From contig CP045477.1 of NCBI GenBank assembly GCA_009392915.1, forward strand, positions 192,001 through 256,000: a stretch of 64,000 bases of DNA. Reading direction: 5' to 3'. Positions 1 through 64,000 of the stretch are shown here, piece by piece; positions within the stretch are counted from its first letter, which is position 1; each line of letters starts with the position of its first letter. The position numbers and the translations under genes are program-made. The notes beneath the pieces are model-generated. The model was given only the letters and a program-made list of their open reading frames with translations, was not told the origin of the DNA and made no database searches. The stretch comes from Candidatus Forterrea multitransposorum CG_2015-17_Forterrea_25_41. GTDB taxonomy: Archaea > Iainarchaeota > Iainarchaeia > Iainarchaeales > CSSED10-239.

Positions 1-142
1 CTTCTTGTTTTTCTTCTGGTAATTTAAGATATTTAGAAACTCCTTTCATTCCATAACCTACCATTAAACAATGTTCAAGGTTTGCTTTTTCTTTAATATG
101 TTTGTTTAATATTTCTATAGTTTTTTCTTTTGTATTGTTCAT
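1..142 (-). CDS. HD-domain phosphohydrolase, N-terminal fragment (gene continues beyond window start)
   Basis: Reverse-complement of 1-142 translates from ATG (142..140) as MNNTKEKTIEILNKHIKEKANLEHCLMVGYGMKGVSKYLKLPEEKQE; H-x-L-x-V followed by G..G is the typical N-terminus of HD/HDIG hydrolases; not in supplied ORF track because truncated. Confidence 0.35.
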   Translation of the reverse strand, partial: MNNTKEKTIEILNKHIKEKANLEHCLMVGYGMKGVSKYLKLPEEKQE

Positions 143-154
143 ATTTTAAAACCT

Positions 155-3100
155 TTAATTTTGATATTTATATCTTACAATAACAATTCCAGAACCACCA
201 TTTCCACCATTTGCTGATGAATTTGTTGCTGATCCGTTTCCACCATTTCCTGTGTTTGCAGCAGCAGAAGATGCATCTGAGTGAGCATCACCACCTTTAG
301 CATAAGTGTTTCCCCAAATGGTCATACCAGGACCTCCATTAGGTACTGTTCCAGGTCCTCCCGCTCCTCCTCCTCCACCAGCTCCAACATTAACAACAGA
401 GGTTGCACCAGGATATCCAAATCCTGTATTAGGATACCCATCATTTGTACTTGGTTGTGTTGCACTTCCACCATTTGCAGGCACTGCACTATAAAGGTTT
501 GCACCTCCACCTGAACCACCTGATGTACCATCTCTGGAAGGATTATCTCTTGATCCTCCACCACCACCACCATATGCAATTAAATTTTTAAATACAGAAT
601 TATTTCCATTATTTCCTGTAAAGTCTTGATTTGTAGAACCTGTTCCTCCTGCTCCTACAGTAACAGTAATATTTCCAGTACTTGAAAGTGTGTAGTCTTC
701 AACATATACAAGACCTCCAGCACCTCCTCCTCCAGGATTTCTTAAAGTATTTGTTCCTGCTTTTCCAGCACCTCCACCACCACCAACAACTAAAACATCT
801 ACTTTTCCCTCTCCTAATGTTGTTACATTAAATGTTCCACTTGATGTAAAAGTATGATATTTATAGTCTCCAGAAGTTGTAACTGTTCCTCCTGTTGCTT
901 CTAAATATCCTTGATTTATTGTTAAGTTTATAGATGCTCCTGCTGTTTGATATTGATCATTTACTATTAAAGTTATCTTATGTTCTCCTGATGATAGATT
1001 AGTTGTTGAAAAGTTACAAGTTGAACTTAAAGTTCCATCTATATTTGAATCCCAATAACATGAATGGCTTCCAGATGGATTTGTAATTGTTGAATTAAAA
1101 GTTAGGTTTTCGCCATAATTATGTGTTGATGAGTTTGAGGGAGTATCAATTGTAACTGATATTGGATTAGGTATGCTACGCATAAATATCCAAGATATAC
1201 CTACAATTCCAATTTCTTCAACTCTTAATAAAGGAATTGTACCATCGGGATCAAATGAAGAAATACTGACTGATGTAAAATCTCCACTTGTTCCTGTTAC
1301 AACTGTTGAATTATTAATTATTAAATTTCCTGAATTTGAAGAATAAGATGCAGCAGTAGATCCTAATCCATAATAGACTCTTAATTGGTTTATGTCACTA
1401 GGTCCATTCCATGTATTCATTGTAAGTAATCCATTATCTGCAGGTCCACTATAGAAAAATGATAAAAATTCAGGTCTTCTTGTATAACTTGCAAAATTAA
1501 CATTTACTCCATCATTATAATGTGTATAATAATCTAGATTATAACCATATGTAGATAGATCTGTAGTTAATATACGGTTACCATTCCATGCAGGATAAGA
1601 TGAGTCATAAGTATTATCTGTTGAAAATGAAGAATACAACATCCAACCTCCTCCATTATCTTCCATATTACAATAAATTTGAGTTGGAACTCCGTCTTTT
1701 AATATCCAATAAACTCCGTTTGTAGCACTTGGATTGTTATTTTTAATATACATTGCAGAAGGTGCTGCTTTTTCTGAAGAACTTCCATCTAAATCTATAA
1801 TTGTTATTGAAATATTTTTATCTATAGTTTGTTCTTGATCAGTAACAGATAATGTTATTGTATGTTCTCCAACTGTTAAACTACTTGTTGAAAAATCACA
1901 ATTACTTGATAAACTTCCATCTATAGATGATACCCAAGAACAACTATAACTTCCGTTTTCATTTTCTATTTGAGAATTAAAATCAATTGCTTCTCCAAAA
2001 CTGAATGTTTGTAAGTTTGTAGGAGAATTAATATTTATTGTAAGTTCTTCAACATATTCATTTTTAGTATTATCATAAATTGCTTTAATTTCATTTAAAT
2101 TTAAACTTCTGCCATATAGTCTATAGTCTGAAATCATTCCTTTAAAATATCTTGTATTTGTAGAATTTATTCCAAATTTAACTCCTCCACCTTGTGTTTC
2201 ATAACTATAAATTTCTTCTAATGTTTTTTCTAAGTTTCCATTAATATAACCTTTTAAAGTTTTTAATGTTTCATCATATGTAACTGTATAATTAATCCAT
2301 TTATTTTCTTCAACAGGATCTGAAAGCTCATAAGTTGAATATCCTCCATCTAAATCTCTCCATCTTATTTCCATTTTTTTATCAACAGGATTAATACTAA
2401 CTCTAAGATTATTTTTTTGAGACCAAAAGAAACTTTCATGTTCTAAACTTTGATTTTCTGTATAATATATCCATCCATTTATTGTAAATGAACTATAATC
2501 ACCTACATTTGAAACATTAATATAATCATTAGCTCCATCTAAATTTAATTTAGAACTACTATTCCAATTTGCAGTTCCAACAATACTTCCATTATTAGAA
2601 TTTCCTGAATAATCGTATACTGTGCTTCCTTCTCCTTCATCTATTTTCCAATATCCAATTATTTGATAATCAATACAGTCAAGTACATTATAGTTATTTG
2701 TTTTAATAGGTTTTACAATTTCTCTCCCTTTATCTGTATTTAATTTTAATATATAATTTTCTTCAGGAGCACATACAACATCTATTTCTTTAGTTTCTTT
2801 TTTTTCAATAGTTATTGGTTCTTCAAAAAATATATTTTTATTTAAATATTCTGTATCAACAGCATCTGATGCAATAAAATAACTAGTTAATACTAAATCT
2901 TGATTAATATTGTTGTTTGAAAGTACAATACTTTGATTTACAACTTCTTCAATTAAGATTTCATCTCCAATTCTTTGTATCTCAATTATAGGAATATTAT
3001 TATTTTTATCCACAACACTAAATCTTAATTCTTCAAGTCCAGGCATAATATCAATGTAGTTATAAAAAAGAATATTATTATTATAATCAATATTATAAAG

Positions 3101-3463
3101 TAGACTTGTTTCTTGTCTATTAATTATAAGTGATCCTATTTGGCTTTGTGTTTTTAGATTTTCAATACTTCTTTTATTTTTAATTTCTTGTCTTAAATAA
3201 AGATTACTTGAGTTATTATCAACTGTAATTGGGTCACTTAAATCTAAATAAACTTCTTTATAGCTTCCAACTTCTGAATCTTTTAAATCTGTTAAAATAT
3301 CATTAATATATGCTAAGTTATCTCTGTTGTTTTTCATTCTTTGTGAATCTTCTAGAGTTCCAAAATAATTCATTGCAAAATAAATAAATATACCTAAAAA
3401 TATAATACTTACAAAAAGAATTGCTATTCCTGAAAATAAAGATGTTACTCCTTTTTGATTCAT
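155..3463 (-). CDS. Large secreted/surface adhesin-like protein: class III (pilin-like) signal peptide, LamG/ConA-like domain, PKD-like repeats, fibrinogen-C-like domain, C-terminal glycine-rich domain
   Basis: 1102-aa ORF; N-term MNQKG|VTSLFSGIAILFV resembles archaeal prepilin signal; aa ~265-460 GxxDxSGNxNNGxxxGxxxW...DGxDDYIxV = Laminin_G_3-like; two SCSW/SCYW...GEHTITLSVTDQEQTI PKD-like repeats; aa ~580-610 GVYWILKDGVPTQIYCNMEDNGGGWMLY resembles fibrinogen C-terminal domain hallmark; last ~200 aa GGGGxG-rich ending IVIVRYKYQN. Confidence 0.75.
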   Translation of the reverse strand: MNQKGVTSLFSGIAILFVSIIFLGIFIYFAMNYFGTLEDSQRMKNNRDNLAYINDILTDLKDSEVGSYKEVYLDLSDPITVDNNSSNLYLRQEIKNKRSIENLKTQSQIGSLIINRQETSLLYNIDYNNNILFYNYIDIMPGLEELRFSVVDKNNNIPIIEIQRIGDEILIEEVVNQSIVLSNNNINQDLVLTSYFIASDAVDTEYLNKNIFFEEPITIEKKETKEIDVVCAPEENYILKLNTDKGREIVKPIKTNNYNVLDCIDYQIIGYWKIDEGEGSTVYDYSGNSNNGSIVGTANWNSSSKLNLDGANDYINVSNVGDYSSFTINGWIYYTENQSLEHESFFWSQKNNLRVSINPVDKKMEIRWRDLDGGYSTYELSDPVEENKWINYTVTYDETLKTLKGYINGNLEKTLEEIYSYETQGGGVKFGINSTNTRYFKGMISDYRLYGRSLNLNEIKAIYDNTKNEYVEELTININSPTNLQTFSFGEAIDFNSQIENENGSYSCSWVSSIDGSLSSNCDFSTSSLTVGEHTITLSVTDQEQTIDKNISITIIDLDGSSSEKAAPSAMYIKNNNPSATNGVYWILKDGVPTQIYCNMEDNGGGWMLYSSFSTDNTYDSSYPAWNGNRILTTDLSTYGYNLDYYTHYNDGVNVNFASYTRRPEFLSFFYSGPADNGLLTMNTWNGPSDINQLRVYYGLGSTAASYSSNSGNLIINNSTVVTGTSGDFTSVSISSFDPDGTIPLLRVEEIGIVGISWIFMRSIPNPISVTIDTPSNSSTHNYGENLTFNSTITNPSGSHSCYWDSNIDGTLSSTCNFSTTNLSSGEHKITLIVNDQYQTAGASINLTINQGYLEATGGTVTTSGDYKYHTFTSSGTFNVTTLGEGKVDVLVVGGGGGAGKAGTNTLRNPGGGGAGGLVYVEDYTLSSTGNITVTVGAGGTGSTNQDFTGNNGNNSVFKNLIAYGGGGGGSRDNPSRDGTSGGSGGGANLYSAVPANGGSATQPSTNDGYPNTGFGYPGATSVVNVGAGGGGGAGGPGTVPNGGPGMTIWGNTYAKGGDAHSDASSAAANTGNGGNGSATNSSANGGNGGSGIVIVRYKYQN

Positions 3464-3993
3464 TATTCTTCACTTTTATTAAAATCTAATAATTCTATTT
3501 CTATAATTATTTTATTTTCATCAAGATTATAATCTTGATAACTAAAAACATAATTTGTTTGTCCTTGATTTAAATTAATTAAATTACAATCTATGTTTAT
3601 TTGGGAATTATTGTTTATTGTTTTTTTAAAATAGGCTCTATTTGATTCTTTACTAACTTCAATATCTTTTATTGTAACTAATTGATCATCTCTAATCTCT
3701 GAGTTAAAGATTATTTCTCCTCTGATTTCATTTTGATTACAATCAATCTCTAAGACTTCTGGATTATATATTGTAATTTCTTTTGCTGAAAATCTAGATT
3801 TTGAAATTTCTTGAAAAGTATTTGAAATTAAATCTATGTTTTCAATCATTTGATCAAAATTATATTTTTCTTGATTTTTTTCAATAGTATCTTGCACCAT
3901 ATAAAGTATGCTTGAAAGAATGGCTATACTTACAAATATATATAGAAAGTATGAAAATAAATTTGCTGCTCCTTTTTCTTTTCTTAAAAACAT
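3463..3993 (-). CDS. Small pilin-like protein (class III signal peptide), hypothetical
   Basis: 176-aa ORF, N-term MFLRKEKG|AANLFSYFLYIFVSIAILSSILYMV (basic residues + Gly then long hydrophobic stretch); stop/start overlaps neighbouring genes, same strand as both flanking pilin-signal genes. Confidence 0.55.
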   Translation of the reverse strand: MFLRKEKGAANLFSYFLYIFVSIAILSSILYMVQDTIEKNQEKYNFDQMIENIDLISNTFQEISKSRFSAKEITIYNPEVLEIDCNQNEIRGEIIFNSEIRDDQLVTIKDIEVSKESNRAYFKKTINNNSQINIDCNLINLNQGQTNYVFSYQDYNLDENKIIIEIELLDFNKSEE

Positions 3994-4005
3994 ATTTTAA
4001 AACCT

Positions 4006-6414
4006 TTATTCTATATTTAAATTTAAATTTTCAGTAATAGTTTGTTCTTGATCTGTCACTGATAATGTTATTGTGTGTTCTCCAACAGACAATGTTGAAA
4101 TATTAATATCACAATTATCTAAAGAATATTGATTATTATATAGTTTTGAAACATCTTCTTGATCTATTGCTTCATCAAAAATTAAAATATCATCCATTTT
4201 ACCATTAAAAAAATGATCATAAGTTCCAACAACTCCATTATAAGCTATAGCAGCACCAATTGCAACTGGCAAGCTATTTGATATTGATCCATAAGTTCCA
4301 ATAGGAACACTAGCATCAAGAATTCCATTAATATAAAAATTTAAATCTTGGTTGTCTTTATAAGACATAATAACATTATACCAATTATTTTGAGCATATA
4401 GAGAACCACAATTACTACAACTTTTATAGTTACTTTGAGCATCATCAATACCAGAATAAATATCCCAATTACTAGAAACATTATTAATCATTAATTGCCA
4501 ACCTGCATAACTTCCTCCGGCACCTCTTCCTCTAGTATTAATTATTCTTTGATATCCAGAACCAGTAGGATTTATCCATGTTGATACAGTAATTTCATCT
4601 AAATTTGAACTAATATTATTATCTAAAGTTGCATAGCTTGAAGTTCCATTAAAACTTAATGCATTATTTTCTCTTCCAAATCTGTCTGTTGTTCTAGTTA
4701 CATTAAATAAAGTTCCGTCAATATTCCCTATATTATCATAAATAGTATCTCCTGTAGTTTCTTCAAATCTATATTCTGCATATGGTTTTTGATATGTTAA
4801 ATTTCCATCAATTGATGATGCCCAAGAACAAGAATAATTTCCTACATTATTTGTAATATTTGTATCTATTTCTATATTATCTCCTAAAGTATATACATTT
4901 GAATCAATATTTATTTCTGCATTTAAAGATGGATTTTCTACAGTTATATTTTTTGTTTCAGTAATAGTTTGTTCTTGATCGGTCACTGATAAAGTTATGG
5001 TGTGTTCTCCAACAGACAATGTTGAAATATTAATATCACAATTATTTGAAGAATATTGATTATTATATAGTTTTGAAACATCAGAACTAGAAATTCCATT
5101 ATTAAAAATAATAATATCATCTAACTTTCCATTAAAAAAATGATTAAAAGTTCCATACACTCCATTATATGCAACTGATGTCCCAATTGCTGTTGGTAAG
5201 CTGTTTGTTATATTTCCATATGGATCTAAATTTACACTTTCATCTAATTGTCCATCAACATAAAAATTAAGATTATTATCTTCATCAAAAGACATAACAA
5301 AATGATACCATTTTCCAAGTGTCAAACTATTTCCACAAGTGTTACAACCAGTAAATGGACTTGTTGAAGAATCAACTCCTGAATAAAGATAAAAATTACT
5401 AGTTGTATCATTAATTAATATTTGCCATCCTTCAACATCTGAAGCTGCAGATCCTCTTGTGTTTATAATTCTCTGATATGTACTAGATCCATTTGATAAA
5501 AACCATCCTGATATTGCAAATCTATTAAGTTCTTGACTTATATTATTATCTAATAAAACATAGCTTGAAGTTCCATTAAAGCTTAAAGCCTTATTTTCTC
5601 TTCCAAATCTATCTGTAGTTCTTGTAATGTTATATCCATTACCATCAATATTACCTATTAAATCATAAATTATATTTCCTGAAGTTTCATTAAAATCCCA
5701 TCTTGCATAAGGTGTTTTACTTGGTATTAAGTTTCCATCAATTGATGATGCCCAAGAACAAGAATAACTTCCAACAGGGTTATTTACTTCTGATGTGAAA
5801 TTAATTGGTTCTGAAAATAAGAAAGAAGTTGCTTCTATTGGATTTGAAATATCTATAGTTGTCACAGTTTCTATTGGATTTAGATTTGGTCTTTCTTTTT
5901 GAAGATTTAATTTTTCAGAAGAATCAATTTCTCTTAAAAAACTTATTTTGTTTCTACTTATTTTTTTAATATAAATAATTGTTTTTGTGTTATTAAGATA
6001 TATTCCTTGTTCTATATCTATTCCATTGATGTCTAAACCAACAATTAATTTTTCAAATTCTCTAAAAGTATAAATTTCTCCTTCTCTAATTAATTGTCCT
6101 TCTTTATAATAATTTCCAGAAATATTATGAAATATTTCTATTTTATCTAAATTAGAATCTGCTTCAAAACTTAAACCATCAAGGTCTATTACAAAAGAGA
6201 CAACAGATCCATTTGAATTTTCTAAAACTTCTTGTATTTTTCCTTGAATTTCTTCAATATACATTCTAGATTCTTCAAATTTTTGTTGTGAATTATTTCT
6301 TTCAATTGCAGGAACAACTCCTTGATAAATAAGTCCTACAACAGCAACAATAATAAATATAACTAAGATATAACTTAAAATTTCAGAAGCTCCTCTCTGA
6401 TTTAGTCTTTTCAT
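4006..6414 (-). CDS. Secreted surface protein with class III signal peptide and two tandem LamG/ConA-like + PKD-like repeat units
   Basis: 802-aa ORF; N-term MKRLNQRG|ASEILSYILVIFIIVAVVGLIY; two ~290-aa internal repeat units (aa 196-487 and 505-797) each with SYSCSWASSIDGNL, RWDFNETSGN / YRFEETTGD LamG signature, and terminal GEHTITLSVTDQEQTIT; repeat units also nearly identical at DNA level. Confidence 0.75.
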   Translation of the reverse strand: MKRLNQRGASEILSYILVIFIIVAVVGLIYQGVVPAIERNNSQQKFEESRMYIEEIQGKIQEVLENSNGSVVSFVIDLDGLSFEADSNLDKIEIFHNISGNYYKEGQLIREGEIYTFREFEKLIVGLDINGIDIEQGIYLNNTKTIIYIKKISRNKISFLREIDSSEKLNLQKERPNLNPIETVTTIDISNPIEATSFLFSEPINFTSEVNNPVGSYSCSWASSIDGNLIPSKTPYARWDFNETSGNIIYDLIGNIDGNGYNITRTTDRFGRENKALSFNGTSSYVLLDNNISQELNRFAISGWFLSNGSSTYQRIINTRGSAASDVEGWQILINDTTSNFYLYSGVDSSTSPFTGCNTCGNSLTLGKWYHFVMSFDEDNNLNFYVDGQLDESVNLDPYGNITNSLPTAIGTSVAYNGVYGTFNHFFNGKLDDIIIFNNGISSSDVSKLYNNQYSSNNCDINISTLSVGEHTITLSVTDQEQTITETKNITVENPSLNAEINIDSNVYTLGDNIEIDTNITNNVGNYSCSWASSIDGNLTYQKPYAEYRFEETTGDTIYDNIGNIDGTLFNVTRTTDRFGRENNALSFNGTSSYATLDNNISSNLDEITVSTWINPTGSGYQRIINTRGRGAGGSYAGWQLMINNVSSNWDIYSGIDDAQSNYKSCSNCGSLYAQNNWYNVIMSYKDNQDLNFYINGILDASVPIGTYGSISNSLPVAIGAAIAYNGVVGTYDHFFNGKMDDILIFDEAIDQEDVSKLYNNQYSLDNCDINISTLSVGEHTITLSVTDQEQTITENLNLNIE

Positions 6415-6513
6415 AATTATTCTTTATTTTTAAATATATTTTACTAATATATTATATATGAAATCTTTATAAACATATTTAATCTATATTATATATACAA
6501 TACAAAATATTGT

Positions 6514-6586
6514 GGTCCGAATAGTGTAGTGGTTAGCATATGGGTCTGTGGATCCCATGACTCGGGTTCGAATCCCGGTTCGGACC
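6514..6586 (+). tRNA. tRNA-His (anticodon GTG) with genomically encoded G-1
   Basis: Cloverleaf folded by hand: G-1 (6514) pairs with discriminator C73 (6586); acceptor GTCCGAA/TTCGGAC; anticodon arm TGGGT-CTGTGGA-TCCCA (31-39 T:T mismatch); T arm TCGGG-TTCGAAT-CCCGG. Confidence 0.8.
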
Positions 6587-6739
6587 CTCTTTATTCTTTT
6601 AAATTGTTTTAAAAATTATTTTTTCTATTTTTTTAAAAATATTTTTATATGTTTTGCCATTCATTTGTTTTTTTAAAAAAACAATCTATTTTTAAATCAT
6701 ATGATTTACTATATTTTTAAAATATAAAGGTGATATATA

Positions 6740-8188
6740 ATGCACGAAGATCTTTTTAACACCCTAAACCCACATCAAAAAGCATATATTAATTTTGAAA
6801 TTCCAAATGTTAAAAATGGAGAATATATGTTATGTGCTTTCCATTTAAGACCTGGAGGAGATTTAAATATCTTACAAGCAGCTTGTGAAACAGCAGCTGA
6901 ATCTTCAACTGGTACAAATTTTTTAGTAAACACAGAAACTCCTTTTGCAAGAGAGATGAATGCTTTAGTTTATAAATTAGATTTAGAAAAAAGTTTAGTA
7001 TGGATAGCATATCCTTGGAGACTTTTTGATAGAGGAGGAAATGTTCAAAATATCTTAACATACATTGTAGGAAATGTTTTAGGTATGAAAGAAGTTTCTG
7101 CAATTAAACTTTTAGATGTTTGGTTTCCACCAGCTATGCTTGAACAATACGATGGACCTTCCTATACTTTAGATGATATGAGAAAATATTTAGATGTTTA
7201 TGATAGACCAATTTTAGGAACAATTATAAAACCAAAAATGGGTTTAACTTCAGCAGAATATGCAGAAGCATGCTATGATTTCTGGGTTGGTGGAGGAGAT
7301 TTTGTTAAAAATGATGAACCTCAAGCAAACCAAGATTTCTGTCCATATGATAAAATGGTAAAACATGTAAAAGAAGCTATGGATAAAGCTGTAAAAGAAA
7401 CTGGTCATAAAAAAGTACATTCTTTCAATGTTTCAGCTGCAGATTATGATACAATGATTGAAAGATGTGAAATGATTGTTAATGCAGGTTTTGAAAAAGG
7501 ATCTTATGCATTTTTAATAGATGGAACTACTGCAGGTTGGATGGCAGTTCAAACTTTAAGACGTAAATATCCTGATGTTTTCCTTCATTTCCATAGAGCA
7601 GGACATGGAGCATATACAAGACCTGAAAATCCAATTGGTTTTTCTGTTTTAGTATTATCTAAATTTGCAAGACTTGCAGGAGCTTCTGGTATTCATACAG
7701 GAACTGCAGGTGTAGGAAAAATGGCAGGTACTCCAACAGAAGATATTACAGCTGCAACTGGTATTTTAAAATTAGTCTCAGAAGGACATATTTTCCATCA
7801 ATCATGGTCAACTGTTCCTGAAAAAGATTTAGATGTTGTAAAGCTTGCACAAGAGGATGAAGCTCATCATGTTATCTTAGAAGATGATAGTTGGAGAGGT
7901 CTTAAAAAATGTACTCCAATAATCTCTGGTGGTCTAAATCCAACTCTTCTTAAACCATTTATTGATTTAATGGGTGGAGTTGATTTTATAACAACTATGG
8001 GTGCTGGTTGTCATGCTCATCCAAAAGGTACACAAGCAGGCGCTAAGGCTTTAGTTCAAGCATGTGAAGCATACCAGAAAGGAATTTCTATTGAAGAATA
8101 TTCAAAAGATAGACCTGAGCTTGCAGAAGCTATTGAGTTTTTTACAAAGAAAAAGCATGTTGATAACTTAAAGAAGGAGTTTTCTTAA
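6740..8188 (+). CDS. rbcL: Ribulose-1,5-bisphosphate carboxylase/oxygenase large subunit, form II/III (archaeal/DPANN type)
   Basis: 482-aa ORF with catalytic signature residues: GTIIKPKMGL, GGDFVKNDE (carbamylated Lys + metal ligands), HFHRAGHG, ISGGLNP; GGTG RBS upstream. Confidence 0.9.
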   Translation: MHEDLFNTLNPHQKAYINFEIPNVKNGEYMLCAFHLRPGGDLNILQAACETAAESSTGTNFLVNTETPFAREMNALVYKLDLEKSLVWIAYPWRLFDRGGNVQNILTYIVGNVLGMKEVSAIKLLDVWFPPAMLEQYDGPSYTLDDMRKYLDVYDRPILGTIIKPKMGLTSAEYAEACYDFWVGGGDFVKNDEPQANQDFCPYDKMVKHVKEAMDKAVKETGHKKVHSFNVSAADYDTMIERCEMIVNAGFEKGSYAFLIDGTTAGWMAVQTLRRKYPDVFLHFHRAGHGAYTRPENPIGFSVLVLSKFARLAGASGIHTGTAGVGKMAGTPTEDITAATGILKLVSEGHIFHQSWSTVPEKDLDVVKLAQEDEAHHVILEDDSWRGLKKCTPIISGGLNPTLLKPFIDLMGGVDFITTMGAGCHAHPKGTQAGAKALVQACEAYQKGISIEEYSKDRPELAEAIEFFTKKKHVDNLKKEFS

Positions 8189-8247
8189 ATTAATTTTTTT
8201 AAGAAAATCTTTTTCTTTTTTTCTTTGTTTTTTGGACAAGAGGTTTT

Positions 8248-8844
8248 GTGTTTATGCAGATAGATAAAAGTAAAATTTATTTTGAAACAGATCGTTTAAT
8301 AATAAGATTATTAAAGCCATCTGATGCTTCTGATATTTTTGAAAATTATAAGGATAAAGTATATTCTAAAAATATACCTAATCTTCCTTATCCTTATACT
8401 TTAAAACATGCAAATGATTTTATTAAAAAAAATAAATCTAAAATTAATAGAAAAAAAGATCCTGGAATTGAGTTTGCAATTTTTTCAAAAGAAGAAAATC
8501 GAGTTATTGGTGGTGCTTCTTTAAACCATATTGATTTTAAAAATAAAAAATGTGAAAGCGCTTCTTGTCTTTCAAAAAAATATTGGGGTAAAAAATATAT
8601 TTATGAAGCAAAGCTTGAAATCTATAAATATGCTTTCAATATTTTAAAATTAAATAAAATTTATGCTGATGTTTTTACTTATAATTTAAGAAGTAAAAAG
8701 CATTTAGAAAAGTTAGGTTTTAAGGAAGTCGGGCTTAAAAGAAAAGATATCTTCCATAAAAATAAGTTTATAGATCTTTACAGGCTTGATCTTTTAAAAG
8801 AGGAATTTAAGTATAAAGATTTAAAGAAAAATCTTCTTTCTTAA
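8248..8844 (+). CDS. GNAT family N-acetyltransferase (RimJ/RimL-like)
   Basis: 198-aa ORF; LETDRLIIRLLKPSDA N-terminal motif and length typical of RimL-type acetyltransferases. Confidence 0.55.
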   Translation: MFMQIDKSKIYFETDRLIIRLLKPSDASDIFENYKDKVYSKNIPNLPYPYTLKHANDFIKKNKSKINRKKDPGIEFAIFSKEENRVIGGASLNHIDFKNKKCESASCLSKKYWGKKYIYEAKLEIYKYAFNILKLNKIYADVFTYNLRSKKHLEKLGFKEVGLKRKDIFHKNKFIDLYRLDLLKEEFKYKDLKKNLLS

Positions 8845-8967
8845 TTTTTTTTTAATTTTTTAGAAAAATTTAAAAACTTTTCTAGAAAATATTTTTATTT
8901 TTTTTGTTACATTATATATTTATTAACAAAAACTATTTTTAAAAAAACAAAAAAAGGTGGTGTAACT

Positions 8968-9447
8968 ATGAAAAAATATACTATCTGGGATGAAATGAGA
9001 AGAATGCAAAGAGAGATGGATTCTTTATTTGATGACTTTGTTTATTCTCAAAAACCATATCTTCTTTCAGGTTCTAAAAAAGATGAAAATTCTTTAACTT
9101 CTTTAGAAAACTATAGAGAACCAGTTTGTGATGTTAAAGAAGATAATGATAAATATAATCTTTCTTTAGAAATTCCTGGTTCAAAAAAAGAAGATATTAA
9201 AATAAATGTAAATGATAACAACTTAGAAATAAAGGTTGAACATAAAAGTGAAGAAAAAAAAGAGGATAAAGAAAAAGGTTACTATAGCTATTCAAAAAGT
9301 TATTCTGGCTTTTATAGATCCTTCTCTCTTCCAAGAAATATAGATAAGGATAACATAGATGCAGAGTACAAGGATGGTGTCTTACATCTTAAACTTCCAA
9401 AAAAAGAAATATCTTCTTCTTTAAACAAGTTAATAGAGGTTAAATAA
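8968..9447 (+). CDS. Small heat shock protein, Hsp20/alpha-crystallin family
   Basis: 159-aa ORF; alpha-crystallin domain pattern (PVCDVKEDNDKYNLSLEIPG...EDIKINVNDNNLEIK...FYRSFSLP...DAEYKDGVLHLKLPK); AAGGTGGTG RBS. Confidence 0.8.
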   Translation: MKKYTIWDEMRRMQREMDSLFDDFVYSQKPYLLSGSKKDENSLTSLENYREPVCDVKEDNDKYNLSLEIPGSKKEDIKINVNDNNLEIKVEHKSEEKKEDKEKGYYSYSKSYSGFYRSFSLPRNIDKDNIDAEYKDGVLHLKLPKKEISSSLNKLIEVK

Positions 9448-9462
9448 TTTTTTTAACCTCTT

Positions 9463-10002
9463 TTATTCTTTAAGTAAATAATAAATATCTTTATCTAAGA
9501 TTAAGTTATTTACTTTTCCTAATTTTTCTTTTTTAATAATACCATTTTCTTCAAGTTTTAAAATTAGTCTATGAACTTTAATCTTTGATAACCCATCAAT
9601 ATATGTAAGTTCATATTGCCTTACTTTTCCATCATTTTCTAATATCTTTTCAATAATCTTTTTTTCATCTTTAGTTAAAAGATTAAGTATGGTTTTACTC
9701 TTAACATTAATATTTTTTTCTTTTTGATTAATTTCTTCAGATAAAAGATAGTAGATAAGTAACCCTACAAACATTCCAAAGAATGCACTAATAGGTATTA
9801 GATAAAAAGAATAATTTGATTTTTCTGGTTTATTTAACATCTGTTCTTTAAGTTCATCTATAGTATAAAGATCTATTGTTGTAATATCAATAGTATTCTG
9901 ACTTCTATTTATCTTTTGTTGTGCAGATAAAAATAAAAGAGTTGAAACTATTAATAATATAAAAGATAATAAGACAGCTAAGATAATTATTTTTTTGTTC
10001 AT
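9463..10002 (-). CDS. Membrane-anchored winged-helix transcriptional regulator (two TM segments + C-terminal wHTH)
   Basis: 179-aa ORF; N-terminal and central hydrophobic helices, C-terminal KIIEKILENDGKVRQYELTYIDGLSKIKVHRLILKLEENGII resembles HTH/wHTH. Confidence 0.45.
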   Translation of the reverse strand: MNKKIIILAVLLSFILLIVSTLLFLSAQQKINRSQNTIDITTIDLYTIDELKEQMLNKPEKSNYSFYLIPISAFFGMFVGLLIYYLLSEEINQKEKNINVKSKTILNLLTKDEKKIIEKILENDGKVRQYELTYIDGLSKIKVHRLILKLEENGIIKKEKLGKVNNLILDKDIYYLLKE

Positions 10003-10178
10003 AATAGATATATTGTTCTTTTCTGTTTTTATTCTTTATTGTTTATATATAGTTTCAGTTAATCAAACCATAGTTTCATAAAAGAGTATATATCGTTACA
10101 CTTATAATTATCTAGTACTTTAAAGGGTTTTTTTAAAAGTTTGTTAAAAACTTTTTAAAGTAAAATTAAAAAAAAAAG

Positions 10179-10613
10179 GTGAAAAAAAATATGAATAATA
10201 AAACAAAAATAATTGCCTCTATCCTTACATTGTTTAGTTTTCTTTTAGTTTTAGGAACAGTAAGTGCATACAGAGGAGATGTAACAAAGCTAGGTCCAAA
10301 CTACGATCCTGTAGTACATGCAAATATGCAATTTGCAATTGAAGCTGGAGATTATCAAGCTTGGAATGATATTGTTTCTTTAAGAGATAATAATTCAAAG
10401 ATAACTACATATATAACAGAAGAAAACTTTGAAGAATACAGTAAAGCATACCTTTCTGCTTTATCAGGAGATTCATCTTCTTTACAAGAGTTTAGAGCTT
10501 CTTTAGGTTTAGGCCAAGGTAATCAATATAGAGGATCTAATAAAGGTTCTTTAAATGAAAACTCTAATTCTTTAGGTCAAAAGAAAATGAATAGATACAA
10601 CTCTACAAATTAG
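10179..10613 (+). CDS. Small secreted protein, hypothetical
   Basis: 144-aa ORF with N-terminal signal peptide (KIIASILTLFSFLLVLGTVSAY); GGTG RBS; no recognisable domain. Confidence 0.4.
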   Translation: MKKNMNNKTKIIASILTLFSFLLVLGTVSAYRGDVTKLGPNYDPVVHANMQFAIEAGDYQAWNDIVSLRDNNSKITTYITEENFEEYSKAYLSALSGDSSSLQEFRASLGLGQGNQYRGSNKGSLNENSNSLGQKKMNRYNSTN

Positions 10614-10765
10614 TTTTTTTTAATAGGTTATAAAAATTAATTAAGATTATTTATTTAATCTTTTTTTCTTTTATAAGTTCTTTTTTTAAATGTATTTATG
10701 CTTAATTATATTATTAGTTTATAATTCTATTTTTCTTTTAAGAAGAATATTTTATATGAATTTTT

Positions 10766-10837
10766 GCTTCTGTGGCTCAGTGGTAGAGCGCAACCTTGGT
10801 AAGGTTGAGGTCGCGGGTTCGACTCCCGCCAGAAGCT
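10766..10837 (+). tRNA. tRNA-Thr (anticodon GGT)
   Basis: Acceptor GCTTCTG/CAGAAGC, D arm GCTC-AGTGGTA-GAGC, anticodon arm CAACC-TTGGTAA-GGTTG, T arm GCGGG-TTCGACT-CCCGC, discriminator T. Confidence 0.85.
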
Positions 10838-10995
10838 TGATGCACAAAAATAACTAATTTGTGCATTTGAAATATACTTTTTAATCTTTAATTATACCAA
10901 ATTATATGCATTTATAAATAGATTATAACGGACTTATAATCTTTTAGTAAAAGACTATATTTAAAAACATTTCTGTTATATATTATATTAGTGAT

Positions 10996-12267
10996 TTGTA
11001 TATGGATAAAGATTTTTTAAGAAATGTTATTACTGATCAATATGAAGATCTAAAAGATGTTTCTAAAACGGTTTTAAGATATGATTTAAAAGAAATAACA
11101 TCTTTTGTAGAAAATCCTGCAATTTCAATAATTTCAGGAATTAGAAGATGTGGAAAATCAACTTTTTTAGAACAAATAATTAACCTACATTATAAAGATG
11201 ATTTTTATTATTTTGATTTTTCAGATGAAAGAATTTCAAGATTTCAAACAGAAGATTTTCAAAAACTATATGAAGTATTTTTAGAAAAATTTGGAAAAAG
11301 AAAAGCATTTTTCTTTGATGAGATACAAGAAGTTCCAGATTGGAATAAATTCGTAAATAGAATGAATAAAATAGGCTATAAATGTTTTGTTACTGGTTCA
11401 AACTCAAATTTATTAAGCAAAGAATTATCCACATACCTTACAGGAAGACATATAGATAAAGTTTTATTTCCATTTTCTTTTAAAGAATATTTAGTATATA
11501 AAAATATAAATATTGACTTAGATTCTACAAAATCAAAAACCTTAATTATTAAAGAATTTAAAAATTATTTTAAATTAGGGGGTTTTCCAGAAGTTGTTTT
11601 AACAAATGACACTTCAATTTTATTAAATATTTATTCAGATATTATTTCAAAAGACATTATTGAAAGATTTAAAATAAATGATATTTCTCTATTTAAAGAA
11701 TTTTGTAATTATGTTATATCTTTATCTACAAATGAATTTACTTATAAATCATTAAAAGATAATTTTAAAATTCAAAATATAACTACTGTTTCAAATTATC
11801 TTGATTATTTAAAACTTACATATCTTGTTTATGAAGTTAAAAGATTTTCTCCTGCTTTACAGAAATTAAATAAATTTCCAAAAAAATATTATTGTATTGA
11901 TAATGGGTTATTAAATAAAGTTGGTTTTGGATATTCAATAGAAGAGAGTAGATTTTTAGAAAATCAAGTTTTTATTGAACTTTGGAGAAACAATTTAAAT
12001 TCTGAAATTTATTATTATAGAAATAAAGATAATAAAGAATGTGATTTTTTAGTATTAAATAACAGAAAAGTTGCTAAAGCTATTCAAGTTTGTTATGCTT
12101 TTAAAAAAGCAGAAACAAGAAATAGAGAAATTGAAGGTTTATTATCTGCTTTAAAAGAATTTAATTTGTCTTTTGGAGAAATTATAACCTTTGAACATAA
12201 AGAAAGATTAGAAATTGAGGGTAAAATTATAGAAATGATTCCTATCTATGAGTGGTTATTAAAATAA
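10996..12267 (+). CDS. AAA+ ATPase, AAA_14/DUF4143 family
   Basis: 423-aa ORF; Walker A ISGIRRCGKST, Walker B FFFDEIQ, overall layout typical of archaeal DUF4143 ATPases; lies between tRNA-Thr and a degenerate copy of its 3' half. Confidence 0.65.
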   Translation: MYMDKDFLRNVITDQYEDLKDVSKTVLRYDLKEITSFVENPAISIISGIRRCGKSTFLEQIINLHYKDDFYYFDFSDERISRFQTEDFQKLYEVFLEKFGKRKAFFFDEIQEVPDWNKFVNRMNKIGYKCFVTGSNSNLLSKELSTYLTGRHIDKVLFPFSFKEYLVYKNINIDLDSTKSKTLIIKEFKNYFKLGGFPEVVLTNDTSILLNIYSDIISKDIIERFKINDISLFKEFCNYVISLSTNEFTYKSLKDNFKIQNITTVSNYLDYLKLTYLVYEVKRFSPALQKLNKFPKKYYCIDNGLLNKVGFGYSIEESRFLENQVFIELWRNNLNSEIYYYRNKDNKECDFLVLNNRKVAKAIQVCYAFKKAETRNREIEGLLSALKEFNLSFGEIITFEHKERLEIEGKIIEMIPIYEWLLK

Positions 12268-12272
12268 AAAAT

Positions 12273-12313
12273 GAGCGCTTTTAACCTAAGGTTTAGTTCC
12301 TGCCAGAAGCTTT
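12273..12313 (+). repeat. Degenerate duplicate of the 3' half of tRNA-Thr (candidate attR-like scar)
   Basis: TGAGCGCTTTTAACCTAAGGTTTAGTTCCTGCCAGAAGCTTT aligns with tRNA-Thr 10785-10837 (AGAGCGCAACCTTGGTAAGGTTG...CCCGCCAGAAGCTT) including an exact 11-nt GCCAGAAGCTT match. Confidence 0.5.
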
Positions 12314-12402
12314 GAACCGGTTTCGCTCGGTTCACGCGCAATCTTTAAAAGAGCTGGTTTCGATCAGTTAACACGCAATGGTTCTTCTTTTTCTTCTAGA
12401 AA

Positions 12403-13170
12403 TTAAGCTTTTCTGAACAATAAAAATCCAATTGTAATTAAAAATAAAGCAATACAAATAGATGCAGCAGTAATTATTTCAGGATATTGATTATTAAAAC
12501 CAACAGAACTTGTATGCTTAATAATAATCCCAAAATATGCCCACGCAAAAACTAAAATATAAGCAATATCTCTATTTCTAACACTGGTTAAAATACCAAT
12601 AATAGAACCTACTAAAAGAATAGCAATTGTCCAAATACTTTCACTAATACCAAAACCATTCCATCCAACACTAACAAGAAAAGCTGTAATATTTGCAATT
12701 GTTGCAACTGTTATCCATCCAAAGTAAATACTAAATGGAAGGGATAAAAAGAAAAAATCTTTAGACTTATTTTCTCTTATTAGTAAATTAATTTTAATTA
12801 AACAAAATAATATACCTAGCATAAAGATTATAGATACCCATAATAAACCATAATGCCAAGAAAAGATCCATAATGCATTAGCTACAGAACTTATAATAAA
12901 ATAAATACTTATCTTGTTTAATAATTTATTTTCTTTTAAACTAATTTTTTTAAAAGTTTCAAATTGATATAAAACAAATAAACCTAATAACAAATAAATT
13001 ATACCCCAGATAGAAAAAGTAATTCCTGCAGGAGCAAATAAGTTAGGATATAGGTCAGAGACAGCCCCTGTATCAATGTTATTTATTGGCAGGGCATTAG
13101 CTAAATAATTAACTACAATCATTACTATATAGACTAATGCTACAAAAATTTTTCTTAATATAAAATTCAT
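12403..13170 (-). CDS. Polytopic membrane protein, possibly TspO/MBR-related (tryptophan-rich sensory protein-like)
   Basis: 255-aa ORF, 6-7 predicted TM helices; N-terminal NYLANALPINNIDTGAVSDLYPNLFAPAGITFSIWGIIY resembles TspO-related family N-termini. Confidence 0.35.
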   Translation of the reverse strand: MNFILRKIFVALVYIVMIVVNYLANALPINNIDTGAVSDLYPNLFAPAGITFSIWGIIYLLLGLFVLYQFETFKKISLKENKLLNKISIYFIISSVANALWIFSWHYGLLWVSIIFMLGILFCLIKINLLIRENKSKDFFFLSLPFSIYFGWITVATIANITAFLVSVGWNGFGISESIWTIAILLVGSIIGILTSVRNRDIAYILVFAWAYFGIIIKHTSSVGFNNQYPEIITAASICIALFLITIGFLLFRKA

Positions 13171-13316
13171 AATTATTTCTTAAACCAAAACATATTTATA
13201 TGTTATTTCTTAAATATTTTTTTAAAATTAATCTACAAATATTTTTTAACTTAAGTTTTTAGCTAAAATTTTAATAATTAATATTTTTTAAAAATACATC
13301 TCTATTTATATTTTTT

Positions 13317-13784
13317 TTGTTTTATTTCTTAATTATGGCAACAAATAAAGCTGTAAAAGCAATAATCTTTAATAAAGATAATCAAATGTTAATTTTAAAA
13401 AGAACTCCTCTTTATAAAAGAAAAGGCAAAATTAATGTTTTAAAAAAATATGCACATTTAGATAAAAAAAATATATATGATCTCCCTGGTGGAAGACTTG
13501 AAATAAATGAAACTATCAAAACTGGCCTTAAAAGAGAAGTTTTTGAAGAAACAGGACTTAAAATTAAAATCTTAAAAAAAGTAAGTTCTTGGGAATTTAT
13601 TTCTTTAGATAATAAAAAAGTAGAAGTGACTAATTTTCTTTGTGAAATTAAAAAGAATACTTCAAATAAAATAATTTTAAGTCAAGAACATGATAATTAT
13701 AAATGGGTTGATCTTAAAAATATTAAAAGATATAGTTTTAAAGATAAAAGTTTTTTTGATTCTTTAAAATTTTTATCTAAATAA
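13317..13784 (+). CDS. NUDIX hydrolase
   Basis: 155-aa ORF with Nudix box GGRLEINETIKTGLKREVFEETGL (Gx5Ex7REUxEExGU). Confidence 0.8.
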   Translation: MFYFLIMATNKAVKAIIFNKDNQMLILKRTPLYKRKGKINVLKKYAHLDKKNIYDLPGGRLEINETIKTGLKREVFEETGLKIKILKKVSSWEFISLDNKKVEVTNFLCEIKKNTSNKIILSQEHDNYKWVDLKNIKRYSFKDKSFFDSLKFLSK

Positions 13785-13814
13785 TTTTTTAAAGAAAAAA
13801 AAAGAAAAGAAGAA

Positions 13815-16013
13815 TTATCTATATGTTTCATCTATATAGCTAATATCTTCTCCAATAACAACTTCTGTTTCTTCTTGACTTGTAAAGTTATATGTCTTTA
13901 ATAAATTATTAGTTATAGTATACAATTCATCTCCAATATATAAACTTCTAGCAATAGATCCATAGTAATATCTATTTTTCTTTGTGTGATCAATAGTTGT
14001 TATTTTACTAATACCATCTTTATCTGCTTTTAAAACAACAAATCCAAACTCAGAAGATGATGTATTATATCTTTCAGTAATAGGAAGTACAACTAAATTA
14101 TTCTTTGAAATATATAAGAATGCTTTATGATCGTAAGATACTTGTGTATTTGAATAACTTGCACTTGAAACCCATTTTCCAACTTCTTTAGGATTTGAAA
14201 AATCACTTACATCAAACAAAGCAACCTTAACTCCAGAATTATTAGTTCCACCCCATTCATTAGCTTCAGTTTCTTGACCAATACCTAATATTAAATTTTC
14301 AGATATTGGATGAAGATAATCAGAGTAACCTGAAATTTTTAAATAACCTAGAACTTTTGGTTTTGTAGGGTTTTCTAAATCAATTACAAAGAAAGGATCA
14401 ACTTGTCTGTATGTAACTAAATAAAGTTTATCTCCCATAAATCTAGCACTATATATTCTTTCATTTGGTGCAATTTCATCAACAATTCCAACTTCATTTA
14501 AAGAACTATTTAAAACTGTAACTGCATTTTTTGAAATAGTAGAATATCCGTTGTAATCTTGATAAGTTGTTGCAACTCTTAAATAACCTTCTTCTTCATC
14601 TAATGAAAATTGATTTAAAAGTTTTCCTTTAACTTCTCCTTGTGATATACTTCCAAAGCTACCATCTAAAAGAAGTTCAATTCTGTTAATGTATGTTTTA
14701 TCATATTGATTTCTTTCTTCTTGATAATATTTATCAGATTCTTCTTGTATTAAATTATATAATTCTTCTTTTTCTTCTTTGTCAAGAGTTTGATAGTAGT
14801 TATTTAATATTTCAATTAATTTTTCAGAATCATTTAAATTACTTTCAATTTCTTTAGCTATATTTGTAGGATATACTTTTTCATAGATTGATTCAAAAAC
14901 TAAATCTTTTGAATAGTTATTCCATCCAAATCTAAAGAAAGGATAATACATATTTTTTTCAGTTACAACATATAGGTTATTATTACTCATATATATTGTA
15001 TTTGAATTATCAAGTATGATTTCTATACTATCAATAATTGAAGATTCTTTTTCTAAATAATTAAGTGAAGTTAAATTATACATTACTTTAGATTCTTCAC
15101 TAACATCTCTTGGCATAATTATTTTAGATTCAAAATTACTTACAACATCATTTTTAATTTCTTTAACAGGCATTATAAATCTATCATAATAGATGTTAGG
15201 GTTAAAATCATATAGATAATCATTAGTTATAATATATACAATTCCATCTTTCATTCTTGATTGATAGTAGTTGCCTTTAATTTCTACGCTGTTAAGTTTT
15301 GAAAGAGAATTTTCTTCTATTCTATAAGTTTCAACAACAGTAAATGGTATATAAGTCATTTGAGGATAAAGATAAGAATATTGAGTAAATTTACTTTCTA
15401 CAATATTTTTTTCAATTATTACATATAAAAGGTCTTCTGTATCTAAGAACATTCCTTTAATTGTTAAATATTCTGCATTTTGATCATTAATTTTAACAGT
15501 ATATTTTTCTTCATCAGCTATAGGAACATCAACATCATTTATTACTGTTATTGTTTTGTCTTTTGCAATAAATATTTGTTTTCCATTAGTTTTTACAATA
15601 TCTCCTTCATCTATACCAGAAACTTGTACATTAGTTTGAGAAAAATCATTTTCAGCTCCTGTTGATTGAACAGAACTATCAGTTGCCATAATAGGCATTG
15701 ATTCTTCCATGGTTTTAGACATATCTCCTACTCTAATACTATTACTTGAATTAGTGGTAGTTAAAAGAGTTAATAGTTCTTGGGAGGTAATTGTTACAAA
15801 TGGTGATTCTTCATTTGTTTTAAAATCACTATATGTTAAATTTTCATAGTTTTTTTCTGTTGATTGATCACTAAGATATTCATCTTGGTTATCATCTATT
15901 ATTTTATTTTTTAAAATATTTTGATTAATTACAAGTCCAACAACTAATAGTGCAAGAACAAGTATTATAATCCCTAAAAATAAATTTGATTTATTTTTCA
16001 TATATCTTTTCAC
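13815..16013 (-). CDS. Large secreted/membrane-anchored protein, possible beta-propeller domain protein
   Basis: 732-aa ORF with N-terminal signal/anchor (LFLGIIILVLALLVVGLVIN), Tyr/Asn-rich, no catalytic motifs seen; family assignment tentative. Confidence 0.35.
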   Translation of the reverse strand: MKRYMKNKSNLFLGIIILVLALLVVGLVINQNILKNKIIDDNQDEYLSDQSTEKNYENLTYSDFKTNEESPFVTITSQELLTLLTTTNSSNSIRVGDMSKTMEESMPIMATDSSVQSTGAENDFSQTNVQVSGIDEGDIVKTNGKQIFIAKDKTITVINDVDVPIADEEKYTVKINDQNAEYLTIKGMFLDTEDLLYVIIEKNIVESKFTQYSYLYPQMTYIPFTVVETYRIEENSLSKLNSVEIKGNYYQSRMKDGIVYIITNDYLYDFNPNIYYDRFIMPVKEIKNDVVSNFESKIIMPRDVSEESKVMYNLTSLNYLEKESSIIDSIEIILDNSNTIYMSNNNLYVVTEKNMYYPFFRFGWNNYSKDLVFESIYEKVYPTNIAKEIESNLNDSEKLIEILNNYYQTLDKEEKEELYNLIQEESDKYYQEERNQYDKTYINRIELLLDGSFGSISQGEVKGKLLNQFSLDEEEGYLRVATTYQDYNGYSTISKNAVTVLNSSLNEVGIVDEIAPNERIYSARFMGDKLYLVTYRQVDPFFVIDLENPTKPKVLGYLKISGYSDYLHPISENLILGIGQETEANEWGGTNNSGVKVALFDVSDFSNPKEVGKWVSSASYSNTQVSYDHKAFLYISKNNLVVLPITERYNTSSSEFGFVVLKADKDGISKITTIDHTKKNRYYYGSIARSLYIGDELYTITNNLLKTYNFTSQEETEVVIGEDISYIDETYR

Positions 16014-16180
16014 CTTTACTTTTTTATGTAAAATTATTATTAATAAGTATTCTATGCTCTAAAGTCAATATAAACCCTATTTTTTAGTTAGGTTATTTCC
16101 TTTTTATAGTTTATTTTAATTTTAAGTTATTTTTATTTGTTAAAGATTGTTTTTTAAATTATTTGTAACATTTATATTCT

Positions 16181-17008
16181 ATGCATTTTTATATTATTGA
16201 GTTTGTTATAATAATTTTATTTATACTTACTTTAATTCATTTTAGAAAAAATAAGCGATTTTTAATATTTTCATTTATTTTTGCATGTCTTTTTGAAATA
16301 TTTGGAGTCTTTATTTCAGGTTATCTTTATTCTAATGATTTTTTAATAAATATTTATGGTGTTCCAATTTTTATAATTTTATCTTGGGTTATTATTCTAA
16401 CCACATCTTATAACTTAATTTCAACTATAACAAATCATAAATTAACAAAAGCTATTTTAGTATCATTATCAGCAACTGCTTTAGACTTAGTTTTTGAAGC
16501 ATCAGCTGTTTTTCTAAATTTTTGGACTTGGAAAGTAACAGTTCCAAATATTTTAGTAAGTATTGATCCAGCTAATTTTATTGGATGGATGATTGTAAGT
16601 TTTTGTTTTGTTTACTTATATGAGCTAAATTATAAAGCAGGTATGCTTTTTTCTTTTCCTTTTTATGTTTTTTTAGGGATATCTTATAAAATAATATATG
16701 ATTTAATTTTTAAAAATAGTAATATTGATCCTTTTTTCCCTTTCTTTCTATTATTTACTTTTGTTTTTGTTTTGGCAGTTTATTTATTATATAAAAATTA
16801 TAAATTTTCTAAAAATAATCTTTGGTGGTACTCTTTTCTTTTAAGAGTGCCTTTTTTGATATTTGGAGTTTTCTTTTCAATAAAATTTAAACTATTTATT
16901 GATAATTATATTTTACTTTTTATAGTCATGGGACTTTTAATAGAAATTGTTTTCTTATATCTTAGTTTCTCTTATAAATATAATAAATTTAAAAAACATA
17001 TGAAATAA
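16181..17008 (+). CDS. Polytopic membrane protein, hypothetical
   Basis: 275-aa very hydrophobic ORF (about 8 TM segments). Confidence 0.4.
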   Translation: MHFYIIEFVIIILFILTLIHFRKNKRFLIFSFIFACLFEIFGVFISGYLYSNDFLINIYGVPIFIILSWVIILTTSYNLISTITNHKLTKAILVSLSATALDLVFEASAVFLNFWTWKVTVPNILVSIDPANFIGWMIVSFCFVYLYELNYKAGMLFSFPFYVFLGISYKIIYDLIFKNSNIDPFFPFFLLFTFVFVLAVYLLYKNYKFSKNNLWWYSFLLRVPFLIFGVFFSIKFKLFIDNYILLFIVMGLLIEIVFLYLSFSYKYNKFKKHMK

Positions 17009-17075
17009 AATTCATTTATAAACCTTACTTCTCATATTTATATATACAATATAATTTTGTGAGAGGTAAATTAAT

Positions 17076-17441
17076 ATGAATTCAAATAAACAAAAAAAAA
17101 TTAATTTTTTAATTAAAATTAATACTTATTTTTTAGCTGCTTTGGTGCTTTATGCAGGAATAAATAAATTATTTATAAATGGAATTGATGGTGTTATTGG
17201 TATGCTTACAGGAGCAGGTTTCTTTTTACCAGTGTTTTTAGCATGGGTTTTAGTTATTTCAGAAATCGGTTCAGGTATAATGCTTTTTACTGGTCTTTAT
17301 AAAAAGTATGTTGTTTTAGTTCCAGCATTTATAATGATTGTGATCACTTTTACAATAGCTTTTGGTAATTGGCAAAGTATGATACAACATTTATTAATAG
17401 CATCTAATTATTTACTTATAGGTTGTATTTCCTCTAAGTAA
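17076..17441 (+). CDS. DoxX-like small membrane protein
   Basis: 121-aa ORF, 4 TM segments with pattern typical of DoxX family (ALVLYAGINKLF...AWVLVISEIGSGIMLFTGL). Confidence 0.4.
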   Translation: MNSNKQKKINFLIKINTYFLAALVLYAGINKLFINGIDGVIGMLTGAGFFLPVFLAWVLVISEIGSGIMLFTGLYKKYVVLVPAFIMIVITFTIAFGNWQSMIQHLLIASNYLLIGCISSK

Positions 17442-17532
17442 TTTTCTTTTTTTTATTTCTTTATTTTTTGGACAGAATCTATTTAAAAACCTTTAGAAAT
17501 ATAATTATTTCATAAAACGGAGTTGATATTTT

Positions 17533-18126
17533 ATGGTTGTTAAACAAAATGATTGGATTGAAGTTGAATATACTGGAAAGCTTAAAGACGGTAATATTTT
17601 TGATACTTCAAAGGGAAGAGAAACCTTAAAATTTAAGGTTGGAACTGGTATGGTTATTCCTGGTTTTGATGCAGCTGTAATAGGTATGGATGAAAATACT
17701 GATAAAGATTTTACTATCCCTTTTGCAGAAGCTTATGGACCAAAAAACACAGAAGCAGTTGAAATCCCTAAAACATCTTTTAAAGATGTAACTAATTTAG
17801 AAAAGGGTAAAAGTTATAATTTTATGACAGATATGGGTCCTATAAAAATTGATGTTGAAGAAGTTTTAGATGAAAAAATTAAGGCAACAGTAAATCATCC
17901 TTTAGCTGGTGAAGACTTAACTTTTGAAATAAAACTTGTAAAAATTTTATCTCCAGAAGAAGCTAAATCTTATGAAGATGCATTAATTGCTCAACATCAA
18001 AATCATGAACATGCTCATTCTGATAAAGAAGGTTCTTGTGCATGTGGAGATCCTGATTGTGAATGTGATGATGATTGTGATTGTTCAGATTCAAAAGATT
18101 CATGTGGTTGTGGACACGATCATTAA
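17533..18126 (+). CDS. slyD: FKBP-type peptidyl-prolyl cis-trans isomerase, SlyD-like, with Cys/His/Asp-rich metal-binding C-terminal tail
   Basis: 197-aa ORF: FKBP domain with inserted IF (insert-in-flap) chaperone domain (IKIDVEEVLDEKIKATVNHPLAGEDLTF) and tail HQNHEHAHSDKEGSCACGDPDCECDDDCDCSDSKDSCGCGHDH. Confidence 0.8.
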   Translation: MVVKQNDWIEVEYTGKLKDGNIFDTSKGRETLKFKVGTGMVIPGFDAAVIGMDENTDKDFTIPFAEAYGPKNTEAVEIPKTSFKDVTNLEKGKSYNFMTDMGPIKIDVEEVLDEKIKATVNHPLAGEDLTFEIKLVKILSPEEAKSYEDALIAQHQNHEHAHSDKEGSCACGDPDCECDDDCDCSDSKDSCGCGHDH

Positions 18127-18153
18127 TTTTTTTAAAATAAATAGGATATATTT

Positions 18154-18684
18154 ATGAATAAGTTTCTACATTTATTTAGAAAATTTTCTGCATATATCTT
18201 ATTTATTTCTACTTTACTTTCTTTTATTTTTTCTGAAAATGAATTTTTAAGTATTTTATTTGTATCAATTGCTTTCGTTGCTTTTTTTAAAATAAATATT
18301 TTTGAATTATTTAAAAATAAAAGATATTTATCAAAATTAGAATTATTCTTCTCAATTTTATTATTTGTAAAAGTAATTTTATTATTTGATGTAAATATTT
18401 TTTATAAATATTTAAGTTATTTTTTTGGTTTTTTCTTTTTAATAGTTTATTTTTTATTTTTTTCAAATACACAAAATATTACTACAAATATCTTAGGTGT
18501 TAAGAAAGATAAGGCTTCTCAAGAAGATGATCTTGAAGATTATGACAATTATGAGGATGATTCTCAAGAAGTAGAAGAAGATTCTGATTTTGAGTTAGAA
18601 GATGATTTTGAAGAAGATGAAGATAATTTAGAAGAAGATGAAGATGATTTAGACGAAAATGAGGATATTTCTAAAAAACATTAA
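18154..18684 (+). CDS. Membrane protein with highly acidic C-terminal tail, hypothetical
   Basis: 176-aa ORF; 3-4 TM helices then EDDLEDYDNYEDDSQEVEEDSDFELEDDFEEDEDNLEEDEDDLDENED. Confidence 0.35.
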   Translation: MNKFLHLFRKFSAYILFISTLLSFIFSENEFLSILFVSIAFVAFFKINIFELFKNKRYLSKLELFFSILLFVKVILLFDVNIFYKYLSYFFGFFFLIVYFLFFSNTQNITTNILGVKKDKASQEDDLEDYDNYEDDSQEVEEDSDFELEDDFEEDEDNLEEDEDDLDENEDISKKH

Positions 18685-18745
18685 AAATAATTCCTTTATA
18701 TTTTTTTTGCTTCTATATTATATTATACTTGTTATTAAAAAAAAA

Positions 18746-18827
18746 GCAGGGGTTCCCGAGTGGTCAAAGGGGCACGGCTAAGAACCGTGTGCTTAGTGCT
18801 TCGCAGGTTCGAATCCTGTCCCTTGCA
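18746..18827 (+). tRNA. tRNA-Leu (type II, long variable arm); anticodon loop CTAAGAA reads as AAG (unusual A34)
   Basis: Acceptor GCAGGGG/CCCTTGC, anticodon stem CACGG/CCGTG, long variable arm TGCTTAGTGCTTCGCA, T arm AGG?-TTCGAAT; D-loop AGTGGTCAAA typical of Leu. Confidence 0.7.
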
Positions 18828-18843
18828 TTATATTTTTTTAAAT

Positions 18844-18917
18844 GCTCGAATAGTGTAGCCCGGTAATCATATCAGACTCTCACTCTGATGACGGGGGTTC
18901 GAATCCCCCTTCGAGCA
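18844..18917 (+). tRNA. tRNA-Glu (anticodon CTC)
   Basis: Acceptor GCTCGAA/TTCGAGC, D region TAGTGTAGCCCGGTAATCAT typical of archaeal tRNA-Glu, anticodon arm TCAGA-CTCTCAC-TCTGA, T arm GGGGG-TTCGAAT-CCCCC. Confidence 0.8.
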
Positions 18918-18972
18918 CTTATAATATTTTTTAAAAATCTATTTAATAACTTAAATTTGTAATTACTTAATT

Positions 18973-20421
18973 TTGTGTTTTATTATGATTTTCAAACAAT
19001 CAAAGAATCAAATTAAAAGAGATTTCTCTTTTTCTGTAAAAGATGGGATTTTTTGGGTACTAATGAATTCTATAGCTATAATTTTTTTAGTTCCATATTT
19101 AGTTTCTTTAGGTGCAAATTCTTTTCAAATAGGTCTTTTAAATTCATTTCCTTTATTTATAACTTCTTTTTTAGTTTTAATATCTTATAAACTTTTAAAA
19201 ATATTTAAATCTAAAAAACATGCAGTTGTAATTTTTTTAACATTACAAGCTTTAATGTGGATTCCTCTTGCAATGGCTTATTTCTTTTTTCCAAATTCAA
19301 TTACTATTTGGATTATAATTTTAATTTATACAATAATAACTGCTTTAGGAACAATTATTCATCCAATTTACATGGACTGGATAAGAAAACTTTTTCCAAC
19401 AAAACAAATGGGTTCTTATATTGCAAAAAAAAATATAATTTTAGAGTTTGTTTCAATTTTTCCAATTTTTTTAATAGGTTATATTTTAGATGTTATTTTC
19501 AAATCAAATACTTTTATTGGTTATTCAATAATTTTTGTATTTGCAGGAATATTTAGATATTTTTCAACAAGATTTTTAAATAAAATGAGTGAAACAGAAG
19601 ATAAAGAAGCTATTTTAAAACTTGTAAAAGAAAAAGAAAAAATTCCTCTTTTAAAATCTTTTAAAGATGAAGTTATAAAAGATAAGTCTTTTTTAAAGTT
19701 TTTAATTTTTATCATTCTATCATATATTGGTATTCACTTAGCAACTTCTTATGTTTCTTATTTTGTTTTAAACTTTTTAAATTATTCTTCTACTCAATAT
19801 GTTCTATGGAAAATTTCTTTTATTTTAGGAACTGTTTTAAGTTTAAGTTATTGGGGTTATATTTCAGATAAATATAGTCCTGTAAAAGTTTTACAAATAA
19901 GTACTTTATTTATGCCTTTATTTTTAATAATTCCTGCATTCTTTTATTCTAGTTATTCTTTAATGATTTTTTCAATTTTTGTTGGAGGTGTTATTTTTGG
20001 TGCTTTTAATTTAGGGGTTTTAGATTATCTTTTTAAAAATATAAAAAGAGATTTAATAGGTCATAGTTCTTATTTTTTAATAATACAAGCAAGTTCAATT
20101 TTTATTGGAACTCTTCTAGGTTCTGGAATAATTTATTTAGCAACAAAATTTTATTCTTCAGAATTCAAGGCTTTAATATTTTTATTTGTATTTACAATAT
20201 TTTTTAGATACATAGCATTTTTCTATTCTTTAAAGCTTAAAAAATTAGAAAGAAGAGATCTTAGATTTTTTAAATATGTTATTTTTCAAAGACCTGTTCT
20301 TTATGGTTTACTTCAATTTACTCATCTTTCACATGAAGAAAAAAAATTACTACTTGATTTAAAATTAAAATCTGAATTTAAAAAAATTAAATCAAAATTA
20401 TTTAATCAGAAAAAACAGTAG
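18973..20421 (+). CDS. MFS-type transporter
   Basis: 482-aa ORF with ~12 TM helices in two halves separated by a charged loop (NKMSETEDKEAILKLVKEKEK). Confidence 0.5.
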   Translation: MCFIMIFKQSKNQIKRDFSFSVKDGIFWVLMNSIAIIFLVPYLVSLGANSFQIGLLNSFPLFITSFLVLISYKLLKIFKSKKHAVVIFLTLQALMWIPLAMAYFFFPNSITIWIIILIYTIITALGTIIHPIYMDWIRKLFPTKQMGSYIAKKNIILEFVSIFPIFLIGYILDVIFKSNTFIGYSIIFVFAGIFRYFSTRFLNKMSETEDKEAILKLVKEKEKIPLLKSFKDEVIKDKSFLKFLIFIILSYIGIHLATSYVSYFVLNFLNYSSTQYVLWKISFILGTVLSLSYWGYISDKYSPVKVLQISTLFMPLFLIIPAFFYSSYSLMIFSIFVGGVIFGAFNLGVLDYLFKNIKRDLIGHSSYFLIIQASSIFIGTLLGSGIIYLATKFYSSEFKALIFLFVFTIFFRYIAFFYSLKLKKLERRDLRFFKYVIFQRPVLYGLLQFTHLSHEEKKLLLDLKLKSEFKKIKSKLFNQKKQ

Positions 20422-22924
20422 CTGTTTTTCCTCCATCCCATGTAATTCTTGGTCTTATTTTTAGAAGCATTACTTTTTCGGAGTTATCATCAATCATTAT
20501 TGCATATCCTTGTTCTTTTGGCATTTGTGCATAATATTTATCCATAGGTATATTTAGATAACTAGGTCTAATTGATGAAACTGCTTGAATATCTTCTTGT
20601 GCTGTCATTCTCATACTTAAGAAAAGATCACATTGAGAGATTGTTTCAGAATGTAGTTTATTTGGTCTTTGGGTTGCAAGGATTAATGAAAGTCCTGGTT
20701 GCCTTCCAACTCTTATCCATTGCAATAAAACATCTAAAGCCATACTAGGTCTGTCTTGAGGCATAAACATGTGTGCTTCATCTATTACCATCCAGACAAT
20801 AGGCATTTCACTTGTTTTTCTTTTTCCTTCAAGAAGATTTTTTTCTTCTTCTTTTCTATAAAGCATTCTTTCTTCATATAGTCTTTTTCCTAAAAGTCCA
20901 ACTATAAGTTCTTGAACTGATTCCATTCCAATTGCTTGTTTATATGTTGAAACATCAATTGTTGTAATTGTTCCTGGCTTTGCAAATTCTTTCATAGTTG
21001 TTCCTGATTTTGAAAAAAGACCCCATGATTTTGCAATTTTCATTCTATTTATTAAAGAGTCTTTAATTTCTTTTGTTGTTTCTGAATCTGTTAAAGCTAC
21101 TTTAATAATATCATCAATATCATAAAGATTTCCAAGTTTTTGTTTTAAAATATCAATACTTCTTGACAGAAGTCCAGATTCTGGATCTCTCCAAGTTAGT
21201 CTAAAAAGACCAAGCCAGTCTTCTAAATCTACTTGTGAAGATCTTATTGAAAAAGGTGAATCAAAAGGTATTTCTTTTTCTTTATAAAAATCTTGTTTTC
21301 CTGCAGGAATCATATTTCTAATACCAATACCATCTGCCTTTAAATCCCATTTATCTAATAGTTCTTTAGGTACTTCTTTATTTGGATAGTTCATGGTCCA
21401 AAAAATACCTACAGTGTCAATAACAATTACAGAAAGTCTATCTTTAACATCAAAAGGTTGTCTTGCAAATTCTTCCATAACAACAGATAGAGTATAACTG
21501 TTGTGTATTATTATATTATTTGCAATAAAATTATGGTTTTTTAAAACTGTTATGTCATAAACTTCAAATTTTCCTTTTAAATGATTAATTTCTTTAATCT
21601 CATCCCAATAGATATCTGATGTTGCTATTTTTTCAAGTTCTTTATTATTTTCTTTTTTTGCAATAATTAATAATTTTTCTCTTGAAGGTGCATAATTTAT
21701 TGATGATCTAATTGCTTTTGGTGTTTTATAATTAAATTCTACACCAATATTTTTCCATCCGTTTAAAGGTTTAAAATTATTCCAAATTTCTTTAGGAATT
21801 GTATCAATATTTGGATTTTTAATTTTATTTTTATATTTTAATGTTTTTTTTTCTTTTTCTCCAATAAATCCAATTTCTTTAATATATTTTTCTACATCTT
21901 GTTCTAATATTTCAAGTTCATAACTATCTCTTTTTTTAGTTTTCTTTTTTCTAATTTTTGAAAGTATTTCTAGTTTTAATAAGATTCCTTGAATCTGTAG
22001 TATCATTTTTTTAGAAGAAGATGAGTAACTTATTCTACATCTTTTTTCTTTTTCAAAATAAATTGTTCCATCACAACTAAACATTCTATTTAAAAATAAA
22101 GCAAGGTTTTCTTTTTTTTGTTTAAATATAATTTCTGGAATTTCTTTTTGATATGATAATTTATTATACATTCCAATTTGTTTAATATATTCTTTTAAAC
22201 TTCCTTTCTGGTATGGATTTTCTTTTCCTTTTTTCCATATAACTTTGTAATTATATTTTCCTATTTCTTTTAAGTCTAGTTCTTTATCAAATAATTTTAT
22301 TGAAGATCTAAAATCATTTACAATTTTGTCATCACCATTACAAAAAAGTACAACTCTATTTGAAAGATGCCCTTCTGCAAGAAGATATGCAATTAATTTA
22401 ATATTTTCTTTTTTTAATTTATCTTTACCTATATTATTTAATTTTCTAGGTGTTGCAATTCTTGACTTTACTTTAAGATCTTTTGCTTCTTTCCAACCTT
22501 CTAAAGTAAGTAATGGATGTTCTAAAGTTAATTTTATTTCTTTTCCACTTCTAAGTTTAATTTCTAAAAGTTCATTTACTTTTCTTTTAAAAAAGTTTTC
22601 TTTTTTAGCTTTTTCTATTTTTAAATTATCATTAATAGACATTACTTTAAGATTTGTATTTTCTAAATCTTTTATTTCAATTTCTCTTCCATCTTCTAAA
22701 GCTATTAAAGTGTCTCCAGTTACACATTTTCCGCCGCCCCTTTTTCCGCAGATAATCATTACATGTGATCTTGAAAGATCCATTAATACTTTTTTACCTA
22801 AAACAGGGTCATCTCCTCCAGAGACAACTACTTTTCCTAAATATCCAGTTGCTTTTTCTTTGTATTTATCAAGATCGCTTTGTTTTCTTCCAACTACAAT
22901 ATTATCTGTAAAATCTAAACTCAT
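20402..22924 (-). CDS. HerA/FtsK-superfamily ATPase (DUF87/AAA-like) interrupted by an intein in the P-loop
   Basis: 840-aa ORF; Walker A HVMIICGKRGGGK|C...IIIHN|SYT split by a 409-aa insertion beginning Cys and ending His-Asn followed by Ser; Walker B VWMVIDEAHMF; C-terminal ILATQRPNKLHSETISQCDLFLSMRM motif of HerA/FtsK ATPases. Confidence 0.8.
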   Translation of the reverse strand: MSLDFTDNIVVGRKQSDLDKYKEKATGYLGKVVVSGGDDPVLGKKVLMDLSRSHVMIICGKRGGGKCVTGDTLIALEDGREIEIKDLENTNLKVMSINDNLKIEKAKKENFFKRKVNELLEIKLRSGKEIKLTLEHPLLTLEGWKEAKDLKVKSRIATPRKLNNIGKDKLKKENIKLIAYLLAEGHLSNRVVLFCNGDDKIVNDFRSSIKLFDKELDLKEIGKYNYKVIWKKGKENPYQKGSLKEYIKQIGMYNKLSYQKEIPEIIFKQKKENLALFLNRMFSCDGTIYFEKEKRCRISYSSSSKKMILQIQGILLKLEILSKIRKKKTKKRDSYELEILEQDVEKYIKEIGFIGEKEKKTLKYKNKIKNPNIDTIPKEIWNNFKPLNGWKNIGVEFNYKTPKAIRSSINYAPSREKLLIIAKKENNKELEKIATSDIYWDEIKEINHLKGKFEVYDITVLKNHNFIANNIIIHNSYTLSVVMEEFARQPFDVKDRLSVIVIDTVGIFWTMNYPNKEVPKELLDKWDLKADGIGIRNMIPAGKQDFYKEKEIPFDSPFSIRSSQVDLEDWLGLFRLTWRDPESGLLSRSIDILKQKLGNLYDIDDIIKVALTDSETTKEIKDSLINRMKIAKSWGLFSKSGTTMKEFAKPGTITTIDVSTYKQAIGMESVQELIVGLLGKRLYEERMLYRKEEEKNLLEGKRKTSEMPIVWMVIDEAHMFMPQDRPSMALDVLLQWIRVGRQPGLSLILATQRPNKLHSETISQCDLFLSMRMTAQEDIQAVSSIRPSYLNIPMDKYYAQMPKEQGYAIMIDDNSEKVMLLKIRPRITWDGGKTATVFSD
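21500..22726 (-). mobile_element. Intein (Hint domain + LAGLIDADG homing endonuclease) inserted in Walker A of the ATPase
   Basis: Extein/intein junctions GGGK|CVTGDTLIALEDG and NNIIIHN|SYTLS; internal IAYLLAEGHLSNR and LALFLNRMFSCDGTIYF resemble the two LAGLIDADG blocks. Confidence 0.75.
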
Positions 22925-23601
22925 ATTTTTTCTTTTTTATATTTTTTTAAAAATTCTTTAATTGTTTTTATTGTTATATATCCTGATGCTAATATAATTA
23001 ATATAAATATTATAACTATTAGTACATATGCAATTGATCTTAAATTTATAAAGAAAATAAATAATATTTTAATTAAGTGTGTTTGTATAATTGCTCCTAC
23101 CATTATTGAAATTAAAGCTATGTAAAATAATTTAATATCTTGTTTTGTAAAGAAAATAGCTCTTATCTTATATTTATCTTCTTTAATGATTAAATTATTT
23201 AAAAATATTTTTACAATTAATAATAATGTTTTTATTCCAAGTGTTGAAAATATAATGTATGATATAAAAAATAAAAATTGAGGTATTAATTGAACTAATA
23301 ATTTTACTTGACCTAAAAATGAAGATGTTAATAGTTCAACATGAATATATGCATATTGTATACCTATTGTTAAATAAGCAAATGGTGTGAAAAAAAGATC
23401 TAATGAATTATTAAATATTTCATAAATTGTTTGTTTGAAATAAATTGCACTTGTAAGAGATAAATTTTGTATAAAGTTTGATCCTTCTGTAATTAGGATG
23501 TCTCCTCTTGAGGCATAGATAAAAGCAATTATAATTCCAATAATATATGAAATTCCAAAAGTTGAAGCAATTACTCTATAATAGTTATCTATCTTTACCA
23601 T
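22921..23601 (-). CDS. Polytopic membrane protein translationally coupled to the downstream ATPase
   Basis: 226-aa ORF, about 6 TM helices; its stop overlaps the ATG of the ATPase gene (ATGA overlap at 22921-22924). Confidence 0.5.
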   Translation of the reverse strand: MVKIDNYYRVIASTFGISYIIGIIIAFIYASRGDILITEGSNFIQNLSLTSAIYFKQTIYEIFNNSLDLFFTPFAYLTIGIQYAYIHVELLTSSFLGQVKLLVQLIPQFLFFISYIIFSTLGIKTLLLIVKIFLNNLIIKEDKYKIRAIFFTKQDIKLFYIALISIMVGAIIQTHLIKILFIFFINLRSIAYVLIVIIFILIILASGYITIKTIKEFLKKYKKEKI

Positions 23602-23720
23602 ATTATTAAATATATTTAAGAAAATAGTTTAAAAGACTATGGTTTTTAAGTATTATGTTGGTTTTATAAAAATATAGGTTTTTAATATATTTATTGTTTA
23701 TTTAAATGAGATAATTAGAT

Positions 23721-24161
23721 ATGAAAAGAAAAATTAAAGATTTAAGAAATAAAAAAAATACTGCAGAAAATCATTCTGGAGTTTTAAGAATAAAAAGTGA
23801 AAGATTTAAAATTGAAAGAAATTTAGCTTCTCAAAAACCTCTTGCTATGGAATATAAGTCTGAATATAAGCAAGGATGTTTATTTATTAAGAAAATTTTA
23901 GATTATAAACAAAAAAATAAATTAATATTTTTTACTGGAAAACAAGCTGGTGAGATTTTAAAAAAATATCCAAAACTAGATTCTCCAGAAGCTATAAAAA
24001 GTATATTGATTGCAAGTTCTAATCCTAATTTAAATATTAAAAAAATAAATTCTATAGTTTCTGAAATATATAGTAAAAAGATCTCTGAAAAAGAAAGAAA
24101 AGATATTATTTTTACAATGATCAGAAGTATAAAAATAGAAAACTATGAATACCTTTTATAG
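23721..24161 (+). CDS. Hypothetical basic protein
   Basis: 146-aa Lys-rich ORF, no recognisable motif. Confidence 0.3.
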   Translation: MKRKIKDLRNKKNTAENHSGVLRIKSERFKIERNLASQKPLAMEYKSEYKQGCLFIKKILDYKQKNKLIFFTGKQAGEILKKYPKLDSPEAIKSILIASSNPNLNIKKINSIVSEIYSKKISEKERKDIIFTMIRSIKIENYEYLL

Positions 24162-24205
24162 TTTTTATTTTTTAAAAAAATAAGAAAAAAAAAGAGAAAG
24201 AAAAA

Positions 24206-24490
24206 CTATTCTTGTTTAATTTCAGTTTTCTTCATTCTTTTTGGTATTACAAAATAACTTTTAGCTTTACAAACTGAACATTCAGCTGTATAAACTGGTT
24301 TTTTATTTTGTTTTTTAACAGGTTTGATTAATTTTGCTTTTCCACCATAACCTGACTTATGTTTAGCTTCATTTTTTCTAGTACCAATAGACATAGCTCT
24401 TGCTTTTCTAGGTTTGAATGCTTTTAATTTTTGTTCTGTATGTTTTTTACATTTTTTACAATATCCTTTTACTGTTTTTGGAAGGTTCAT
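24206..24490 (-). CDS. rpl44e: Ribosomal protein L44e (L36a-like zinc-ribbon protein)
   Basis: 94-aa ORF, CKKCKKH...GYGGK...CSVCKAK four-Cys zinc ribbon and length typical of archaeal/eukaryotic L44e. Confidence 0.8.
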   Translation of the reverse strand: MNLPKTVKGYCKKCKKHTEQKLKAFKPRKARAMSIGTRKNEAKHKSGYGGKAKLIKPVKKQNKKPVYTAECSVCKAKSYFVIPKRMKKTEIKQE

Positions 24491-24599
24491 AATTATTCAC
24501 TCTTTTTTTATAAATTTTAATTTTTAAATAAGTTGTTCACTCTTACTCTTATATAATATATATAAGCAAGCTTTAAAAACAAATTGTTTTTTAAAGAAT

Positions 24600-26504
24600 T
24601 TAAGAAAAGAACTTTAAAATCTCTTCTTTGTATTCTTTTGTTTTTATAAATTTAATATTTTTAGGAATATGTCTCTTATAATTATCCCATTCATACCTAG
24701 AATCTAGATAAAAAACAACTCCTCTATCTTTTTCACTTCTAATTACTCTACCTGCACTTTGTATTACTTTCTGAATTGCTGGTTGAATATATGCATATTG
24801 CCATCCTTTTTTATAAAGTTTATCATAATATTCAATTCTAGCTTTAGTATAGATTTCTAATTTTGAAAGAGGTATTCCAATTATTACAGCTCCTAAAAGT
24901 AAATTCCCAGGCAGGTCAATTCCTTCTGAGGCTTTTCCACCCATTACTGCAAACAAACAAGATCCTAAAAGTCTAGATCCATCTTTAAAATCATTAATCA
25001 TTTTTTCAAAATCATCAGTTGTACTTTCTTCTAATTGATATATTTTAGGTTTATTTATTTTAATATATTTCTCAATATCTCTCATCATTTCAAAACTTGG
25101 AAAGAAAACAACTGTATTTCCTGGTATGGAGTTAACTATTTGTGAAGTAATATCTCCTATTTTTTTATATTCATCAATATTTCTATTTGTAAATTTTGTT
25201 GTAACATTATTAATTAGAATATCTAGTCTATTTTCTTTTAAAAAAGGGGAATCATATTCTTTTAAAACAGAATTATCTTTAATTCCATATATTTCTTCAT
25301 ACATAGAAAGAGGAGTTAATGTTCCTGACATTATAACAGATGAAAAGCAATTTTTAAAAACTTCTTTTGTAATTGTTGAAACATCTAAAGCATTATTTTT
25401 AAGAGTTATTACATTTTTTTCAATTTTTATATATTTTACAAAATCTTTTTCTTTTATTAAAAACCAACTTTCAAGAAAAAGAGCAACTGTTACAAGAGAA
25501 GATCTAGTTTCATTTTTCTTTTCAATATAGCTAATTCCAGCTTCTTCAATTTCTATTATTTTTTCTTCAATATCTTTTATATGTTTTTCAGAAATTATTT
25601 CATTTTCTTTTACAAATTCTTCTTTTTCATATAGACTTTTTTTATCTTTAAATTTATTGTGTGCTATTTCTTCAAGTTTTAAAACAAATTCTTTTAAGAA
25701 ACTTTCAACATTTTTTTCATCAATTTCTTCTGCTTCTTTAATAGCTCTATTTATTATATTAAGATTAATTGTTTTTGAAAGAAGTTTAATTATTCTTTCT
25801 TCTAAGTTATGTGCTTCATCAACAATAACTATACAATCTTTAATATCTACATTTATTTCTGCAAGGAAAGTTGAAGATATTTTCTTTGAAAATAAATGAT
25901 TATAATCTGCAATTATTATTTGACAAGTTCTTGCAAATATTTTTGAAAACTCATAAGGACAAAGAGGTGCTGGTTTTCCATGTAAATTTTTAAAATCATA
26001 TGAGATATTTCGTGAATTTTCTGCAGAAAGAATTGTAAGACTTCTATTTTCTCTTTCAATTAATTGTTCTGTAATTTCTCTTTCTGTTTTATTTGCAGGT
26101 CTTACATTATTATAAAAAGGACATTGTTTATTCATACATGCATTTTTACAAACTTCATAAAATCCAGCCTTTACTTGTGAAATTCCAGGTTCAATACAAA
26201 GGTTTCTTTTTCCTACAAAATCAATTGCTTTAACTCCTAAATTATACTTAAAATTTATTTCTCTAATAACTTCTAAAGCAATTTTATGTTGAGAGGTTTT
26301 TGGTGTTAGAAAAAGTATTTTTTTATCATGTTCAATTGCATAGCTAATGGCTGCTGAAAGAGAGGCATCTGTTTTCCCAGTTCCTGTTGGTGCATGTAGA
26401 ATAATGTTTTTTCTATTTTCAAAAGCTTCAAGTATGTCTATAATGATTTGTTTCTGTCCTTCTCTAAAGGATGAATGTCTAAAGTATATTTTTTTAAGCA
26501 CCAT
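24600..26504 (-). CDS. XPD/Rad3-like (DinG family) ATP-dependent DNA helicase with Fe-S cluster domain
   Basis: 634-aa ORF; Walker A HAPTGTGKT, DEAH box VIVDEAHNLEE, four Cys (C..C..C..C: CIEPG...CKNACMNKQCPFY) in the Fe-S insertion, C-terminal QSAGRVIRS motif VI. Confidence 0.8.
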   Translation of the reverse strand: MVLKKIYFRHSSFREGQKQIIIDILEAFENRKNIILHAPTGTGKTDASLSAAISYAIEHDKKILFLTPKTSQHKIALEVIREINFKYNLGVKAIDFVGKRNLCIEPGISQVKAGFYEVCKNACMNKQCPFYNNVRPANKTEREITEQLIERENRSLTILSAENSRNISYDFKNLHGKPAPLCPYEFSKIFARTCQIIIADYNHLFSKKISSTFLAEINVDIKDCIVIVDEAHNLEERIIKLLSKTINLNIINRAIKEAEEIDEKNVESFLKEFVLKLEEIAHNKFKDKKSLYEKEEFVKENEIISEKHIKDIEEKIIEIEEAGISYIEKKNETRSSLVTVALFLESWFLIKEKDFVKYIKIEKNVITLKNNALDVSTITKEVFKNCFSSVIMSGTLTPLSMYEEIYGIKDNSVLKEYDSPFLKENRLDILINNVTTKFTNRNIDEYKKIGDITSQIVNSIPGNTVVFFPSFEMMRDIEKYIKINKPKIYQLEESTTDDFEKMINDFKDGSRLLGSCLFAVMGGKASEGIDLPGNLLLGAVIIGIPLSKLEIYTKARIEYYDKLYKKGWQYAYIQPAIQKVIQSAGRVIRSEKDRGVVFYLDSRYEWDNYKRHIPKNIKFIKTKEYKEEILKFFS

Positions 26505-26795
26505 TTATTTTCTTAATTAATATTTTGTTTTCTTTATTTTAAGTAAAAGAAGATATAATATATTGTTTCTAAAAGAATATATATCTTTTGTAGGTTCTTG
26601 GCTTTTATAAAATAGTTTATAAAAGTTTCTAATGTATTAATTATCTGTAAAATATATAAATATATTTTATTTTAAGGTATGAATTAAAATGAATAATGTA
26701 AGGGAAATAATTAATTTTCATACATATTTTTTTAAGAATAAAAATTGATTTTTTCTAAACATTTGTCTGGTAAAAAGAAATAAAAAAGAAATTTT

Positions 26796-27746
26796 ATGCC
26801 AATTTTAAAAAATAAAAATAAACCTTTAAAAGGAAATTTAACACAAGGAAGATATAGAGAAAAGCTACCTTTAAAAAAACCAGTTAACTTTAAAAAAATG
26901 AAATCTCCTGGTGAGTTGTTTAAAGGTAAGTTTTCAAAATCTGTTGTAAAGTATATTTATCAACTTTATCTTGGAAAATTAAATTTAACATCTAGATCAG
27001 GGATAAAGACATATCCTTTTGCAACTAAACAAGAATTAACTAAATCTTTTGTTTTTCTTAAAAATAAACTTAAAGAAAAAAATATAGATATTTTTAATAA
27101 TTCTGGCCAGAAACTACATTTTATTTTTCCTCTTTCAGGTATGAGTCCTGTTGGTTATTTTTATAAAGGAATTATTGAACAGTTAATGCCTAAGGCAAGA
27201 ATTACTTTTTTAAAAACTATTGGAAATCGCAGAAATGTTCCTGGCTATGATTTAGTAAATCTTAAAAAGTCAATTAATAAATATGATGAATTATTTTGTG
27301 TGATTGATTATTTTGAAAAAGGTAGTACATTAAGATTAATTGAAAATAATTTAAAAGAAATTAATCCTAAGTTTGATTTAATTGGAGTTAATTCTCCAGA
27401 ATCAAGGATAGATCTTGAATCTTATAATATTATAAATAATAATAAAAATTTATTAGATATAATAGATAATGAATATAATAATAGTAATAAATTTATTAGT
27501 AAAAGTACTTTTAGAGAGAAGATGTCACCTCAAAAACCTTTAACAAGATCTTTTTATAAAGATATTGCTCAAATAAATACAAATAGATTAATAATTCCAA
27601 ACTATCAAGCTTATAAAATAGAAGCTTTAGAAAAAGGATTTTTTAATGAAAAAGTTTTTAATGCTTTAAAAGAAATGGATAAAGCACAAAAGTATACCTA
27701 TTATTATTTAGGAACTAGATTTATTAGTAATGTTTTAAAAAAATAA
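26796..27746 (+). CDS. Hypothetical protein, possible degenerate phosphoribosyltransferase-like fold
   Basis: 316-aa ORF; segment LFCVIDYFEKGSTLRLI loosely resembles a PRTase PRPP-binding loop; weak. Confidence 0.25.
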   Translation: MPILKNKNKPLKGNLTQGRYREKLPLKKPVNFKKMKSPGELFKGKFSKSVVKYIYQLYLGKLNLTSRSGIKTYPFATKQELTKSFVFLKNKLKEKNIDIFNNSGQKLHFIFPLSGMSPVGYFYKGIIEQLMPKARITFLKTIGNRRNVPGYDLVNLKKSINKYDELFCVIDYFEKGSTLRLIENNLKEINPKFDLIGVNSPESRIDLESYNIINNNKNLLDIIDNEYNNSNKFISKSTFREKMSPQKPLTRSFYKDIAQINTNRLIIPNYQAYKIEALEKGFFNEKVFNALKEMDKAQKYTYYYLGTRFISNVLKK

Positions 27747-27761
27747 AAAAATATTTTAATT

Positions 27762-28574
27762 ATGGACTTTAAAAAAATAAAAAATATAGCAATTTATTAT
27801 TTCTCAGGAACAGGAAACACTTTGTTTATTTCTGAAACTTATAATAAATATTTTTTACTTAAAAGTAAATCTGTAGATTTAAAACCTATTGAAAATATTG
27901 AAATTGTTTCAAGTCAAGGTAAATATGATATGCTTGTAATTGCTTTTCCGGTTCATGCTTTTAAAGCTCCTAAGTTAGTTGAAAAGTTTATAAATAATCT
28001 TCCATCTTCAACAACTAAAAAACCAGTATTATTACTTGCAAGCTGTGGAGGAATGCCTGGATCTTCTTTTAGTATATTAAATAAAATTTTAATAAAAAAA
28101 GGATATTATATAGCTTCAAATTTTTATTATTCAATGCCAGATAATGTTTCTTTTATGTTTTCAAAAGACTTAATTTCAGAAAAAGAAATTATGGATAAAA
28201 TTGCTTTAGCAAAAGATAAATCTTTTAAAGATTTTACAAATCTTTATTCTGGAAAAGAAGAGGTTATTAAGTCTAATATTTTTAAAAGATTATTTTCAAA
28301 TATTGTTTTTTATTTTTTATCTAAATCTTTAAAGAAGAATAAATGGGTTGTTGATTATAATAAATGTATTTTTTGTGAAATTTGTTCTAAAAATTGCCCT
28401 ACTCAAAACATTACTGTTAAAAAACAGAAGAGAGAGGTTAAATTTTCAGATAAATGTATTATGTGTACAAGGTGTTATAATCTTTGTCCAGTAAATGCTA
28501 TTAATTATAAGTCTGAAAAGACTAAAGATTTTAAGAGATATAATATTTTTAAAAAGGAACTTATATCAAAATAA
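27762..28574 (+). CDS. Flavodoxin-like domain fused to 2x[4Fe-4S] ferredoxin domain
   Basis: 270-aa ORF; N-term IYYFSGTGNT flavodoxin phosphate loop; C-term CIFCEICSKNCP and CIMCTRCYNLCP cluster motifs. Confidence 0.6.
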   Translation: MDFKKIKNIAIYYFSGTGNTLFISETYNKYFLLKSKSVDLKPIENIEIVSSQGKYDMLVIAFPVHAFKAPKLVEKFINNLPSSTTKKPVLLLASCGGMPGSSFSILNKILIKKGYYIASNFYYSMPDNVSFMFSKDLISEKEIMDKIALAKDKSFKDFTNLYSGKEEVIKSNIFKRLFSNIVFYFLSKSLKKNKWVVDYNKCIFCEICSKNCPTQNITVKKQKREVKFSDKCIMCTRCYNLCPVNAINYKSEKTKDFKRYNIFKKELISK

Positions 28575-28605
28575 ATTTTAATAAAATTAGTAAAGTGATT
28601 AGATT

Positions 28606-30342
28606 ATGAAAAAAATATTATTAATACTTTTAATAGTAGTTCTTTTACTACCTTCTTTTACATTTGCAAGGTCTTTATCCATAGATAATTATTCTATAGA
28701 TTATGTGATTAATACAGATGGACAAGTAAATGTTTCAGAAAAATTAACTTATACTTTAGAGAGGTGTTATACAGAGCTTTATCTTCAAAGACCAACTTCT
28801 CTACAAATACTAAATGCAAGTGGTTCTTGTGATGGAAAAGAATGTTTTTTTAGACATGACTTAAAAGATACCCCTTCAGGAGATCAAGAACTTGTTTTAA
28901 AAAGTAATTATTGTGATGAAACTGTAAATATTAATTTTGAATATTCTTTAACAAATGTTATAAATCAACTACAAGATGGTTATTTTCAATTTTATTATCA
29001 ACTTTATGGAAAAGAGACTGATTATTCTACAGATTTAAAAATATCTTTAACAATACCAAATAGTTTTGATAATACAGAATATTTTCTTCATTCAAAAGAT
29101 TATAACTTAAATGTAGTTAATAATCAATTGTTTTTTTCAAAGAAAGTTTTGCCAAAAGAACCAGTAGAGATTAATATTTTAATGCCTAGTAATTATCTTG
29201 TAAAATCTGATAAAATTAAATTAGATTCAACAACTTCTAATAATGTTAAAAATTTGGAAGAAAATTGGGAAAATGAGTATGATAAATATATAAAATCAAT
29301 AACTCCTTTATCTACATTTAATCAAATAATTATAATTTTCTTATATCTATTAATACCTTTTATTATATTTTTCTTAATTTGGAAAAAACATTCAAAAGAA
29401 TTTTCCAAAGAAGAAGTTGGTTTCTTTGAAGAATATTATAGAGAACTTCCTGATAATAAAGATCCTTTGTTTGCAAATTATTTTGTAAATGAAAAATTTT
29501 CTCAAAATTGGTTTTCATCAGGAATAATGTATCTTGTATGGAAAGAAAAATATTTGCTTGATAAGGAAGAAGATAATTATTTTTTAACAAGAACAGAAAA
29601 AGAAATTTCTCTTCCAGAATATGTTTCAAAGATTGATCAATTTATTTTTAAATATTTCAAAAATGATAAATTTAATGTTTTAGATATTTCTAAAAGTTTA
29701 AAAGGTCGTAATGTATTAAATGGAAATATTATAGATAATTATAAAAGATCTACTCAAATGTTAAATGATTTTAGAAAAATGGCAACAGAAATTGAGAAAG
29801 ATTATGATACTAAATTCTATAAGAACAAAGAAATTTATAATAGGAAAGGAAAAAAGTTTGCAAGTATTTTTTCAGGGTTTTATTTAATTGGTATTTTTAT
29901 ATATACTATGATAATTATAAATAGAATGCCACTTTTATTTATTTTTCTTATGTTAGTATTTGTAGCTACTTTATTTTTAATTAATTCAAGAGTATTTGGT
30001 AGATTTACAAAAGAAGGAAGAATAATTAATCTTAAATGGACTGGTTTTAAAAAATATATTACTGATTTTTCAGATATTAAAAACCATCCTCCAAAGCATG
30101 TTATTCTTTGGGAAGAATATTTAGTTTATGCAACTTCTTTTGGTATTGCAAGAACAGTTTTAAAAAATATTAAATCTTTAAATTTAGAAACTTTTAATAA
30201 TAATTCAAGACTTGGTGTCTATTCTTCATTTATTGTTTCAAATAGTTTTTCAAATTTAAATACTCTTTCATCAACTTCTTCTTCAGGTTCAGGAGGAGGT
30301 TTTGGTGGAGGTGGTGGTGGCGGCGGTGCCGGTGGAAGATAA
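28606..30342 (+). CDS. DUF2207-family membrane protein (signal peptide, extracellular domain, TM segments, C-terminal poly-Gly tail)
   Basis: 578-aa ORF; N-term signal, TM helices at ~aa 235-260 and 420-460, C-terminus SGSGGGFGGGGGGGGAGGR characteristic of DUF2207 proteins. Confidence 0.6.
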   Translation: MKKILLILLIVVLLLPSFTFARSLSIDNYSIDYVINTDGQVNVSEKLTYTLERCYTELYLQRPTSLQILNASGSCDGKECFFRHDLKDTPSGDQELVLKSNYCDETVNINFEYSLTNVINQLQDGYFQFYYQLYGKETDYSTDLKISLTIPNSFDNTEYFLHSKDYNLNVVNNQLFFSKKVLPKEPVEINILMPSNYLVKSDKIKLDSTTSNNVKNLEENWENEYDKYIKSITPLSTFNQIIIIFLYLLIPFIIFFLIWKKHSKEFSKEEVGFFEEYYRELPDNKDPLFANYFVNEKFSQNWFSSGIMYLVWKEKYLLDKEEDNYFLTRTEKEISLPEYVSKIDQFIFKYFKNDKFNVLDISKSLKGRNVLNGNIIDNYKRSTQMLNDFRKMATEIEKDYDTKFYKNKEIYNRKGKKFASIFSGFYLIGIFIYTMIIINRMPLLFIFLMLVFVATLFLINSRVFGRFTKEGRIINLKWTGFKKYITDFSDIKNHPPKHVILWEEYLVYATSFGIARTVLKNIKSLNLETFNNNSRLGVYSSFIVSNSFSNLNTLSSTSSSGSGGGFGGGGGGGGAGGR

Positions 30343-30388
30343 ACCTTTTAAAATAGAAGGTATATATTATTATTAAAAATAAATGTAG

Positions 30389-32806
30389 GTGTATGAAAAT
30401 ATGAATAAAGACAAATATATTTTATGGTTTAAAGAAATTTCAATTGAAGATGTTCCTATTGTTGGAGGAAAAAATGCATCTTTAGGAGAAATGTATAGAA
30501 ATTTAACTAAAAAAGGAGTTTCAATTCCTAATGGTTTTGCAATAACTGCTGATGCTTATAGATATTTACTTGAAAAAGATAAAATTTCACAAGAGATAAA
30601 ATCAACTTTAAAAGATTTAGATGTAAATAATTTAAAACAACTTTCAGAAAAAGGTTCTAAAATAAGAAAAATGATTAGAACTGCAGAAATTCCTCAAGAT
30701 CTTGAAAAACAAATTATTGATTCTTATTATACTTTATCAAAACAAGAGAAAACAAAAGAACTTGATGTTGCTGTAAGATCTTCTGCAACTGCTGAAGATT
30801 TGCCTGATGCTTCATTTGCTGGACAACAAGAAACTTATTTAAACATTAGAGGCCCTGAAGAGCTTTTAGATGCTTGTAAAAAATGTTTTGCTTCACTTTT
30901 CACAAATAGAGCAATAGCTTACAGAGTAGAAAAGAAATTTGATCACACAAAAGTTGCTCTTTCAATAACTGTTCAAAAAATGGTAAGAAGTGATTTAGCA
31001 TCTTCAGGTGTAATGTTTTCAATAGATACAGAAACTGGTTTTAGAGATGCTGTAGTTATTAATGGTGCTTATGGTCTTGGAGAAAATGTTGTTCAAGGTG
31101 CTGTTAATCCTGATGAATTTATGGTTTTTAAACCTACATTAAAACAAGGAAAGAATGCTATAATTTCAAAAAGACTTGGTGAAAAAGCAATTAAAATGGT
31201 TTATGATACTCAAGGTAATAAACCTGTTAAAAATATAAATGTTGATATTAATCATAGAAATCAATTTTGTATAACTGATAAAGATGTTATTACTTTAGCA
31301 AAATGGGCTTGTATTATTGAAGATTATTATTCTCAAAAAGCAGGACACTATAAACCAATGGATATGGAATGGGCAATTGATGGTGTTACTAAAAAAGTAT
31401 ATATTGTTCAAGCAAGACCAGAAACTGTTCAATCAAATAAAAATTTAAGTCAAATTGAAACCTATTCTATTTTAGAAGAGAAAGAAGCAATAGTTACAGG
31501 TATTTCAATTGGTCAAAAAATAGCAACAGGAAATGCTTCAATTATTAAAGATGTAAAAGATATTAATAAATTTAAAAAAGGAGATATCTTAATTACAGAA
31601 ATGACAGATCCTGATTGGGTACCTATTATGAAAATTGCTTCAGGTATTGTTACAAACAAAGGAGGAAAAACTTGTCATGCTGCAATTATTGCAAGAGAAC
31701 TTGGAATACCTTGTATTGTTGGAACAATAGATGCTACTTTAAAAATAAAAGATAAGTCTCCAATAACAATTGATTGTTCATCAGGAGATTATGGTTTTGT
31801 GTATGAAGGAACTTTAAAGTTTAAAAAAGATGTTCAAGATATTAAAAAAATACCTATAACAAAAACAAAAATAATGTTAAATGTTGGAAATCCAGAACAA
31901 GCTTTAGAACAATCTTTCCTTCCAGCAGATGGTGTAGGTCTTGCAAGAGAAGAATTTATTATTAATTCTTGGATAAAAATACATCCTTTAGCTTTAATTA
32001 ACTATAATAAAATAAAAGATAAAAAAGTAAAAGAAGAAATAGATAAGTTAACAATAGGGTATAGTAATAAAGTAGATTATTTTGTAGATAAATTATCTCA
32101 AGGTATTGCAAGAATAGCTGCTGCTTTTTATCCTAAAAAAGTTATCTTAAGAACTTCTGATTTTAAGACAGATGAGTATGCAAATTTAATTGGTGGAAAA
32201 GAATATGAACCAATTGAATCTAATCCAATGCTTGGATGGAGAGGTGCTTCAAGATATTATCAAGGAAACTATAGAGAAGGTTTTGCTTTAGAGTGTAAGG
32301 CTATTAAAAGAGTTAGAGAAGATATGGGTCTTACAAATTTAGAAGTAATGATACCTTTTTGTAGAACACTTGATGAAGCTAAAAAAGTAATTGCTGAACT
32401 TAAGAAAAATGGTTTAGAACAAGGTAAAAATGGTCTTAAAGTTATTGGTATGTGTGAGATTCCTTCAAATGTAATTTTAGCTGAAGAATTTTTAAATATC
32501 TTTGATGGTTTTTCAATAGGTTCAAATGACTTAACACAATTAACTTTAGGTCTTGATAGAAATTCAGAAATTGTTGCAAGTATTTATGATGAAAGAAATC
32601 CTGCAGTAAAGGAACTTATTACAAATGTTGTAAAGATTGCAAAAAAGAAAAAGAAATACATAGGTATCTGTGGACAAGCACCTTCTGATTATCCTGACTT
32701 TGCTGAGTTTTTAGTATCTATTGGTATTGATTCTATGAGTTTAAATCCAGATACTTTAATTAAGACAAAAATATTAGTTGCAAACAAAGAAAAATCTAAA
32801 AAATAG
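30389..32806 (+). CDS. ppsA: Phosphoenolpyruvate synthase (pyruvate, water dikinase)
   Basis: 805-aa ORF; N-terminal ATP-grasp region, mobile phospho-His domain GGKTCHAAIIARELGIPCIVG, C-terminal PEP-utilising TIM barrel (MLGWRGASRY...GSNDLTQL). Confidence 0.9.
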   Translation: MYENMNKDKYILWFKEISIEDVPIVGGKNASLGEMYRNLTKKGVSIPNGFAITADAYRYLLEKDKISQEIKSTLKDLDVNNLKQLSEKGSKIRKMIRTAEIPQDLEKQIIDSYYTLSKQEKTKELDVAVRSSATAEDLPDASFAGQQETYLNIRGPEELLDACKKCFASLFTNRAIAYRVEKKFDHTKVALSITVQKMVRSDLASSGVMFSIDTETGFRDAVVINGAYGLGENVVQGAVNPDEFMVFKPTLKQGKNAIISKRLGEKAIKMVYDTQGNKPVKNINVDINHRNQFCITDKDVITLAKWACIIEDYYSQKAGHYKPMDMEWAIDGVTKKVYIVQARPETVQSNKNLSQIETYSILEEKEAIVTGISIGQKIATGNASIIKDVKDINKFKKGDILITEMTDPDWVPIMKIASGIVTNKGGKTCHAAIIARELGIPCIVGTIDATLKIKDKSPITIDCSSGDYGFVYEGTLKFKKDVQDIKKIPITKTKIMLNVGNPEQALEQSFLPADGVGLAREEFIINSWIKIHPLALINYNKIKDKKVKEEIDKLTIGYSNKVDYFVDKLSQGIARIAAAFYPKKVILRTSDFKTDEYANLIGGKEYEPIESNPMLGWRGASRYYQGNYREGFALECKAIKRVREDMGLTNLEVMIPFCRTLDEAKKVIAELKKNGLEQGKNGLKVIGMCEIPSNVILAEEFLNIFDGFSIGSNDLTQLTLGLDRNSEIVASIYDERNPAVKELITNVVKIAKKKKKYIGICGQAPSDYPDFAEFLVSIGIDSMSLNPDTLIKTKILVANKEKSKK

Positions 32807-33121
32807 ATTTTTTTCTTTTTTTCTTTTTTTTTTATAATATAAAATTATTTTTTAAAAATAAAAATAACTACTTAATTTTCAATAATTTATCTTTACATAA
32901 TTATTTTTTGATTTGTAAACCATTATTAGAATATGGTTTGAAATACAAAAACATTCTTTTTAAATTATATTTGATTTACTCTATAATTCCTAAAAAAGAC
33001 TTTTTTTAGAAAACCAAATTAGATTGTAAAAGTAACTGTCAAACAGTCATTTTTTTTCTTTACAATTTAATAAAAACAAGTACTTTCAAACTAGTAAGAT
33101 TCATACAGTGGAGGAATAACT

Positions 33122-33367
33122 ATGCCTAGTAAAAGACAGAAAGGAATGGTTTTAATATCCGTAATTGCAACAGCTTTGTTTGTTTTATCAAATATTTTCT
33201 TTATTACTTTAAGTAGTAATGATTTAAAACAAACAGATATAAGCTATCAAGATAGAATTTCACAATATAAGATGCCTTTTTCAACAGCTCCTTATTGTGG
33301 AGATTTAACTTGTAATTATTCTTACGGAGAAAATCCATTAAATTGTCCTCAAGATTGTTATATGTAG
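33122..33367 (+). CDS. Small secreted Cys-rich protein, hypothetical
   Basis: 81-aa ORF with signal/anchor and C-terminal CGDLTCNYSYGENPLNCPQDCYM; GGAGG RBS. Confidence 0.35.
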   Translation: MPSKRQKGMVLISVIATALFVLSNIFFITLSSNDLKQTDISYQDRISQYKMPFSTAPYCGDLTCNYSYGENPLNCPQDCYM

Positions 33368-33489
33368 GATGATTTTTCTTTTTCTTTTTTTTTTATTAAA
33401 AACATTTGTTTTTATTCTTTTTTATTCATAATATAATATACTATTTATTTTAATATTAAATAGATTTCACAAAAAAGGGGGAATTAATT

Positions 33490-34041
33490 ATGGCAGTTTG
33501 GTTAATTATTTTGATCATAGTTGGTGTACTTCTTTTAATTGTGTTTGGTATCTATAATAGTTTAATAAGATTAAGAAACAGAGTTAAAAATTCTTGGAGT
33601 CAAATCGATGTTCAATTAAAGAAAAGATTTGATTTAGTTCCAAACTTAATTGAAACTGTTAAAGGATATATGACACATGAAAAAGAGACTTTAACTAAGA
33701 TTACTCAACTAAGATCTCAAGCAATGAGTGCAACTGATATGAGTATGAAAGCAAAAGCTAATAATCAACTTTCAAAAGCTTTATCAGGTTTAAATATTGC
33801 TGTTGAAAGTTATCCTGATTTAAAAGCAAGTCAGAATTTTTTAATGCTTCAAGAAGAACTTTCAGGTATTGAAAATAAAATTGCATATGCAAGACAATTC
33901 TATAATGATTCAGTAATGATTTATAACAATAAAATAGAAATGTTTCCATCAAACATCTTTGCAAGCATGTTTAATTTTAAGAAAGAACAATTTTTCGAAG
34001 CACCAGAAGAAGAAAGAAAGAATGTTAAGGTTTCTTTCTAA
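33490..34041 (+). CDS. lemA: LemA family membrane protein
   Basis: 183-aa ORF; N-terminal TM then IYNSLIRLRNRVKNSWSQIDVQLKKRFDLVPNLIETVKGY...KALSGLNIAVESYPDLKA typical of LemA. Confidence 0.8.
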   Translation: MAVWLIILIIVGVLLLIVFGIYNSLIRLRNRVKNSWSQIDVQLKKRFDLVPNLIETVKGYMTHEKETLTKITQLRSQAMSATDMSMKAKANNQLSKALSGLNIAVESYPDLKASQNFLMLQEELSGIENKIAYARQFYNDSVMIYNNKIEMFPSNIFASMFNFKKEQFFEAPEEERKNVKVSF

Positions 34042-34108
34042 TTCTTTTTTTTCTTTTTTTTTACAAACATATAAATACTTTATTGTGTATATTTATTTAT
34101 AAGATAAA

Positions 34109-34301
34109 GGGGACATGGGGTAGCCAGGTTAACCTTACAGGCTCCAGATATTTTTTAAATTAGAAAGTAATCTGGAACGCAGGATGTTTTTTTTTAAAAA
34201 AAACAGATGATTGATATTATACAGGTTTGTTTAATTTTATATTTATATAAAATTGAAATAGGAGAAACCTGTAGACCCGGGTTCGAATCCCGGTGTCCCC
34301 A
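34109..34301 (+). tRNA. tRNA-Trp (anticodon CCA) with a ~119-nt intron at the canonical 37/38 position
   Basis: 5' exon GGGGACA-TG-GGGT...ACCT-T-ACAGG-CTCCAG (34109-34147); 3' exon A-CCTGT-AGAC-CCGGG-TTCGAAT-CCCGG-TGTCCCC-A (34267-34301); intervening AT-rich 34148-34266. Confidence 0.75.
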
Positions 34302-34340
34302 TATCTTTCTTTTTTTATAAATTTTAAATTTTGATTATAA

Positions 34341-35324
34341 ATGATTTTTAGCTATTCTTCTTTTTTTAGTATTAAGCATGAAGATTTAAAAATAAATTTT
34401 GATCAAAATAAAGCTTGTTCTTTAGATGAATATCTTTTTTTAACACATGCACATACAGATCATGTTTGTAATACTTCTCAAAAGACTTTTGCAACTAAAG
34501 AAACTATTTCTCTTTTAGAGAATAGATATGATAATAATAAATTTAATTTTATAGAACTTGAATATAATAAACCATATTTTCTTAAAGCCGATTTTAAAGT
34601 TACTGCTTTAAATGCTGGACATATTTTAGGCAGTTCAATGTTTTTATTTGAAACTAATGATACATCTTTACTTTACACTGGAGATTTTAACACTAAAGAT
34701 TCTATTCTTTTAAAAGGTGCAAAACCAGTTATTGCAGATTATTTAGTTATTGATTCAACTTTTGGAAGAGAAGAGTTTTATTTTAAAGAAAGAAGTTTAG
34801 TTTATGATGATTTATTAAAAAAAATAAAACAAGATCTTTTTGAAAATAAATTTATAATTCTTGCAGGATATTCTTTAGGTAAAAATCAAGAAATAATTGC
34901 TTTTTTAAATAAATATCTAAATATAACTCCTTTAGTTGATAAAGAAACATATAGGTATTCTAAAATATATAACACCCATAATAATAATTTAAATTTTATT
35001 CTTTTAGATCATAATATTTATTCTTCAAATGTTTTAGTTATGCCTTTATCTTTAATGAATAGAAATTTAATTAAAAGTTTAGAACATCAAATCTATAAAA
35101 AAATATCTCCTTATGTTCTAACAGGTTGGAAATATTCAAGAGGAGCAAATCTTGTAAATGTTTCTGATCATTGTGATTTTAATTCTTTATTAGATTTTAT
35201 AAATGTTGTAAATCCTAAAAAAGTATTTACAATTCATGGTTTTACTAAAGATTTTGCAGATAGTATTAATTATAAGTTAGGAATTGAGGCTCAATGTGTT
35301 TCTTCCTTAAATAAAAAACTTTAA
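34341..35324 (+). CDS. Metallo-beta-lactamase fold hydrolase (possibly beta-CASP-like nuclease)
   Basis: 327-aa ORF with THAHTDH (HxHxDH) motif, later NAGHILGS His, VSDHCD and TIHGF motifs. Confidence 0.5.
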   Translation: MIFSYSSFFSIKHEDLKINFDQNKACSLDEYLFLTHAHTDHVCNTSQKTFATKETISLLENRYDNNKFNFIELEYNKPYFLKADFKVTALNAGHILGSSMFLFETNDTSLLYTGDFNTKDSILLKGAKPVIADYLVIDSTFGREEFYFKERSLVYDDLLKKIKQDLFENKFIILAGYSLGKNQEIIAFLNKYLNITPLVDKETYRYSKIYNTHNNNLNFILLDHNIYSSNVLVMPLSLMNRNLIKSLEHQIYKKISPYVLTGWKYSRGANLVNVSDHCDFNSLLDFINVVNPKKVFTIHGFTKDFADSINYKLGIEAQCVSSLNKKL

Positions 35325-35370
35325 ATAAATCTTTTTATATTTCTTTAGATATATATTTATATTAGGTGAA

Positions 35371-36285
35371 ATGATTATGGATTCTTATAAAACAGATTTT
35401 TATAGAGAAGTTAGAGTTAATAATTTGAAGACATATATGTTATTTTTCTTTTTTTTTATATTTATAGGGCTTATAGGTGTTGCTTTATATTTTATATTTT
35501 CTGACTTAGGTGTTGGTATTTTATTTTTTGCAGGGCTATTTGCTATAATATATGCTTTAGTTGGATATTTTGCAGGAGATAAAATTGTACTTTCAACCTC
35601 AAGAGCAAAACCAATAGATCCAAATAATAATCCAAAACATAAGCAATTAGATAATTTAGTTGAAGGTCTTTCTATGGCTGCAGGAATTCCAAAACCAAAA
35701 GTATATATTATTCAAGATAAATCTCCAAATGCTTTTGCAACTGGAAGAAATCCTGAAAATTCATCAGTTGCAGTAACCTCTGGGCTTTTAGAAGTTTTAA
35801 ATAGAGAAGAGCTTGAGGGTGTAATTGCTCATGAACTTTCTCATATTAAAAACAGAGATATAAAAGTTATGACAATGGCAACTGTTCTTTTTGGTCTTGT
35901 TATGATGGTTTCAGATATTGCTTTAAGAGGAATTATTTTTGGAGGTGCTTCTGGAGGAGGAAATGATAATAAAAGTCCTGTTCTTTTAATTATTGCTATA
36001 ATTTTTGTAATTCTTTCTCCTATTATTGCTGCAATGATACAAATGTCAATTTCAAGAAAAAGAGAATATTTAGCAGATGCATCAGGTGCACAAATTACAA
36101 GATATCCTAAAGGACTTTCAAATGCTTTAAGAAAAATTTCTGGAGTTAATATTCCTGTTTCAGGTGCTTCAAGAGGGAGTGCTCATCTTTATATTGCAAA
36201 TCCTTTTAGAGGTAAAAGTTTTTCTGGAATGTTTGCAACACATCCTCCTATTGAAGAAAGAATAAAAAGACTTGATGCAATGTAA
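35371..36285 (+). CDS. htpX: Zinc metalloprotease HtpX (peptidase M48)
   Basis: 304-aa ORF; TM helices flanking HELSHIKNRD (HExxH) and downstream Glu; architecture of HtpX. Confidence 0.85.
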   Translation: MIMDSYKTDFYREVRVNNLKTYMLFFFFFIFIGLIGVALYFIFSDLGVGILFFAGLFAIIYALVGYFAGDKIVLSTSRAKPIDPNNNPKHKQLDNLVEGLSMAAGIPKPKVYIIQDKSPNAFATGRNPENSSVAVTSGLLEVLNREELEGVIAHELSHIKNRDIKVMTMATVLFGLVMMVSDIALRGIIFGGASGGGNDNKSPVLLIIAIIFVILSPIIAAMIQMSISRKREYLADASGAQITRYPKGLSNALRKISGVNIPVSGASRGSAHLYIANPFRGKSFSGMFATHPPIEERIKRLDAM

Positions 36286-36384
36286 TTTTTTTAAAGGAAA
36301 TATATTTTCTTAAATTATGTGTGGGCATATACTCCACATTACTTTTTAAATTATTCTTAACTAAATATATTTGGTGATTATTAA

Positions 36385-36606
36385 ATGGCTAATATGACTT
36401 TAAGTATACCTGATGATCTTTTAAAAGAATTAAAAAAACACTCTTATATTAAATGGAGTGAAGTTGCAAGAATTGCTTTTGAAGAAAAGGTAAGTGCTTT
36501 AGAAAGAATAGATGTTTTTAAAGAATTTCAAGAAGCTGAAAGAGATTTTAAAGATGGAAAAAGTATTTCTTTAGAACAATTAAAAAAGGAACTTGGTAAA
36601 AAATGA
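36385..36606 (+). CDS. Small ribbon-helix-helix (CopG/antitoxin-like) DNA-binding protein
   Basis: 73-aa ORF, N-term MTLSIPDDLLKELKK beta-strand + helix pattern; stop overlaps start of next gene (ATGA). Confidence 0.4.
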   Translation: MANMTLSIPDDLLKELKKHSYIKWSEVARIAFEEKVSALERIDVFKEFQEAERDFKDGKSISLEQLKKELGKK

Positions 36607-37673
36607 TTGAAGAAGAAATTGTAAATTTAATTTCAAAGATTTATGAAAAAAACCAAAGTGTTGTATCTATTTTTAAAGAAAATAATTTTTCTTTACAAAA
36701 GTCATTTTATAATCCTGAAGAAAATATAATTAATCCTATTGTTATTGAAAAAAATCAAAATTTATCATTTTTAGGAGTTGATTCTGGTTTTGTAAATAAA
36801 CAATTTAATTTTGCAAATTTAATTATTATTAAAGAAGCAGGAGCTTTATTTAATTATAAAGATTCAAAACTTTCTTCTGTTAAATATTTTCCAAAAATAT
36901 ATAATATTGCAAAACCATATCTTACAACTTCTTCTTTAGAAATTGAAGAAATTATTTGGAATACTTCTATTCTAAGGCTTAAAAAAGAACTTTCTCTTTC
37001 AAAAAAAATTATGGAATCTGAAAAAGTAAATTTTTCTTTAATAGATGGTTCTATTATTCCTCAATATTTATCTAAACCTTCAAAAGATTCAAAATATTAT
37101 AAAGATTATTCTTTTCTTTTATCCTTATTTTTTTCACTTTATGAAATTTCTAAAAATAAAAAAATATTTTTAGTAGGGTGTGTTGAAGATTCTAGAGCTG
37201 ATAGATTTTTTAATATTTTAAAAAATAATTATTTTAAAGATAAAATAAATTTTGATCTTTCAGATTCTTTTTTAGTATTTTCTCTTCTTTCAAAAAATCA
37301 AAGAACTTGTGTTTTTAGATATACTGATGATTTAAGAGAGCATCCTATCTTAAAAGATTTTCCAAAAGAAATTGTTGATAATTTATATGTTTGTTATTTA
37401 AAGCTTTCAGAAGAGGATTATCCTTTAAGAATAGAATTTATTTATTTTAAAGAATTTGGAATGTCTTTAAAAGAATATACAGATTATATAATTTCAAATA
37501 TTGCGTCTATCTCTTCTTTTAATAAAAGATATATATATCCTGCACCATTAATTGAAGCTGATTTACAGAGTAGACTAAAAATACAAGAAATTGATTTATT
37601 GGTTAGAAATTTTCTTGAAAAAACTAAAAAGTTTGGTCTTAAAGTGCCAAGAAGAGAAGCAAGGTCTTTTTGA
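36603..37673 (+). CDS. Hypothetical protein, possible NurA-like nuclease domain
   Basis: 356-aa ORF translationally coupled to upstream RHH gene; motifs FLGVDSGF, LIDGSIIPQ and GCVEDSRADRF reminiscent of NurA-family acidic motifs; tentative. Confidence 0.3.
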   Translation: MIEEEIVNLISKIYEKNQSVVSIFKENNFSLQKSFYNPEENIINPIVIEKNQNLSFLGVDSGFVNKQFNFANLIIIKEAGALFNYKDSKLSSVKYFPKIYNIAKPYLTTSSLEIEEIIWNTSILRLKKELSLSKKIMESEKVNFSLIDGSIIPQYLSKPSKDSKYYKDYSFLLSLFFSLYEISKNKKIFLVGCVEDSRADRFFNILKNNYFKDKINFDLSDSFLVFSLLSKNQRTCVFRYTDDLREHPILKDFPKEIVDNLYVCYLKLSEEDYPLRIEFIYFKEFGMSLKEYTDYIISNIASISSFNKRYIYPAPLIEADLQSRLKIQEIDLLVRNFLEKTKKFGLKVPRREARSF

Positions 37674-37754
37674 TTAATATATTTTAAATTTTCTAAACAT
37701 TTATAAACTTAATGTGTTACTATTTTATTATATTTTAATAATTATTAAAAATAG

Positions 37755-38174
37755 GTGATTAAATTGAAATTAAAAAAATTAAGTTTTATATTTATTTTAT
37801 TTGCTTTTTTAGTTTTTTCTGCAATTAATGTTTCTGCAGATATAACTACTAGAAGTCTTCCAACAATATATAAAGTTACAGGAGATATTGATATTCCTTC
37901 TCCAGGAACTAATTATTATTTTTTAGTAACATCTGTTAAAAACGGAACTACTTTATATCCTGTTTCAAAAACTCAATGTGCACAATATACTGTTTTGAAA
38001 GATCAATTAACTCAAGGTATGTTTATTGGTCCAATATCTTCAGAAGTTACAGGTTATAATAATAAAAGTTTTACTTTAAGATTAATGATACAAAAGTATA
38101 GTAGTCAAAGTTTATGTCAAACTGGAAATAATTCTATTAGTATGACAGGCAATTTAGGAGAACTTTATAGTTAG
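37755..38174 (+). CDS. Small secreted protein, hypothetical
   Basis: 139-aa ORF with signal peptide (FIFILFAFLVFSAINVSA), two Cys; TTG start suggested by ORF track. Confidence 0.4.
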   Translation: MIKLKLKKLSFIFILFAFLVFSAINVSADITTRSLPTIYKVTGDIDIPSPGTNYYFLVTSVKNGTTLYPVSKTQCAQYTVLKDQLTQGMFIGPISSEVTGYNNKSFTLRLMIQKYSSQSLCQTGNNSISMTGNLGELYS

Positions 38175-38191
38175 AGGGGGTTAGTTTATTT

Positions 38192-39550
38192 ATGAAGTCA
38201 AAATTTATATTTTTAATATTTTCTTTAGTTTTATTATCTGGATTTATTTTTTCTGCAACTCCTGCAGATCCACCAGTAAGCAATACAGTTTTTAGTGTTG
38301 ATATCGTGCTTCCAAATCCATATTATGGATTAATTGTTGCAGATGCATCTAATCTTGCAAATCCAGATTCTGTTTCAACTCAATCAATACTTAATAATGC
38401 TGTTGTATTAAGTAAGATTGGGGCTAGTAATCCTGGTGCAAACAAATTTTTAAAAATTAATTCTACTGGAAATTCTCTTGAATGGGCAACTGTTGAAGGT
38501 GGTTCTAGTTCAGGAGATGGTGTAGTTTATACTGCAACAAACCCTATAAGTATTTCAAATAATGTTATAAGTTTAAATGATTCTGGAATAACTACTTTAA
38601 AATTAGCAAATAGTGCTGTTACTTCTGATAAATTATCAGAAAATTCAGTTACAACTACTAAATTAAATAATTCTGCAGTAACTAATACTAAAATTGCAGA
38701 TGGTGCAGTTAATAAAGATAAAATTGCAGTTAAATCTGTAGATCATGCAAGACTTGAAGTTTATCCTTTAGATAAATGTCCTGCTAATAATGCAACTATA
38801 ATTTATAGAAATAATAGATTAGAATGGTCAAATTCTATTGAATGTGGATCTGACATGTTTATTACAGGGGATATTTCTTCTACAAGAACACAAACTTATT
38901 ATCCAGCTCCATTTAATCAATGTGTAAAAGATGTAACTCACACTGTATCAGGAACTTCTTGTACAGGTGCATCTTGTCTTGAAGAATGGAGTCTTTTTAG
39001 AAGTGGAGGAAGTAATGCTGTTAATAATACTGTAAACAATATTAATGGTACAAGATCTGTTACTTTTAATGCTTCTGAAAATAATTTATATGCTTCAAGT
39101 TATGATATAAGATATAATTTATCTCAACCATCAACAGGGAAATCTGCAACTAGAATTAGAAATAGTAGTTATAATGGTTTTAATGCAATTTCTAATGAAG
39201 AAAATACTTGTGCTCCAGTAGTTCCAAGTTCTTTAAATGTTTTAAGATTTCCATCTGATGGATGTATTGATTATTTTGAAGTTAAAGCATTAGTTAGTTG
39301 TGTTGGTTCTTGTAATTATGTAATGTATGTAGATAATCTTCCTCATTCAGAAGGTTCATTTACTGGTACTCAAACAATTACTGAGAATGTATATGTTTCA
39401 GACATAATACATAATAATCCTAAAGTGAAATTTAAGATTACAAATACAGGCCCTGCTGGACTTGTAGGTCTTGAAAGAATTACACCTGAGGGTACACTTC
39501 AAATTACACTTCCACAAATGGTTGATGGACTTCTTTGTTCACAAAATTAA
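38192..39550 (+). CDS. Secreted protein with phage-tail-fibre-type short repeats and Cys-rich C-terminal domain
   Basis: 452-aa ORF; signal peptide; aa ~120-185 TTLKLANSAVTSDKLSENSVTTTKLNNSAVTNTKIADGAVNKDKIA (11-aa T/S..K(L/I)..AVT repeats of the Phage_fiber_2 kind); 12 Cys in C-terminal half. Confidence 0.55.
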   Translation: MKSKFIFLIFSLVLLSGFIFSATPADPPVSNTVFSVDIVLPNPYYGLIVADASNLANPDSVSTQSILNNAVVLSKIGASNPGANKFLKINSTGNSLEWATVEGGSSSGDGVVYTATNPISISNNVISLNDSGITTLKLANSAVTSDKLSENSVTTTKLNNSAVTNTKIADGAVNKDKIAVKSVDHARLEVYPLDKCPANNATIIYRNNRLEWSNSIECGSDMFITGDISSTRTQTYYPAPFNQCVKDVTHTVSGTSCTGASCLEEWSLFRSGGSNAVNNTVNNINGTRSVTFNASENNLYASSYDIRYNLSQPSTGKSATRIRNSSYNGFNAISNEENTCAPVVPSSLNVLRFPSDGCIDYFEVKALVSCVGSCNYVMYVDNLPHSEGSFTGTQTITENVYVSDIIHNNPKVKFKITNTGPAGLVGLERITPEGTLQITLPQMVDGLLCSQN

Positions 39551-39852
39551 GATTAATTTCTTAATTTCTTTTTCTTTTTTTTATTTTTTTTTCTTAATTA
39601 AATACCTTTTTAAATAGTTAGGTGTATATTATATCTAAATAATATATTTATTTTTAAGGTTATTAAGATATAAAAAGATCTAATCTCTTTAATAACAAAT
39701 TTTTATATCTTTTTTAAAAAAATATATTACTTTCATGTAGTTGTTTAAAAACTACATAACTTGGTTTGATTTTCAAACCAAAAAAACTATTTCTTATGGG
39801 AAATTTAAACCGAAGCTCTTTTAATACTTTCATGACATTATCATGATATATT

Positions 39853-40317
39853 ATGACACAAAATGACAATATCACAAAACAGATATTTTTAGAAAAGTTA
39901 TTAAAACAAGATACCAAAGAGCTGGGTTTGAATGATCTTATTCAGATCCAAGAGAAGTTTAACGATCCGTTGATACTTTCTGTAATATTACATCAACTTT
40001 TAGAAGAAAGAAAAAGAACAAACGAGATATTAAAAGATCTTTATGAAAAGTATGACTCTTTACAATTTTCTATTAAGAATAGTAAAGAATCTAGTAATTT
40101 AAATCAAGATCAAGATACAATTAATATCTTACCAGAAATAGATGATAAGATAATTTCTTTTATAAGAGCAAATCAAAAAGTTGATGCAGAACAAGTACAG
40201 GAAGCATTTAATTATAAAGGATCAAATGCAGCTTCTCAAAGACTTAATAGACTAGTAAAAGAAGGATACTTACGAAAAGTTCAAGCAGGAAGAAAGGTAT
40301 ACTTTATTGTAAAATGA
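39853..40317 (+). CDS. Winged-helix transcriptional regulator (MarR/TrmB-like C-terminal wHTH)
   Basis: 154-aa ORF; C-term QVQEAFNYKGSNAASQRLNRLVKEGYLRKVQAGRKVYFIVK. Confidence 0.45.
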   Translation: MTQNDNITKQIFLEKLLKQDTKELGLNDLIQIQEKFNDPLILSVILHQLLEERKRTNEILKDLYEKYDSLQFSIKNSKESSNLNQDQDTINILPEIDDKIISFIRANQKVDAEQVQEAFNYKGSNAASQRLNRLVKEGYLRKVQAGRKVYFIVK

Positions 40318-40481
40318 TTTTTCCCCTTAAAAATCATTTCCTTTAAAAAACCCCTTTAATATAGAAAAACTGTAAAAAACCCCTTTTTTACATTTTTTCA
40401 AAATTTATACCTTTTTTCCTTCTTTTAAAAATAAGTTTTTGTCTTTTATTTTAGTCATTTAATTTCCCTCTAAAAAACTTT

Positions 40482-40690
40482 AAAAAAGATTGTAAGGAAA
40501 ACTTTTTTGTTTCTTTCCTTCTTCTTTTCTGCCCTTTAATTATAAAAATACTTATTAAAAAAAAGATTGTAAGGAAAACTTTTTTGTTTCTTTCCTTCTT
40601 CTTTTCTGCCCTTTATTAAAAAATACTTATTAAAAAAAAGATTGTAAGGAAAACTTTTTTGTTTCTTTCCTTCTTCTTTTCTGCCCTTTA
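40482..40690. repeat. Three tandem direct repeats (~75 bp unit) upstream of the giant-protein gene cluster
   Basis: AAAAAAGATTGTAAGGAAAACTTTTTTGTTTCTTTCCTTCTTCTTTTCTGCCCTTTA core repeated at 40482, 40559 and 40633 with short variable linkers (period 77 and 74 nt). Confidence 0.85.
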
Positions 40691-40857
40691 TTTTTAACTT
40701 AAAAAACTAAAAAAACTATTTTTTTTAATTTTACAACTCTTTTTAAATATTTTGTATATATAGATTTAATACTAATGAAATTGCTTTTTAACCTATTAAG
40801 CAATCAATTTAGCTACATTATAATTTTATATTAAAAAGAAGGAGTTGACTTAAAAAT

Positions 40858-41193
40858 ATGAAACTAGAAAAAATTGGTGCATTTGCTTTTCTTGGTGGTA
40901 TCTTAATTTCAATTATTTTTGGACTTATTTACAATATTAACCATCCAGTATGGCTTTCAACTGTTTTAATTATTTTAGGATTAGTTGTTGGTCTTTTAAA
41001 CATTGAAGATAAAAACATATCTCTTTTCTTAATTGCATCCATTACATTTATTGCAACTAGTAACTCAATAAATGCAATACCTGTTATAGGAGATGTATTA
41101 AGAGGAGTTTTAGTTAATTTAGTATACTTTGTAGCTCCAGCTGCATTAGTAGTTTCAATTGTTGCAATTATTAGAGTTTCAAACTCTAAATAA
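40858..41193 (+). CDS. Small membrane protein (3 TM helices), hypothetical
   Basis: 111-aa hydrophobic ORF with AAGGAG RBS; preferred over the overlapping antisense ORF 40929-41228. Confidence 0.45.
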   Translation: MKLEKIGAFAFLGGILISIIFGLIYNINHPVWLSTVLIILGLVVGLLNIEDKNISLFLIASITFIATSNSINAIPVIGDVLRGVLVNLVYFVAPAALVVSIVAIIRVSNSK

Positions 41194-41362
41194 TTCTTTT
41201 TTTTTCTTTTTTTTAAATAAAAATACATTTTTTATCTATAAATAATGAATATTTAAATATTTCTATTTATAGTATATTTAAAGTATATATAAAAAACTTT
41301 ATATAGTAATAAATATATAATATTTATATAATATTTATAAATTTATAAATAAAGAAATAAAT

Positions 41363-44300
41363 ATGGTTAAAGATAAAAATAATTTAGGCTCAAATGAAAA
41401 CAATGAAAATAAACAAAATATTTTTTCAAGATTTTATAATTATCTTGAAGATAAATATTCTTCTTTATCAAACTGGCTTACAGAAAAAGGAATACCATTA
41501 AATAATTTAAATAATTATTTAGAGGAAAAAGGACTTCCTGCTTTTGCAATAGTTGCATCTATTTTATTATTATTAATCTTTATAATTGTTTTCTTAATTA
41601 TCTTTTCTTTTTCCAGTCAATCAACATTAATTTTTTCTGTTAAAGATTATTCTGGACTTTCAATCAATGATGCTTTTTTAAAAATTACAAATAGTTCAGG
41701 TAAGGAAATCTTTTCAGGAACTGTAAATGATACTGATGTTAAAAAATTAAAATTAAAATTAGGAGAATTATATTCTTTTAAATCAACTAAAGATGGATAT
41801 CCTGATTTTTCAAAATCAATAACTATTACTGATAAAGATCAAAAAGTACAAATTACTTTTTCAGAATCAATTGAGTATGGTATATTAAGAATAAAATTAA
41901 TAGATAGAGATAATAAAGGAATAATTACTTCAGGAACTGCGATCGCAAGATATTCAATTAATAATGCTCCTGAGTCTACAGAAAACATTGTAAATATTGC
42001 AAATGAACATTTTATTACTTTAGAAGTTCCAATGAATAAAGATATTGAACTTTTAGTTAGTGCAGATGGTTATGAAGATTTTAAAGAAACAAATTTTAGA
42101 ATAACTTTAGAAAATCAAGAAAAAGTAATTGAAATGGATATTTCTTCTTTATCTTTTGAAGGTAAAAGTCAAGTTACTTTTGTTGTTTTAGATACAGAAC
42201 AAAATCCAATTGATGGTGCTTTAGTAAGCATATATAATCTTGGAGATGAATTATTAGATTCAAAAAATACAATTGATGGAAGAGCTTTATCTTTTATTGA
42301 TAGTGGTTCTACAATATCTTATAAAGTTGAAAAAGAAGGTTATAGAACATTTGTAAGTGATCCTGAAGTTTCTTTTAGAATTACAAAATCTGAAATAACT
42401 TATAATGTTACTTTAGAAGAGGGTGGAAATTTTTTAGATGTGTTTGTAAAATCTGGTTCTAATTTTTTAGCTCTTGGAGATGTTGCAATTACTGTTTATG
42501 ATTTAAATAATAATATTATTAATTCTGGAAATACAGATGATTTAGGAAATTTAAAATTAACTGGTCTTTCTGATAAAGCACCAATTGTTGTAACTGCTTG
42601 TAAAGAAGATTTCCTTTGTGAAAATTTAACAGTAGATCTTTTAGAAAAAAGTTCAGTTGAGTTTACTTTAGAAAGAATAGATGTAACAAATAGTGCTATT
42701 CTGTCTGTTTTTGTTGTTGATGAAAAAAATTTACCGATCTCAAAAGCTTTTATAAAAATCTATCAATTACTTGAAGATGATAAAGAAGTTCCATACAACA
42801 CATCTCTTCAAACTGATCTTACAGGTTCTCTTTCAATACCTCTAAGAGTTGGAGATTCTTTTATAGTTTATTCATTAGTTGGAGAAGTTCAATATTTTGA
42901 AGAAATTACAATTGATGCTTTAAGAGAAAATAAAATAATTTTTGTAATGGATAATGCTTCTAAAATAATTAAATTAGATCTTTATGATGAAAATGGTTTT
43001 AAACTTACTTCAGGTTCTTTACTTGTAAAAACAAAAGATGGAACTGTTCTTTTTGATGGTAATTTATCTGAAACTGATCAAATAAGTTTTATTTCAGAAG
43101 GCTATAAAGATTTATATGCTGAATACACAGATGTTAATGGTAATAAATCTTCAATTAATTTTAATGCTGATGAATCTGAGTCAGATGGATATATAAGACT
43201 TGATTTTAATAAAGAAGTTAATTTAACAGATTATCCTGTAATTGAGTTTTCAGGAATTGTAGATTCTAAAGGAGTTAAATCAAATTTTGTAACAATAGGT
43301 AAAGAATATTATTTAATTTTTGATGTTTTATTCCCAGAAAATACTTATAAAGGACAAGTACATATTAGAGCTGGTGATGATACTCAAGTTGATGTTGAAG
43401 AAATGAGTTATGGTATAACTGGTTTTTCTGCAATGGATATTTATGATTTTAAATATGGTACAACATATAATAGTTCTCCTCTTCCAGGTTTAATGAATAT
43501 TGATCTTTTAAATGAAGGTTCTTCTCAAGTTTTAAATAAATGGCTTGAACTTAAATGGAATAGTGATCTTCCTTTAGGTAATAAACAAATCAAAGTAAAA
43601 ATAAATGTTATAGATGATTCTTATTCAAAATTAACTTTTAAATATAGAACTTTATTTGAAGAAAATAAATTATACTATAGAGATCCAGTTGACTCTTTAT
43701 TAAACCAAAGTTATTCTTCATCTCAAAAAGGTGCTTTATATGCAGATACAAAAGAAGTAAATATTGATGTTTATAATGTTCCTTTAGATTGTGAAGGTTC
43801 TCAATGTTTGTCATATACTTTTATTGATTCAAAAGGAAATGAATTTTCAAAAAATGATTTCTATGCTGTAAGAGATGAAACTTATTTTTTAAAAGTTAGT
43901 CTTTATTCTTTAGATAATAAACAATTAGATCTTTTAGCAGAAACTTCAAAAAGTTTCCCTTTAATTTCATTTGGTTCTTTTTCAGATAATCTTTATCAAA
44001 ATGAAATAATAAATGATAATTCTTTATTTGAAATTTCAAGAGATGGTTTTTTACTTTCTGAAAATTCTTTAAAAAATATTTATCTTTCATTTATCTCAAA
44101 AGATATTGGTGCTGCATATATTGATCTTAAAGCAACAGATGTTATTTTAGGAAATGAAATTTTAAACAATAGATTAAGTTTTAATGTTTATGATAAAAAA
44201 GAAATGAATGTTTTAGTTTCTCCAAGTAATTATGTTGATTATGGATCAAATTTTACTGTTGATGTTTTAGATTCAGTTTCTCTTGAACCTATTACAGATG

Positions 44301-47300
44301 CTTTTATTTCTTTTTATGATGTTAGAGATACTTTTATTTCTTCTTTAAAACCAAGTAATTCAAATGGAAGGAATGGAAAATATACTATTACAAATAATTT
44401 TAATACTTCAACTGTTAAAATGGTAGTTGAAAGATATGGTTATCTTCCTTATGAAACTGAAATTTATATTATTGATAATACTTTATTAAATGCAATTCCT
44501 TCAGAAATAATTTTTAATTTAGGTCTTGACCAAACAGCATCAACTTCAAATTTTAGTTTAGAAAACTTAGGTAATTATCAAGCAACAAATGTAAGGTTTG
44601 GAGAACCTATTTGGATTGAAGGTAGTGCTGGTATTTATCTTGAAGGAAGAGGTAATCCAATAATTAATAAAAACTCAACTCAAAATTATCAATTGTTACT
44701 TACAACAGAAAATGATGTTGAACTTAAAACAGCATATGCACATCTTCCAGTATATGCATCTGTAGGTCCTAGAGAAGTTACAAAAATATTAAATGTTAGA
44801 ATAAATAAAGGTTTAATGTTAAATGAATGTGTTGAAATTACTCCTTCTGAAGTTTCTTCTTTTGTTGGACTAAATGTTTCTTCAAATTATGCAGATCCTT
44901 TTAATACTCCTTTTGCAGATTATGATTATACTTCAAATACTTCAAATAATCCTATGCTTGCACCTTCTCAAAGTTATTCTAATTATGAAGAATATTTAAA
45001 TTCAAGTGGATATAACATTACTGATTCAACAGATAATGGTTATACTTACACAGATTCTAAAAATTATACTTATCATGCAACTTCTCCTGCTCTTAATTCT
45101 CAAATTACTGAAAACACAACTTATTTTACAATTAAAAATAATTGTTCTCAAGCTATAACTTTTAATCCTCAAGCAGTTTTAACTTCTTCATCATCAAATA
45201 ATAATTTAGAAGTTTCTCTTGCAAACATAACTGTTCTTCCAGGAGAAGAAAAAGTTTATGATGTTATTTTAAAAAATTCATCTGAACTTAAAAGAAAAAC
45301 AACATATACCTATAATGTTTTATGGCATAATAATTATTATTCAATAGCTCCTTCAGTTTTAAATGTTGATCTTTTAGATTTAAGTAGAGCTTTATGGGTT
45401 ATGCCACAACAAATAAATATTCCAATCTCTCAAGTACATCCTCAACAAGCTGCTGAAAATTATACTAGATTTTTTATTAAAAATATAGGTGCTGTTCCAA
45501 TAACTGATATACAAATAAGTCAGTATCCAAAAATGGTGTCTTCTAATATTAAAATAACTGAATATCCAAGACAAGTATCTGTTTTAGAACCAGGAAAAAC
45601 AATTCCTGTTGATTTAAAATTTTCAGTAAATATTAATAAATCTACATTAGATAATGCCTTTATACAAGTAACTGGTAAAGCTGTTGGTATTAGTGAACCA
45701 ATTACTTCAACAACACAATTAGTGTTTTCAATTTCTTCTCCAAATTGCTTAAAAGTAAGTAATAAAAATATTAATTTTGATTTAGAAGTTGGGGAAACAA
45801 GAGCAAGAAATATTACAATTACAAATCAATGTTCTGAACCTGTTACAATAGTTGGAATTGATAAAAAACAACAAGGATATTATCAAGCATATGGGGATAA
45901 TTCTTTTAGAATAACTCCTGCTTCTGGTAATCCAATAATTCCTGTTAACATGTCAAATTCTTATAGAATAGAGTTTACTGCAAATTCTTTAGGTGGTTCT
46001 CCAAAAACACCAATGATACTTCAAGGTAGATTAATGAATTCAGGTAATCCTGTAACTTCAGAAGAGGTTTTAGTTTCAATAACTATAGATGATATAATGG
46101 TTGGAGAAGAAGCTGAAAGAAATATTTCTATTTTATCTTCTCTTCCTTCTTGTGAAGATCCACAAAATATTAATTCATATAATAGACCATTAATTTCAAT
46201 TAAAGATTGTTCTGAAACTTCAGGATATTGTGATGGAGAATCTTCAGCTGAATTAATTTTAAAAAAAGTAAATGAACTTCAAAATGAAATTAAACAATTT
46301 TCTGCACAAACACAATCAAAAGTAATTGATACTGGTTGTACTCTTCAAGATGCATATAGTGGTTTTTGTAAAATATCTGAACTTGGTGGAGGAATTGATC
46401 CTGTTGAGTTTTCTTTCTTTATGCAAAATGATAATGTTACACCTGATTTAATTAAATCTATTTTAACAAAATCAAATTATTCTTTTAAAAATTATTTTGT
46501 TGAAACAAATATTTTTAATAAAGAAATTAAAACTATAAATCAATATTCTTCTTATGGGGTATATGCTGGTGGAAATAAAATATTTGTATCTCCTCACCTA
46601 TCAGGTTGTGGAAAATATACAGTAGAGATTGATGGTTATGTTGCTGCAAGTCCAGATTATATTTATCCTGAAAGAGCATATTATTATATTAATGTTGTAG
46701 AAAAAGATACTAACACTATTCATTGTGAGAAAAATATTGTAAATTATTTAAATTATCTTCCATGGGATCTTTCTTTTAATAAAAACCAAAGAGCAGGAAC
46801 TTGGCTTACTTTATTTACTGGTGATGAAAATTTATCAAAAGCTTTAATTAAAAGTGTGGGTAAGTTTAAGTCAGATGAAATTGATTTAAGATATGTTTAT
46901 AATAAAGATGTTTTATCTACAAGAAATAGTACTTTAAATGTTTCAACTGGAGAGATTTCTGAAAATAAAGAAGCTCTTGCAAAAATTTCTTTTAATGATA
47001 CTTCTTTAAGAAAAAGCTCTTCTCCAGAACAAATAGATATTACTTTAAATTCTCTTTATAATTCTCCTGAAGGTAAAACTTCTGAGTATGCTGTTAAAGA
47101 TTTTTCAAAAGTAATTTCTTCAATGATTTCAGATAATGATTATTCTGCAAAAGTTTGTATTTCTGAAGATAAAACATATATGCTTGTTTTAGATGTTATT
47201 TCAGCAGGAGATTTAACTTTTGTTGATAAAGAAGTAAGTCTTCCTTTAAAGGATGGAGCTTCATGTTCTTTATTAAAAGTTAAATCATCAGTTCCTGAAA

Positions 47301-49378
47301 CTTTAAAGATTACTTCTGATTCTTTAGAGTTTGCAAATATTGGTTTTAAGAAAAATAAAGATGATACTCTTCAAGAGTCATTAGATATTAGTGTTATTGC
47401 AAATAAAGATTCTAACTTTTATATGTGTGTAACTCCAAATTCAGAGACTGCTATCTCAAGTCTTGTTGATAAAAAAATAACTGTAACAGCAACAAGTATT
47501 TATTCTGCAAGTGGTAGTATTGGAAATAGAAGCACAACTTCAGAAGTAGCTTTCTCTTCATGTGCAATCACACCTGAAGATTATCTTTTAGGTATTTATT
47601 CAAATATTTTAACTGAAAATAATAAAGCTGAAGATGATAGAATCTTACCTCAAAATTATACAGCTATTGTAGATTGGGATAAACAATATAATCCTGAAGA
47701 AAAAGAAAAATTATGTTCAACTTTACAAAAGATTGTAAATAGTAAAAAGTATAATGGAGAACTTTTCTTTGATTATGAAGTTTTAGGTTGTGAGATTGAA
47801 GATTCTTCACAAGAAAGAGATTCAAGAATAAGTAAAGGATTACATAATGCTGGACAATATTTCTTTTCTTGTTCAGGAGCTTGTGGACTTTGTTATGGTC
47901 TTTCAGGACTTATAATGCCTACACAATTTGTAGGTGCAATTGTTGATTGTTTAGGTTTCTCTTGTTTATTACCTTCATTAAATATATTTGCATCAAATCT
48001 ATCTAATGGAGAAGGTGGAATATCTTGGCTTTTAGATGAATTTTTTGGATTATTATTAAATGATGATGTTAGTTTCTTTTCAAATATTACAAGTGAGATT
48101 GAAACATGGGTAAGTGGTGTTTTAGGTGTTGGAGGAGCTGCAACAAGTGGAGCTTTAAAAGCTAATGCTGCTTCTGCTGCTGTACCTTTAGATCAAGTTA
48201 CTCAAGACTTAGTTTCACAATCTAGTTATGATCCTACAACACAACAAATATTAGATGATTTAGCAAATCCATCAACAACACCTGCTCCTGTAAATCCATC
48301 AACAACTTCTGGTGTAATTAATGGTTCTACTGAATTAAAAAATTTAAATAGTCAATTAAATAATTTAAATAGATATTTAAGTGGTAATGACAATATTAAA
48401 TTACAAACATTTTCAAACCCACAAGAAGCAGGTAGATTTAGTGATATCCTTAGAAAAATGAATCAAACATCTGGATCTAACTTTGATAAATTGAGATCTT
48501 TATCTACTCAAGAGTTTGATGATTTTGTAAATATTCTTGAAAAACAAAATTTTACAGGTAAAAATAGTCATTTATTCAAAAAAGACTTACTTATTAAAAG
48601 ATTAAAAGATGCTAAAGTAAATGATTTCAAATCAGTTTCAGCTGCAACTTCTTCAAGTGCAGCAGCTACATCTAGTAGTGCAGCTTCAGTTGCTGATGAT
48701 TTCTATGATTACCCTAAAGCAGATTATGATCAAGCAATTAAAAATTTTGATAATGATATTAAAATGCTTGATGATTCAATAAGTAATCTTGAAAATCAAA
48801 AAGCAGCAATTGAAACTAATGCAAAAAGATCATCTGCAAATCCTAAAAAAGCACTTCGTTATAAATCAAAAGTTGATGCTCAAATAAAAGCAATAGATAG
48901 TCAACTTGATGAACTTAAAAAAAGTAAAGATGCTCTTTCAAGTGTTAAATCTAAATTTGCTTCAGCTAAAAATGTAAATGGTACTTATAAAGTTCCAACT
49001 TCTGCAATTGATGATTTATCAAATAATATTCCAAAACAAGCAAAACTTAGCAAATTATCTAAATTTGCAAAAATTAAAGGTGTTGCAAAAAGCTTTGGAA
49101 GAGGCCTTCTTTGTGGTGCTACAGGAAATGCTGCAGGAATATATTCTTTAAAAGAAGAAGGTAAAACAGGACTTAATAAATCAATAGAGTTTTTAAGTAA
49201 AAATGATTTTGAGAAAAATATATTCTATGTTTCAGAAGTTGATATGTTATCTCCAGAAAATGATCAAGAATACGAAACAAGATATACAATTAATATAAAA
49301 CCTTATATCTCTCAAGATCAAAGTATTATTTCTTCAATTCCTACAAAAAGAATTGATTCTTGTACTATAGAAGAATAA
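41363..49378 (+). CDS. Giant (2671 aa) membrane-anchored surface protein: conserved N-terminal cytoplasmic motif + single TM, multiple prealbumin/CarboxypepD_reg-like beta-sandwich repeats, Cys-rich hydrophobic segment, Ala/Ser-rich coiled-coil C-terminal region
   Basis: Uninterrupted 8-kb ORF; TM at aa ~60-85 (AFAIVASILLLLIFIIVFLIIFSF); repeated ~80-aa units of type GxAxIxIYxLxDxxxxxxxxTDxxGxxxI; C-terminal coiled coil (DDSISNLENQKAAIETNAKR...). Confidence 0.75.
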   Translation: MVKDKNNLGSNENNENKQNIFSRFYNYLEDKYSSLSNWLTEKGIPLNNLNNYLEEKGLPAFAIVASILLLLIFIIVFLIIFSFSSQSTLIFSVKDYSGLSINDAFLKITNSSGKEIFSGTVNDTDVKKLKLKLGELYSFKSTKDGYPDFSKSITITDKDQKVQITFSESIEYGILRIKLIDRDNKGIITSGTAIARYSINNAPESTENIVNIANEHFITLEVPMNKDIELLVSADGYEDFKETNFRITLENQEKVIEMDISSLSFEGKSQVTFVVLDTEQNPIDGALVSIYNLGDELLDSKNTIDGRALSFIDSGSTISYKVEKEGYRTFVSDPEVSFRITKSEITYNVTLEEGGNFLDVFVKSGSNFLALGDVAITVYDLNNNIINSGNTDDLGNLKLTGLSDKAPIVVTACKEDFLCENLTVDLLEKSSVEFTLERIDVTNSAILSVFVVDEKNLPISKAFIKIYQLLEDDKEVPYNTSLQTDLTGSLSIPLRVGDSFIVYSLVGEVQYFEEITIDALRENKIIFVMDNASKIIKLDLYDENGFKLTSGSLLVKTKDGTVLFDGNLSETDQISFISEGYKDLYAEYTDVNGNKSSINFNADESESDGYIRLDFNKEVNLTDYPVIEFSGIVDSKGVKSNFVTIGKEYYLIFDVLFPENTYKGQVHIRAGDDTQVDVEEMSYGITGFSAMDIYDFKYGTTYNSSPLPGLMNIDLLNEGSSQVLNKWLELKWNSDLPLGNKQIKVKINVIDDSYSKLTFKYRTLFEENKLYYRDPVDSLLNQSYSSSQKGALYADTKEVNIDVYNVPLDCEGSQCLSYTFIDSKGNEFSKNDFYAVRDETYFLKVSLYSLDNKQLDLLAETSKSFPLISFGSFSDNLYQNEIINDNSLFEISRDGFLLSENSLKNIYLSFISKDIGAAYIDLKATDVILGNEILNNRLSFNVYDKKEMNVLVSPSNYVDYGSNFTVDVLDSVSLEPITDAFISFYDVRDTFISSLKPSNSNGRNGKYTITNNFNTSTVKMVVERYGYLPYETEIYIIDNTLLNAIPSEIIFNLGLDQTASTSNFSLENLGNYQATNVRFGEPIWIEGSAGIYLEGRGNPIINKNSTQNYQLLLTTENDVELKTAYAHLPVYASVGPREVTKILNVRINKGLMLNECVEITPSEVSSFVGLNVSSNYADPFNTPFADYDYTSNTSNNPMLAPSQSYSNYEEYLNSSGYNITDSTDNGYTYTDSKNYTYHATSPALNSQITENTTYFTIKNNCSQAITFNPQAVLTSSSSNNNLEVSLANITVLPGEEKVYDVILKNSSELKRKTTYTYNVLWHNNYYSIAPSVLNVDLLDLSRALWVMPQQINIPISQVHPQQAAENYTRFFIKNIGAVPITDIQISQYPKMVSSNIKITEYPRQVSVLEPGKTIPVDLKFSVNINKSTLDNAFIQVTGKAVGISEPITSTTQLVFSISSPNCLKVSNKNINFDLEVGETRARNITITNQCSEPVTIVGIDKKQQGYYQAYGDNSFRITPASGNPIIPVNMSNSYRIEFTANSLGGSPKTPMILQGRLMNSGNPVTSEEVLVSITIDDIMVGEEAERNISILSSLPSCEDPQNINSYNRPLISIKDCSETSGYCDGESSAELILKKVNELQNEIKQFSAQTQSKVIDTGCTLQDAYSGFCKISELGGGIDPVEFSFFMQNDNVTPDLIKSILTKSNYSFKNYFVETNIFNKEIKTINQYSSYGVYAGGNKIFVSPHLSGCGKYTVEIDGYVAASPDYIYPERAYYYINVVEKDTNTIHCEKNIVNYLNYLPWDLSFNKNQRAGTWLTLFTGDENLSKALIKSVGKFKSDEIDLRYVYNKDVLSTRNSTLNVSTGEISENKEALAKISFNDTSLRKSSSPEQIDITLNSLYNSPEGKTSEYAVKDFSKVISSMISDNDYSAKVCISEDKTYMLVLDVISAGDLTFVDKEVSLPLKDGASCSLLKVKSSVPETLKITSDSLEFANIGFKKNKDDTLQESLDISVIANKDSNFYMCVTPNSETAISSLVDKKITVTATSIYSASGSIGNRSTTSEVAFSSCAITPEDYLLGIYSNILTENNKAEDDRILPQNYTAIVDWDKQYNPEEKEKLCSTLQKIVNSKKYNGELFFDYEVLGCEIEDSSQERDSRISKGLHNAGQYFFSCSGACGLCYGLSGLIMPTQFVGAIVDCLGFSCLLPSLNIFASNLSNGEGGISWLLDEFFGLLLNDDVSFFSNITSEIETWVSGVLGVGGAATSGALKANAASAAVPLDQVTQDLVSQSSYDPTTQQILDDLANPSTTPAPVNPSTTSGVINGSTELKNLNSQLNNLNRYLSGNDNIKLQTFSNPQEAGRFSDILRKMNQTSGSNFDKLRSLSTQEFDDFVNILEKQNFTGKNSHLFKKDLLIKRLKDAKVNDFKSVSAATSSSAAATSSSAASVADDFYDYPKADYDQAIKNFDNDIKMLDDSISNLENQKAAIETNAKRSSANPKKALRYKSKVDAQIKAIDSQLDELKKSKDALSSVKSKFASAKNVNGTYKVPTSAIDDLSNNIPKQAKLSKLSKFAKIKGVAKSFGRGLLCGATGNAAGIYSLKEEGKTGLNKSIEFLSKNDFEKNIFYVSEVDMLSPENDQEYETRYTINIKPYISQDQSIISSIPTKRIDSCTIEE

Positions 49379-49487
49379 TTCTTTTCTTTTTTTATTTTTT
49401 TAGTAAAAAGAAATATATAAAAATATAAACATCTTATTTATATTAGTTAATATAATATATTAAAGATATAATTGGTGTTATCTAATC

Positions 49488-51167
49488 ATGTTAAGAAATA
49501 AAAAAGGATTTAATTTATTTACTGCTTTAATCTCATTGATGCTTTTATCAATAACTCTAGTTTTTATTTTTAATATGGTTCAAACTGAAGAAAATTATTT
49601 AGAATTAATAAATAATCAATCTCAAGCTTCTGACCTCTTAACAATTGCAGATATTTCAAGAGCTGATGCTTTTAATAATTTTGTTGTTTCTTTTAGAGAA
49701 CAATGGATGTCTTTTAGAAGTGATCCTCGTTCTGAAATCATACTTAAAAGAAAAGATATTATGCTTGATTGGGATGGTTTTGTAGATTATTTTGCAGATT
49801 ATATTTTCTTTGATAATAGTTTTGAAAATTATTTTGCAGATAATATGGTTAGATCTTTAAATTATACAAATCCACCAACAGGTTATGCAATAAATGTTCC
49901 TAATTATTCTCGTGATGATTTATCTAGTATTATTAAAACAGCTTTTCTTGAAGCTGGAGATGATAAAATAAAAGTTGTAAGTTGTGAAAGAGAAGATGAG
50001 GTTTGTTTAGGTACACTTTATTTTACAATTGATACTAGAAAACTTTCTGCACAAGAATATGAAAAACTTCCAATGATAACTGTTAAAAGAAATGTTGATG
50101 ATGAAGTTATTCAAAGACCAGTTTTTGCAAAAAGAGCATACAGGATATATATTCCCTGGAGAGGTTTTCAAGCTTTAAGGACTGTTAGAAATTTTGCACT
50201 TGATGCTGATCTTGAAAAAGGAGAAACAACAGCTCAAATTATTGAATATTCAAAAGATTCAAGAGGTTTTTTAAACCCCTATATTCATTATACTCTCAAT
50301 AGTGCAAAACTTGGTGTTTGTGATATTGATAGTTGTGCTCTAAGAAAAGATTTATTTAAAACTGTTGAGTTTAATGGGTTTACTGGAGATGCATGTTCTA
50401 ATCCGCCTGGAGTTAGTAATGTTTCTGACAATGGAGGAATTACTGGATCTTTTACTGGAGAAGTTTCTCTTTCTAATAATCATAGTTACAATATTCAAGA
50501 TATAGATGGAACTGTAAAACCTATATATAATGATTTAGTTAAAACAACTATAGAAAACAATTTAGAATATAGAACTGATATAATACATGCAGGAAATAAT
50601 TTGCCATCAATCTCTTCTTCTTCAATTTTAGATGATGAATGTCAAATGTCTTTAACAACTGGAAATTTTTCAATATGTGATATACGTGTAAGACTTCCTT
50701 CTCCAAAAGTTACAAAAGAAGTTATTTCTGTAGGAACTGTTTCAGAATCTTTAAGTAGTTTATCTCAAGTTTCATTCAATCCTTCTGGTAGTTTTAATAA
50801 AGCTTCAAACTTAAGTCTCTCTATTGATGATGATTTAAATATTAATGTTTTTGATCAAGAAAGTACTATTCCTAATGAAACTGATAATCAATATCTATCA
50901 TGTACAACAATTGACTATATTGATTTATTATTTAAATTTGAAGAACAAGATGAAAAGTATATTTTTTCTCAAGATTCTAAAAATATTTATATTTTAATTC
51001 AAGATAGATTTTCAGATTATACTTTCTTTAATTCATTTGGAAGCGTTCCTAACTTTAGTGGAGGATATTTTCAAAAAAGAGAACTTCCTTCATTTACAGG
51101 AGGACAAGGTTGGACTTGTAAAAGTTATGAAGCAAATGAAGATGATGCAGCATGTGTTGCAGGTTAA
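49488..51167 (+). CDS. Pilin-like secreted protein (class III signal peptide), 559 aa
   Basis: N-term MLRNKKG|FNLFTALISLMLLSITLVFIFNMV; remainder hydrophilic with scattered Cys pairs. Confidence 0.6.
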   Translation: MLRNKKGFNLFTALISLMLLSITLVFIFNMVQTEENYLELINNQSQASDLLTIADISRADAFNNFVVSFREQWMSFRSDPRSEIILKRKDIMLDWDGFVDYFADYIFFDNSFENYFADNMVRSLNYTNPPTGYAINVPNYSRDDLSSIIKTAFLEAGDDKIKVVSCEREDEVCLGTLYFTIDTRKLSAQEYEKLPMITVKRNVDDEVIQRPVFAKRAYRIYIPWRGFQALRTVRNFALDADLEKGETTAQIIEYSKDSRGFLNPYIHYTLNSAKLGVCDIDSCALRKDLFKTVEFNGFTGDACSNPPGVSNVSDNGGITGSFTGEVSLSNNHSYNIQDIDGTVKPIYNDLVKTTIENNLEYRTDIIHAGNNLPSISSSSILDDECQMSLTTGNFSICDIRVRLPSPKVTKEVISVGTVSESLSSLSQVSFNPSGSFNKASNLSLSIDDDLNINVFDQESTIPNETDNQYLSCTTIDYIDLLFKFEEQDEKYIFSQDSKNIYILIQDRFSDYTFFNSFGSVPNFSGGYFQKRELPSFTGGQGWTCKSYEANEDDAACVAG

Positions 51168-51297
51168 ATTCACTTTTTAATGTTAATAAAAAGGTATTTA
51201 AATGTATAAGCACTATAATTATATAACAAATAACATAGTTTTTAAAAGATTATGTTATAAAAATATAATATATTATAATATATACGAGAGATGATTT

Positions 51298-54200
51298 ATG
51301 GGTCTTAGATCTTTTTACTTTAAACAAGAAGAAAAATATTTTAATTTTCTAGACAGGATGGAGAAAAAAGGAATTAATCTATACAAAATAATAGATCCTT
51401 TAGAAAAGAATGGTATACCTACTTTTTTAGTATTTAATATATTTATTCTACTTTTAATTTTATTTTTAGTTTATTTATTTGTTGGACAAACTCCATTAAC
51501 TGATGAAAACTACACTTTAACTTTTGTAAATTCTCAAGACCAGCCAATCTCAAATCAAGCAATTGAAATTCTTCTTAATAACAATAGAAAGATTTTAACA
51601 ACTAATGAATTTGGAATTTCAGAAATTACTGATGTTGAAATTAAATCTTATGATTTAGAAATAAGTAGTGAAAAGTATACTCTTGAAAATCCATTAACTT
51701 TAGATTTTAAAGAAAACACTTCTCATAAAATATTTTTAAAATCAAAAACTTCTGTTTTATCAAAAACTATATATTTTAAAACAAATAATGAATTATATAA
51801 TTCTCCATTAACAATTTCAAATATTTCTTGTTCAAATAATTCTCTTTATACAAAAAATAATCTTCAAACAAATGATGGTTCTTTAACTTTAGATGATATT
51901 CCTACAGATTGTGGATATTTAGAAGTTGCTATTGAATCTTCAACAATTAATGCTGTTGGTTCTTTAGAAGTTTCAGAAGACTCTCCTTCTGGAGATATTG
52001 ATTTAAGTTTTGAAGGTGTTGAAACTGGAAGTGCAAAAATAATTATTCTTGATAAAGATTTAAAAGTGCCTATTCAAAACATAAGTATTTCTATTCTTAA
52101 TAATCAAAGTCAAATTGTAACTTCTTCAATAACAAATGCAAATGGTATAGCATCTTTTGAAGAAATAAATGTTGGAACATATAATCTTTTAATCTATGAT
52201 GAAGAAGAAAGATACAAGCCAGTAACTGAAAATGAAAGTTTAGAACTTGTAGTATATGATTCTGTTTTAGAAGAAAAAGAAGTTCTTTTAGAAAAAGCAT
52301 TCATTGGTAAATTAAATTATAAAATTATTGATACTCAAAGTAAAGAAGCTATTGAAAATGTAGCTGTAACAATATACAAAGGAAATGATATTTTAAAAAC
52401 AATTAATTCAAATAAAGAAGGCGATGTTTCTTTTGGTGTTGAAGAAAATATTTCTTATAAAGTTTTATTTAATCATCCTAATTATATAATAAGAACTGAA
52501 AATAATCAAAGAATAAGTGAATCTATTAAACAAATTGCCTTAACTCCAATAACAAATGAAAATTTAAGAAGTTTAGTTATTACTGTTGTTGATGATTTTG
52601 CAAAACCTGTTGATTTTGCAACCATAAGATTATGGGATGATACTGAAGATATTATTCTTAGAACAATAACAGCTGATATTTATGGTAAAGCTGTTTTTAC
52701 AAATTTAGATTTAGGTAAAGAATATAGACTTGATGCAACTAAAGATCAATTTACTTCAAATCCTACAAATCCTTTTAGAATCTCAGAACAAGAAATAACT
52801 GAAGAAACTATAAAGATGAGTATAGGTGAAGGAACTTTTAATATTAATTTAGTTTCTGAGTATGGAGAGTTCTATCAAGGAAATGTATATGTTTATGATG
52901 CAACAAATGATACTTTAATGCAAGATAAAACCACAACAACAAACCAAGATGGTTTTACAATAATAAAGATTAGAGCTGATAAACAAATTTATTTTGTTAT
53001 TGATAATTTAGATTCTAAATTTATAACTCCAAAGTATTCAACAAATGCAAATGAAATAAATACTTTAAATTTTACAATTCCAGGAACTGTTGGGCAAACA
53101 TCTGGTATTGAATTTTTAGGTTTTTATAATGCTGAAGGAGAAAAAATAAATTCAGTGGCTGCAGGTATGCAAGTTACTGCTAAATATTTATTAAATGTTA
53201 CAAAAGAATATTCTAAAGCAGTTGCACATATAAGAACTGGAGAAGTTCCAAGTCCTTTATGTTCTTCAAACACATATAATGTTTTAGAAGATTTAATTTT
53301 TATAAAAGATGTACGTTATGCAAAATCTGATAAGATCGGTTCATTAACTTTTACTCCATGTAATGGAGAAGGTATTGATTTTTCAAATAAAACTTTAAGA
53401 AATGCAAAATGGTTTAATTTAACTTTAAATAATCCAATGCAAGGAAGTTATTTAATTGAAGCAGATGTTGTTGTTTTAGATACAGCTTTTGCAAATCAAG
53501 CTTTAAACTATAGAGCAGAGTTTTATCAAGGTTCAAGTATTATAAGATCACCTGTTGATTCTTCTTATAGTTCTTCAACAAGTAAACAAAATTTATATGC
53601 TCAAGCAAAACAAGTTCAATTATTTTTAGGAACTCAAAATCAATGTACTTCACTTATGTGTTATGCATTTATTATGACAAATACACAAAATAATTTATCT
53701 AGAAATATAATTGATAGTTATAAAGCTAAATTAAATAATGATTATAGACTTTCATTTAGTTTAAATGTTTTAGATGGAAAAATTGCACCAAACTCAATGC
53801 TTGTAATCTCTTCAGGTAGTTCTGTTGATTTAGATGGTTATTCTATTACTTCAGGAACTGGTTCTCTTTTAGTTGGAGAGGATTATGATGGAATTGATTT
53901 AGGTTCTTTAGTTTCAAATGATTTAATAACTGGAGAGCTTGCTTTTAAAGTAATAGATGATGTTTCTGATGTTTTAGACTTTTCAATAGTTTCTAATGGA
54001 GAAGTTGTATTCTCTAAAAAAATATATCTTGAAATTGATCCTGCAAAAGAAATGTTTGTAGAGTTTGTTCCAAGAAAAATTGTTCCTTTTGTTTCAAATG
54101 ATTTACTTGTTGTTGTAACTGATGATTCTAATAATTTTATTTCAAATGCAATTGTTGAACTTTCAATTAATGATAGAAGTTTAACTGTAGGTTCAACTAA

Positions 54201-57200
54201 TCAAGAAGGATTATTTGGTCATGTAATTCCAGCAACTGATCTTGGAGATGTTTTAAAGATTGTTGTAAAGAAAGATGATTATAAAACAGTTAAAACAGAA
54301 ATTGTAATTGATGATAAATTAATCACAACAATTCCTGAAAAAATTGATTTAACAATTGATTCTTCAAAATCAATAAGAGAAGTTTATAATTTTAGTTTAT
54401 ATAATGAATCTTATGTTCCTTTAACAATTGTTTCTGCATCAGCATTTACTGATAATGAATTTGTTGATCTTGATTTAGGTATTGAAGAAAATATCATAAA
54501 TGGTGTTTCTCAAAATGATATTTCTCTAACAGCAACATTAACAGATAAAGGTATTAATCTTTATAATCAACAAACAATTAATACAGAAGTTGCAATTAAA
54601 ATTAAAAGTGAAGAAATGAATAAAACTTGGGTTATTACAGTTCCATTAACTGTTAGAATAGTTTTAGGAAATTCTCTTGATTCTCTTGAATGTTTAAAAG
54701 TTCTACCTCTTGAAGGAACAATTAGAGCTAAATCTCAAGAAACAAAAACTTTAGATTTTACTTTAGAAAACACTTGTACTTCAAAGAATGTTTCTGTTGA
54801 TTTAGGAACTATTAATGCAATGGTTGATTGGGGTAATGAATCTGAAACTGGACTTTTATCAATTGTTGTTTCTGGTAAAGAATATATTTTAGAAAACTTA
54901 ACTGAAACTGAAATATTATCAACTCTTTTAAAGAAATCAAAAACAACTTTACAATTAAAGTTTAAAGCGCATAAAATAGTTTCAGATGTTAAAATACCAA
55001 TTATTTATTTTACTTCAAAGAAAGGAAATATTAATGGTGTTGATGAAGTTAAAACAAGACTTCCCTTAAAAACAATTATTAATGATTATTCAGAATGTAT
55101 TGAGATCCCAAGAGAGACAATTCCTGCTCTTGCATGTAATTGGTATTCTGGACTTAATAACTATGGTAATTATTATGGTGGAGTAAACCAAGGAGGAGCT
55201 TTCAATAATCCTTATTATGGTGGAAATAATTTTAATGCAACATATAATCCTAATAACCAATTTAATTCTAGAAATTACTATCAACAAGGTTCTGGTTATG
55301 TTACACAACAACAAGGTGTTTTTAATCCAAATTATAATTTAGTGGGACAAACAAATTATACAGGAAATCAAAATTCTGTGTTTAACCCTTATAATTTCCC
55401 TTCCTCACAATATCAAAATACTTTTGGAAATTATGATAGTTATAATTTTACATCAGGTTATCCTCAAGGTAACTATGGAAACATGGGTTTTACAAATAAC
55501 ATGAATTGTCCAACAAGACCATTTTATATTAAAAATAATTGTTCTGAAGCTGTTGATATTAAACTTGATTCAATATATGGTTTAACAATTGCAACAGATA
55601 AAGAATTTACAATAGAACCTGGAGATACAGAAGAGATTAGTGTTTTAGGTGGAGAGTCTATGGGTACTTTTAAAATACCTGTAAATGCAAAAGCATCTCT
55701 TGCATCTAATGAAAATTATTCAACAATTGGAGATGTTTTATTTTCTTTAACATTACCAATTAGTTTTATGTCTTCAAATTGTATACAAGTAACTCCTCAA
55801 AAATTAGATTTTTCAAATATTATTGATCCTAACTATCAACTTGTAAAAGTAATTAATACTTGCTTTGCACAAGGATACAGAATAGTTGAAGTTAATTATC
55901 TTGATTTAATTTCACTTGACTTTGATGGTGTATCTTTCTTAAATGTAGGAGATATGCAAGGAAGAATTCAACCAATTAAAGTTGATACTTTAACAAATAC
56001 AACTACAAATGAACCAATGGAAGTTTGGGAAATTGCATTAAGAAGAAATCCTGAAATTGAAAATACTAAGTCTGTAAAAGAGTATATGAATAAATATTCT
56101 GATTATTCTTTAGCTGCTGGTGTTATTTCTTCATTTAGAAAAATATTAATTGATGTTGAAGACGCAGTTAACTTAAAGTTTTCTTTACAAGTTGGACTTC
56201 AACCACCAACAGGACAAGCTTCACTTATCTATAATAATATAGGTATGGAACTTAAGGATAATTTCCAATGGTTAATTTTAGATAATCCTGATAATATAGG
56301 TCTTTTAAAAGATTTATTTGGTGATGAAGCTATTAGTGATGAAGAAATTTCATTTATTGATACTTCTGTAAAATTAACATATACCCTTGATCCTAATAAC
56401 AATGCAGTTATTATTAATGTTCCTGAAGGAGAACTTGCTGCAGATAAATTCACACAAATTGATCAAGACCCTACAAGTAAAAGATGTTTCTATGGATATG
56501 TTAAAGATTTCCCTATAACTGGTATTGTAGATACTTCATATATACAAAACTCTGGTAAATATTATTTAAATAATAAATATGATCCATTAGATGTAAGTCT
56601 TGAATTTATTACTAGAAATAAAAATATCTTTAAATTATGTTTTGAAAGACCAGTTGAATCATTTGATAATATTTTAGCTACAAATGATAATTACAATATC
56701 TTAGATTTATTTAAAACAAGTAAAGATTCTCTTACAAACCAAAACTTTGAGATTTGGAGAATTTTAGATACTACAAATAAAGGTAAATACCAAGGTAGTA
56801 CTTTAATTGGTGTAAAAGCTGATGTTTCAACAAAAGAAGTTGGCTCTAAAGAAGAGGGTGACTCTGGAAAAACTGATCCTTCTCAAACAACAGATGATTC
56901 TTTAGTTTGTCTTGCTCCTGACCTTTCAACAAATCTTGGACATACAGGTTCTAATGTTTATTCTCAATATGGATTTGATAAAATATTACTTGATTACTTA
57001 CCAGAAGATATTACAGATTCTTCTTGTGAAGATTATTTCTGTGATCAAGAACAATTCTATAATTTCTTAACAAAGAAAGCAGATAAATTAAAAGAAGTTA
57101 CTTCAAATAGTAATTATATAAATATTAATGGTATTTATTTTGAAAAAGAAAATAATACTATTAAAGAATCAAAAGTAAAAGTAGATCTTTGTGCAAACGG

Positions 57201-58269
57201 CGTTTGTGATGGCTTTGATGTTTCTGGTAAAGAAACTTTAAATGATTATATAAATCAAGCAAATAAAGTTTTAAATGCTGTTCCAGCAGACTTAAAGAAA
57301 ATAACAATCATTAAGACTAAAGGTTTAACTACTAATGGAAATAAAATTGTAACAATTGGTGATTATCAATATACAACTGTTGATTATTTCTTAGAAAATT
57401 ATGATTCTTTTGAGAACAAAGCAATAGTTTATGCAAACATGGATGTATACTTTGGATCTTCTCCTCAAGTATTCAGTTCTAACCTTAAGAAATTTTCTGG
57501 TAGTTCTGAAGATTTAAATAAAAAAATCTTAGCAAACTTTAATAATACTTTAACAAGTAACTATACAATTGAGTATGCTGAGGCTGTAAATATTTCAAAA
57601 CCAGGAACTTATACAACAGTTATTTCTCTTGAAAATATAGATTCTCAAAATAAAAGAAAAATAAATTTAACAATAGGTTCTAAAGTTTCTGAGATTAGTG
57701 AAGAATATAGTAAAAATATTTTATTTACATATCCAATTAATCCTGAATATACAATGAAAGAAAAGAGTGATAAATATAATGCTCCTTTCATTAAGAATAA
57801 AAATTATACTTTAATTGATTATCCTTCAGAAATTATACAAGATGGATATATCTTTAAGTTTGAGGATATGGCAAATTATGATTTTATTGATTCAAGACCA
57901 TTTTATTTCAATAAACCATATAGTTTTAAGATTATTGAAACTAATGAAAATAATACAGAGCTTGATTTAATAGAAAATAAAGCAAGTTTATTCTTACTTA
58001 AAGATAGAACAAATAAAAAGATTAGTTTGTATTCAAAACCACAAATTACAAGTCAAGATACAAAGAATAACACTGTCTTTTTAAAAACAACTACTAATAA
58101 TAATTATATGATATATAATTTACAAATGAATAATGTTTTACCAAAATTAACATATTCATCAATGAAAGATGTATTTAATGAAATTAAAAACGAGAATGTA
58201 TGTTTCAATATAACTGAAGGAACAACTCCTGAACTTATGTTGTGGCATAATCCTGAAAAATTTAAATGA
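51298..58269 (+). CDS. Giant (2323 aa) membrane-anchored surface protein, paralogous N-terminus to neighbours, prealbumin-like repeats, internal N/Q/Y/G-rich low-complexity segment
   Basis: Uninterrupted 7-kb ORF; N-term MGLRSFYFKQEEKYFNFLDRMEKKGINL...EKNGIPTFLVFNIFILLLILFLVYLF; many VxVxDxxxxPIxNAxI...TNxxGxxxF repeats; aa ~1283-1400 N/Y/G/Q-rich. Confidence 0.75.
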   Translation: MGLRSFYFKQEEKYFNFLDRMEKKGINLYKIIDPLEKNGIPTFLVFNIFILLLILFLVYLFVGQTPLTDENYTLTFVNSQDQPISNQAIEILLNNNRKILTTNEFGISEITDVEIKSYDLEISSEKYTLENPLTLDFKENTSHKIFLKSKTSVLSKTIYFKTNNELYNSPLTISNISCSNNSLYTKNNLQTNDGSLTLDDIPTDCGYLEVAIESSTINAVGSLEVSEDSPSGDIDLSFEGVETGSAKIIILDKDLKVPIQNISISILNNQSQIVTSSITNANGIASFEEINVGTYNLLIYDEEERYKPVTENESLELVVYDSVLEEKEVLLEKAFIGKLNYKIIDTQSKEAIENVAVTIYKGNDILKTINSNKEGDVSFGVEENISYKVLFNHPNYIIRTENNQRISESIKQIALTPITNENLRSLVITVVDDFAKPVDFATIRLWDDTEDIILRTITADIYGKAVFTNLDLGKEYRLDATKDQFTSNPTNPFRISEQEITEETIKMSIGEGTFNINLVSEYGEFYQGNVYVYDATNDTLMQDKTTTTNQDGFTIIKIRADKQIYFVIDNLDSKFITPKYSTNANEINTLNFTIPGTVGQTSGIEFLGFYNAEGEKINSVAAGMQVTAKYLLNVTKEYSKAVAHIRTGEVPSPLCSSNTYNVLEDLIFIKDVRYAKSDKIGSLTFTPCNGEGIDFSNKTLRNAKWFNLTLNNPMQGSYLIEADVVVLDTAFANQALNYRAEFYQGSSIIRSPVDSSYSSSTSKQNLYAQAKQVQLFLGTQNQCTSLMCYAFIMTNTQNNLSRNIIDSYKAKLNNDYRLSFSLNVLDGKIAPNSMLVISSGSSVDLDGYSITSGTGSLLVGEDYDGIDLGSLVSNDLITGELAFKVIDDVSDVLDFSIVSNGEVVFSKKIYLEIDPAKEMFVEFVPRKIVPFVSNDLLVVVTDDSNNFISNAIVELSINDRSLTVGSTNQEGLFGHVIPATDLGDVLKIVVKKDDYKTVKTEIVIDDKLITTIPEKIDLTIDSSKSIREVYNFSLYNESYVPLTIVSASAFTDNEFVDLDLGIEENIINGVSQNDISLTATLTDKGINLYNQQTINTEVAIKIKSEEMNKTWVITVPLTVRIVLGNSLDSLECLKVLPLEGTIRAKSQETKTLDFTLENTCTSKNVSVDLGTINAMVDWGNESETGLLSIVVSGKEYILENLTETEILSTLLKKSKTTLQLKFKAHKIVSDVKIPIIYFTSKKGNINGVDEVKTRLPLKTIINDYSECIEIPRETIPALACNWYSGLNNYGNYYGGVNQGGAFNNPYYGGNNFNATYNPNNQFNSRNYYQQGSGYVTQQQGVFNPNYNLVGQTNYTGNQNSVFNPYNFPSSQYQNTFGNYDSYNFTSGYPQGNYGNMGFTNNMNCPTRPFYIKNNCSEAVDIKLDSIYGLTIATDKEFTIEPGDTEEISVLGGESMGTFKIPVNAKASLASNENYSTIGDVLFSLTLPISFMSSNCIQVTPQKLDFSNIIDPNYQLVKVINTCFAQGYRIVEVNYLDLISLDFDGVSFLNVGDMQGRIQPIKVDTLTNTTTNEPMEVWEIALRRNPEIENTKSVKEYMNKYSDYSLAAGVISSFRKILIDVEDAVNLKFSLQVGLQPPTGQASLIYNNIGMELKDNFQWLILDNPDNIGLLKDLFGDEAISDEEISFIDTSVKLTYTLDPNNNAVIINVPEGELAADKFTQIDQDPTSKRCFYGYVKDFPITGIVDTSYIQNSGKYYLNNKYDPLDVSLEFITRNKNIFKLCFERPVESFDNILATNDNYNILDLFKTSKDSLTNQNFEIWRILDTTNKGKYQGSTLIGVKADVSTKEVGSKEEGDSGKTDPSQTTDDSLVCLAPDLSTNLGHTGSNVYSQYGFDKILLDYLPEDITDSSCEDYFCDQEQFYNFLTKKADKLKEVTSNSNYININGIYFEKENNTIKESKVKVDLCANGVCDGFDVSGKETLNDYINQANKVLNAVPADLKKITIIKTKGLTTNGNKIVTIGDYQYTTVDYFLENYDSFENKAIVYANMDVYFGSSPQVFSSNLKKFSGSSEDLNKKILANFNNTLTSNYTIEYAEAVNISKPGTYTTVISLENIDSQNKRKINLTIGSKVSEISEEYSKNILFTYPINPEYTMKEKSDKYNAPFIKNKNYTLIDYPSEIIQDGYIFKFEDMANYDFIDSRPFYFNKPYSFKIIETNENNTELDLIENKASLFLLKDRTNKKISLYSKPQITSQDTKNNTVFLKTTTNNNYMIYNLQMNNVLPKLTYSSMKDVFNEIKNENVCFNITEGTTPELMLWHNPEKFK

Positions 58270-58296
58270 TTTTTATAAACTAAGAGGTTATGAAAT

Positions 58297-61200
58297 ATGG
58301 GACTTAAAAAGTTATACTATAATTTAGAAGATAAATATTACAGTTTTGTTGAAAGAACAGGACTTTATAAGGTTACTGATAAAATAGATAAGGTTATGCC
58401 TTCTTTTATTTTATTTATTCTTTTAATTGTAATATTAATATCTGGACTTGTCTTTTTACTACTTCCTTCTTCTCAAGTAAAAGACGGTGTTGATATTCAG
58501 TTTGAAGTGATTGATGCTGAGTCTGGTGCTCTTCTAGAGGATGTAACTTTAATGCTTACAACAAGTAAAGATATTTCTTCTATAACAACTTCTTCTGAAG
58601 GACTTACAGATTATATTAAAATTCCTAAAAATACCTCTTATCAAATAGATATTGTTGAAGATTCTTATGAAAATTTCAATGATATTTTTTCAACAAAAGA
58701 GTCTTCTGAAACTATAACTATAGCTTTAGAACCTTCTGGTGTTGAACCATTAACTGTTTCATATTCTTTTGATGTTGTTGATTCTAAAACTACTTTAATT
58801 GTAAATTCTACTGGTGCAATTTCTTTTAAATGTATGAACGGATCTTTAGCACCTAATCCAGTTAGAGTTTTAAATGGTAATGTTTCAGTTGAGGCATCTC
58901 CTGAATGTAATCTTGCAATTGATTCAATTTCATTTAATGGTTATTTATCAAAAGATAATATTCCAATAAATGCAATGACTGGAACAATTTCTTTAGAACC
59001 AACAGAAATTAATTTCCAAGATGATACTTATAAAGTTGTAATAAATGTTAAAAATTCATCTAATGAAGCTTTATCAAATATTAAGGTAACTTTTACAAAT
59101 GATTATGGTATAATTGATTCTAAAACAACTTCAAGTAATGGAAATGTAACTTTTGAAGATTTAGATTCTGGAGAATATATTGTAAATTTTTCTGATCAAA
59201 GAGCAACTCCTATATACAGTACTCTTTCAAGAACATATTATATTTCATCTGATATTACAAAATCAGAAACTTTATCTTCTGATGTTTCTGGATATATTTT
59301 TGTAAGAATAATTGGTGAAAATTCAGGTGTTTTAGAAGGAGCTGAAGTAAATTTAAAAACTTCAGAAAATAATACTATTGAAACTAAATTATCTGATGTT
59401 GATGGTGAAGTAATTTTTACAGTTTCTGAAATTAAAGATTATAATGTAGTTGTTGATGCTGAAGGTTATTTAATAACTAGAAAACTTGTTGAAGCAAAAG
59501 AAGTAATGCCAACAAACCCTATTGTTATTCCTTTACCTTTAATAACACCTGCAACTTTAGCTTCTTTAAAGGTACAAGTTACAACTTGGGAAGGAAAGCC
59601 TTTTAAGTTTGCAAAAGTTGTTTTGTATGATGCAGAAACTGGTTTTTTAACAGACTATAAACCAGTTTTAACAAACTATGATGGAAATGCTACAATAAAT
59701 ATTACTTCTGGAAAATATATTGCAAAAGCTATTAAAGGAAGTGTTACTGGTGAGTCATCAGAGTTTGAGTTTAATGTTAAATATCCTGAACTTTCTGGTA
59801 CTGTAACTATTCCAATGGGAATTAGTGAAGGTGTATTGAATGTTTCAGTTGTTGATAATGATGGTAATCCTGTTCCATATGCCATAATAGATTTATATGA
59901 TAGATATAGTTACTATAATTTCACACCAGCAGTTCCTTTAAAAAAGACAACTACAGATTCACAAGGAAATATTGAAATGGTTGTGGATGCTGATATTGAA
60001 TATTATGTTGTTGCAACTGATTTAGATGATGTTTATGGAAAAACACAATCTAGATTTGTTTATGTTGGTGCAGATTCTCAAGAGTCTCTAGAAGTTACTC
60101 TTTATCCAAGAAATAGTTCTACAACAAAACCAAGAATGGTATTTAATGGAATATATAAAGATGACTTAAAAGTTGAAGATAACTTAAAGGCTGGAGAAGA
60201 TTACAAAATCAGATATAATCTTTTAGTTCCTCAAAATAGAACTGGAGATGATGTTTTTGAAGAAATTGGTTTAATGTTAAGAACTGGTTCAACTTCAATG
60301 ATTGAAAATGATTCTTTATTTATTAAATATCTAGATGTTCCATATTTAGATAGTATACAAAAATATACACAATTTAATCTTAATGCACCTCATGAAAATG
60401 AAGGTTATTATGATGAAGATAGTTTAACTGAAGGAAACTTTAAATGGGCAAAAGCAACATTAAAAGAAGGTCCTATTAATTATAATGGTTCTTTTGGTTT
60501 CTATAATGCTTATGAAATTGAAGCAATAATTTCTGTTAAAGACACAGCTGTCTTTGGAGAAGAACTTAAAATATTTAGTTTAGGTTATGGTCTTAATGAA
60601 GATGATGAATATGAAACATATAATTCATATTTAGGACCTAATGAAGAAATTGAATATTATGATGTTTATGATCAAATAACATTTGGTGTTGGAAATGAAC
60701 TTTTCTGTTCTGATGAGTTTTGTTTCTCTTCAACAATTGTTGATGTTTCAGAAGACTTAAGATATGATGTTACAAATAATTTTGCAGCTATGCCAAATAA
60801 AGATTATAAGTATAGTTTTACATTAATTAATAATTCTCTTGAAACTAAATATTTATCTTCTAGATTTATTTTAGAAAATATTGATGAAGGTTTAGATTTT
60901 AAAAATATAAAAATCTATAAACCAGATGGAGAAGTATACACCCAAACAAATACTAATGAAAATGAATTTGATATACCAATAACTTCTTTAGTTTCAAAAC
61001 AAAAAGTAACTGGAGAAATTATTTTTATGCCTAAACTTAAAGGTACAAGAGAGTTATCTATTAAATTTATTTCTGATCAAAAAATAAAATTCATTAATCA
61101 ATTATTCATAGATGTTCTTTCAGATAAAACATTTGAAGTAGAGATTGAACCTTCAATAATTCCTTCTGCAAAGAGTTTCTCACTTGTGATTAATGCTGTT

Positions 61201-63900
61201 GATTCTAAAACAAAAATACCTGTTGAAAATAGAACAATAACAATTAAAGATAAATTTAAAGATACTATTAAAGGACCAATTTCAGTATCTGATTCAGTTG
61301 ATGAAATTGAAATAGGTAATATTCCTGCTCAAGGACCTGGAGATACAATCTATGTTTATATAACAGCTCCTGAGTATGAAACTGTTGTTGAAGAATTAAA
61401 AGCAACTGATAAATTATATAATATTATTCCAAGAAATTTAGCATATTCATTAAATATATTTGATGAAAAACAAAAAACTGAAAACTTTACAATTAATAAT
61501 TTATCTCCAATTGATTTAACTATTGATGAAATGGTTGTAAAAGGAAATGGTCTTGAAGTTGTTGATCTTCACAGAATAAATAATACTTTACTTAATAGTG
61601 TTGGTGTTATTATAAAAGGATTTGATTCAGTTTCAGATCTGCCAGATAACACAGACGCTTCAAAAGAGATTCCATTAACTATTAGTTTAAATCCAAGAGC
61701 TGAAACAATTAGAGAAGTTGTAGATTTATCTTCAACACTTCATATTGTTCTTTCAAATGGAGAAAATCAATGGAAGAGTGAGATTCCAATTAAAATAAAT
61801 ATTGGCTTTGATGGTATGATTGATAATTCTAATTGTTTAACTTTATCTCAAGATCAATGGAATGCTGTTGCTTTAAATAAAGCTGTTGATACAACATTTA
61901 TGGTTTCAAATAAATGTTCTGTAAATGGAACAAATATGCCTCTTTCAAATGGTCTTGAAGCAAGAGTATTATTTGAATCTAATCCTCAAGGTAAATTTAT
62001 TATAAGTCTTGATAATAGATCAATTGAACTTACTCATGGTAACTATAGAAGATTACTTGATACTTTTGATAGAGATAGATCACTTCCAGTAATTTTAAAA
62101 TATGAACCTGCTGGAAGAATGAAAGGAACTGTTAAAGGTACAATTGAGTTTAGATCTGTAAATAACACTGGAAGTGGAGAACAAGAATTAGTTTCATCAA
62201 TTGCATTTGAAATTGATGTTACAAATTTAAAAGATTGTGTTGTGTTTTCAAAGAGTTCTTTAAATGTTGGACAAGTTGATGACGAATTCACAATTGAAAA
62301 TGTTGCTTGTCCTGCAGACATGACTTACAGACTTTCATGTGACAATTGTCAAGGTTTAGTTGTTGAACCAAGAAATAATATTGATGTTCCTGCAAGTGGA
62401 AGTAGTGAAAATATTGTTGTAAGAAACATGGGAGCTACACCTGGTGCTTATGTTTTAAATGTATTTTCAAGTATGAAAGAATTTAGAGGTTCTGAAGAAC
62501 TTATAAAAAGAATAAAAGTATATGTAAGACCAACAGATTATTGTGTTGATCTTGAAAGATATGAGTTTGATCTTTATAGATCTGAATATTCTGAAAGTAC
62601 TGGTCTTGAACTTAATGCAACTTCATATGATACAACAAATTTAATTAATCTTTGTTATGGTCAAGAAGTTGAAGGTACTTTTAGTGTTAAAGAAGATGCT
62701 AAATGGAAGATGGCTTTAACTTCATTTTTAAGAGAAGGTTTGTATACTGGTGGTATTTCTGCTATCTTGCAAGGAAAGTTATTTGCATCAGCTGAAGATA
62801 AGGCAAATAAATTACTTGAAAGTGATGCTATAAAGAATAGCACTGATGAAAATGTAAAATCAGCTGCTGCTGCATTAGCTGCTGCTGTTGCTACTGGTAA
62901 TAAGAAAGATATTAAAGAGAAGACAACTGCTCTTGAGAATGCTGTGAATGATTCTGTTAATCCAACTTCTTCAGAAGCTACACCTGGGGAAACTTCTACT
63001 GGAAATCAAACTTCTTTGATTGATAAATCTAACCAATTAGTTACTGATGTTGAAAAATATTTAGAAGATTACAAGGTTTCTGGAAAAAATATTTATCAAG
63101 AAGTTGGTGACACAAATATAAAAAAATTAATCAATGATTTAAAAGATGCAATAAAAACTAATAAAATTGAAAAAATAGAACCTGCTTATAATGAGCTAAA
63201 ATATGTTTTTGAAGAATTTAAAAATACAAATTCTCCTGTTACTACTCCATCTGCTGGAAGTACTCCACCCGCTCAAACTACTTCCCCCGCTCAAACTTCT
63301 GATACTGATAGTTTAACTGTAAATGATGATGTTGATAATACTTGGAAAAATAGTGTTAATTTAGATATATATAGAGAGTTTGTTTTAGATAATCCTAATA
63401 AACTTGATTTTGAATCTAAATCCTATAAAGCAGAAGATTATTCTAATTGGGATACTTTCAGAGAAAAATACGATAAAAGTGTTATTACACTTAATAAAAA
63501 AATAGAAGATGAATTATTAGTGTCTGCAACAAGTCAAAATGATTTTTCTGAAAAAATAAGAACTGCAAAAGATGAATGGAAAAAAAATGTTAGAATTTTA
63601 ATTGAAGATTTAAAAGCAAAGGAGGAGACATTAACTCCTAATTTAGATGTTCAACAACAAAGACTTCAAATTGCAAGTCAAGCACAAACAGGTGCTAGTT
63701 GTAGTAAAGACGAATTAATCCCTGGAACACAAGAAAATTTATTTAATATTATTGAACCTAATGATAATGGATTTGTATATGTTTGTACAGGAAATGGTCA
63801 TTATAGAGCTTGTGATTTAAATACAAATAAATGGACTCCAATAGCAACTAATTACCCAATTTATGATCATGCAGTAGATACATGTATTGAAATAAATTAA
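58297..63900 (+). CDS. Giant (1867 aa) membrane-anchored surface protein, paralogous N-terminus, prealbumin-like repeats, Ala/Ser/Thr-rich C-terminal region and Cys-containing terminal domain
   Basis: Uninterrupted 5.6-kb ORF starting 27 nt after the previous gene; N-term MGLKKLYYNLEDKYYSFVERTGLYKV...MPSFILFILLIVILISGLVFLLL; repeats such as VVDNDGNPVPYAIIDLYD...TTDSQGNIEMVV. Confidence 0.75.
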   Translation: MGLKKLYYNLEDKYYSFVERTGLYKVTDKIDKVMPSFILFILLIVILISGLVFLLLPSSQVKDGVDIQFEVIDAESGALLEDVTLMLTTSKDISSITTSSEGLTDYIKIPKNTSYQIDIVEDSYENFNDIFSTKESSETITIALEPSGVEPLTVSYSFDVVDSKTTLIVNSTGAISFKCMNGSLAPNPVRVLNGNVSVEASPECNLAIDSISFNGYLSKDNIPINAMTGTISLEPTEINFQDDTYKVVINVKNSSNEALSNIKVTFTNDYGIIDSKTTSSNGNVTFEDLDSGEYIVNFSDQRATPIYSTLSRTYYISSDITKSETLSSDVSGYIFVRIIGENSGVLEGAEVNLKTSENNTIETKLSDVDGEVIFTVSEIKDYNVVVDAEGYLITRKLVEAKEVMPTNPIVIPLPLITPATLASLKVQVTTWEGKPFKFAKVVLYDAETGFLTDYKPVLTNYDGNATINITSGKYIAKAIKGSVTGESSEFEFNVKYPELSGTVTIPMGISEGVLNVSVVDNDGNPVPYAIIDLYDRYSYYNFTPAVPLKKTTTDSQGNIEMVVDADIEYYVVATDLDDVYGKTQSRFVYVGADSQESLEVTLYPRNSSTTKPRMVFNGIYKDDLKVEDNLKAGEDYKIRYNLLVPQNRTGDDVFEEIGLMLRTGSTSMIENDSLFIKYLDVPYLDSIQKYTQFNLNAPHENEGYYDEDSLTEGNFKWAKATLKEGPINYNGSFGFYNAYEIEAIISVKDTAVFGEELKIFSLGYGLNEDDEYETYNSYLGPNEEIEYYDVYDQITFGVGNELFCSDEFCFSSTIVDVSEDLRYDVTNNFAAMPNKDYKYSFTLINNSLETKYLSSRFILENIDEGLDFKNIKIYKPDGEVYTQTNTNENEFDIPITSLVSKQKVTGEIIFMPKLKGTRELSIKFISDQKIKFINQLFIDVLSDKTFEVEIEPSIIPSAKSFSLVINAVDSKTKIPVENRTITIKDKFKDTIKGPISVSDSVDEIEIGNIPAQGPGDTIYVYITAPEYETVVEELKATDKLYNIIPRNLAYSLNIFDEKQKTENFTINNLSPIDLTIDEMVVKGNGLEVVDLHRINNTLLNSVGVIIKGFDSVSDLPDNTDASKEIPLTISLNPRAETIREVVDLSSTLHIVLSNGENQWKSEIPIKINIGFDGMIDNSNCLTLSQDQWNAVALNKAVDTTFMVSNKCSVNGTNMPLSNGLEARVLFESNPQGKFIISLDNRSIELTHGNYRRLLDTFDRDRSLPVILKYEPAGRMKGTVKGTIEFRSVNNTGSGEQELVSSIAFEIDVTNLKDCVVFSKSSLNVGQVDDEFTIENVACPADMTYRLSCDNCQGLVVEPRNNIDVPASGSSENIVVRNMGATPGAYVLNVFSSMKEFRGSEELIKRIKVYVRPTDYCVDLERYEFDLYRSEYSESTGLELNATSYDTTNLINLCYGQEVEGTFSVKEDAKWKMALTSFLREGLYTGGISAILQGKLFASAEDKANKLLESDAIKNSTDENVKSAAAALAAAVATGNKKDIKEKTTALENAVNDSVNPTSSEATPGETSTGNQTSLIDKSNQLVTDVEKYLEDYKVSGKNIYQEVGDTNIKKLINDLKDAIKTNKIEKIEPAYNELKYVFEEFKNTNSPVTTPSAGSTPPAQTTSPAQTSDTDSLTVNDDVDNTWKNSVNLDIYREFVLDNPNKLDFESKSYKAEDYSNWDTFREKYDKSVITLNKKIEDELLVSATSQNDFSEKIRTAKDEWKKNVRILIEDLKAKEETLTPNLDVQQQRLQIASQAQTGASCSKDELIPGTQENLFNIIEPNDNGFVYVCTGNGHYRACDLNTNKWTPIATNYPIYDHAVDTCIEIN

Positions 63901-63937
63901 TTAATTTTTATATTAAAAATAAAAGGTGTAAAAAAAT

Positions 63938-64000
63938 ATGGAAAAAATAAAAAAAAATATTAAATTTTTAGGAATTTTTTTAATAATGGCGCTTATGCTT
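63938..64000 (+). CDS. Start of a secreted/membrane protein (truncated by window end)
   Basis: ATG at 63938 preceded by AAAGGTG; MEKIKKNIKFLGIFLIMALML signal-peptide-like; only 21 codons visible. Confidence 0.3.
   Translation, partial: MEKIKKNIKFLGIFLIMALML

What the first reader, a model, noticed from the sequence alone, without database searches (positions are those of the whole stretch)
1124..1771. Fibrinogen C-terminal-like (FReD) module in an archaeal adhesin
Within the 1102-aa protein, aa ~565-780 contain GVYWILKDGVPTQIYCNMEDNGGGWMLYSS. This closely matches the FReD hallmark (G-x-Y-x-I...x-V-Y-C-D-M...GGGWTV). The domain is Trp/Tyr-rich and lies downstream. FReDs are carbohydrate or acetyl-group binding lectin domains and are rare outside eukaryotes. 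Together with the LamG/ConA-like domain (2084-2671) and PKD-like repeats, this indicates a glycan-binding adhesin, possibly targeting a host surface.
Basis: partly seen in the sequence, partly recalled or inferred. Interest (0 to 1): 0.55.

Follow-up and report, generated by a model that had tools for sequence, protein, structure and literature searches.

The report
Fibrinogen-like cap on a sugar-binding-type module
A large surface protein of a tiny symbiotic-type (DPANN) archaeon carries a roughly 205-residue module that resembles animal fibrinogen-type lectin domains only in its first 50 or so residues; the rest looks like a bacterial carbohydrate-binding beta-sandwich, the module's relatives sit mostly in phage tail-fibre genes, and a sister strain has a different lectin-like module in its place.

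Summary
The motif is real. GVYWILKDGVPTQIYCNMEDNGGGWMLYSS is aa 583-612 (nt 1628-1717, minus strand) of the 1102-aa ORF 155..3463(-). It passes NCBIfam NF040941, 'fibrinogen-like YCDxxxxGGGW domain' (50.3 bits, cutoff 30, E 1.7e-13). It also aligns to intelectin, tenascin and angiopoietin FReDs.

The homology stops after about 50 residues.
- Pfam Fibrinogen_C scores 17 bits (cutoff 22) and covers only profile positions 12-47 of 221.
- The domain has a single Cys, so FReD disulfides cannot form.

It is therefore a FReD-like cap on a CBM-like sandwich, not a complete FReD.

Full-length relatives (29-54% identity) come only from metagenomes. They are usually C-terminal and often fused or adjacent to Laminin_G_3 and Gly_rich_2 domains, and those with readable context sit in phage tail-fibre regions.

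The host is a DPANN archaeon. The gene is the last of three coupled genes with pilin-like N-termini. A sister strain's ortholog keeps the flanks (96% and 86% identity) but has PKD-LamG-PKD in place of exactly this domain.

I read it as a swappable ligand-binding module of a hypervariable adhesin; the binding function is inferred. It is a new member of a known kind and of modest interest.

The parts
155..3463 (-). 1102-aa multidomain surface protein (NCBI NCP72282.1, 'LamG domain-containing protein [archaeon]')
   Evidence: ORF list. Exact-sequence look-up finds it on 41 contigs, the longest 839 kb.
3281..3463 (-). Pilin-like N-terminus, aa 1-61: MNQKG|VTSLF..., about 25 hydrophobic residues, then an amphipathic helix. 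Putative class III signal peptide plus alpha1 helix.
   Evidence: Sequence reading. AF2 predicts one continuous helix over residues 3-61 followed by beta domains (pLDDT 77, 5-sequence alignment). No significant pilin HMM hit, so this is inferred.
2669..3280 (-). Lineage-specific beta-rich N-terminal region, aa 62-265
   Evidence: AF2 strands 68-254. Homologs found only in close DPANN relatives.
2084..2539 (-). Laminin_G_3 (ConA-like lectin/glucanase) domain, aa 309-460
   Evidence: Pfam PF13385, E 3.2e-17, 63.5 bits.
1793..2038 (-). Ig/PKD-like repeat 1, aa 476-557
   Evidence: Weak K319L-like_PKD hit. Internal repeat with aa 767-851 and with repeats in the 802-aa neighbour. It is the left breakpoint of the module swap.
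1166..1792 (-). The roughly 205-aa domain in question, aa 558-766: FReD-like cap plus CBM-like beta-sandwich
1628..1756 (-). FReD/intelectin/COLFI-like N-terminal element, aa 570-612, including YCNM...GGGW
   Evidence: NF040941 at 50.3 bits over aa 570-609. PDB alignments. Pfam Fibrinogen_C positions 12-47.
911..1165 (-). Ig/PKD-like repeat 2, aa 767-851
   Evidence: Pfam PKD E 0.0015, sub-threshold. It is the right breakpoint of the module swap.
167..847 (-). Gly_rich_2 C-terminal domain, aa 873-1099
   Evidence: Pfam PF21722, E 2.6e-23. PHROG 2295 and PHROG 863 'tail fiber assembly'.
3463..3993 (-). 176-aa upstream gene with a pilin-like N-terminus (MFLRKEKG|AANLF...). Its stop overlaps the start of the 1102-aa gene (TAATG).
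   Evidence: The gene is conserved in the same position in L026 and L028.
4006..6414 (-). 802-aa first gene of the cassette: pilin-like N-terminus (MKRLNQRG|ASEIL...), two Laminin_G_3 domains and PKD-like repeats
   Evidence: Pfam Laminin_G_3 E 1.3e-36. DUF7289 N-terminal hit at 23 bits, below its cutoff. NCBIfam TafC-like partial hit.

Best explanation
Amino acids 558-766 form a self-contained module of about 205 residues. It has a roughly 50-residue N-terminal cap homologous to the first subdomain of fibrinogen-related, intelectin and procollagen-C-propeptide domains: a helix, a beta-hairpin carrying G-x-Y-W-I and Y-C-N-M, then the GGGW strand. This cap is joined to an all-beta jelly-roll body of the kind seen in bacterial carbohydrate-binding modules.

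The module belongs to the prokaryotic and viral 'YCDxxxxGGGW' family (NCBIfam NF040941), not to the FReD family proper. Its full-length relatives are mostly C-terminal tips of phage tail-fibre-type proteins, where they are shuffled with Laminin_G_3 and Gly_rich_2 domains.

In this DPANN archaeon the module is strung between two Ig-like spacers in a protein with a type-IV-pilin-like N-terminus. That protein is the last of three translationally coupled pilin-like genes in a strain-variable locus.

Proposed mechanism (inferred, not shown): the protein is exported and anchored or assembled through its pilin-like helix. It then presents several interchangeable lectin-like modules (LamG, this domain, Gly_rich_2) that bind surface glycans of a partner cell or substrate. 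Recombination at the near-identical Ig-like repeats swaps modules and so changes binding specificity between strains.
For: Shown:
- The cap is homologous to FReD-type N-termini.
- Homology is limited to the cap.
- The AF2 model is confident: pLDDT 96, pTM 0.92, two short helices and 14 strands.
- Foldseek gives CBM35 and CBM29 at E 2e-4 to 1e-2, procollagen C-propeptide at 1.8e-3 and intelectin at 5e-3 with TM 0.29.
- In giant proteins the cap recurs every 200-255 aa, so it marks the start of domains of about 200 aa.
- Thirty-five of the 172 fetched proteins match the full-length profile (>150 of 206 positions), mostly at the C-terminus.
- Five of nine such proteins scanned also carry Laminin_G_3 and/or Gly_rich_2.
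- Phage contexts: L001-L003 have the order GGGW protein, LamG_3 protein, Gly_rich_2 protein, with Mtd_N, SLT and collagen genes nearby. L008 is an IMG/VR contig with a 50%-identical full-length homolog among genes resembling virion structural proteins. L068 is a T4-like phage where the homolog follows four LamG_3x2 genes. In L069 it lies just upstream of an endolysin.
- The organism is a DPANN archaeon and the contig is 0.66-0.84 Mb.
- The sister-strain ortholog is 96.4% identical over aa 1-557 and 85.8% over aa 759-1102, but has PKD-LamG_3-PKD in place of aa 558-758.
- A more distant genome keeps the three-gene cassette between RuBisCO and the HD gene but with other modules.
- AF2 predicts an N-terminal helix over residues 3-61 followed by beta domains.
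- A prepilin peptidase gene (PF01478) lies about 8 kb away.
- LamG proteins linked to type IV pili loci and genomic islands have been reported as expanded in DPANN (PMC5498576).
Against: - No binding or localisation data exist, so ligand and function are inferred from fold class and context.
- Pilin HMMs are not significant for this protein. The N-terminal model rests on 5 sequences (pTM 0.53).
- No pilus-assembly ATPase or platform gene was looked for in the vicinity.
- The sister-strain ortholog has an in-frame TAA at codon 168, so the gene may be dispensable or decaying there.
- In phage fibres such C-terminal domains can serve trimerisation as well as binding.
Confidence: 0.62

Rival explanations
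1. It is a complete but divergent fibrinogen-related lectin domain, with a FReD-type Ca2+ site and acetyl/carbohydrate pocket in its C-terminal part.
For: The hallmark N-terminal motif is present and significant. Domain length (about 205 aa) is similar to a FReD (about 220 aa). The C-terminal 'GISWIFMR' loosely recalls the FReD C-terminal strand. One relative (P0028) passes the Pfam Fibrinogen_C cutoff at 26.5 bits, although only over positions 9-46.
Against: Pfam coverage is limited to positions 12-47 of 221. Every PDB FReD alignment ends at or before profile position 66. There is one Cys only. The confident model is nearly all-beta and finds CBMs rather than FReDs; the intelectin Foldseek hit has TM 0.29 and probability 0.75.
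Confidence: 0.07
2. The module is mainly a folding or oligomerisation (trimerisation/knob) domain, like the procollagen C-propeptide (COLFI) or C-terminal phage-fibre knobs, rather than a ligand-binding lectin.
Against: In the window protein the domain is internal, between Ig-like spacers, in a protein with a pilin-like (not trimeric fibre) N-terminus. In the sister strain it is exchanged for a LamG lectin-like module, which argues for an equivalent binding role. TM-scores to COLFI are low (0.33-0.35).
Confidence: 0.15
3. The gene is a phage or provirus tail-fibre gene sitting in the archaeal contig, not a cellular adhesin.
For: All three recognisable modules are typical of phage tail-fibre loci. 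An integrase (Phage_integr_3) lies a few kb away in related genomes.
Against: The three-gene cassette is syntenic between RuBisCO and the HD-domain gene in three related genomes. No virion or packaging genes lie nearby. All three proteins have pilin-like hydrophobic N-termini. GC3 of the domain segment (0.11) is the same as housekeeping genes (0.08-0.12).
Confidence: 0.05
4. The motif is a chance resemblance in a low-complexity, Asn/Ser/Thr-rich protein.
For: The proteome is AT-rich (window GC 25%) and the protein is 30% N+S+T.
Against: The curated HMM gives E 1.7e-13, above its cutoff. Thirty-three homologous domains conserve it. The motif is folded with high confidence as helix plus three strands.
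Confidence: 0.01

Closest known systems
NCBIfam NF040941 GGGWT_bact, 'fibrinogen-like YCDxxxxGGGW domain-containing protein'
   Same: The window protein passes the curated cutoff (50.3 against 30 bits) over aa 570-609. This is the family it belongs to by sequence.
   Different: The model describes only 46 residues and says nothing about the following roughly 150 aa. The window domain belongs to a sub-group (GGGWMLYSSF...GISWIxVR) seen here only in metagenomes, one IMG/VR contig and this archaeon. Here it sits inside a pilin-like archaeal protein.
Animal fibrinogen-related domains (Pfam PF00147: ficolins, tenascins, angiopoietins, FIBCD1) and intelectins (X-type lectins, e.g. 4wmq)
   Same: They share the N-terminal element with the same order of helix, hairpin and GGGW strand. 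Profile E-values run from 3e-7 to 1e-5.
   Different: There is no match beyond about 55 residues and no disulfides. The body is an all-beta jelly-roll rather than the B and P subdomains. No alignable Ca2+/ligand site exists.
Fibrillar procollagen C-propeptide (COLFI, PF01410; PDB 4ae2, 5k31)
   Different: Similarity is weak (TM about 0.35). The window sequence itself gives no COLFI HMM hit. COLFI has a stalk, inter-chain disulfides and a trimerisation role, none of which is evident here.
Jelly-roll carbohydrate-binding modules (CBM29, CBM22, CBM35, CBM16, CBM61, CBM4; YxiM N-domain, Ape1 CBM)
   Different: There is no sequence similarity (4-15% identity). CBMs lack the FReD-like cap. Binding-site residues were not compared.
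Phage tail-fibre / receptor-binding module sets (Laminin_G_3 + Gly_rich_2 + GGGW-type domain) in uncultured T4-like and other tailed phages and in cyanomyoviruses
   Same: The same three modules occur, either fused or in adjacent genes. Full-length homologs of the domain reach 29-54% identity.
   Different: The window protein is cellular: syntenic chromosomal locus, pilin-like N-terminus and host codon usage. Cultured phages in INPHARED have only the cap element, not the full-length sub-group.
LamG/PKD surface proteins linked to type IV pili loci in DPANN archaea (e.g. 'Ca. Mancarchaeum' Mia14; PMC5498576)
   Same: It is a DPANN archaeon with LamG jelly-roll and PKD-type domains, a strain-variable island location and a presumed role in host interaction.
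   Different: The passages of that paper retrieved (a term search, not a full read) do not mention a YCDM-GGGW module or the Gly_rich_2 combination. The domain-level swap between strains is shown here.

Membership tests
Fibrinogen-related domain (Pfam PF00147 Fibrinogen_C) | Profile match above the gathering threshold over most of the 221-position model | tested here: not met
   17.1 bits against a cutoff of 22, covering positions 12-47 of 221 only. The same N-terminal-only coverage is seen in the 18 of 33 relatives that hit it.
Fibrinogen-related domain (Pfam PF00147 Fibrinogen_C) | N-terminal A-subdomain motif: helix, G-x-Y-x-I, V-Y-C-D-M, GGGWT | tested here: met
   Alignments to intelectin-1, XEEL, tenascin-R/C and angiopoietin. 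AF2 gives helix 13-19 and strands 26-32, 35-42 and 50-56.
Fibrinogen-related domain (Pfam PF00147 Fibrinogen_C) | Conserved intradomain disulfides (A-subdomain pair and P-subdomain pair; feature taken from established FReD structures, my own knowledge) | tested here: not met
   Cys598 is the only Cys in aa 558-766. The position that aligns with the first FReD Cys is the conserved Ser-Ala (S569-A570).
Fibrinogen-related domain (Pfam PF00147 Fibrinogen_C) | B and P subdomain fold | tested here: not met
Fibrinogen-related domain (Pfam PF00147 Fibrinogen_C) | Ca2+ site and acetyl/carbohydrate pocket in the P subdomain | tested here: inconclusive
   No region aligns to the P subdomain by sequence.
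NCBIfam NF040941 GGGWT_bact | HMM score at or above the curated cutoff (30 bits) | tested here: met
   50.3 bits, E 1.7e-13, aa 570-609, profile positions 2-45 of 46.
Intelectin / X-type lectin | Homology over the whole roughly 280-aa lectin domain, including the Ca2+-dependent exocyclic-diol site | tested here: not met
   phmmer and profile matches cover only chain residues 25-79. Foldseek gives TM 0.25-0.29.
COLFI (PF01410, fibrillar collagen C-propeptide) | Profile match above the cutoff (26.2 bits) | tested here: not met
   The window domain gives no hit. Seven of 33 relatives give sub-threshold N-terminal hits, with best E 0.001.
Jelly-roll carbohydrate-binding module (fold class) | Beta-sandwich/jelly-roll topology superposable on known CBMs | tested here: met
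Jelly-roll carbohydrate-binding module (fold class) | Demonstrable carbohydrate-binding site or activity | not testable with these tools
   Needs coordinates with a ligand, or biochemistry.
Archaeal type IV pilin-like protein (class III signal peptide) | Short basic n-region, [KR][GA] cleavage motif, then about 20 hydrophobic residues | tested here: met
   MNQKG|VTSLFSGIAILFVSIIFLGIFIYFA. The two upstream genes have equivalent motifs (KG|AANLF, RG|ASEIL). This rests on sequence reading only.
Archaeal type IV pilin-like protein (class III signal peptide) | Significant match to a pilin N-terminal HMM | tested here: not met
   No significant Pfam or NCBIfam hit for the 1102-aa protein. The 802-aa neighbour gives DUF7289 at 23.2 bits (cutoff 27) and UpsA at E 0.03.
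Archaeal type IV pilin-like protein (class III signal peptide) | Long N-terminal alpha-helix packed against a beta domain | tested here: met
   AF2 gives helix 3-61 followed by strands 68-164. Mean pLDDT is 77, and 83-91 for residues 41-160. The alignment has 5 sequences, so confidence is moderate.
Archaeal type IV pilin-like protein (class III signal peptide) | Prepilin peptidase and assembly machinery in the genome | tested here: inconclusive
   A Peptidase_A24 gene lies about 8 kb from the gene on the same contig (L023 20981-21832). ATPase and platform genes were not searched for.

The most novel reading that the evidence does not exclude
The roughly 50-residue FReD 'A-subdomain' is an ancient, portable cap that has been joined to different bodies. 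The window domain and its phage relatives would then be an undescribed cap-plus-jelly-roll lectin family that moves between phage receptor-binding proteins and the host-attachment pilins of DPANN archaea. It would also be a prokaryotic/viral relative of the element later built into animal FReD, intelectin and procollagen C-propeptide domains.
Probability: 0.25. Interest if true: 0.55.

Novelty: new member of a known kind. Interest (0 to 1): 0.3.

Why it matters
The result corrects an attractive over-reading. There is no evidence here for a complete animal-type fibrinogen lectin domain in archaea. What is present is the short cap that NCBI already models in bacteria.

Three points are still useful:
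- The cap sits on a CBM-like jelly-roll that no Pfam, NCBIfam or PHROG model covers.
- The same module set (LamG_3, this domain, Gly_rich_2) is shared between phage tail-fibre loci and a pilin-like surface protein of a DPANN archaeon.
- Two near-identical strains differ by a clean swap of exactly this domain at Ig-like repeat boundaries.

The third point gives a concrete, testable example of how ultrasmall symbiotic-type archaea may diversify their attachment specificity. It also names a defined 205-aa construct for binding and structural work.

Tried and rejected
1. Chance match: rejected on HMM E-values and family conservation.
2. Complete FReD: rejected on profile coverage, Cys count and fold searches.
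3. Recent horizontal acquisition, suggested by the raised GC of window 1-2000 (0.335 against about 0.25): GC3 of the domain is 0.11, like housekeeping genes, so the excess is due to amino-acid composition (Gly/Ser/Thr codon positions 1 and 2).
4. Prophage origin: rejected on synteny and the lack of virion genes.
5. Survey of GTDB species genomes. The A3 alignment was too divergent to seed the scan. With A2, only 4 loci were found, all cap-only: Ideonella, two Myxococcales and one Aenigmatarchaeota (L007, which does have the FReD-type Cys in the helix and GGGWTL). The patterns were narrow, so this is not a full census. The window's own genome was not found by that pattern scan of the representative set.
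6. The afdb50 fold library was unavailable, so BFVD was used instead. Its best hits were cyanophage proteins annotated as COLFI- or fibrinogen-like, at low TM.
7. Cultured phages: tblastn found only cap-level matches in T4-like cyanophages, all annotated as hypothetical.
8. The literature searches I ran for prokaryotic FReDs, a COLFI-FReD relationship and phage fibrinogen-like fibres gave nothing specific.
9. Pilin HMM confirmation failed. Support for the pilin reading comes only from the motif pattern, the AF2 helix and the nearby peptidase gene.
10. Model coordinates could not be read, so no residue-level analysis of metal or ligand sites and no explicit superposition of the cap on a FReD was possible.
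Full report
**1. What is in the sequence**

The finding lies inside one long ORF, window 155..3463 on the minus strand, encoding 1102 aa. The quoted peptide GVYWILKDGVPTQIYCNMEDNGGGWMLYSS is aa 583-612, nt 1628-1717. It is the only such motif in the six-frame translation of the window.

Domain scans give this architecture:
- a hydrophobic N-terminus
- a lineage-specific beta-rich region
- Laminin_G_3, aa 309-460 (E 3e-17)
- an Ig/PKD-like repeat, about aa 476-557 (sub-threshold)
- the domain in question, about aa 558-766
- a second Ig/PKD-like repeat, about aa 767-851
- Gly_rich_2 (PF21722), aa 873-1099 (E 3e-23)

**2. Is the FReD resemblance real?**

It is real for the first 50 or so residues.
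- NCBIfam NF040941 ('GGGWT_bact', fibrinogen-like YCDxxxxGGGW domain) matches aa 570-609 at 50.3 bits (cutoff 30, E 1.7e-13).
- Against PDB sequences the single domain finds intelectin-1 (E 7e-5), XEEL, angiopoietin, tenascin, ficolin and fibrinogen beta.
- A 33-member family profile raises this to 2.7e-7 for intelectin and 1.8e-6 for tenascin-R.

Every one of these alignments ends at or before profile position 66.
- Pfam Fibrinogen_C gives only 17 bits (cutoff 22) over model positions 12-47 of 221.
- The same N-terminal-only pattern holds in the 18 of 33 relatives that hit Fibrinogen_C and the 7 that hit COLFI.
- The domain contains a single cysteine, C598 in YCNM. The position where FReDs have the partner Cys is a conserved Ser-Ala. 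The characteristic disulfides therefore cannot exist.

**3. Fold**

I collected homologs, trimmed them to the domain, and built alignment A3: 33 sequences at 29-54% identity to the query.
- AlphaFold2 on A3 gives a very confident model: pLDDT 96.0, pTM 0.92.
- Its secondary structure is helix 13-19, strands 26-32, 35-42 and 50-56 (the FReD-like cap), then one short helix and eleven more strands.
- Foldseek against the PDB agrees: Xyn30D/CBM35 at E 2e-4, CBM35 and CBM29 with TM(target) about 0.5, procollagen III C-propeptide at E 1.8e-3, and intelectin-1 only at E 5e-3 with TM 0.29.
- BFVD gives cyanophage proteins annotated as 'Fibrillar collagen NC1 domain' or 'Fibrinogen C-terminal domain' and several tail-fibre proteins, all at low TM.

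The body of the domain is thus better described as a CBM-like beta-sandwich.

**4. The family**

An exhaustive profile search of 1.84 billion representatives found 4170 clusters at E<=1e-3, 402 at <=1e-10 and 31 at <=1e-30. Most match only profile positions 3 to about 60.

In giant proteins these matches recur every 200-255 aa, up to 15 times. The cap therefore marks the start of domains of about 200 aa whose bodies have diverged beyond sequence recognition, or differ outright.

Thirty-five of the 172 fetched proteins (one of them, P0027, a fragment of the window protein itself) match the full length, mostly at the extreme C-terminus. Of nine such proteins scanned, five also contain Laminin_G_3 and/or Gly_rich_2, in various orders.

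Where genomic context could be read it was phage-like:
- L001-L003 show the order GGGW-type protein, Laminin_G_3 protein, Gly_rich_2 protein, next to Mtd_N, SLT, collagen-like, ThyX and HNH genes.
- IMG/VR contig L008 carries a 50%-identical full-length homolog among small genes that hit 'virion structural protein' PHROGs.
- L068 is a T4-like phage (gp32, gp59, baseplate, tail tube) where the homolog follows four roughly 850-aa LamG_3x2 genes.
- In L069 the homolog lies just upstream of an Amidase_2 endolysin in a temperate-phage-like contig.

Other collections hold little:
- The 50,697 cultured phage genomes contain only the cap, in T4-like cyanomyoviruses, annotated as hypothetical and located in the structural region.
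- A pattern scan of GTDB species representatives found only four cap-level loci. One is an Aenigmatarchaeota surface-type protein that does retain the FReD-like Cys and GGGWTL.
- None of the listed relatives (E<=1e-8) carried an informative source name (only 'hypothetical protein'), and none was from NCBI.

**5. The organism and the locus**

The exact protein occurs on 41 contigs up to 839 kb. NCBI names it 'LamG domain-containing protein [archaeon]'. The neighbouring RuBisCO clusters with 'uncultured Nanobdellati archaeon' and 'Candidatus ainarchaeum sp.'. The host is therefore a DPANN archaeon with about 25% GC.

The gene is the last of three co-oriented genes:
- 802 aa at 4006..6414
- 176 aa at 3463..3993
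- 1102 aa at 155..3463, with a TAATG stop/start overlap to the 176-aa gene

All three begin with a short basic stretch, [KR]G, and about 20-25 hydrophobic residues.

Evidence on the pilin reading is mixed. Pilin HMMs are not significant. AF2 of aa 1-270 (5-sequence alignment, pLDDT 77) predicts one continuous helix over residues 3-61 followed by beta domains, which is the type IV pilin 'lollipop' layout. A Peptidase_A24 prepilin-peptidase gene lies about 8 kb away. I treat the pilin-like nature as likely but inferred.

GC3 of the domain segment (0.11) equals that of housekeeping genes (0.08-0.12). There is thus no sign of recent transfer, and the raised GC at the left end of the window reflects Gly/Ser/Thr-rich composition.

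**6. Module swap**

The same cassette sits between the RuBisCO gene and an HD-domain gene in related genomes.

In a sister strain (L026/L027):
- The ortholog is 96.4% identical over aa 1-557 and 85.8% over aa 759-1102.
- The interval corresponding to aa 558-758, which is exactly the domain under study, is replaced by about 290 aa of PKD-Laminin_G_3-PKD.
- The breakpoints fall in the Ig-like repeats. These share near-identical peptides (...VGEHTITLSVTDQ...) within and between the 1102-aa and 802-aa proteins, making them obvious recombination substrates.
- That ortholog also has an in-frame TAA at codon 168 (GAA to TAA), seen on 8 contigs.

In a more distant genome (L028), gene 1 carries CHB_HEX_C_1, Fn3_assoc and DUF285 modules, and gene 3 is reduced to the N-terminal region plus two Ig repeats.

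The locus is thus a hypervariable display scaffold, and the FReD-capped domain is one interchangeable cartridge. A lectin-like LamG module stands in its place in the sister strain, and that substitution is the best available, though indirect, evidence that the domain has a ligand-binding role.

**7. Mechanism: what is shown and what is inferred**

Shown:
- cap homology
- a non-FReD body
- family distribution and phage tail-fibre contexts
- archaeal chromosomal synteny
- the domain swap

Inferred:
- export and anchoring or assembly through a pilin-like helix
- presentation of several lectin-like modules on Ig-like spacers
- binding to surface glycans of a partner cell or substrate
- specificity change by cassette recombination

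Published work on another DPANN archaeon notes expanded LamG jelly-roll proteins linked to type IV pili loci and genomic islands, with a presumed role in host interaction (PMC5498576). The overall theme is therefore not new.

The main rival for the domain's role is a COLFI-like or knob-like oligomerisation function. I cannot exclude it.

**8. Comparison with the known, and verdict**

By curated threshold the domain is a member of the NF040941 'YCDxxxxGGGW' family. It is not a member of the FReD (PF00147), intelectin or COLFI families, because defining features were tested and not met. Its body belongs to the jelly-roll CBM fold class at fold level only.

It is a new member of a known, poorly characterised kind. 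Its sub-group is so far seen only in uncultured phages, environmental contigs and this archaeon. Interest is modest (0.3), coming from the clean strain-level module swap and the module set shared with phage tail fibres, not from the fibrinogen resemblance.

Noticed in passing
window 41363-49378 (+), 51298-58269 (+), 58297-63900 (+): Three giant ORFs (2671, 2323 and 1867 aa) with CarboxypepD_reg, SpaA, Big_1 and bMG3-type Ig-like repeats. They are probably further giant surface proteins of this small-genome archaeon.
   Followed up: partly
window 20402-22924 (-): An 840-aa ORF containing an intein (Intein_splicing plus a LAGLIDADG_3 homing endonuclease). The host protein was not identified.
   Followed up: no
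window 6740-8188 (+); L026, L028: A form II/III RuBisCO gene lies divergently next to the adhesin cassette, with a tRNA at 6515-6586 between them. The RuBisCO-cassette-HD gene order is conserved in three related genomes.
   Followed up: partly
L026:8001-11567 (sister strain, JGI 3300042275): The ortholog of the 1102-aa gene has an in-frame TAA at codon 168 (GAA in the window strain), seen on 8 contigs. This could be pseudogenisation, phase variation or read-through.
   Followed up: partly
window 1793-2038, 911-1165 and within 4006-6414 (-): Near-identical peptide stretches (S/T-L-S/T-VGEHTITLSVTDQEQTI) recur in the Ig/PKD-like repeats of both the 1102-aa and 802-aa proteins. They are likely substrates for the recombination that swaps modules.
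   Followed up: partly
L007:45-959 (Candidatus Aenigmatarchaeota MAG JACQIE010000047.1): Another DPANN archaeon encodes a surface-type protein with a more FReD-like cap (RRCKEY...YCDMTTDGGGWTL, including the helix Cys) and a different C-terminal body ending in MWVR. It belongs to a second archaeal sub-group of the family.
   Followed up: no
L001, L002, L003 (phage-like contigs): A separate sub-group of 270-370-aa proteins (P0007-P0025) has the cap, WGFGWNE and CCQ motifs, and a C-terminal RVE-x-Y-x-R. It sits directly upstream of Laminin_G_3 and Gly_rich_2 genes. L003 also has an Mtd_N gene, typical of DGR targets.
   Followed up: no
P0048, P0050, P0055, P0071, P0073, P0080, P0108 (family members): Some full-length relatives have lost the YCDM Cys and the GGG run but keep GW-x-LY-S/A-SF and the body. 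The 'hallmark' residues are therefore not essential for the fold.
   Followed up: no
L023 20981-21832 (about 8 kb beyond the window's left edge on the same contig): A Peptidase_A24 (prepilin peptidase) gene lies next to SRP54 and near the cassette.
   Followed up: no

Follow-up and report, generated by a model that had tools for sequence, protein, structure and literature searches.

The locus described here lies in a 64-kb stretch of DNA, which is referred to as the window and is the whole stretch that was analysed. An intact tRNA-Thr gene is followed by an ATPase gene, a 45-nt motif related to the 3′ part of the tRNA, and two hairpin units, and a TspO-like gene closes the locus (Table 1). Two copies of a 15-nt direct repeat, one at the end of the tRNA and the other at the end of the motif, bracket the ATPase gene.

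Table 1. Features of the tRNA-Thr locus. Positions are those of the window; L numbers denote loci compared with it.
Feature	Position	Strand	Evidence or remark
Upstream boundary gene, 140–144 aa, secreted-looking, without Pfam family	10179–10613	+	Homologue at the same position in L005
tRNA-Thr(GGT), intact, without encoded CCA	10766–10837	+	ARAGORN; Rfam RF00005, 74.2 bits
Left repeat copy (attL-like core) TCCCGCCAGAAGCTT, within/at the end of tRNA-Thr	10824–10838	+	Homology with L005 stops right after the core
Inverted repeat ATGCACAAA / TTTGTGCAT, left end of inserted segment	10840–10866		Read from sequence; absent from L005
ATPase gene unit: promoter region of ~100 nt (putative) and ORF	10899–12270	+	blastn boundaries, five loci
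Palindrome TCTTTTAGTAAAAGA, 5′ of A/T-rich TATA-like box (~10956–10967)	10940–10954		Palindromes similarly placed in L099, L105, and L107
AAA_14/DUF4143 ATPase, 421 aa, PADLOC PDC-S01 type	11002–12267	+	Pfam, PADLOC, AlphaFold
45-nt tRNA-Thr-derived motif (attR-like) AAAAATGAGCGCTTTTAACCTAAGGTTTAGTTCCTGCCAGAAGCT	12267–12311	+	nhmmer E 1e-12; profile built from copies in related loci and also containing the window copy
Right repeat copy TCCTGCCAGAAGCTT	12298–12312	+	Repeat and alignment analysis
Two copies of a 29-nt GC-rich hairpin unit (12314–12342, 12351–12379)	12314–12379	+	Between motif and TspO-like gene
Downstream boundary gene, TspO-like 'tryptophan-rich sensory protein', 255 aa	12403–13170	-	Convergent with ATPase gene

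The two copies of the direct repeat, TCCCGCCAGAAGCTT and TCCTGCCAGAAGCTT, agree at 14 of 15 positions and lie 1474 nt apart. They share the exact 11-mer GCCAGAAGCTT (10828–10838 and 12302–12312), which has no third site in the 64 kb, in line with the view of the first-pass annotation that so GC-rich a word is improbable by chance; with at most one mismatch allowed there are 3 matches in the window versus 0.45 expected. The same annotation had described 12273–12313 as a copy of the 3′ half of the tRNA (10785–10837), and this longer alignment is also valid. A local alignment of tRNA-Thr with the 135-nt intergenic stretch scores 25, above the maximum of 24 in 2000 shuffles, and in the real sequence this score is reached solely by other tRNA genes. 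The downstream fragment reads GAGCGC..AACC.TAAGGTT..TC and then CTGCCAGAAGCTT, and it corresponds to the tRNA from the 3′ strand of the D-stem on, except that the anticodon loop is shorter and that 13 nt between two GGTT repeats are deleted.

The interval 12313–12402 holds the hairpin repeat element, which the first-pass description had lacked. The stems of the units covary as CCG/CGG versus CTG/CAG when read from the sequence. The units are missing from L005 and L006, and in L099 one such unit directly follows tRNA-Ser(CGA). They were considered as decayed tRNA pieces and rejected as such, with alignments to the four tRNAs of the window remaining at the level of shuffles.

The ATPase matches AAA_14 (PF13173, E 9e-36) and DUF4143 (PF13635, E 2e-22) in Pfam and, over its full length (residues 24–421), PADLOC PDC-S01 (PDLC04787, E 5e-105); the assignment also draws on published descriptions (PMC12988326, PMC3424549). 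The NTPase motifs, Walker A (residue 46, GIRRCGKST) and Walker B (residue 103, FFFDE), are intact. Towards the C-terminus, a PD-(D/E)XK-like module comprises E320, E346-x-D348, and Q362-V, with E320, E346, D348, and Q362 invariant; the lysine of (D/E)xK is not evident, and Q362-V-C is found there. The AlphaFold model (pLDDT 91) matches the AAA+/STAND-like folds of CED-4, RFC, Orc1, and Avs, and the protein is predicted to combine an AAA+/STAND-like ATPase with this C-terminal module. No relatives of it were returned by a PDB sequence search, and NCBIfam gave no name for it or its neighbours. With the PDC-S01 family (AAA_14 and DUF4143, COG1373) it shares the full-length match and the combination of an ATPase with a PD-(D/E)XK-superfamily domain. 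This family is reported to be common in Archaea, one survey ranks it fourth by frequency among prokaryotic 'defence' families, and an enrichment of DPANN archaea in several PDC candidate systems is also reported (PMC12988326). PDC-S01 is a candidate antiviral family, and the ATPase carried here as cargo would be a candidate defence gene. The literature on PDC-S01 that we found makes no mention of direct-repeat bracketing or tRNA placement, unlike what is seen for the present gene.

Between the repeat copies lie only the ATPase ORF and what appears to be its promoter; the statement of the first-pass annotation that the segment holds a single AAA_14/DUF4143 ATPase and no integrase is borne out by the one 421-aa ORF found. 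The gene and its upstream region form a unit of 1.37 kb that is present at five different loci, one of them between direct repeats at a non-tRNA site. In blastn comparisons the boundaries of this unit fall at 10911–12269 (versus L013), 10899–12267 (L099), 10940–12271 (L105), and 10934–12274 (L107), and it nearly fills the inter-repeat segment, with 60 and 30 nt to spare. The palindrome TCTTTTAGTAAAAGA and the TATA-like box are probably an operator and a promoter that travel with the gene. The ATPase gene has native rather than foreign composition (GC z = -1.1, GC3 z = -0.8) and codon usage (distance ranking 27th of 37 ORFs), so that there is no sign of a recent foreign origin.

What had been taken for a degenerate tRNA half is instead a conserved 45-nt motif, often letter-identical among unrelated cassettes of related archaea. 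There are 17 other copies at E ≤ 2e-8 by nhmmer (L006, L013, L015, and L093–L098), with E values as low as 3e-15 in related loci; the tRNA-Thr acceptor end is always present, and several copies are identical over the 45 nt and have unrelated flanks. The last 22 nt of the relatives' motif match the tRNA 3′ end without gaps at 20 of 22 positions, and those of the window motif mismatch the tRNA at 4. Given these mismatches and the 14/15 agreement of the repeat, either the event is old or the crossover region was very short.

The site beside the TspO-like gene differs between related populations. In L005, whose TspO-like protein is 90% identical to that of the window, the TspO stop codon is followed by TTAA and then directly by an uninterrupted tRNA-Thr, with the junction exactly at the repeat, which supplies the insert-free relative that the first-pass annotation had suggested looking for. 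The tRNA and its upstream region are ~95% identical between L005 and the window up to GCCAGAAGCTT, and past it L005 is unrelated to the cassette. A motif or its relic stands directly past the TspO-like stop codon in the window and in five further loci. In L006 the order is TspO stop, TTAA, motif, and another ATPase (45% identity over its C-terminal 146 aa); in L010 a motif relic is followed by HicA/HicB; and the equivalent place in L003, L008, and L009 is occupied by relics. In the TspO tree the window, L008, and L009 form one clade (100% bootstrap) within an enclosing clade (86%) whose members all have a motif or relic except L005, which is itself placed with 27% bootstrap. From this distribution the cassette-free state of L005 would most simply be a precise loss. 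We infer that in related genomes this site gains, loses, and swaps gene cassettes without a visible integrase; the hosts are small, AT-rich archaea, probably DPANN and Iainarchaeota-like to go by the source names.

The window holds one cassette unit only; in one related population there are arrays. Four sequences (L096, L098, L097, and L013) tile at 99.6–100% identity into a ~20-kb stretch, in which ~10 co-oriented motif copies separate unrelated cassettes. These carry a PadR/ABC transporter, ATPase-B, a 1935-aa GLUG protein, an Lnt-like protein, an HNH endonuclease, small membrane proteins, and ATPase-A, and in L095, from the same metagenome, a different cassette follows the same motif. The copies cluster in one array downstream of tRNA-Thr sequence, which is present at the start of L096 as a perfect 46-nt 3′ half (121–166). 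Long att overlaps of this kind are associated with archaeal integrases.

No recombinase gene was found in the ~10 cassettes, the 64-kb window, or the other fetched loci of the related genomes, and no integrase gene, pseudogene, or fragment was found in the ~10 cassettes or the window. For the integrase search, Pfam was run on those window ORFs at 8.2–51.2 kb that are 100 aa or longer (less two overlapping ORFs) and on the larger cassette ORFs, and relaxed Pfam and PHROGs were run on those of unknown function; precomputed Pfam hits covered the start of the window and included none, and the two giant ORFs at 51.3–63.9 kb were left out. The IMG/VR viral contigs had no match to the motif or to the 22-nt tRNA-Thr 3′ end. 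More than 120 IMG/VR matches to a 15-mer were considered as a viral or plasmid source of the site, and none extended under the motif profile. An integrase-bearing element that uses the same site was not found in the fetched loci, the window, or IMG/VR.

Relatives of the ATPase at 87%, 72%, and 67% identity occur elsewhere, at loci that have neither the motif nor a tRNA. The closest one (85% identical in DNA) is located between exact 99-nt direct repeats derived from the 3′ end of a reverse-transcriptase gene, and this arrangement recurs in six independent assemblies; the NCBI accession series suggests that this paralogue belongs to the same genome as the window. The placement of these relatives speaks against a cassette model, and simple att-core recombination would not make a 99-nt target duplication. 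The relatives in L105 and L107 have no flanking repeats, and decayed motif copies beside the L099 paralogue, suggestive by eye, were dismissed at a profile E > 1. A survey of 80 species-level genomes gave 66 homologues with full flanks; repeats of 35–133 nt bracket 12 of them, and some of these repeats may be homologous ends of tandem paralogues (L075). For example, the repeat is 124 nt long (98%) and spans parts of two host genes in L079, is 78 nt (99%) in L058, and in L039 is 58 nt, of which 15 nt belong to the 3′ end of tRNA-Glu. Among control ORFs of the same loci 7 of 125 score as high, five of them AAA_14/ATPase_2-type ATPases, one Fic, and one Bro-N, and the enrichment of homologues over controls is modest (Fisher p = 0.04). 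The repeats of other lineages have no common palindromic fold. A family-wide association with tRNA genes was rejected, a tRNA lying within 700 nt in only 3 of 80 homologues.

Based on these comparisons, it seems reasonably probable that 10839–12312 is a minimal cassette of one gene that entered at the tRNA-Thr(GGT) 3′ end, a site that would act as a tRNA-anchored recombination hotspot. Recombination of the 3′ core of the tRNA with a motif copy would bring cassettes in, remove them, or replace one by another: attL x attR would yield an empty site and a circle, and the reverse reaction would integrate a cassette beside the tRNA. Because the identical core is short (11–22 nt), the likeliest agent would be a site-specific recombinase acting in trans, supplied by the host or by a virus or plasmid, with short-homology recombination as the fall-back. 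The mechanism is reconstructed from its end products only; no circular junction or excision intermediate is among the sequences seen. The cargo most likely serves defence, and a part in its own movement is not attributed to it. Where the first-pass annotation saw the classic footprint of a tRNA-targeting integrative element, insertion at the tRNA-Thr 3′ end is upheld by L005 and by the loci with other cargo; an integrase-driven mechanism is not.

The same features could be left by an integrase-encoding virus, plasmid, or island that entered tRNA-Thr and was reduced to one cargo gene and attR. In textbook cases such an event leaves the tRNA intact and its 3′ end directly repeated, the 46-nt tRNA half at the start of L096 is compatible with it, and tandem ssrA islands in Dehalococcoides, some without integration modules, offer a precedent (PMC3146451). 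Erosion of this kind is nevertheless unlikely, as the cassettes and the window hold no integrase trace, the composition is native, the viral contigs of IMG/VR lack both motif and tRNA-Thr 3′ end, and the segment is almost exactly the recurring gene unit, which leaves no room for decayed genes. Between the eroded island remnant and the minimal mobile cassette that had both been proposed, the latter fits better, since no integrase or fragment of one occurs in ~10 cassettes, the unit consists of promoter and ORF, and it is also bracketed by repeats at a non-tRNA site. The ATPase gene could also be mobile by itself, the protein or copy-paste repair that it provokes inserting the gene at 3′ gene ends with a long, variable target duplication, of which the tRNA-Thr fragment would be one. 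The occurrence of the unit at five loci, the 99-nt repeats, the bracketed homologues of the survey, and the ATPases among the high-scoring controls all favour this; however, cassettes that lack an ATPase are bounded by the same motif in the tRNA-Thr arrays, the L105 and L107 relatives lack flanking repeats, tandem paralogues may account for some repeats, the raw enrichment is modest, and the usual PD-(D/E)XK lysine is not evident. We also know of no transposition chemistry that makes duplications varying between 15 and 133 nt, and we consider self-mobility quite unlikely. A wider form of the idea would treat PDC-S01-type and related AAA_14/ATPase_2 genes as widespread single-gene mobile cassettes that enter tRNA or protein genes at their 3′ ends with no conventional integrase or transposase involved, keeping the target intact and producing duplications of 15–133 nt. 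The tRNA-Thr case, the 99-nt case, and the 12 of 66 bacterial and archaeal homologues would then reflect one insertion mechanism, for which the encoded protein or template-switch repair might be responsible; this generalization is doubtful.

Alternatively, the motif could be a signal that works at the level of RNA or transcription, for instance a terminator or a tRNA-like site of 3′ processing, and its likeness to tRNA-Thr would then be functional. The strong copies are all intergenic, just 3′ of stop codons, and co-directional with the preceding gene, and they contain GCGC followed by TTTT, a small AACC/GGTT hairpin, and, by eye, a GCTTTT that could pair with AGAAGC in the manner of an acceptor stem. 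Folding, however, is no better than for shuffled sequences (z = +1.5, +0.9, and -0.2 for three variants), the predicted structures differ between variants, and the copies decay freely in several lineages. A structured RNA, in which case the fragment would be part of something longer, was rejected: Rfam found only true tRNAs (E ≤ 10 over 10000–13500; gathering threshold over the whole window and seven related loci) and had no match at 12260–12400 even at E 10, and 12262–12405 on both strands and the three motif variants fold no better than shuffles. A split tRNA half or a tRNA-like RNA was rejected as well, the fragment having no covariance-model match or stable conserved fold. The clustering of copies in one array downstream of tRNA-Thr sequence also speaks against a signal of this kind, which would not explain the cassette-free allele with its junction exactly at the repeat and seems very improbable. 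Chance resemblance, or the relic of an old duplication of the tRNA nearby that has no connection with the ATPase, could be argued for on the grounds that in the window only 15 nt are nearly identical and that other tRNA genes in it equal the alignment score through shared T-arm sequence. The recurrence of the motif, always with the tRNA-Thr acceptor end, and the exact junction shared by empty and occupied alleles make this scarcely credible.

Among known systems, the putative cassette appears closest, by analogy, to integrase-less att-flanked elements and to tandem islands at ssrA. Dehalococcoides ssrA genomic islands arise by tandem accretion at an RNA gene, and 16 of them carry a serine recombinase module (PMC3146451); cis-mobilizable elements (CIMEs) are defined in PMC6323972. 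The locus shares with these systems an intact RNA gene followed by one or more islands each ending in a direct repeat of the 3′ end, a short, conserved stretch of element origin that immediately precedes the repeat, units without an integration module, and content that varies between strains. As in CIMEs, attL and attR are kept without integration or transfer genes (on structural evidence only), and in the L096-L098-L097-L013 stretch there are tandem units between att-repeat copies. In contrast to the ssrA islands, no array here includes an integrase-bearing island, the units are far smaller, the least of them a single gene in 1.47 kb, the host is an archaeon with a small genome, and the repeat is a rearranged 45-nt tRNA derivative instead of a plain 20-bp copy. 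Classical tRNA-targeting elements also have the intact tRNA (attL), the partial 3′ copy (attR), and an empty allele with a single core, whereas the present segment lacks an integrase, other element genes, and a compositional signal, and carries as cargo a single gene that looks cellular and has a promoter of its own. In integrons and CALINs (attC clusters without an integrase), too, small cassettes form arrays in which most share one orientation, a recurring site-like repeat follows every cassette, and the cargo includes defence-type and toxin-antitoxin genes. They differ in that no IntI was found here, the array is anchored on a tRNA gene, and the cassettes have promoters of their own and in some cases contain more than one gene or an ORF of 1935 aa. 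Sites of the attC type are imperfect palindromes with R''/L''/L'/R' boxes and a hairpin fold; such a nature was rejected for the repeats here, as they show no common palindromic fold and the motif folds no better than shuffles.

DPANN-type archaea have tiny genomes in which CRISPR-Cas and restriction-modification are reported to be under-represented, and how these organisms acquire and exchange defence genes is poorly known. The locus would represent a compact route, that is, a tRNA-anchored site at which single genes or small sets may be added, lost, and swapped, each added unit ending in the 45-nt tRNA-derived repeat, with no recombinase in cis. The core GCCAGAAGCTT offers a precise, testable site for finding the responsible enzyme, and the excess of flanking direct repeats around PDC-S01 members is a lead on how such genes may spread.

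The first-pass annotation described an intact tRNA-Thr gene and a downstream copy of its 3' part bracketing a DUF4143 ATPase, and the repeat, the ORFs, and alignments against shuffled sequence show that this arrangement is real. The two repeat copies are 1474 nt apart. The GC-rich 11-mer picked out earlier, GCCAGAAGCTT, is exact in both copies and has no third site in the 64 kb of DNA, which has ~25% G+C overall. Local alignment of tRNA-Thr with the 135-nt intergenic stretch scored higher than 2000 of 2000 shuffles; in the real sequence, only other tRNA genes reach equal scores. 663-kb contigs encoding the ATPase and the TspO-like protein at the downstream boundary have been assembled many times from JGI metagenomes.

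Features of the window and of related loci (L numbers are fetched loci or contigs; positions without one refer to the window)
Feature	Position	Strand	Remarks
17-nt inverted repeat	10605-10621 / 10846-10862		94% complementary; arms at end of upstream ORF and just within cassette, flanking tRNA-Thr gene and its upstream region
tRNA-Thr(GGT), intact	10766-10837	+	ARAGORN and Rfam
tRNA-Thr 3' repeat, left copy			TCCCGCCAGAAGCTT, final 15 nt of tRNA-Thr
tRNA-Thr 3' repeat, right copy	12298-12312		TCCTGCCAGAAGCTT, co-oriented with left copy
Operator-like palindrome	10940-10954; L099 ~5915-5935; L105 ~5480-5500; L107 ~15-35		in window 5' of ATPase ORF, with A/T-rich box
AAA_14 + DUF4143 ATPase ORF	11002-12267		sole ORF between repeat copies
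29-nt GC-rich hairpin units (two)	12314-12342, 12351-12379		3' of second repeat copy
TspO-like membrane gene	12403-13170	-	convergent; stop codon adjoins hairpin-unit side
Intein with LAGLIDADG domain	20402-22924	-	840-aa ORF
Probable tRNA gene with long intron(s)	~34111-34303	+	GGGGACA, ~120 nt, GGGTTCGAATCCCGGTGTCCCCA
Giant ORFs	41363-63900	+	2671, 2323, 1867 aa; 559-aa ORF between first two
Interrupted motif relic	L003 7547-7634		43-nt insertion with own GC-rich hairpin (CGCTCGCCAACTCAGCGAG)
46-nt perfect tRNA-Thr 3' half	L096 121-166		anticodon stem to 3' end
Hairpin unit behind tRNA-Ser(CGA)	L099 15428-15456		one copy, directly behind
99-nt direct repeats	L099 5729-5827 / 7278-7376		exact; 3' end of reverse-transcriptase gene
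Repeats around homologue	L039 3713-3770/5289-5346		contains 15 nt of tRNA-Glu 3' end
Repeats around homologue	L058 3727-3804/5344-5421
Repeats around homologue	L079 3811-3934/5263-5386		covers end of one host gene and start of next

The downstream copy had been called degenerate, a label that has to be given up. A fuzzy search followed by an nhmmer profile identified it as a conserved 45-nt motif, AAAAAAGAGCGCTTTTAACCTTTGGTTCAATTCCCGCCAGAAGCT, that recurs in related loci. The final 22 nt of the motif match the tRNA-Thr 3' end at 20 of 22 positions, and its first part is tRNA-like from the 3' strand of the D-stem onward, with a shortened anticodon loop. Several copies are identical over 45/45 nt in unrelated surroundings. 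The hairpin units directly behind the window copy have a 5-6 bp stem (CCG/CGG vs CTG/CAG covariation), loop GTTTCGNT, and tail ACACGCAAT, with no Rfam match and no tRNA likeness. Another unit is present on L099, apparently part of the window's own genome; among relatives, L008 and L009 have single decayed units, and L005 and L006 have none. Elsewhere, the window encodes a form III-type RuBisCO, and the giant ORFs with the 559-aa ORF occupy its final 22 kb. The acceptor and T-arm of the probable intron-bearing tRNA look perfect, and both ARAGORN and Rfam missed this gene.

The TspO-like protein served as query for contigs from populations in which it is 74-93% identical to that of the window. 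In L005 (90% identical), the stop codon of the gene is followed by TTAA and then by tRNA-Thr(GGT), beyond which the upstream region and neighbouring ORF are as in the window. This is the uninterrupted tRNA-Thr that the first-pass annotation had proposed to look for in relatives: compared with the window, the contig has neither the ATPase nor the second repeat copy at this junction, and identity of ~95% extends as far as GCCAGAAGCTT, directly beyond which the sequences are unrelated. In L006 (82% identical), the same stop codon and TTAA precede AGCTTCTGGCGGGAATTTAACCAAAGGTTAAAAGCGCTC, a truncated tRNA-like fragment also seen in the window, which replaces the tRNA and is followed by an ATPase with only 45% identity to that of the window. 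Therefore, one junction is known empty, with the window's ATPase type (A), and with a second type (B).

In L003, L008, L009, and L010, decayed copies of the motif, or relics, are co-oriented and directly follow the stop codon of the TspO-like gene, and the sequence beyond them varies, for example HicA/HicB in L010 and an aspartate decarboxylase-like gene in L003. A TspO phylogeny unites the window with L008 and L009 (100% bootstrap) within a larger clade supported at 86%. Because the motif or a relic is present in all other members of this larger clade, L005 is most simply explained by a precise deletion between tRNA core and motif; where exactly L005 branches in the tree is weakly supported (27% bootstrap).

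When JGI metagenomes were searched with a variant of the motif lacking any match in the window, six contigs were recovered. Overlaps of 99.6-100% identity join L096 (identical to L015), L098, L097, and L013 into a ~20-kb stretch, in which ~10 co-oriented motif copies lie between gene blocks. The stretch starts with a tRNA-Thr 3' half that has no recognisable 5' half and is not called as a tRNA by ARAGORN or Rfam. The blocks encode PadR with a CARDB protein, FtsX, and an ABC ATPase; ATPase type B; a GLUG protein of 1935 aa; an Lnt-like protein; an HNH endonuclease; small membrane and zinc-ribbon proteins; and a type A ATPase 84% identical to that of the window. The array extends beyond L013 in L094, and L095, from the same metagenome, has another cassette behind the same motif. 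No recombinase was found among the larger ORFs of the array blocks or in the window, where the scan covered ORFs of at least 100 aa between 8.2 and 51.2 kb (all but two overlapping ones) and precomputed Pfam hits for the start.

The best-supported reading, which we consider probable, takes 10839-12312 for a minimal cassette within a hotspot anchored at tRNA-Thr, where cassettes would move at a shared core. The cassette would be bounded by the tRNA-Thr 3' core on one side and the core-bearing motif on the other, and recombination at that core would result in cassette gain, loss, or exchange. A trans-acting site-specific recombinase seems likeliest to us because the identical core is short (11-22 nt) and the motif copies are letter-perfect; we infer this step, since no recombinase was seen. 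The earlier idea of insertion at a tRNA was right in outline, with a minimal cassette fitting better than an eroded island. Among known systems, the locus comes closest to integrase-less elements flanked by att sites (CIMEs; PMC6323972) and to the Dehalococcoides tandem islands at the ssrA 3' end (PMC3146451), which likewise have a short conserved element-derived stretch directly 5' of each repeat. In contrast to these, the present locus has an archaeal host, very small units, a repeat that is a rearranged tRNA derivative, and no integrase-bearing unit seen. An integron was rejected by tests run on the locus.

A search for a similar cassette elsewhere had also been proposed, and besides the type A block of the array, the ATPase unit occurs at other loci. 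At the loci of 84%, 87%, 72%, and 67% orthologues, DNA homology to the window covers ~10900-12270 only (promoter and ORF), and the surroundings are unrelated. A palindrome, TCTTTTAGTAAAAGA with variants such as TCTCTTTTGATAAAAGAGA, lies ~50-60 nt 5' of the ATPase start codon. That palindromy is kept across loci despite sequence change suggests a putative operator travelling with the gene. The 87% copy (L099) and the window appear to share one genome. Next to this copy, in L099 1-8200, lie a diversity-generating retroelement composed of an FGE-sulfatase-like target, bAvd, and RT; a DDE transposase; and HicB/HicA, the last with 86% DNA identity to HicBA beside the L010 relic.

The exact 99-nt repeats bracketing this copy, an arrangement found in six independent assemblies, would fit an ATPase gene that mobilises itself and leaves long target duplications. 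A survey of homologues in 80 species-level genomes of bacteria and archaea (L013-L092) points the same way: direct repeats of 35-133 nt lie on both sides of the DUF4143 ATPase gene in 12 of the 66 loci with full flanks, and a tRNA is nearby in only 3 of 80. Control ORFs of the same loci score equally high in 7 of 125 cases (five AAA_14/ATPase_2-type ATPases, one Fic, and one Bro-N protein). Several loci have repeat arrays of three to five copies (five in L020), some flanking repeats may be ends of tandem paralogues, and comparison between lineages revealed no common sequence or fold. Self-mobilisation is nevertheless unlikely, given that cassettes without the ATPase and orthologues without flanking repeats both exist.

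As to the cargo, the window ATPase matches the PADLOC defence candidate family PDC-S01 over its full length (E 5e-105). DPANN archaea are reported to be enriched in several PDC candidates (PMC12988326), and a PD-(D/E)XK catalogue includes DUF4143 (PMC3424549). The AlphaFold model, from 43 homologues (pLDDT 91), matches AAA+/STAND-type proteins (CED-4, RFC, RuvB, Orc1, MalT, and Avs). Walker A and Walker B are intact, and the PD-(D/E)XK nuclease lysine is not evident. Composition and codon usage resemble those of neighbouring genes. The locus offers a testable lead on the spread of a very common, uncharacterised defence-candidate family.

Follow-up and report, generated by a model that had tools for sequence, protein, structure and literature searches.

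Does the close coupling of a polytopic membrane protein gene to the gene of a HerA-like ATPase mark a machine that passes DNA across the membrane of a DPANN archaeon? The question is raised by a locus in the window, by which we mean the whole 64,000-nucleotide stretch of the Candidatus Forterrea multitransposorum genome that was analysed. A first-pass annotation, made from the sequence alone, had proposed that the pair is a candidate translocation module that resembles the archaeal Ced/Ted DNA-import and conjugation-like systems more than it does the HerA-NurA repair pair.

The gene pair and its intein

The features of the locus are collected in Table 1. The four-nucleotide overlap of the 226-residue membrane ORF with the intein-bearing ATPase gene is present in the sequence, as are the VIDEAH and ILATQRP motifs and the intein itself, all as first described. 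Genes in this window are not, as a rule, so tightly coupled: of its 26 co-directional neighbour pairs, only 4 (15%) are separated by 15 nt or less, and 2 overlap. The neighbours of the ATPase locus are a convergent MFS transporter gene, a 146-aa orphan ORF, the L44e gene and an XPD-like helicase gene. The 146-aa ORF and the extra stretch of about 600 nt in which it lies are confined to the species-level lineage of the window, and Rfam and tRNA scans of that gap upstream of the membrane gene found no RNA gene.

Table 1. Coordinates of the gene pair, its parts and its upstream neighbours in the window
Feature	Position	Strand	Basis or remark
Membrane-protein gene, 226 aa, 4-6 TM	22921..23601	-	ORF and family alignment
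Precursor ORF of HerA-clade ATPase, 840 aa, intein-interrupted	20402..22924	-	ORF list
ATGA overlap of ATPase start codon and membrane-gene stop codon	22921..22924	-	4 nt
N-extein, residues 1-66: short beta-hairpin region at the N-terminus and Walker A up to the intein	22727..22924	-	
Walker A up to the intein, GKRGGGK	22727-22747	-	
Intein, 409 aa, residues 67-475, LAGLIDADG homing endonuclease	21500..22726	-	Pfam and boundaries
LAGLIDADG Pfam match inside intein	21869-22105	-	
C-extein, 365 aa: remaining RecA-like core and helical insertion	20405..21499	-	
Walker B, VWMVIDEAH	20771-20797	-	ATPase C-extein
LILATQRPNK, putative arginine-finger motif	20657-20686	-	ATPase C-extein
Conserved C-tail, RPRITWDGG	20429-20455	-	ATPase C-extein
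Ribosomal protein L44e gene	24206..24490	-	Syntenic upstream neighbour of membrane gene across clade
Orphan ORF, 146 aa, soluble	23721..24161	+	In extra ~600 nt between L44e and membrane gene

The insert in the ATPase gene begins with a block A motif CVTGDTLI (Cys1), carries a block B motif LTLEHPLL, ends in IIIHN and is followed by a +1 Ser; it interrupts the Walker A loop between the last lysine of GKRGGGK and the serine that follows. Pfam reports Intein_splicing at 5e-31 and LAGLIDADG_3 at 1e-14, and removal of the insert leaves an extein of exactly 431 aa, the length of intein-free orthologs. The same site is occupied in 14 of 20 sequences (the window included) of the ATPase clade to which this protein belongs, called clade A below, and one of the 14 inserts is a mini-intein of 200 aa. 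From these motifs and matches we classify the 409-aa insert as a class 1 intein with a LAGLIDADG endonuclease.

The ATPase is of the HerA clade and has no HAS-barrel

The spliced ATPase matches Pfam DUF87 with 36 bits (cut-off 23.2), and a profile of its family matches exclusively HerA/DUF87 chains in the PDB. Its Walker A motif begins at residue 60. In an AlphaFold2 model (pLDDT 85.4) of P0001, an intein-free ortholog with 94% identity, only a beta-hairpin at residues 26-49 (strands 26-35 and 41-49) precedes the P-loop strand, so the protein has no HAS-barrel; the earlier remark that a HAS-barrel of normal size is missing was thus correct. The protein shares the DUF87/HerA central domain, a RecA-like core that bears a helical insertion, with canonical HerA such as that of Sulfolobus solfataricus (PDB 4d2i), but the latter has the N-terminal HAS-barrel, is about 500 residues long as opposed to 431, and is only about 14% identical in sequence. 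The scores against NCBIfam HerA models are likewise far under their cut-offs (helicase_HerA, 42.7 vs 970; HerA_Thermprot, 32 vs 800; HerA_antiphage_2, 55 vs 850). An FtsK layout includes a winged-helix gamma domain. The arrangement of motor, fused N-terminal TM segments and C-terminal winged-helix gamma domain is not seen in this protein. We conclude that this protein, a motor of the HerA/FtsK superfamily, belongs to the HerA clade and lacks the HAS-barrel.

Neither the annotated neighbours nor the neighbour families that were scanned included a recognisable NurA, Mre11 or Rad50, which bears out for the window the initial statement that no NurA is adjacent. At related loci the scanned families comprise coiled-coil, winged-helix, thioredoxin-like and membrane proteins, and of the families conserved near the ATPase in 80 related loci none could be recognised as nuclease-like.

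Conservation and distribution of the ATPase

Homologs of the ATPase number 1828, and the best 120 of these 1828 are all at least 53% identical to it. It is found at 173 loci in species-representative genomes, nearly all of them labelled Iainarchaeum, ainarchaeum or archaeon, and is essentially absent from viral contigs. Mean column identity in the family alignment is 72%, and within the clade the median identity of the ATPase is 75.7% vs 71.4% for L44e. Orthologs from a sister lineage (clade B) occur at 62 loci with 53-61% identity. None of the clade B ATPases has fused N-terminal TM segments, the apparent calls being core beta-strands or over-extended ORF starts. The commonest gene upstream of the ATPase in sister lineages encodes a protein with a winged helix and a coiled coil; it lies next to the ATPase gene in 24 loci, and its HMM finds matches in 47 loci when the window and re-fetched duplicates are counted. 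Pfam and PDB comparisons of the conserved coiled-coil neighbours gave nothing beyond a weak winged-helix signal. As judged from these comparisons, the ATPase of the window is the local ortholog of a soluble ATPase encoded by a core gene throughout the Iainarchaeota (DPANN), and within its clade it is conserved like a ribosomal protein.

The membrane protein

A word-indexed profile search for homologs of the membrane protein returned 53 clusters, all of them family members, with lengths of 220-230 aa and invariant motifs, and an exhaustive HMMER profile search of 1.84e9 (1.84 billion) representatives gave 6 matches, all of them members of the same family or fragments of members. The invariant motif is H87-x2-LLTSSFLGQ-x-K100. 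Estimates of dN/dS for the gene are 0.09-0.27 in five of the six estimable close pairs and 0.63 for the pair of the window and locus L013, values that are rough because dS is near 1. The membrane ORF is by these measures a real gene under purifying selection.

Hydropathy analysis indicates four robust TM segments (9-31, about 99-134, 157-183 and 190-212) and two amphipathic helices (51-71 and 75-92), and so a total of 4-6 TM segments. The first-pass annotation's description of the protein as polytopic stands, and its count of about six is approximate. By the positive-inside rule the N- and C-termini are predicted to be cytoplasmic. The protein's most strongly conserved motif is predicted to be on the outside, and the cytoplasmic loops are short, a topology that sits uneasily with the accessory role that we favour below. 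The AlphaFold2 model has a pLDDT of 83.6. Comparison with Pfam (at E<=1), NCBIfam and PDB folds gave no match, and no VirB6 chain is among the matches listed; searches against PDB with a sequence profile, and against plasmids, PHROGs and PADLOC, gave nothing meaningful. A SpoIIM/DUF95 identity was considered and rejected, as no Pfam family matches at E<=1. The protein belongs to an orphan family restricted to one sub-clade of the Iainarchaeota.

Where the pairing occurs

In an ATPase tree computed with inteins excised, clade A is monophyletic and clade B contains 62 distinct tips. Of 19 clade A loci, 17 carry the membrane gene, the exceptions being one locus cut by a contig end and the basal member L019, which has the ATPase without the membrane gene; none of the 62 clade B tips has that gene. 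Non-homologous membrane genes lie upstream of clade B ATPases in two sporadic cases only (L027 and L056), with no pattern. By this distribution the pairing arose once.

In all 17 related loci with both genes the spacing between them is -11 to +15 nt, and this tight spacing is kept while the membrane protein has diverged to about 37% identity. Three reverse look-ups from divergent membrane proteins all recovered the order L44e-membrane protein-ATPase with a 4-nt overlap, and none of about 23 contexts shows the membrane gene apart from the ATPase gene. The pairing suspected at the outset is therefore conserved across genomes and tight in 17/17 two-gene loci, but it is limited to one sub-clade. 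L44e is conserved in the same block as the membrane gene and the ATPase across the clade; since this unrelated gene is syntenic too, conserved gene order here extends to unrelated genes, and the adjacency of the pair may be mere inheritance, an observation that counts against the reading we propose. Other insertions have entered the same zone, namely the 146-aa ORF in the window and a Fic gene in L092 and L093. Fifteen substitutions in the ATPase are specific to the clade, all of them conservative. Eleven of the 15 are shared with L019, and since that locus has no partner gene, they give no sign of co-adaptation of the ATPase. Its sequence shows no shift tied to the gain of the partner, which likewise speaks against the proposed reading.

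What the pair may do

We favour, with a probability of about 0.45, the reading that a core cytoplasmic HerA-like DNA motor has acquired a young, co-transcribed membrane accessory. The intein would splice out of the P-loop to yield the 431-aa ATPase, which most likely forms a hexamer and would, in the manner of HerA, be a cytoplasmic motor that translocates along DNA or remodels it at the expense of ATP, DNA being its presumed substrate only because of its HerA-clade membership. This core job would be independent of the membrane partner. In one sub-clade a young, fast-evolving membrane gene would have entered the space between rpl44e and the ATPase gene a single time; the membrane and ATPase genes would have shared a transcript ever since, and probably translational coupling as well. 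The membrane protein would most likely be an accessory, presumably in contact with the ATPase, that tethers a fraction of the ATPase pool at the membrane or regulates it there; the protein would not be a channel of the CedA/VirB6 type. A literature search on DUF87 or HerA proteins with membrane partners in DPANN archaea found nothing specific.

A tentative but quite possible alternative is that the two genes are unrelated neighbours, the membrane protein having a function of its own (as a small channel, transporter or envelope protein, for example) and its gene having merely landed in the rpl44e-ATPase block of a compact genome and sharing the transcription of that block. Such a history is consistent with the synteny of the whole block including L44e, with an intergenic zone that takes insertions, with an ATPase that is unaltered by the gain of a partner and does without it in clade B and L019, and with a most conserved motif predicted on the outer face of the membrane protein. 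However, mere landing does not readily account for a membrane gene that is never away from the ATPase gene, nor for a spacing that never exceeds 15 nt, is often an overlap of 4 nt, has been kept despite extensive divergence and is seen in only a minority of the gene pairs in the window.

A membrane-tethered translocase is possible, with gene order as its one positive line of evidence. In its most independent form the orphan membrane protein would, in one Iainarchaeota lineage, dock an otherwise cytoplasmic, essential HerA-like hexamer to the membrane and so make a two-gene DNA pump of separate origin, functionally analogous to FtsK/SpoIIIE in clearing chromosomes at division or to Ced in DNA uptake, but with an unrelated channel or anchor; we regard this as unlikely. 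We are still more doubtful of the specific proposal of a split FtsK/SpoIIIE analogue, in which the membrane protein would anchor the hexamer at the membrane or division site so that it pumps chromosomal DNA, for example in septum clearance. The ATPase shares with FtsK/SpoIIIE the superfamily, the ring motor and a TQRP-type motif, with conserved Walker A and B motifs, and it is conserved like a ribosomal protein. The membrane part, the motor and, in sister lineages, the neighbouring winged-helix and coiled-coil protein, which recalls the gamma domain, together mimic the three modules of FtsK. In Haloferax the HerA-domain protein HVO_1301, which may or may not be an ortholog of the ATPase, localises to midcell (bioRxiv 10.64898/2026.07.16.738847). 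Against the idea of a split FtsK, the anchor is found in one sub-clade only.

The Ced/Ted- or T4SS-like DNA import or export system first suggested, with the membrane protein as channel and the ATPase as a motor of CedB/VirB4 type, is very improbable. Its appeal is that a polytopic protein encoded with a HerA/VirB4-superfamily ATPase resembles the pair of CedA and CedB (PMC9905601), and a DPANN host could perhaps gain from DNA uptake. However, the NCBIfam CedB and CedD models do not match the spliced ATPase at E<=1, the VirB4 models score far under cut-off, and in fold the ATPase is nearer HerA than VirB4. For the membrane protein, no relation to any family or to folds of the VirB6 kind could be detected, and it has no plasmid homolog. 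Ced/Ted systems combine a channel (CedA/TedA) and an ATPase (CedB/TedB) with a pilin (CedA1/TedC), but no VirB2/CedA1-like two-TM pilin ORF is present at this locus, where the ORFs of at least 25 aa from L44e to the ATPase are the membrane gene and the soluble 146-aa ORF only. Moreover, the ATPase is a housekeeping-type core gene of the phylum, usually without a membrane partner. The analogy with import and conjugation systems is not supported.

A homolog on a plasmid of Haloplanus sp. HW8-1 (WP_251331428.1) is also a HAS-less HerA-like ATPase, 33% identical over about 390 residues, with the same domain layout and motifs, and its gene likewise overlaps that of an upstream partner by 4 nt; the partner, however, is soluble, 380 aa long and faintly similar to PglZ, and the setting is defence-island-like (a BREX-like ATPase, a PD-(D/E)XK nuclease and a helicase), unlike the chromosomal block here. 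HerA relatives in defence systems are scaffolds or regulators, which bears against the DNA-moving role that we propose. An anti-virus pair of a HerA-like sensor or scaffold and a membrane-disrupting effector is nevertheless the least probable reading, for although HerA is paired with effectors in many defence systems, the Haloplanus homolog lies among such genes and PADLOC HerA models match the ATPase (mad8, 48.8 bits), those matches are partial (residues about 240 to 400, the C-terminal half, only), PADLOC gives nothing meaningful for the membrane protein, and a near-universal ATPase with a conserved chromosomal position beside rpl44e and ribosomal-protein-like conservation is unlike patchy, fast-moving defence genes.

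Significance

The tempting Ced/T4SS annotation of this gene pair is removed as unsupported, and two uncharacterised families, the ATPase and the membrane protein, are defined with clear phyletic boundaries. The HAS-less HerA-like ATPase may be the core DNA motor, FtsK-like or of another kind, that is missing in these reduced DPANN archaea, and if it is such a motor, the membrane partner of one sub-clade would be a natural experiment in membrane recruitment.

A membrane protein gene coupled to an intein-bearing ATPase gene

The first-pass annotation had proposed a membrane module for DNA or protein translocation, built from a 226-aa membrane protein and a DUF87/HerA-like ATPase encoded by translationally coupled genes. 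The pair is as described: the TGA stop codon of the membrane protein ORF shares bases with the ATG of the 840-aa ATPase ORF, and the quoted motifs VIDEAH and ILATQRP are found in the ATPase as VWMVIDEAH and LILATQRPNK (features are collected in the table below). We find that it represents a subfamily of HerA-clade ATPases that lacks the HAS-barrel and in one sub-clade is paired with an orphan membrane protein; beyond gene order, nothing gives positive evidence for translocation. The window has a G+C content of about 25% and archaeal gene content. Neighbours of the pair are a 146-aa orphan ORF on the opposite strand, L44e and an XPD-type helicase upstream, and a convergent MFS transporter gene downstream; as had been stated, NurA is not adjacent. 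The last 20 nt of the ATPase gene are shared with the transporter gene, an overlap that recurs in related loci L007, L009 and L013. Among the loci compared, the 146-aa ORF is limited to the window's species-level lineage, where it lies in an additional ~600 nt separating L44e from the membrane protein gene; unlike the window, the near-identical loci L092 and L093 also have a gene for a Fic-domain protein between XPD and L44e. The small region around L44e seems to accept insertions.

Positions of the features discussed in the window and in related loci
Feature	Sequence	Position	Strand	Remark
Three consecutive large genes	window	155-6414	minus	basic-hydrophobic starts
MFS transporter	window	18973-20421	plus	convergent
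ATPase precursor, 840 aa	window	20402-22924	minus	P-loop ATPase interrupted by intein
Intein, 409 aa	window	21500-22726	minus	inside Walker A, GKRGGGK/C...HN/SYT
Membrane protein, 226 aa	window	22921-23601	minus	stop codon TGA
Orphan ORF, 146 aa	window	23721-24161	plus
Orphan ORF, 146 aa	L092/L093	3472-3912
Winged-helix protein	window	39853-40317	plus	17 kb from ATPase
Winged-helix protein	L032	5333-5812
Giant ORF, 2671 aa	window	41363-49378	plus
Further gene	window	49488-51167	plus	basic-hydrophobic start
Giant ORF, 2323 aa	window	51298-58269	plus
Giant ORF, 1867 aa	window	58297-63900	plus
Coiled-coil protein, ~230 aa	L010	4271-4957		20 further loci besides L010 and L022
Coiled-coil protein, ~230 aa	L022	7106-7798
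ATPase homolog pair	L094, Haloplanus sp. HW8-1 plasmid NZ_CP098519.1	5841-8149

The ATPase is a conserved HerA-clade member without a HAS domain

The spliced ATPase matches Pfam DUF87, the HerA central domain, with 36 bits (cut-off 23.2). It scores under the cut-off of the Pfam FtsK_SpoIIIE model, gives nothing better than partial, far sub-threshold matches to the NCBIfam HerA models, and does not match the CedB and CedD models, both of which are in NCBIfam. The AlphaFold2 model (pLDDT 85.4) of P0001, an intein-free ortholog 94% identical to the window extein, consists of a beta-hairpin (residues 26-49) followed by a P-loop core that carries a helical insertion (about 158-238). The HAS-barrel is absent from this model, in which the hairpin alone precedes the core, in agreement with the earlier observation that no HAS-barrel of normal size is present. 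Finally, a profile of the ATPase family matched only HerA/DUF87 chains among PDB sequences. Because of the DUF87 match, the lack of a CedB or CedD match, the hairpin-only N-terminus and the exclusively HerA matches in the PDB, we conclude that the ATPase belongs to the HerA clade, lacks the HAS domain, and is not of the VirB4/CedB type. It folds and would work like HerA, but departs from canonical HerA in HAS-barrel, NurA association and equivalog scores, and by domain content it is not FtsK. Near full-length similarity in PADLOC is confined to P0001 residues 41-373 and mad8 of a methylation-associated defence system (48.8 bits, profile positions 15-262 of 314), a match which hints that further small HAS-less relatives exist.

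Searching protein sequences gave 1828 relatives; the 120 best ones listed are at least 53% identical and almost all 429-436 aa long. Species-representative genomes contain 173 confirmed loci, labelled nearly all Iainarchaeum, ainarchaeum or unclassified archaeon, and neighbourhoods were fetched for the best 80 of them; in viral contigs the family was essentially not found. Mean column identity in the family alignment is 72%, with Walker A and B, TQR, RMLYRKEEE on a long helix and a PRxxWDGG C-tail invariant. A neighbour-joining tree of the exteins contains a monophyletic clade A (20 tips including the window, identity 71-99%) and a clade B (62 tips, 53-61%). In clade A the ATPase equals ribosomal protein L44e in conservation (the median identities to the window are 75.7% and 71.4%, respectively), and its profile fits a core housekeeping gene. 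Typical clade B ATPases also occur on contigs labelled Micrarchaeota, Falkowbacteria, Chloroflexi and Thaumarchaeota (L027, L055, L076 and L082); their ATPases nest among Iainarchaeota in the tree, and the contigs are probably mis-binned or mis-labelled.

Within the intein is a LAGLIDADG endonuclease domain (Pfam LAGLIDADG_3, 1e-14; Intein_splicing, 5e-31), and excision leaves a 431-aa extein, identical in length to many intein-free orthologs. Counting the window, 14 of 20 clade A members have an intein at this P-loop site and six lack one; thirteen of the inteins are 406-426 aa long, and that of L016 is a mini-intein of 200 aa. An intein is also present in the basal L019, from which the membrane protein gene is missing. 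Either repeated loss or homing is suggested by this pattern within clade A.

The membrane protein is an orphan

The membrane protein matched no family in Pfam or NCBIfam. A word-indexed profile search gave 53 clusters, all 198-257 aa long and at least 36% identical, with no weaker tail, and when 1.84 billion representatives were searched exhaustively with a HMMER profile, six matches emerged, all family members or fragments. The dN/dS ratio is 0.09-0.27 in five of the six estimable close-pair comparisons (0.63 between the window and L013), so the ORF is a genuine gene, and purifying selection acts on it. From hydropathy and charge, 4-6 transmembrane segments are predicted, a range that reaches the earlier count of about six only at its upper end, with both termini predicted to be cytoplasmic. 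The predicted topology exposes the best-conserved motif, H87..LLTSSFLGQ.K100, on the outer side and gives short cytoplasmic loops; the single 73-residue C-terminal helix of the structure model is unlikely to be literally correct. Among Pfam and NCBIfam families and PDB chains, no relation to CedA or VirB6 was recognisable.

Other neighbours of the ATPase gene

The upstream neighbour seen most often in clade B is a ~160-aa protein that combines a coiled coil with a C-terminal winged helix. In 24 loci it is encoded near the ATPase gene, upstream on the ATPase strand in 23 of them; its family HMM matches in 47 loci, a count that takes in the window and re-fetched duplicates, and 19-21 of 25 members have weak winged-helix Pfam matches. 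Clade B neighbours also include a ~160-aa coiled-coil protein, divergent and upstream in 21 loci, and a protein with 13 TM segments and about 770 aa. Immediately downstream and convergent in 22 loci of both clades is a coiled-coil protein of about 230 aa, which nine clade A loci have; it is missing from the 64-kb window, where the MFS transporter takes its place. The recurrent neighbours that were scanned fall into no known family, the two coiled-coil families having neither Pfam nor PDB matches, and these family scans recognised no NurA-like nuclease among the conserved neighbours.

Elsewhere in the window, three large genes in a row, and a fourth gene on the other strand, encode proteins whose N-terminus is a short basic segment leading into a hydrophobic helix (e.g. 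MKRLNQRGASEILSYILVIFIIV). These starts resemble a pilin-type signal, and the four genes may encode type IV pilin-like surface proteins. Three giant ORFs, with 1-3 predicted transmembrane segments each, occupy the last third of the window.

Gene pairing and proposed function

The membrane protein gene lies directly upstream of the ATPase gene (-11 to +15 nt) in 17 of the 19 clade A genome loci. L017 is cut by a contig end, and L019, the basal branch, truly lacks it and has a small Cys-rich ORF between L44e and the ATPase gene. No clade B locus has it. Three reverse look-ups from membrane proteins of 40%, 48% and 98% identity all led to L44e-membrane protein-ATPase with a 4-nt overlap. In the window 4 of 26 co-directional neighbour pairs are at most 15 nt apart; the coupling is therefore closer than the default for this genome, and the two genes are very likely co-transcribed.

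ATPases of the HerA/FtsK superfamily form hexameric rings that translocate DNA by means of Walker A and B and a trans-acting arginine. From this and the conserved motifs, we infer that the spliced ATPase would be a cytoplasmic ring motor with DNA as its substrate; since the intein splits the P-loop, splicing would have to come first. The motor's job would be ancestral, phylum-wide and independent of any partner. The membrane protein was added later and in one lineage, very likely translated from a shared transcript, perhaps as a tethering or regulatory accessory (probability roughly 0.45). This role is slightly more likely than the absence of any functional link, itself a serious contender. 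The functional reading is weakened by the presence in the same conserved block of L44e, which is unrelated, and by the 15 clade A-specific ATPase substitutions, all conservative and 11 of them common to the partner-less L019: the ATPase was unchanged by the arrival of the membrane protein gene. A dedicated Ced/T4SS-like device is improbable: the operon and HAS-less HerA-superfamily motor of the original interpretation stand, but its Ced/Ted analogy is not supported, the ATPase having failed the CedB/VirB4 sequence tests and the locus having no pilin gene. HVO_1301, a HerA-domain protein, is found at midcell in Haloferax (bioRxiv 10.64898/2026.07.16.738847), a lead that by analogy would support a division-linked role for HerA-like ATPases.

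That the two genes form a defence pair is the least probable reading, although a plasmid homolog in Haloplanus has a context that looks like a defence island. This 389-aa, HAS-less protein is 33% identical to the ATPase over its full length, and its gene overlaps by 4 nt with the gene upstream, which encodes a soluble protein of 380 aa that faintly resembles PglZ; adjoining are a BREX-like ATPase, GNAT and QueF-like genes and a PD-(D/E)XK nuclease/helicase pair. The partners in clade A and in Haloplanus are different, and thus the family of HAS-less HerA-like ATPases switches partner by context. As a strongly conserved motor of DPANN archaea, this ATPase family is worth attention.

Follow-up and report, generated by a model that had tools for sequence, protein, structure and literature searches.

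The long tRNA-Trp intron of a low-GC Iainarchaeote: a probable diverged member of the box C/D guide lineage

Does the long intron of a tRNA-Trp gene in a DPANN archaeon carry a guide RNA for modification of the very tRNA that it interrupts? In Euryarchaeota a box C/D guide has been known from the tRNA-Trp intron since 2000-2001, and there C34 and U39 are methylated via two duplexes that span the exon-intron junctions. The original prediction for the stretch of DNA analysed here (64,000 nucleotides, hereafter the window; all features lie on its + strand) placed a tRNA-Trp(CCA) gene with an intron of about 119 nt at 34109-34301, and pointed to the guide RNAs of euryarchaeal tRNA-Trp introns as a possible parallel.

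The split tRNA-Trp gene and its relatives

With its intron search enabled (-i), ARAGORN reports tRNA-Trp(cca) at 34109-34301 with an intron of 119 nt, in agreement with the coordinates first proposed. Exon 1 (34109-34147) supplies tRNA positions 1-37, with the anticodon CCA at 34144-34146, and ends in the anticodon stem strand ACAGG followed by the loop bases CUCCAG. Exon 2 (34267-34301) supplies positions 38-73; it starts with A-CCUGU and continues through a normal T arm (CCGGG-UUCGAAU-CCCGG) to the acceptor strand and the discriminator A, with no CCA encoded. When joined, the exons give a complete cloverleaf of 74 nt in which G1 pairs with C72, the discriminator is A73, and the anticodon loop and T-loop read CUCCAGA and UUCGAAU.

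[quoted passage not shown] A search for such a motif had been proposed as a check on the junctions, and a canonical hBHBh' is present, its fold skeleton having been evaluated along with the sequence. The 5' half (34142-34154) consists of helix H CUCC (34142-45), bulge AGA (34146-48) and the h' strand UAUUUU (34149-54), while the 3' half (34255-34267) consists of the h' strand GAAAUA (34255-60), helix H GGAG (34261-64) and bulge AAA (34265-67). The central helix of 4 bp thus pairs C32-U33-C34-C35 with GGAG, and the two 3-nt bulges on opposite strands are A36-G37-A and A-A-A38. The outer helix h is the anticodon stem (34137-41 with 34268-72, 5 bp); the inner helix h' has five Watson-Crick pairs and one G.U, and its last three pairs are in competition with the base of a hairpin near the 3' end of the intron. 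Cleavage behind the second base of each bulge (34147 and 34266) would release 34148-34266 as the intron and leave CUCCAGA as the mature loop. The junction printed by ARAGORN lies two bases earlier than the BHB cut, which comes after G37 and so upholds the 37/38 position of the original prediction. The pre-tRNA-Trp of Haloferax volcanii has been drawn with an hBHBh' of identical geometry.

The locus is easily overlooked. Default ARAGORN and the Rfam tRNA model at its gathering threshold both miss it, though they find four other tRNAs in the window; no second tRNA-Trp is visible within the 64 kb with ARAGORN -i. Nor is a cloverleaf the minimum free energy (MFE) structure given by ViennaRNA for the spliced tRNA, but as non-cloverleaf MFE structures are common among tRNAs we do not hold this against the gene. 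That standard tRNA detectors fail is what might be expected if the interrupted tRNA were non-functional, a pseudogene or an assembly artefact, yet the cloverleaf and BHB are perfect, and comparison with other genomes points the same way.

Species-representative genomes were scanned for the 3' BHB strand followed by exon 2 (pattern GGAGNNACCTG...GGGTTCRAATCCC), which gave at least 120 loci. Among the 120 loci listed, ARAGORN -i recognises 66 long-intron tRNA-Trp genes, with introns of 38-294 nt, and the listed loci are mostly from DPANN (Iainarchaeum/Diapherotrites, Micrarchaeota, Altiarchaeota, Aenigmatarchaeota, Nanohaloarchaea and Nanoarchaeia). The idea that the arrangement is exceptional in DPANN is therefore not borne out. 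A further 27 loci were collected from metagenomes using a search pattern that left informative positions free, and the comparison set comprises 78 distinct tRNA-Trp introns from genomes and metagenomes, DPANN for the most part.

The mature tRNA of the window is identical over 74/74 positions to that of Ca. ainarchaeum sp. (L115), a member of the Diapherotrites (L040), Ca. Iainarchaeum (L003) and two metagenome contigs (L127 and L136), while the introns of these loci are 77-95% identical to the window intron. The gene order LemA - tRNA-Trp - MBL/RMMBL hydrolase - HtpX is syntenic across the clade, in which the identity of the MBL protein falls to 44%. Because the exons are conserved, down to identity across species-level genomes, while the introns diverge, and because the locus is orthologous, we regard it as a working Iainarchaeote gene; the same split arrangement moreover recurs in independent assemblies and in metagenomes. 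A pseudogene or assembly artefact is thus extremely improbable, and we have hardly any doubt that the locus is a real spliced tRNA-Trp(CCA) gene of a low-GC Iainarchaeote (DPANN). Its transcript would be cut at the two BHB sites by the archaeal splicing endonuclease and the exons ligated. One practical consequence is that long BHB introns hide tRNA-Trp from default tRNA finders, so surveys that score this tRNA as missing in DPANN genomes may be counting detection failures.

A K-turn-like core, two antisense stretches and a hairpin

What, then, does the intron contain? In window coordinates, and as aligned with its relatives, the core begins with AUCUGGA (34170-76), ACG and CAGGA (34180-84), followed by an A/U hairpin (34185-34205), GAU (34206-08) and GAUUGA (34209-14). 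After a gap of 5 nt, UAUUA (34215-19), come UACAGGUUU (34220-28), a G, and a 12-bp hairpin (34230-57), and the core closes with the h' strand and GGAG.

None of this is conspicuous to standard searches. No Rfam C/D family has a match in 34050-34360 up to E = 10, the permissive threshold returning only noise, and a regular-expression search for canonical C/D sRNAs turned up nothing convincing in the window. The original prediction observed that the intron has no perfect CUGA, which is correct: box D is absent throughout, CAGGA (34180-84) standing in its place, and there is likewise no perfect match to box C (RUGAUGA), to which the closest sequence is AUGAUUGA (34207-14), the consensus with one inserted U. 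The prediction drew attention to two C-box-like elements. The first, AGATGATTGA, is found at 34205-14 as described. The second, GGATGT, is present at 34182-87 but is no C box, as the GA in it belongs to the D-like CAGGA and the next two bases, UG, open a hairpin stem; when it was tried as a C box with UUGA at 34211-14, the flanks were unable to form the required K-turn stem. Three other candidates were rejected by comparison with relatives. A K-turn with the hairpin as non-canonical stem would require G34206-A34207 to be sheared, and 34206 varies between G, A and U; neither a terminal C box UAGAAAG (34161-67, about 12 nt upstream of the D-like box) nor a D box UUGA (34253-56) is conserved.

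The arrangement that does agree with the relatives is as follows. The D-like box CAGGA, which aligns to CUGA with a 1-nt insertion, forms the non-bulged strand of a K-turn, and across 22 distinct relatives there is no variation in its C, A, G and A. The A/U hairpin provides the C-stem (U34185-A34205, G34186-C34204 and six U-A pairs, with a 5-nt loop); its fold is worth -5.2 kcal/mol, and two-sided changes occur among relatives in 6/6 counted pairs. The bulged strand (34206-34214), identified from the relatives' alignment and from covariation, is the 3-nt bulge GAU followed by GAUUGA, with the C-like box AUGAUUGA at 34207-14. The tandem sheared pairs are G34209.A34184 and A34210.G34183, after which come 34211-34182 (U.G), 34212-34181 (U-A) and 34213-34180 (G-C). 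Across the 22 distinct relatives the first bulge base, 34206, is free to be G, A or U, while A-U-G-A-.-U-G-A is invariant. The pair 34211-34182 covaries, being GC in 14 of the 22 sequences, AU in five, GU in two and something else in one. In this register pairing extends to 97.9% of cells, a value that none of 500 shuffles attains (86%), and slid-register controls give 32-49%, the test being a fixed-register alignment of 22 distinct, mutually related sequences whose extraction pattern fixed CA.GA and GA[CT]TGA.

At the level of sequence, we read CAGGA and the C-like box as forming a single K-turn with one extra, covarying base pair, and this K-turn, made up of the D-like box, the hairpin C-stem, the bulge GAU and GAUUGA, is the predicted binding site of L7Ae. 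Our interpretation of the extra pair is that in the window clade the U.U position of the standard C/D K-turn has been replaced, via compensated insertions, by two Watson-Crick pairs.

On either side of the K-turn lies a stretch antisense to the tRNA, and both duplexes span an exon-intron junction. The first, AUCUGGA (34170-34176), is complementary to U33-G37 and the first two intron bases, and is conserved in the window group. Its partner for intron base 2 changes in concert with that base, giving A-U in the window group and G-C in L132 and L016. This stretch keeps a constant distance from the box in the window and in L003, L040, L093, L022, L132 and L144; in L137 it is present with one base fewer before the box, and the register therefore differs between relatives. 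C34 has G34175 as its partner, which is the 5th nucleotide upstream of C34180, but the count from the GA of the D-like box puts it 6th upstream of the NNGA core.

The second stretch, UACAGGUUU (34220-34228), is complementary to 34265-34273, which comprise the final two bases of the intron and A38-A44, and G34225 pairs with C39. The pair that it forms with the last intron base covaries (AU 11, UA 8, CG 1, GC 1, other 1). This covariation is decisive for the second antisense stretch, because the last intron base is a bulge base that is otherwise unconstrained. Where the original prediction proposed a search for C/D boxes and for complementarity to the anticodon loop, both junction-spanning stretches exist, but the boxes are off consensus.

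The 12-bp A/U hairpin (34230-34257; -6.4 kcal/mol, z -5.1), identified by folding and by its position in relatives, begins exactly 5 nt after the partner of nucleotide 39, so this partner is the 5th nucleotide upstream of a stem rather than of a box. It occupies the site at which the euryarchaeal guides have box D' (CUGA). Of the roughly 44 introns that have a hairpin at this place, 30 start the stem at +5 from the partner of nucleotide 39 (or at +4 with one extra pair), the sequences of the stems differing. The spacer between 34214 and 34230 is 15 nt (14-16 nt across the window clade), as against the 12 nt of canonical relatives in DPANN. A second K-turn of the C'/D' type is absent, and so is a conserved C' box upstream of the C34 antisense, in the intron and its relatives. 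We considered UUUA in the window, and CUAA or CUAG in its cousins, as a degenerate D' at N+5 for nucleotide 39; these lack the G of GA and make up the first strand of the conserved hairpin.

Could these features be accidents of an A/T-rich insert, in which the BHB alone matters and the box-like and antisense stretches arise by chance? The window has a G+C content of 25%, the fold of the intron as a whole has a z-score of only -1.3, and Rfam finds no match. Dinucleotide shuffles of the intron interior, furthermore, reach the observed antisense length in 16% of trials for the C34 stretch and 7.5% for the nucleotide 39 stretch, although they do so for both in 0.8%. What chance does not readily account for is the pattern among relatives: covariation within the hairpin, at the extra pair of the K-turn, and of the 3' antisense with the free bulge base; GA/GA and A-U positions invariant in 22 distinct sequences whose surroundings vary; and collinearity with canonical modules in other DPANN phyla, described below. 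A purely passive intron is very improbable, and comparison of the relatives' sequences shows the intron to be something other than a spacer.

Canonical DPANN introns and the case for and against guiding

Most of the 66 long-intron tRNA-Trp genes from the scan carry canonical CUGA and AUGAYGA boxes, and canonical DPANN modules have the form guide34-CUGA-hairpin-R-AUGA(U/C)GA-12 nt ending in guide39. In 47 of the 78 introns the partner of C34 is placed exactly 5 nt upstream of NNGA, where the chance rate of NNGA at a fixed offset is about 1/16; the boxes in these 47 are CUGA (29), CCGA (5) and, for the remainder, AGGA, CGGA, CAGA, AAGA, AUGA or UUGA. A further 10/78 introns are of the window type, with the C34 partner 5 nt upstream of C-N-N-G-A, a 5-nt box that is derived in the window clade. 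The order of parts in canonical introns (for example L062, L009, L019 and L044; Altiarchaeota, Nanohaloarchaeota, Micrarchaeota and other Iainarchaeota) is identical to that of the window, and here too the hairpin directly follows guide39. Canonical introns have CUGA or CCGA with AUGA(U/C)GA as boxes, 12-nt spacers and GC-rich stems, whereas the window clade has one extra K-turn base pair, a spacer of 14-16 nt and, in many cases, no C34 antisense. No description of the DPANN layout was found in the searchable literature, which omits most subscription journals.

A covariance model built from 18 canonical modules (R1) aligns to 34168-34229 end to end, with a single inserted base in the D-like box (C-a-GGA), another in the C-like box (GAUGAU-u-GA), and a spacer longer by three. 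In this alignment AGAUGAUUGA falls on GAUGAcGA with one U inserted and is thus the homologue of box C, so the link to tRNA-Trp intron guides suggested by the original prediction holds. The score on the window intron is low and not significant (9.9 bits; E 0.009 in 211 nt), and a search of the whole window with R1 fails to recover the match; we therefore argue homology from collinearity and context rather than from the score.

It is likely, judging from these comparisons, that the intron contains a conserved K-turn and two junction-spanning antisense elements that descend from a C/D guide. The explanation that we favour, and hold to be somewhat better than even, is that the window intron is a diverged, rearranged member of the tRNA-Trp-intron box C/D guide lineage, in a gene that is spliced and with a mechanism of the guide type. 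We are slightly inclined to doubt that the intron is still an active methylation guide in the window lineage, because its boxes are non-consensus, the C34 partner is 6th from the GA, the spacer is 15 nt, and cousins have lost the C34 antisense. The single K-turn, the low R1 score, the weak shuffle statistics of the window's own antisense stretches and the missing Rfam match also count against the favoured explanation.

The last of these points bears on the main alternative, which we consider unlikely: that methylation guiding has been lost in the low-GC clade and that an L7Ae-bound, exon-paired intron is kept for pre-tRNA folding, for the timing or licensing of splicing, or for stability of the circular intron. 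The C34 antisense is lost in 16 of the 78 distinct introns, 15 of them close cousins of the window, and all 16 retain the K-turn, 3' antisense and hairpin; the loss suggests that selection on methylation has relaxed. Neither the boxes nor the spacer follow the canonical form, and CUAA, CUAG or UUUA at the D' position is without GA. The unconstrained fold, which uses both antisense duplexes, has -64.8 kcal/mol against -49.4 for cloverleaf plus BHB, and this advantage of about 15 kcal/mol would allow the intron to gate splicing. Moreover, according to papers that cite Joardar et al. (2008), H. volcanii needs neither the intron nor its methylations for growth. On the other hand, the C34 antisense has been kept in the sublineages of the window group, always equally far from the box and with compensation where intron base 2 changes, and a stem at +5 from the partner of nucleotide 39 is what the methylation ruler needs. 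A chaperone role for a K-turn intron, finally, is undocumented in the literature searched.

If the intron does belong to the guide lineage and guiding persists, events might run as follows. The two antisense stretches would open the anticodon stem and the BHB, either while the intron is still in place or, in trans, once it has been excised and circularised, and L7Ae, Nop5 and fibrillarin would assemble on the K-turn, with the 3' hairpin standing in for the absent C'/D' motif. Ribose 2'-O-methylation would then be directed to C34 and possibly to nucleotide 39 (C39), whether in cis or by an excised, probably circular intron that acts in trans. Afterwards the RNA would refold to the BHB form and be spliced, with cuts behind 34147 and 34266. 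A motif screen detected no genes for EndA, RtcB, fibrillarin, Nop5 or L7Ae in the window; fibrillarin, Nop5 and L7Ae are among the near-universal single-copy markers of archaea, DPANN included (PMC9258230).

The window clade presents a graded series, from canonical boxes through a compensated K-turn insertion to loss of the C34 antisense. Such a series makes it possible to ask what selection keeps a guide-like intron once guiding erodes.

Comparison with known guides

The obvious point of reference is the euryarchaeal guide (the Haloferax volcanii intron and Pyrococcus sR50; Clouet d'Orval et al. 2001, Singh et al. 2004), with which the window shares the tRNA, the BHB at 37/38, the unusual length of the intron, two junction-spanning antisense stretches over C34 and nucleotide 39, and a K-turn of C- and D-type boxes. 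One table lists 27 tRNA-Trp intron guides of the form stem-C-guide39-D'-loop-C'-guide34-D-stem, with 12-nt spacers, from haloarchaea, methanogens, Thermococcales, Archaeoglobus, Thermoplasmatales and one Pyrobaculum (PMC2584109), and in our own intron set the same layout is seen in Thermoplasmata (L074) and Nitrososphaeria (L057, L084 and L103). The window intron does not conform to this layout, C-guide39-D'-C'-guide34-D. Its order, guide34-D~hairpin~C-guide39-stem, is a circular permutation with a single K-turn. In the DPANN layout a loop caps the stem of the strong K-turn, with guide34 leading into box D and guide39 running out of box C, and the C'/D' side is open to the intron ends.

There are differences of detail as well. 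The window has CAGGA and AUGAUUGA where the euryarchaeal guide has CUGA and UGAUGA, a spacer of 15 rather than 12 nt, and C rather than U as nucleotide 39 of the tRNA. The ...GGUUUG of guide39, on the other hand, matches the ...GGGUUUG found before CUGA in Pyrococcus; together with the four bases that come next, Pyrococcus reads ...GGGUUUG-CUGA, the window ...AGGUUUG-UUUA and the cousins ...GGUAUG-CUAA or CUAG. The tRNA-Trp intron guide described for Euryarchaeota proves to be widespread in DPANN as a rearranged form with a single K-turn.

Within DPANN, the tRNA-Met intron of Nanoarchaeum equitans harbours a stable RNA of box C/D-like type, and the same organism also has permuted and circular C/D sRNAs (Randau 2012, PMC3491384). 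The two cases are alike in that a C/D-like RNA lies inside a tRNA intron. They differ in that the N. equitans tRNA is elongator Met, the intron is 66 nt, the D box is consensus and the C box near-consensus, and a double antisense spanning the junctions is not reported.

The closest parallel to the 3' hairpin comes from engineering. In synthetic guides in which a stem replaces a C/D motif, the target is the 5th nucleotide upstream of the stem, and half-mers with a single K-turn are efficient and specific in vitro when L7Ae is present (Wang, Yang & Ye 2022, RNA 28:1597, PMC9670817). The window likewise has a plain stem in the place of a C/D motif and a target offset of 5 nt; the engineered guides are synthetic, with Sulfolobus proteins and 12-nt spacers, whereas the role of the stem in the window is inferred from its position alone. 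The same authors ask whether natural archaeal guides exist in which one motif is replaced by a stem, and the DPANN introns offer a natural test case. We put forward, tentatively and with low confidence, the proposal that DPANN tRNA-Trp introns, that of the window included, are natural counterparts of methylation guides that until now have existed only as engineered constructs. Such guides would combine one true C/D K-turn with a plain stem in the place of the second motif, the stem serving as the 5-nt ruler for nucleotide 39; they would be circularly permuted relative to the euryarchaeal intron, and in the window clade their K-turn would have been remodelled by a compensated insertion of one base pair.

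Detection and surroundings of the tRNA-Trp gene

Long-intron tRNA-Trp genes, both that of the window (34109-34301) and those at the compared loci from other genomes and metagenomes (L001-L147), escape ARAGORN at its default settings and the Rfam tRNA model. Intron lengths range from 38 to 294 nt among the matches listed, and introns of this size are a likely cause of the missed genes. Archaeal tRNAs with BHB introns also occur on contigs whose bins are named Campylobacterales, Gracilibacteria, Deltaproteobacteria and Bacteroidetes (L099, L109, L008 and L105); these are probably mis-binned archaeal contigs. Elsewhere in the window, tRNA-Leu(aag) and tRNA-Glu(ctc) lie in tandem on the forward strand (18746-18918) with 16 nt between them, and are probably co-transcribed. 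Neither these two genes nor tRNA-His and tRNA-Thr in the window carry introns according to ARAGORN and the Rfam tRNA model.

Across the whole clade, the intron-containing tRNA-Trp is adjoined by a gene for a metallo-beta-lactamase-fold protein, with protein identity as low as 44%. In the window this gene (34341-35324, forward strand) starts 40 nt 3' of tRNA-Trp, and its 327-aa product carries a beta-CASP-like RMMBL 'RNA specificity' domain. On the 5' side of the tRNA, an 805-aa ORF (30389-32806, forward strand), which from reading the sequence alone we take to resemble PEP synthase or pyruvate-phosphate dikinase, shows 74-98% identity in relatives. Together with a NurA-domain ORF 3' of HtpX (36603-37673, forward strand), it looks like ordinary housekeeping surroundings.

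The 3' hairpin and the splicing motif

Within the segment 34230-34260 of the window intron, positions 34255-57 belong to two structures: they take part in the final three pairs of the 12-bp 3' hairpin, and they begin the strand forming h', the inner helix of the BHB motif, as its first three nucleotides. The 3' hairpin and h' compete with each other, and this competition could be part of a switch between a guide form and a splicing form.

Variant intron layouts among DPANN loci

Three Micrarchaeum-like introns (L021, L023 and L026) resemble those of the window clade in carrying GAUGACUGA 3' of the hairpin, but differ in that their D boxes are 4 nt long (AAGA or CGGA) and lie at the canonical N+5 distance. 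These introns could carry a remodelled K-turn of either independent or intermediate form. At four further loci (L050 and L112, both Ca. Nanoarchaeia STD1_89, L102 and L110) the antisense element to nucleotide 39 comes first, followed by CUGA, UUGA or CAGA at N+5. This is the euryarchaeal order, and both layouts are therefore present among DPANN genomes.
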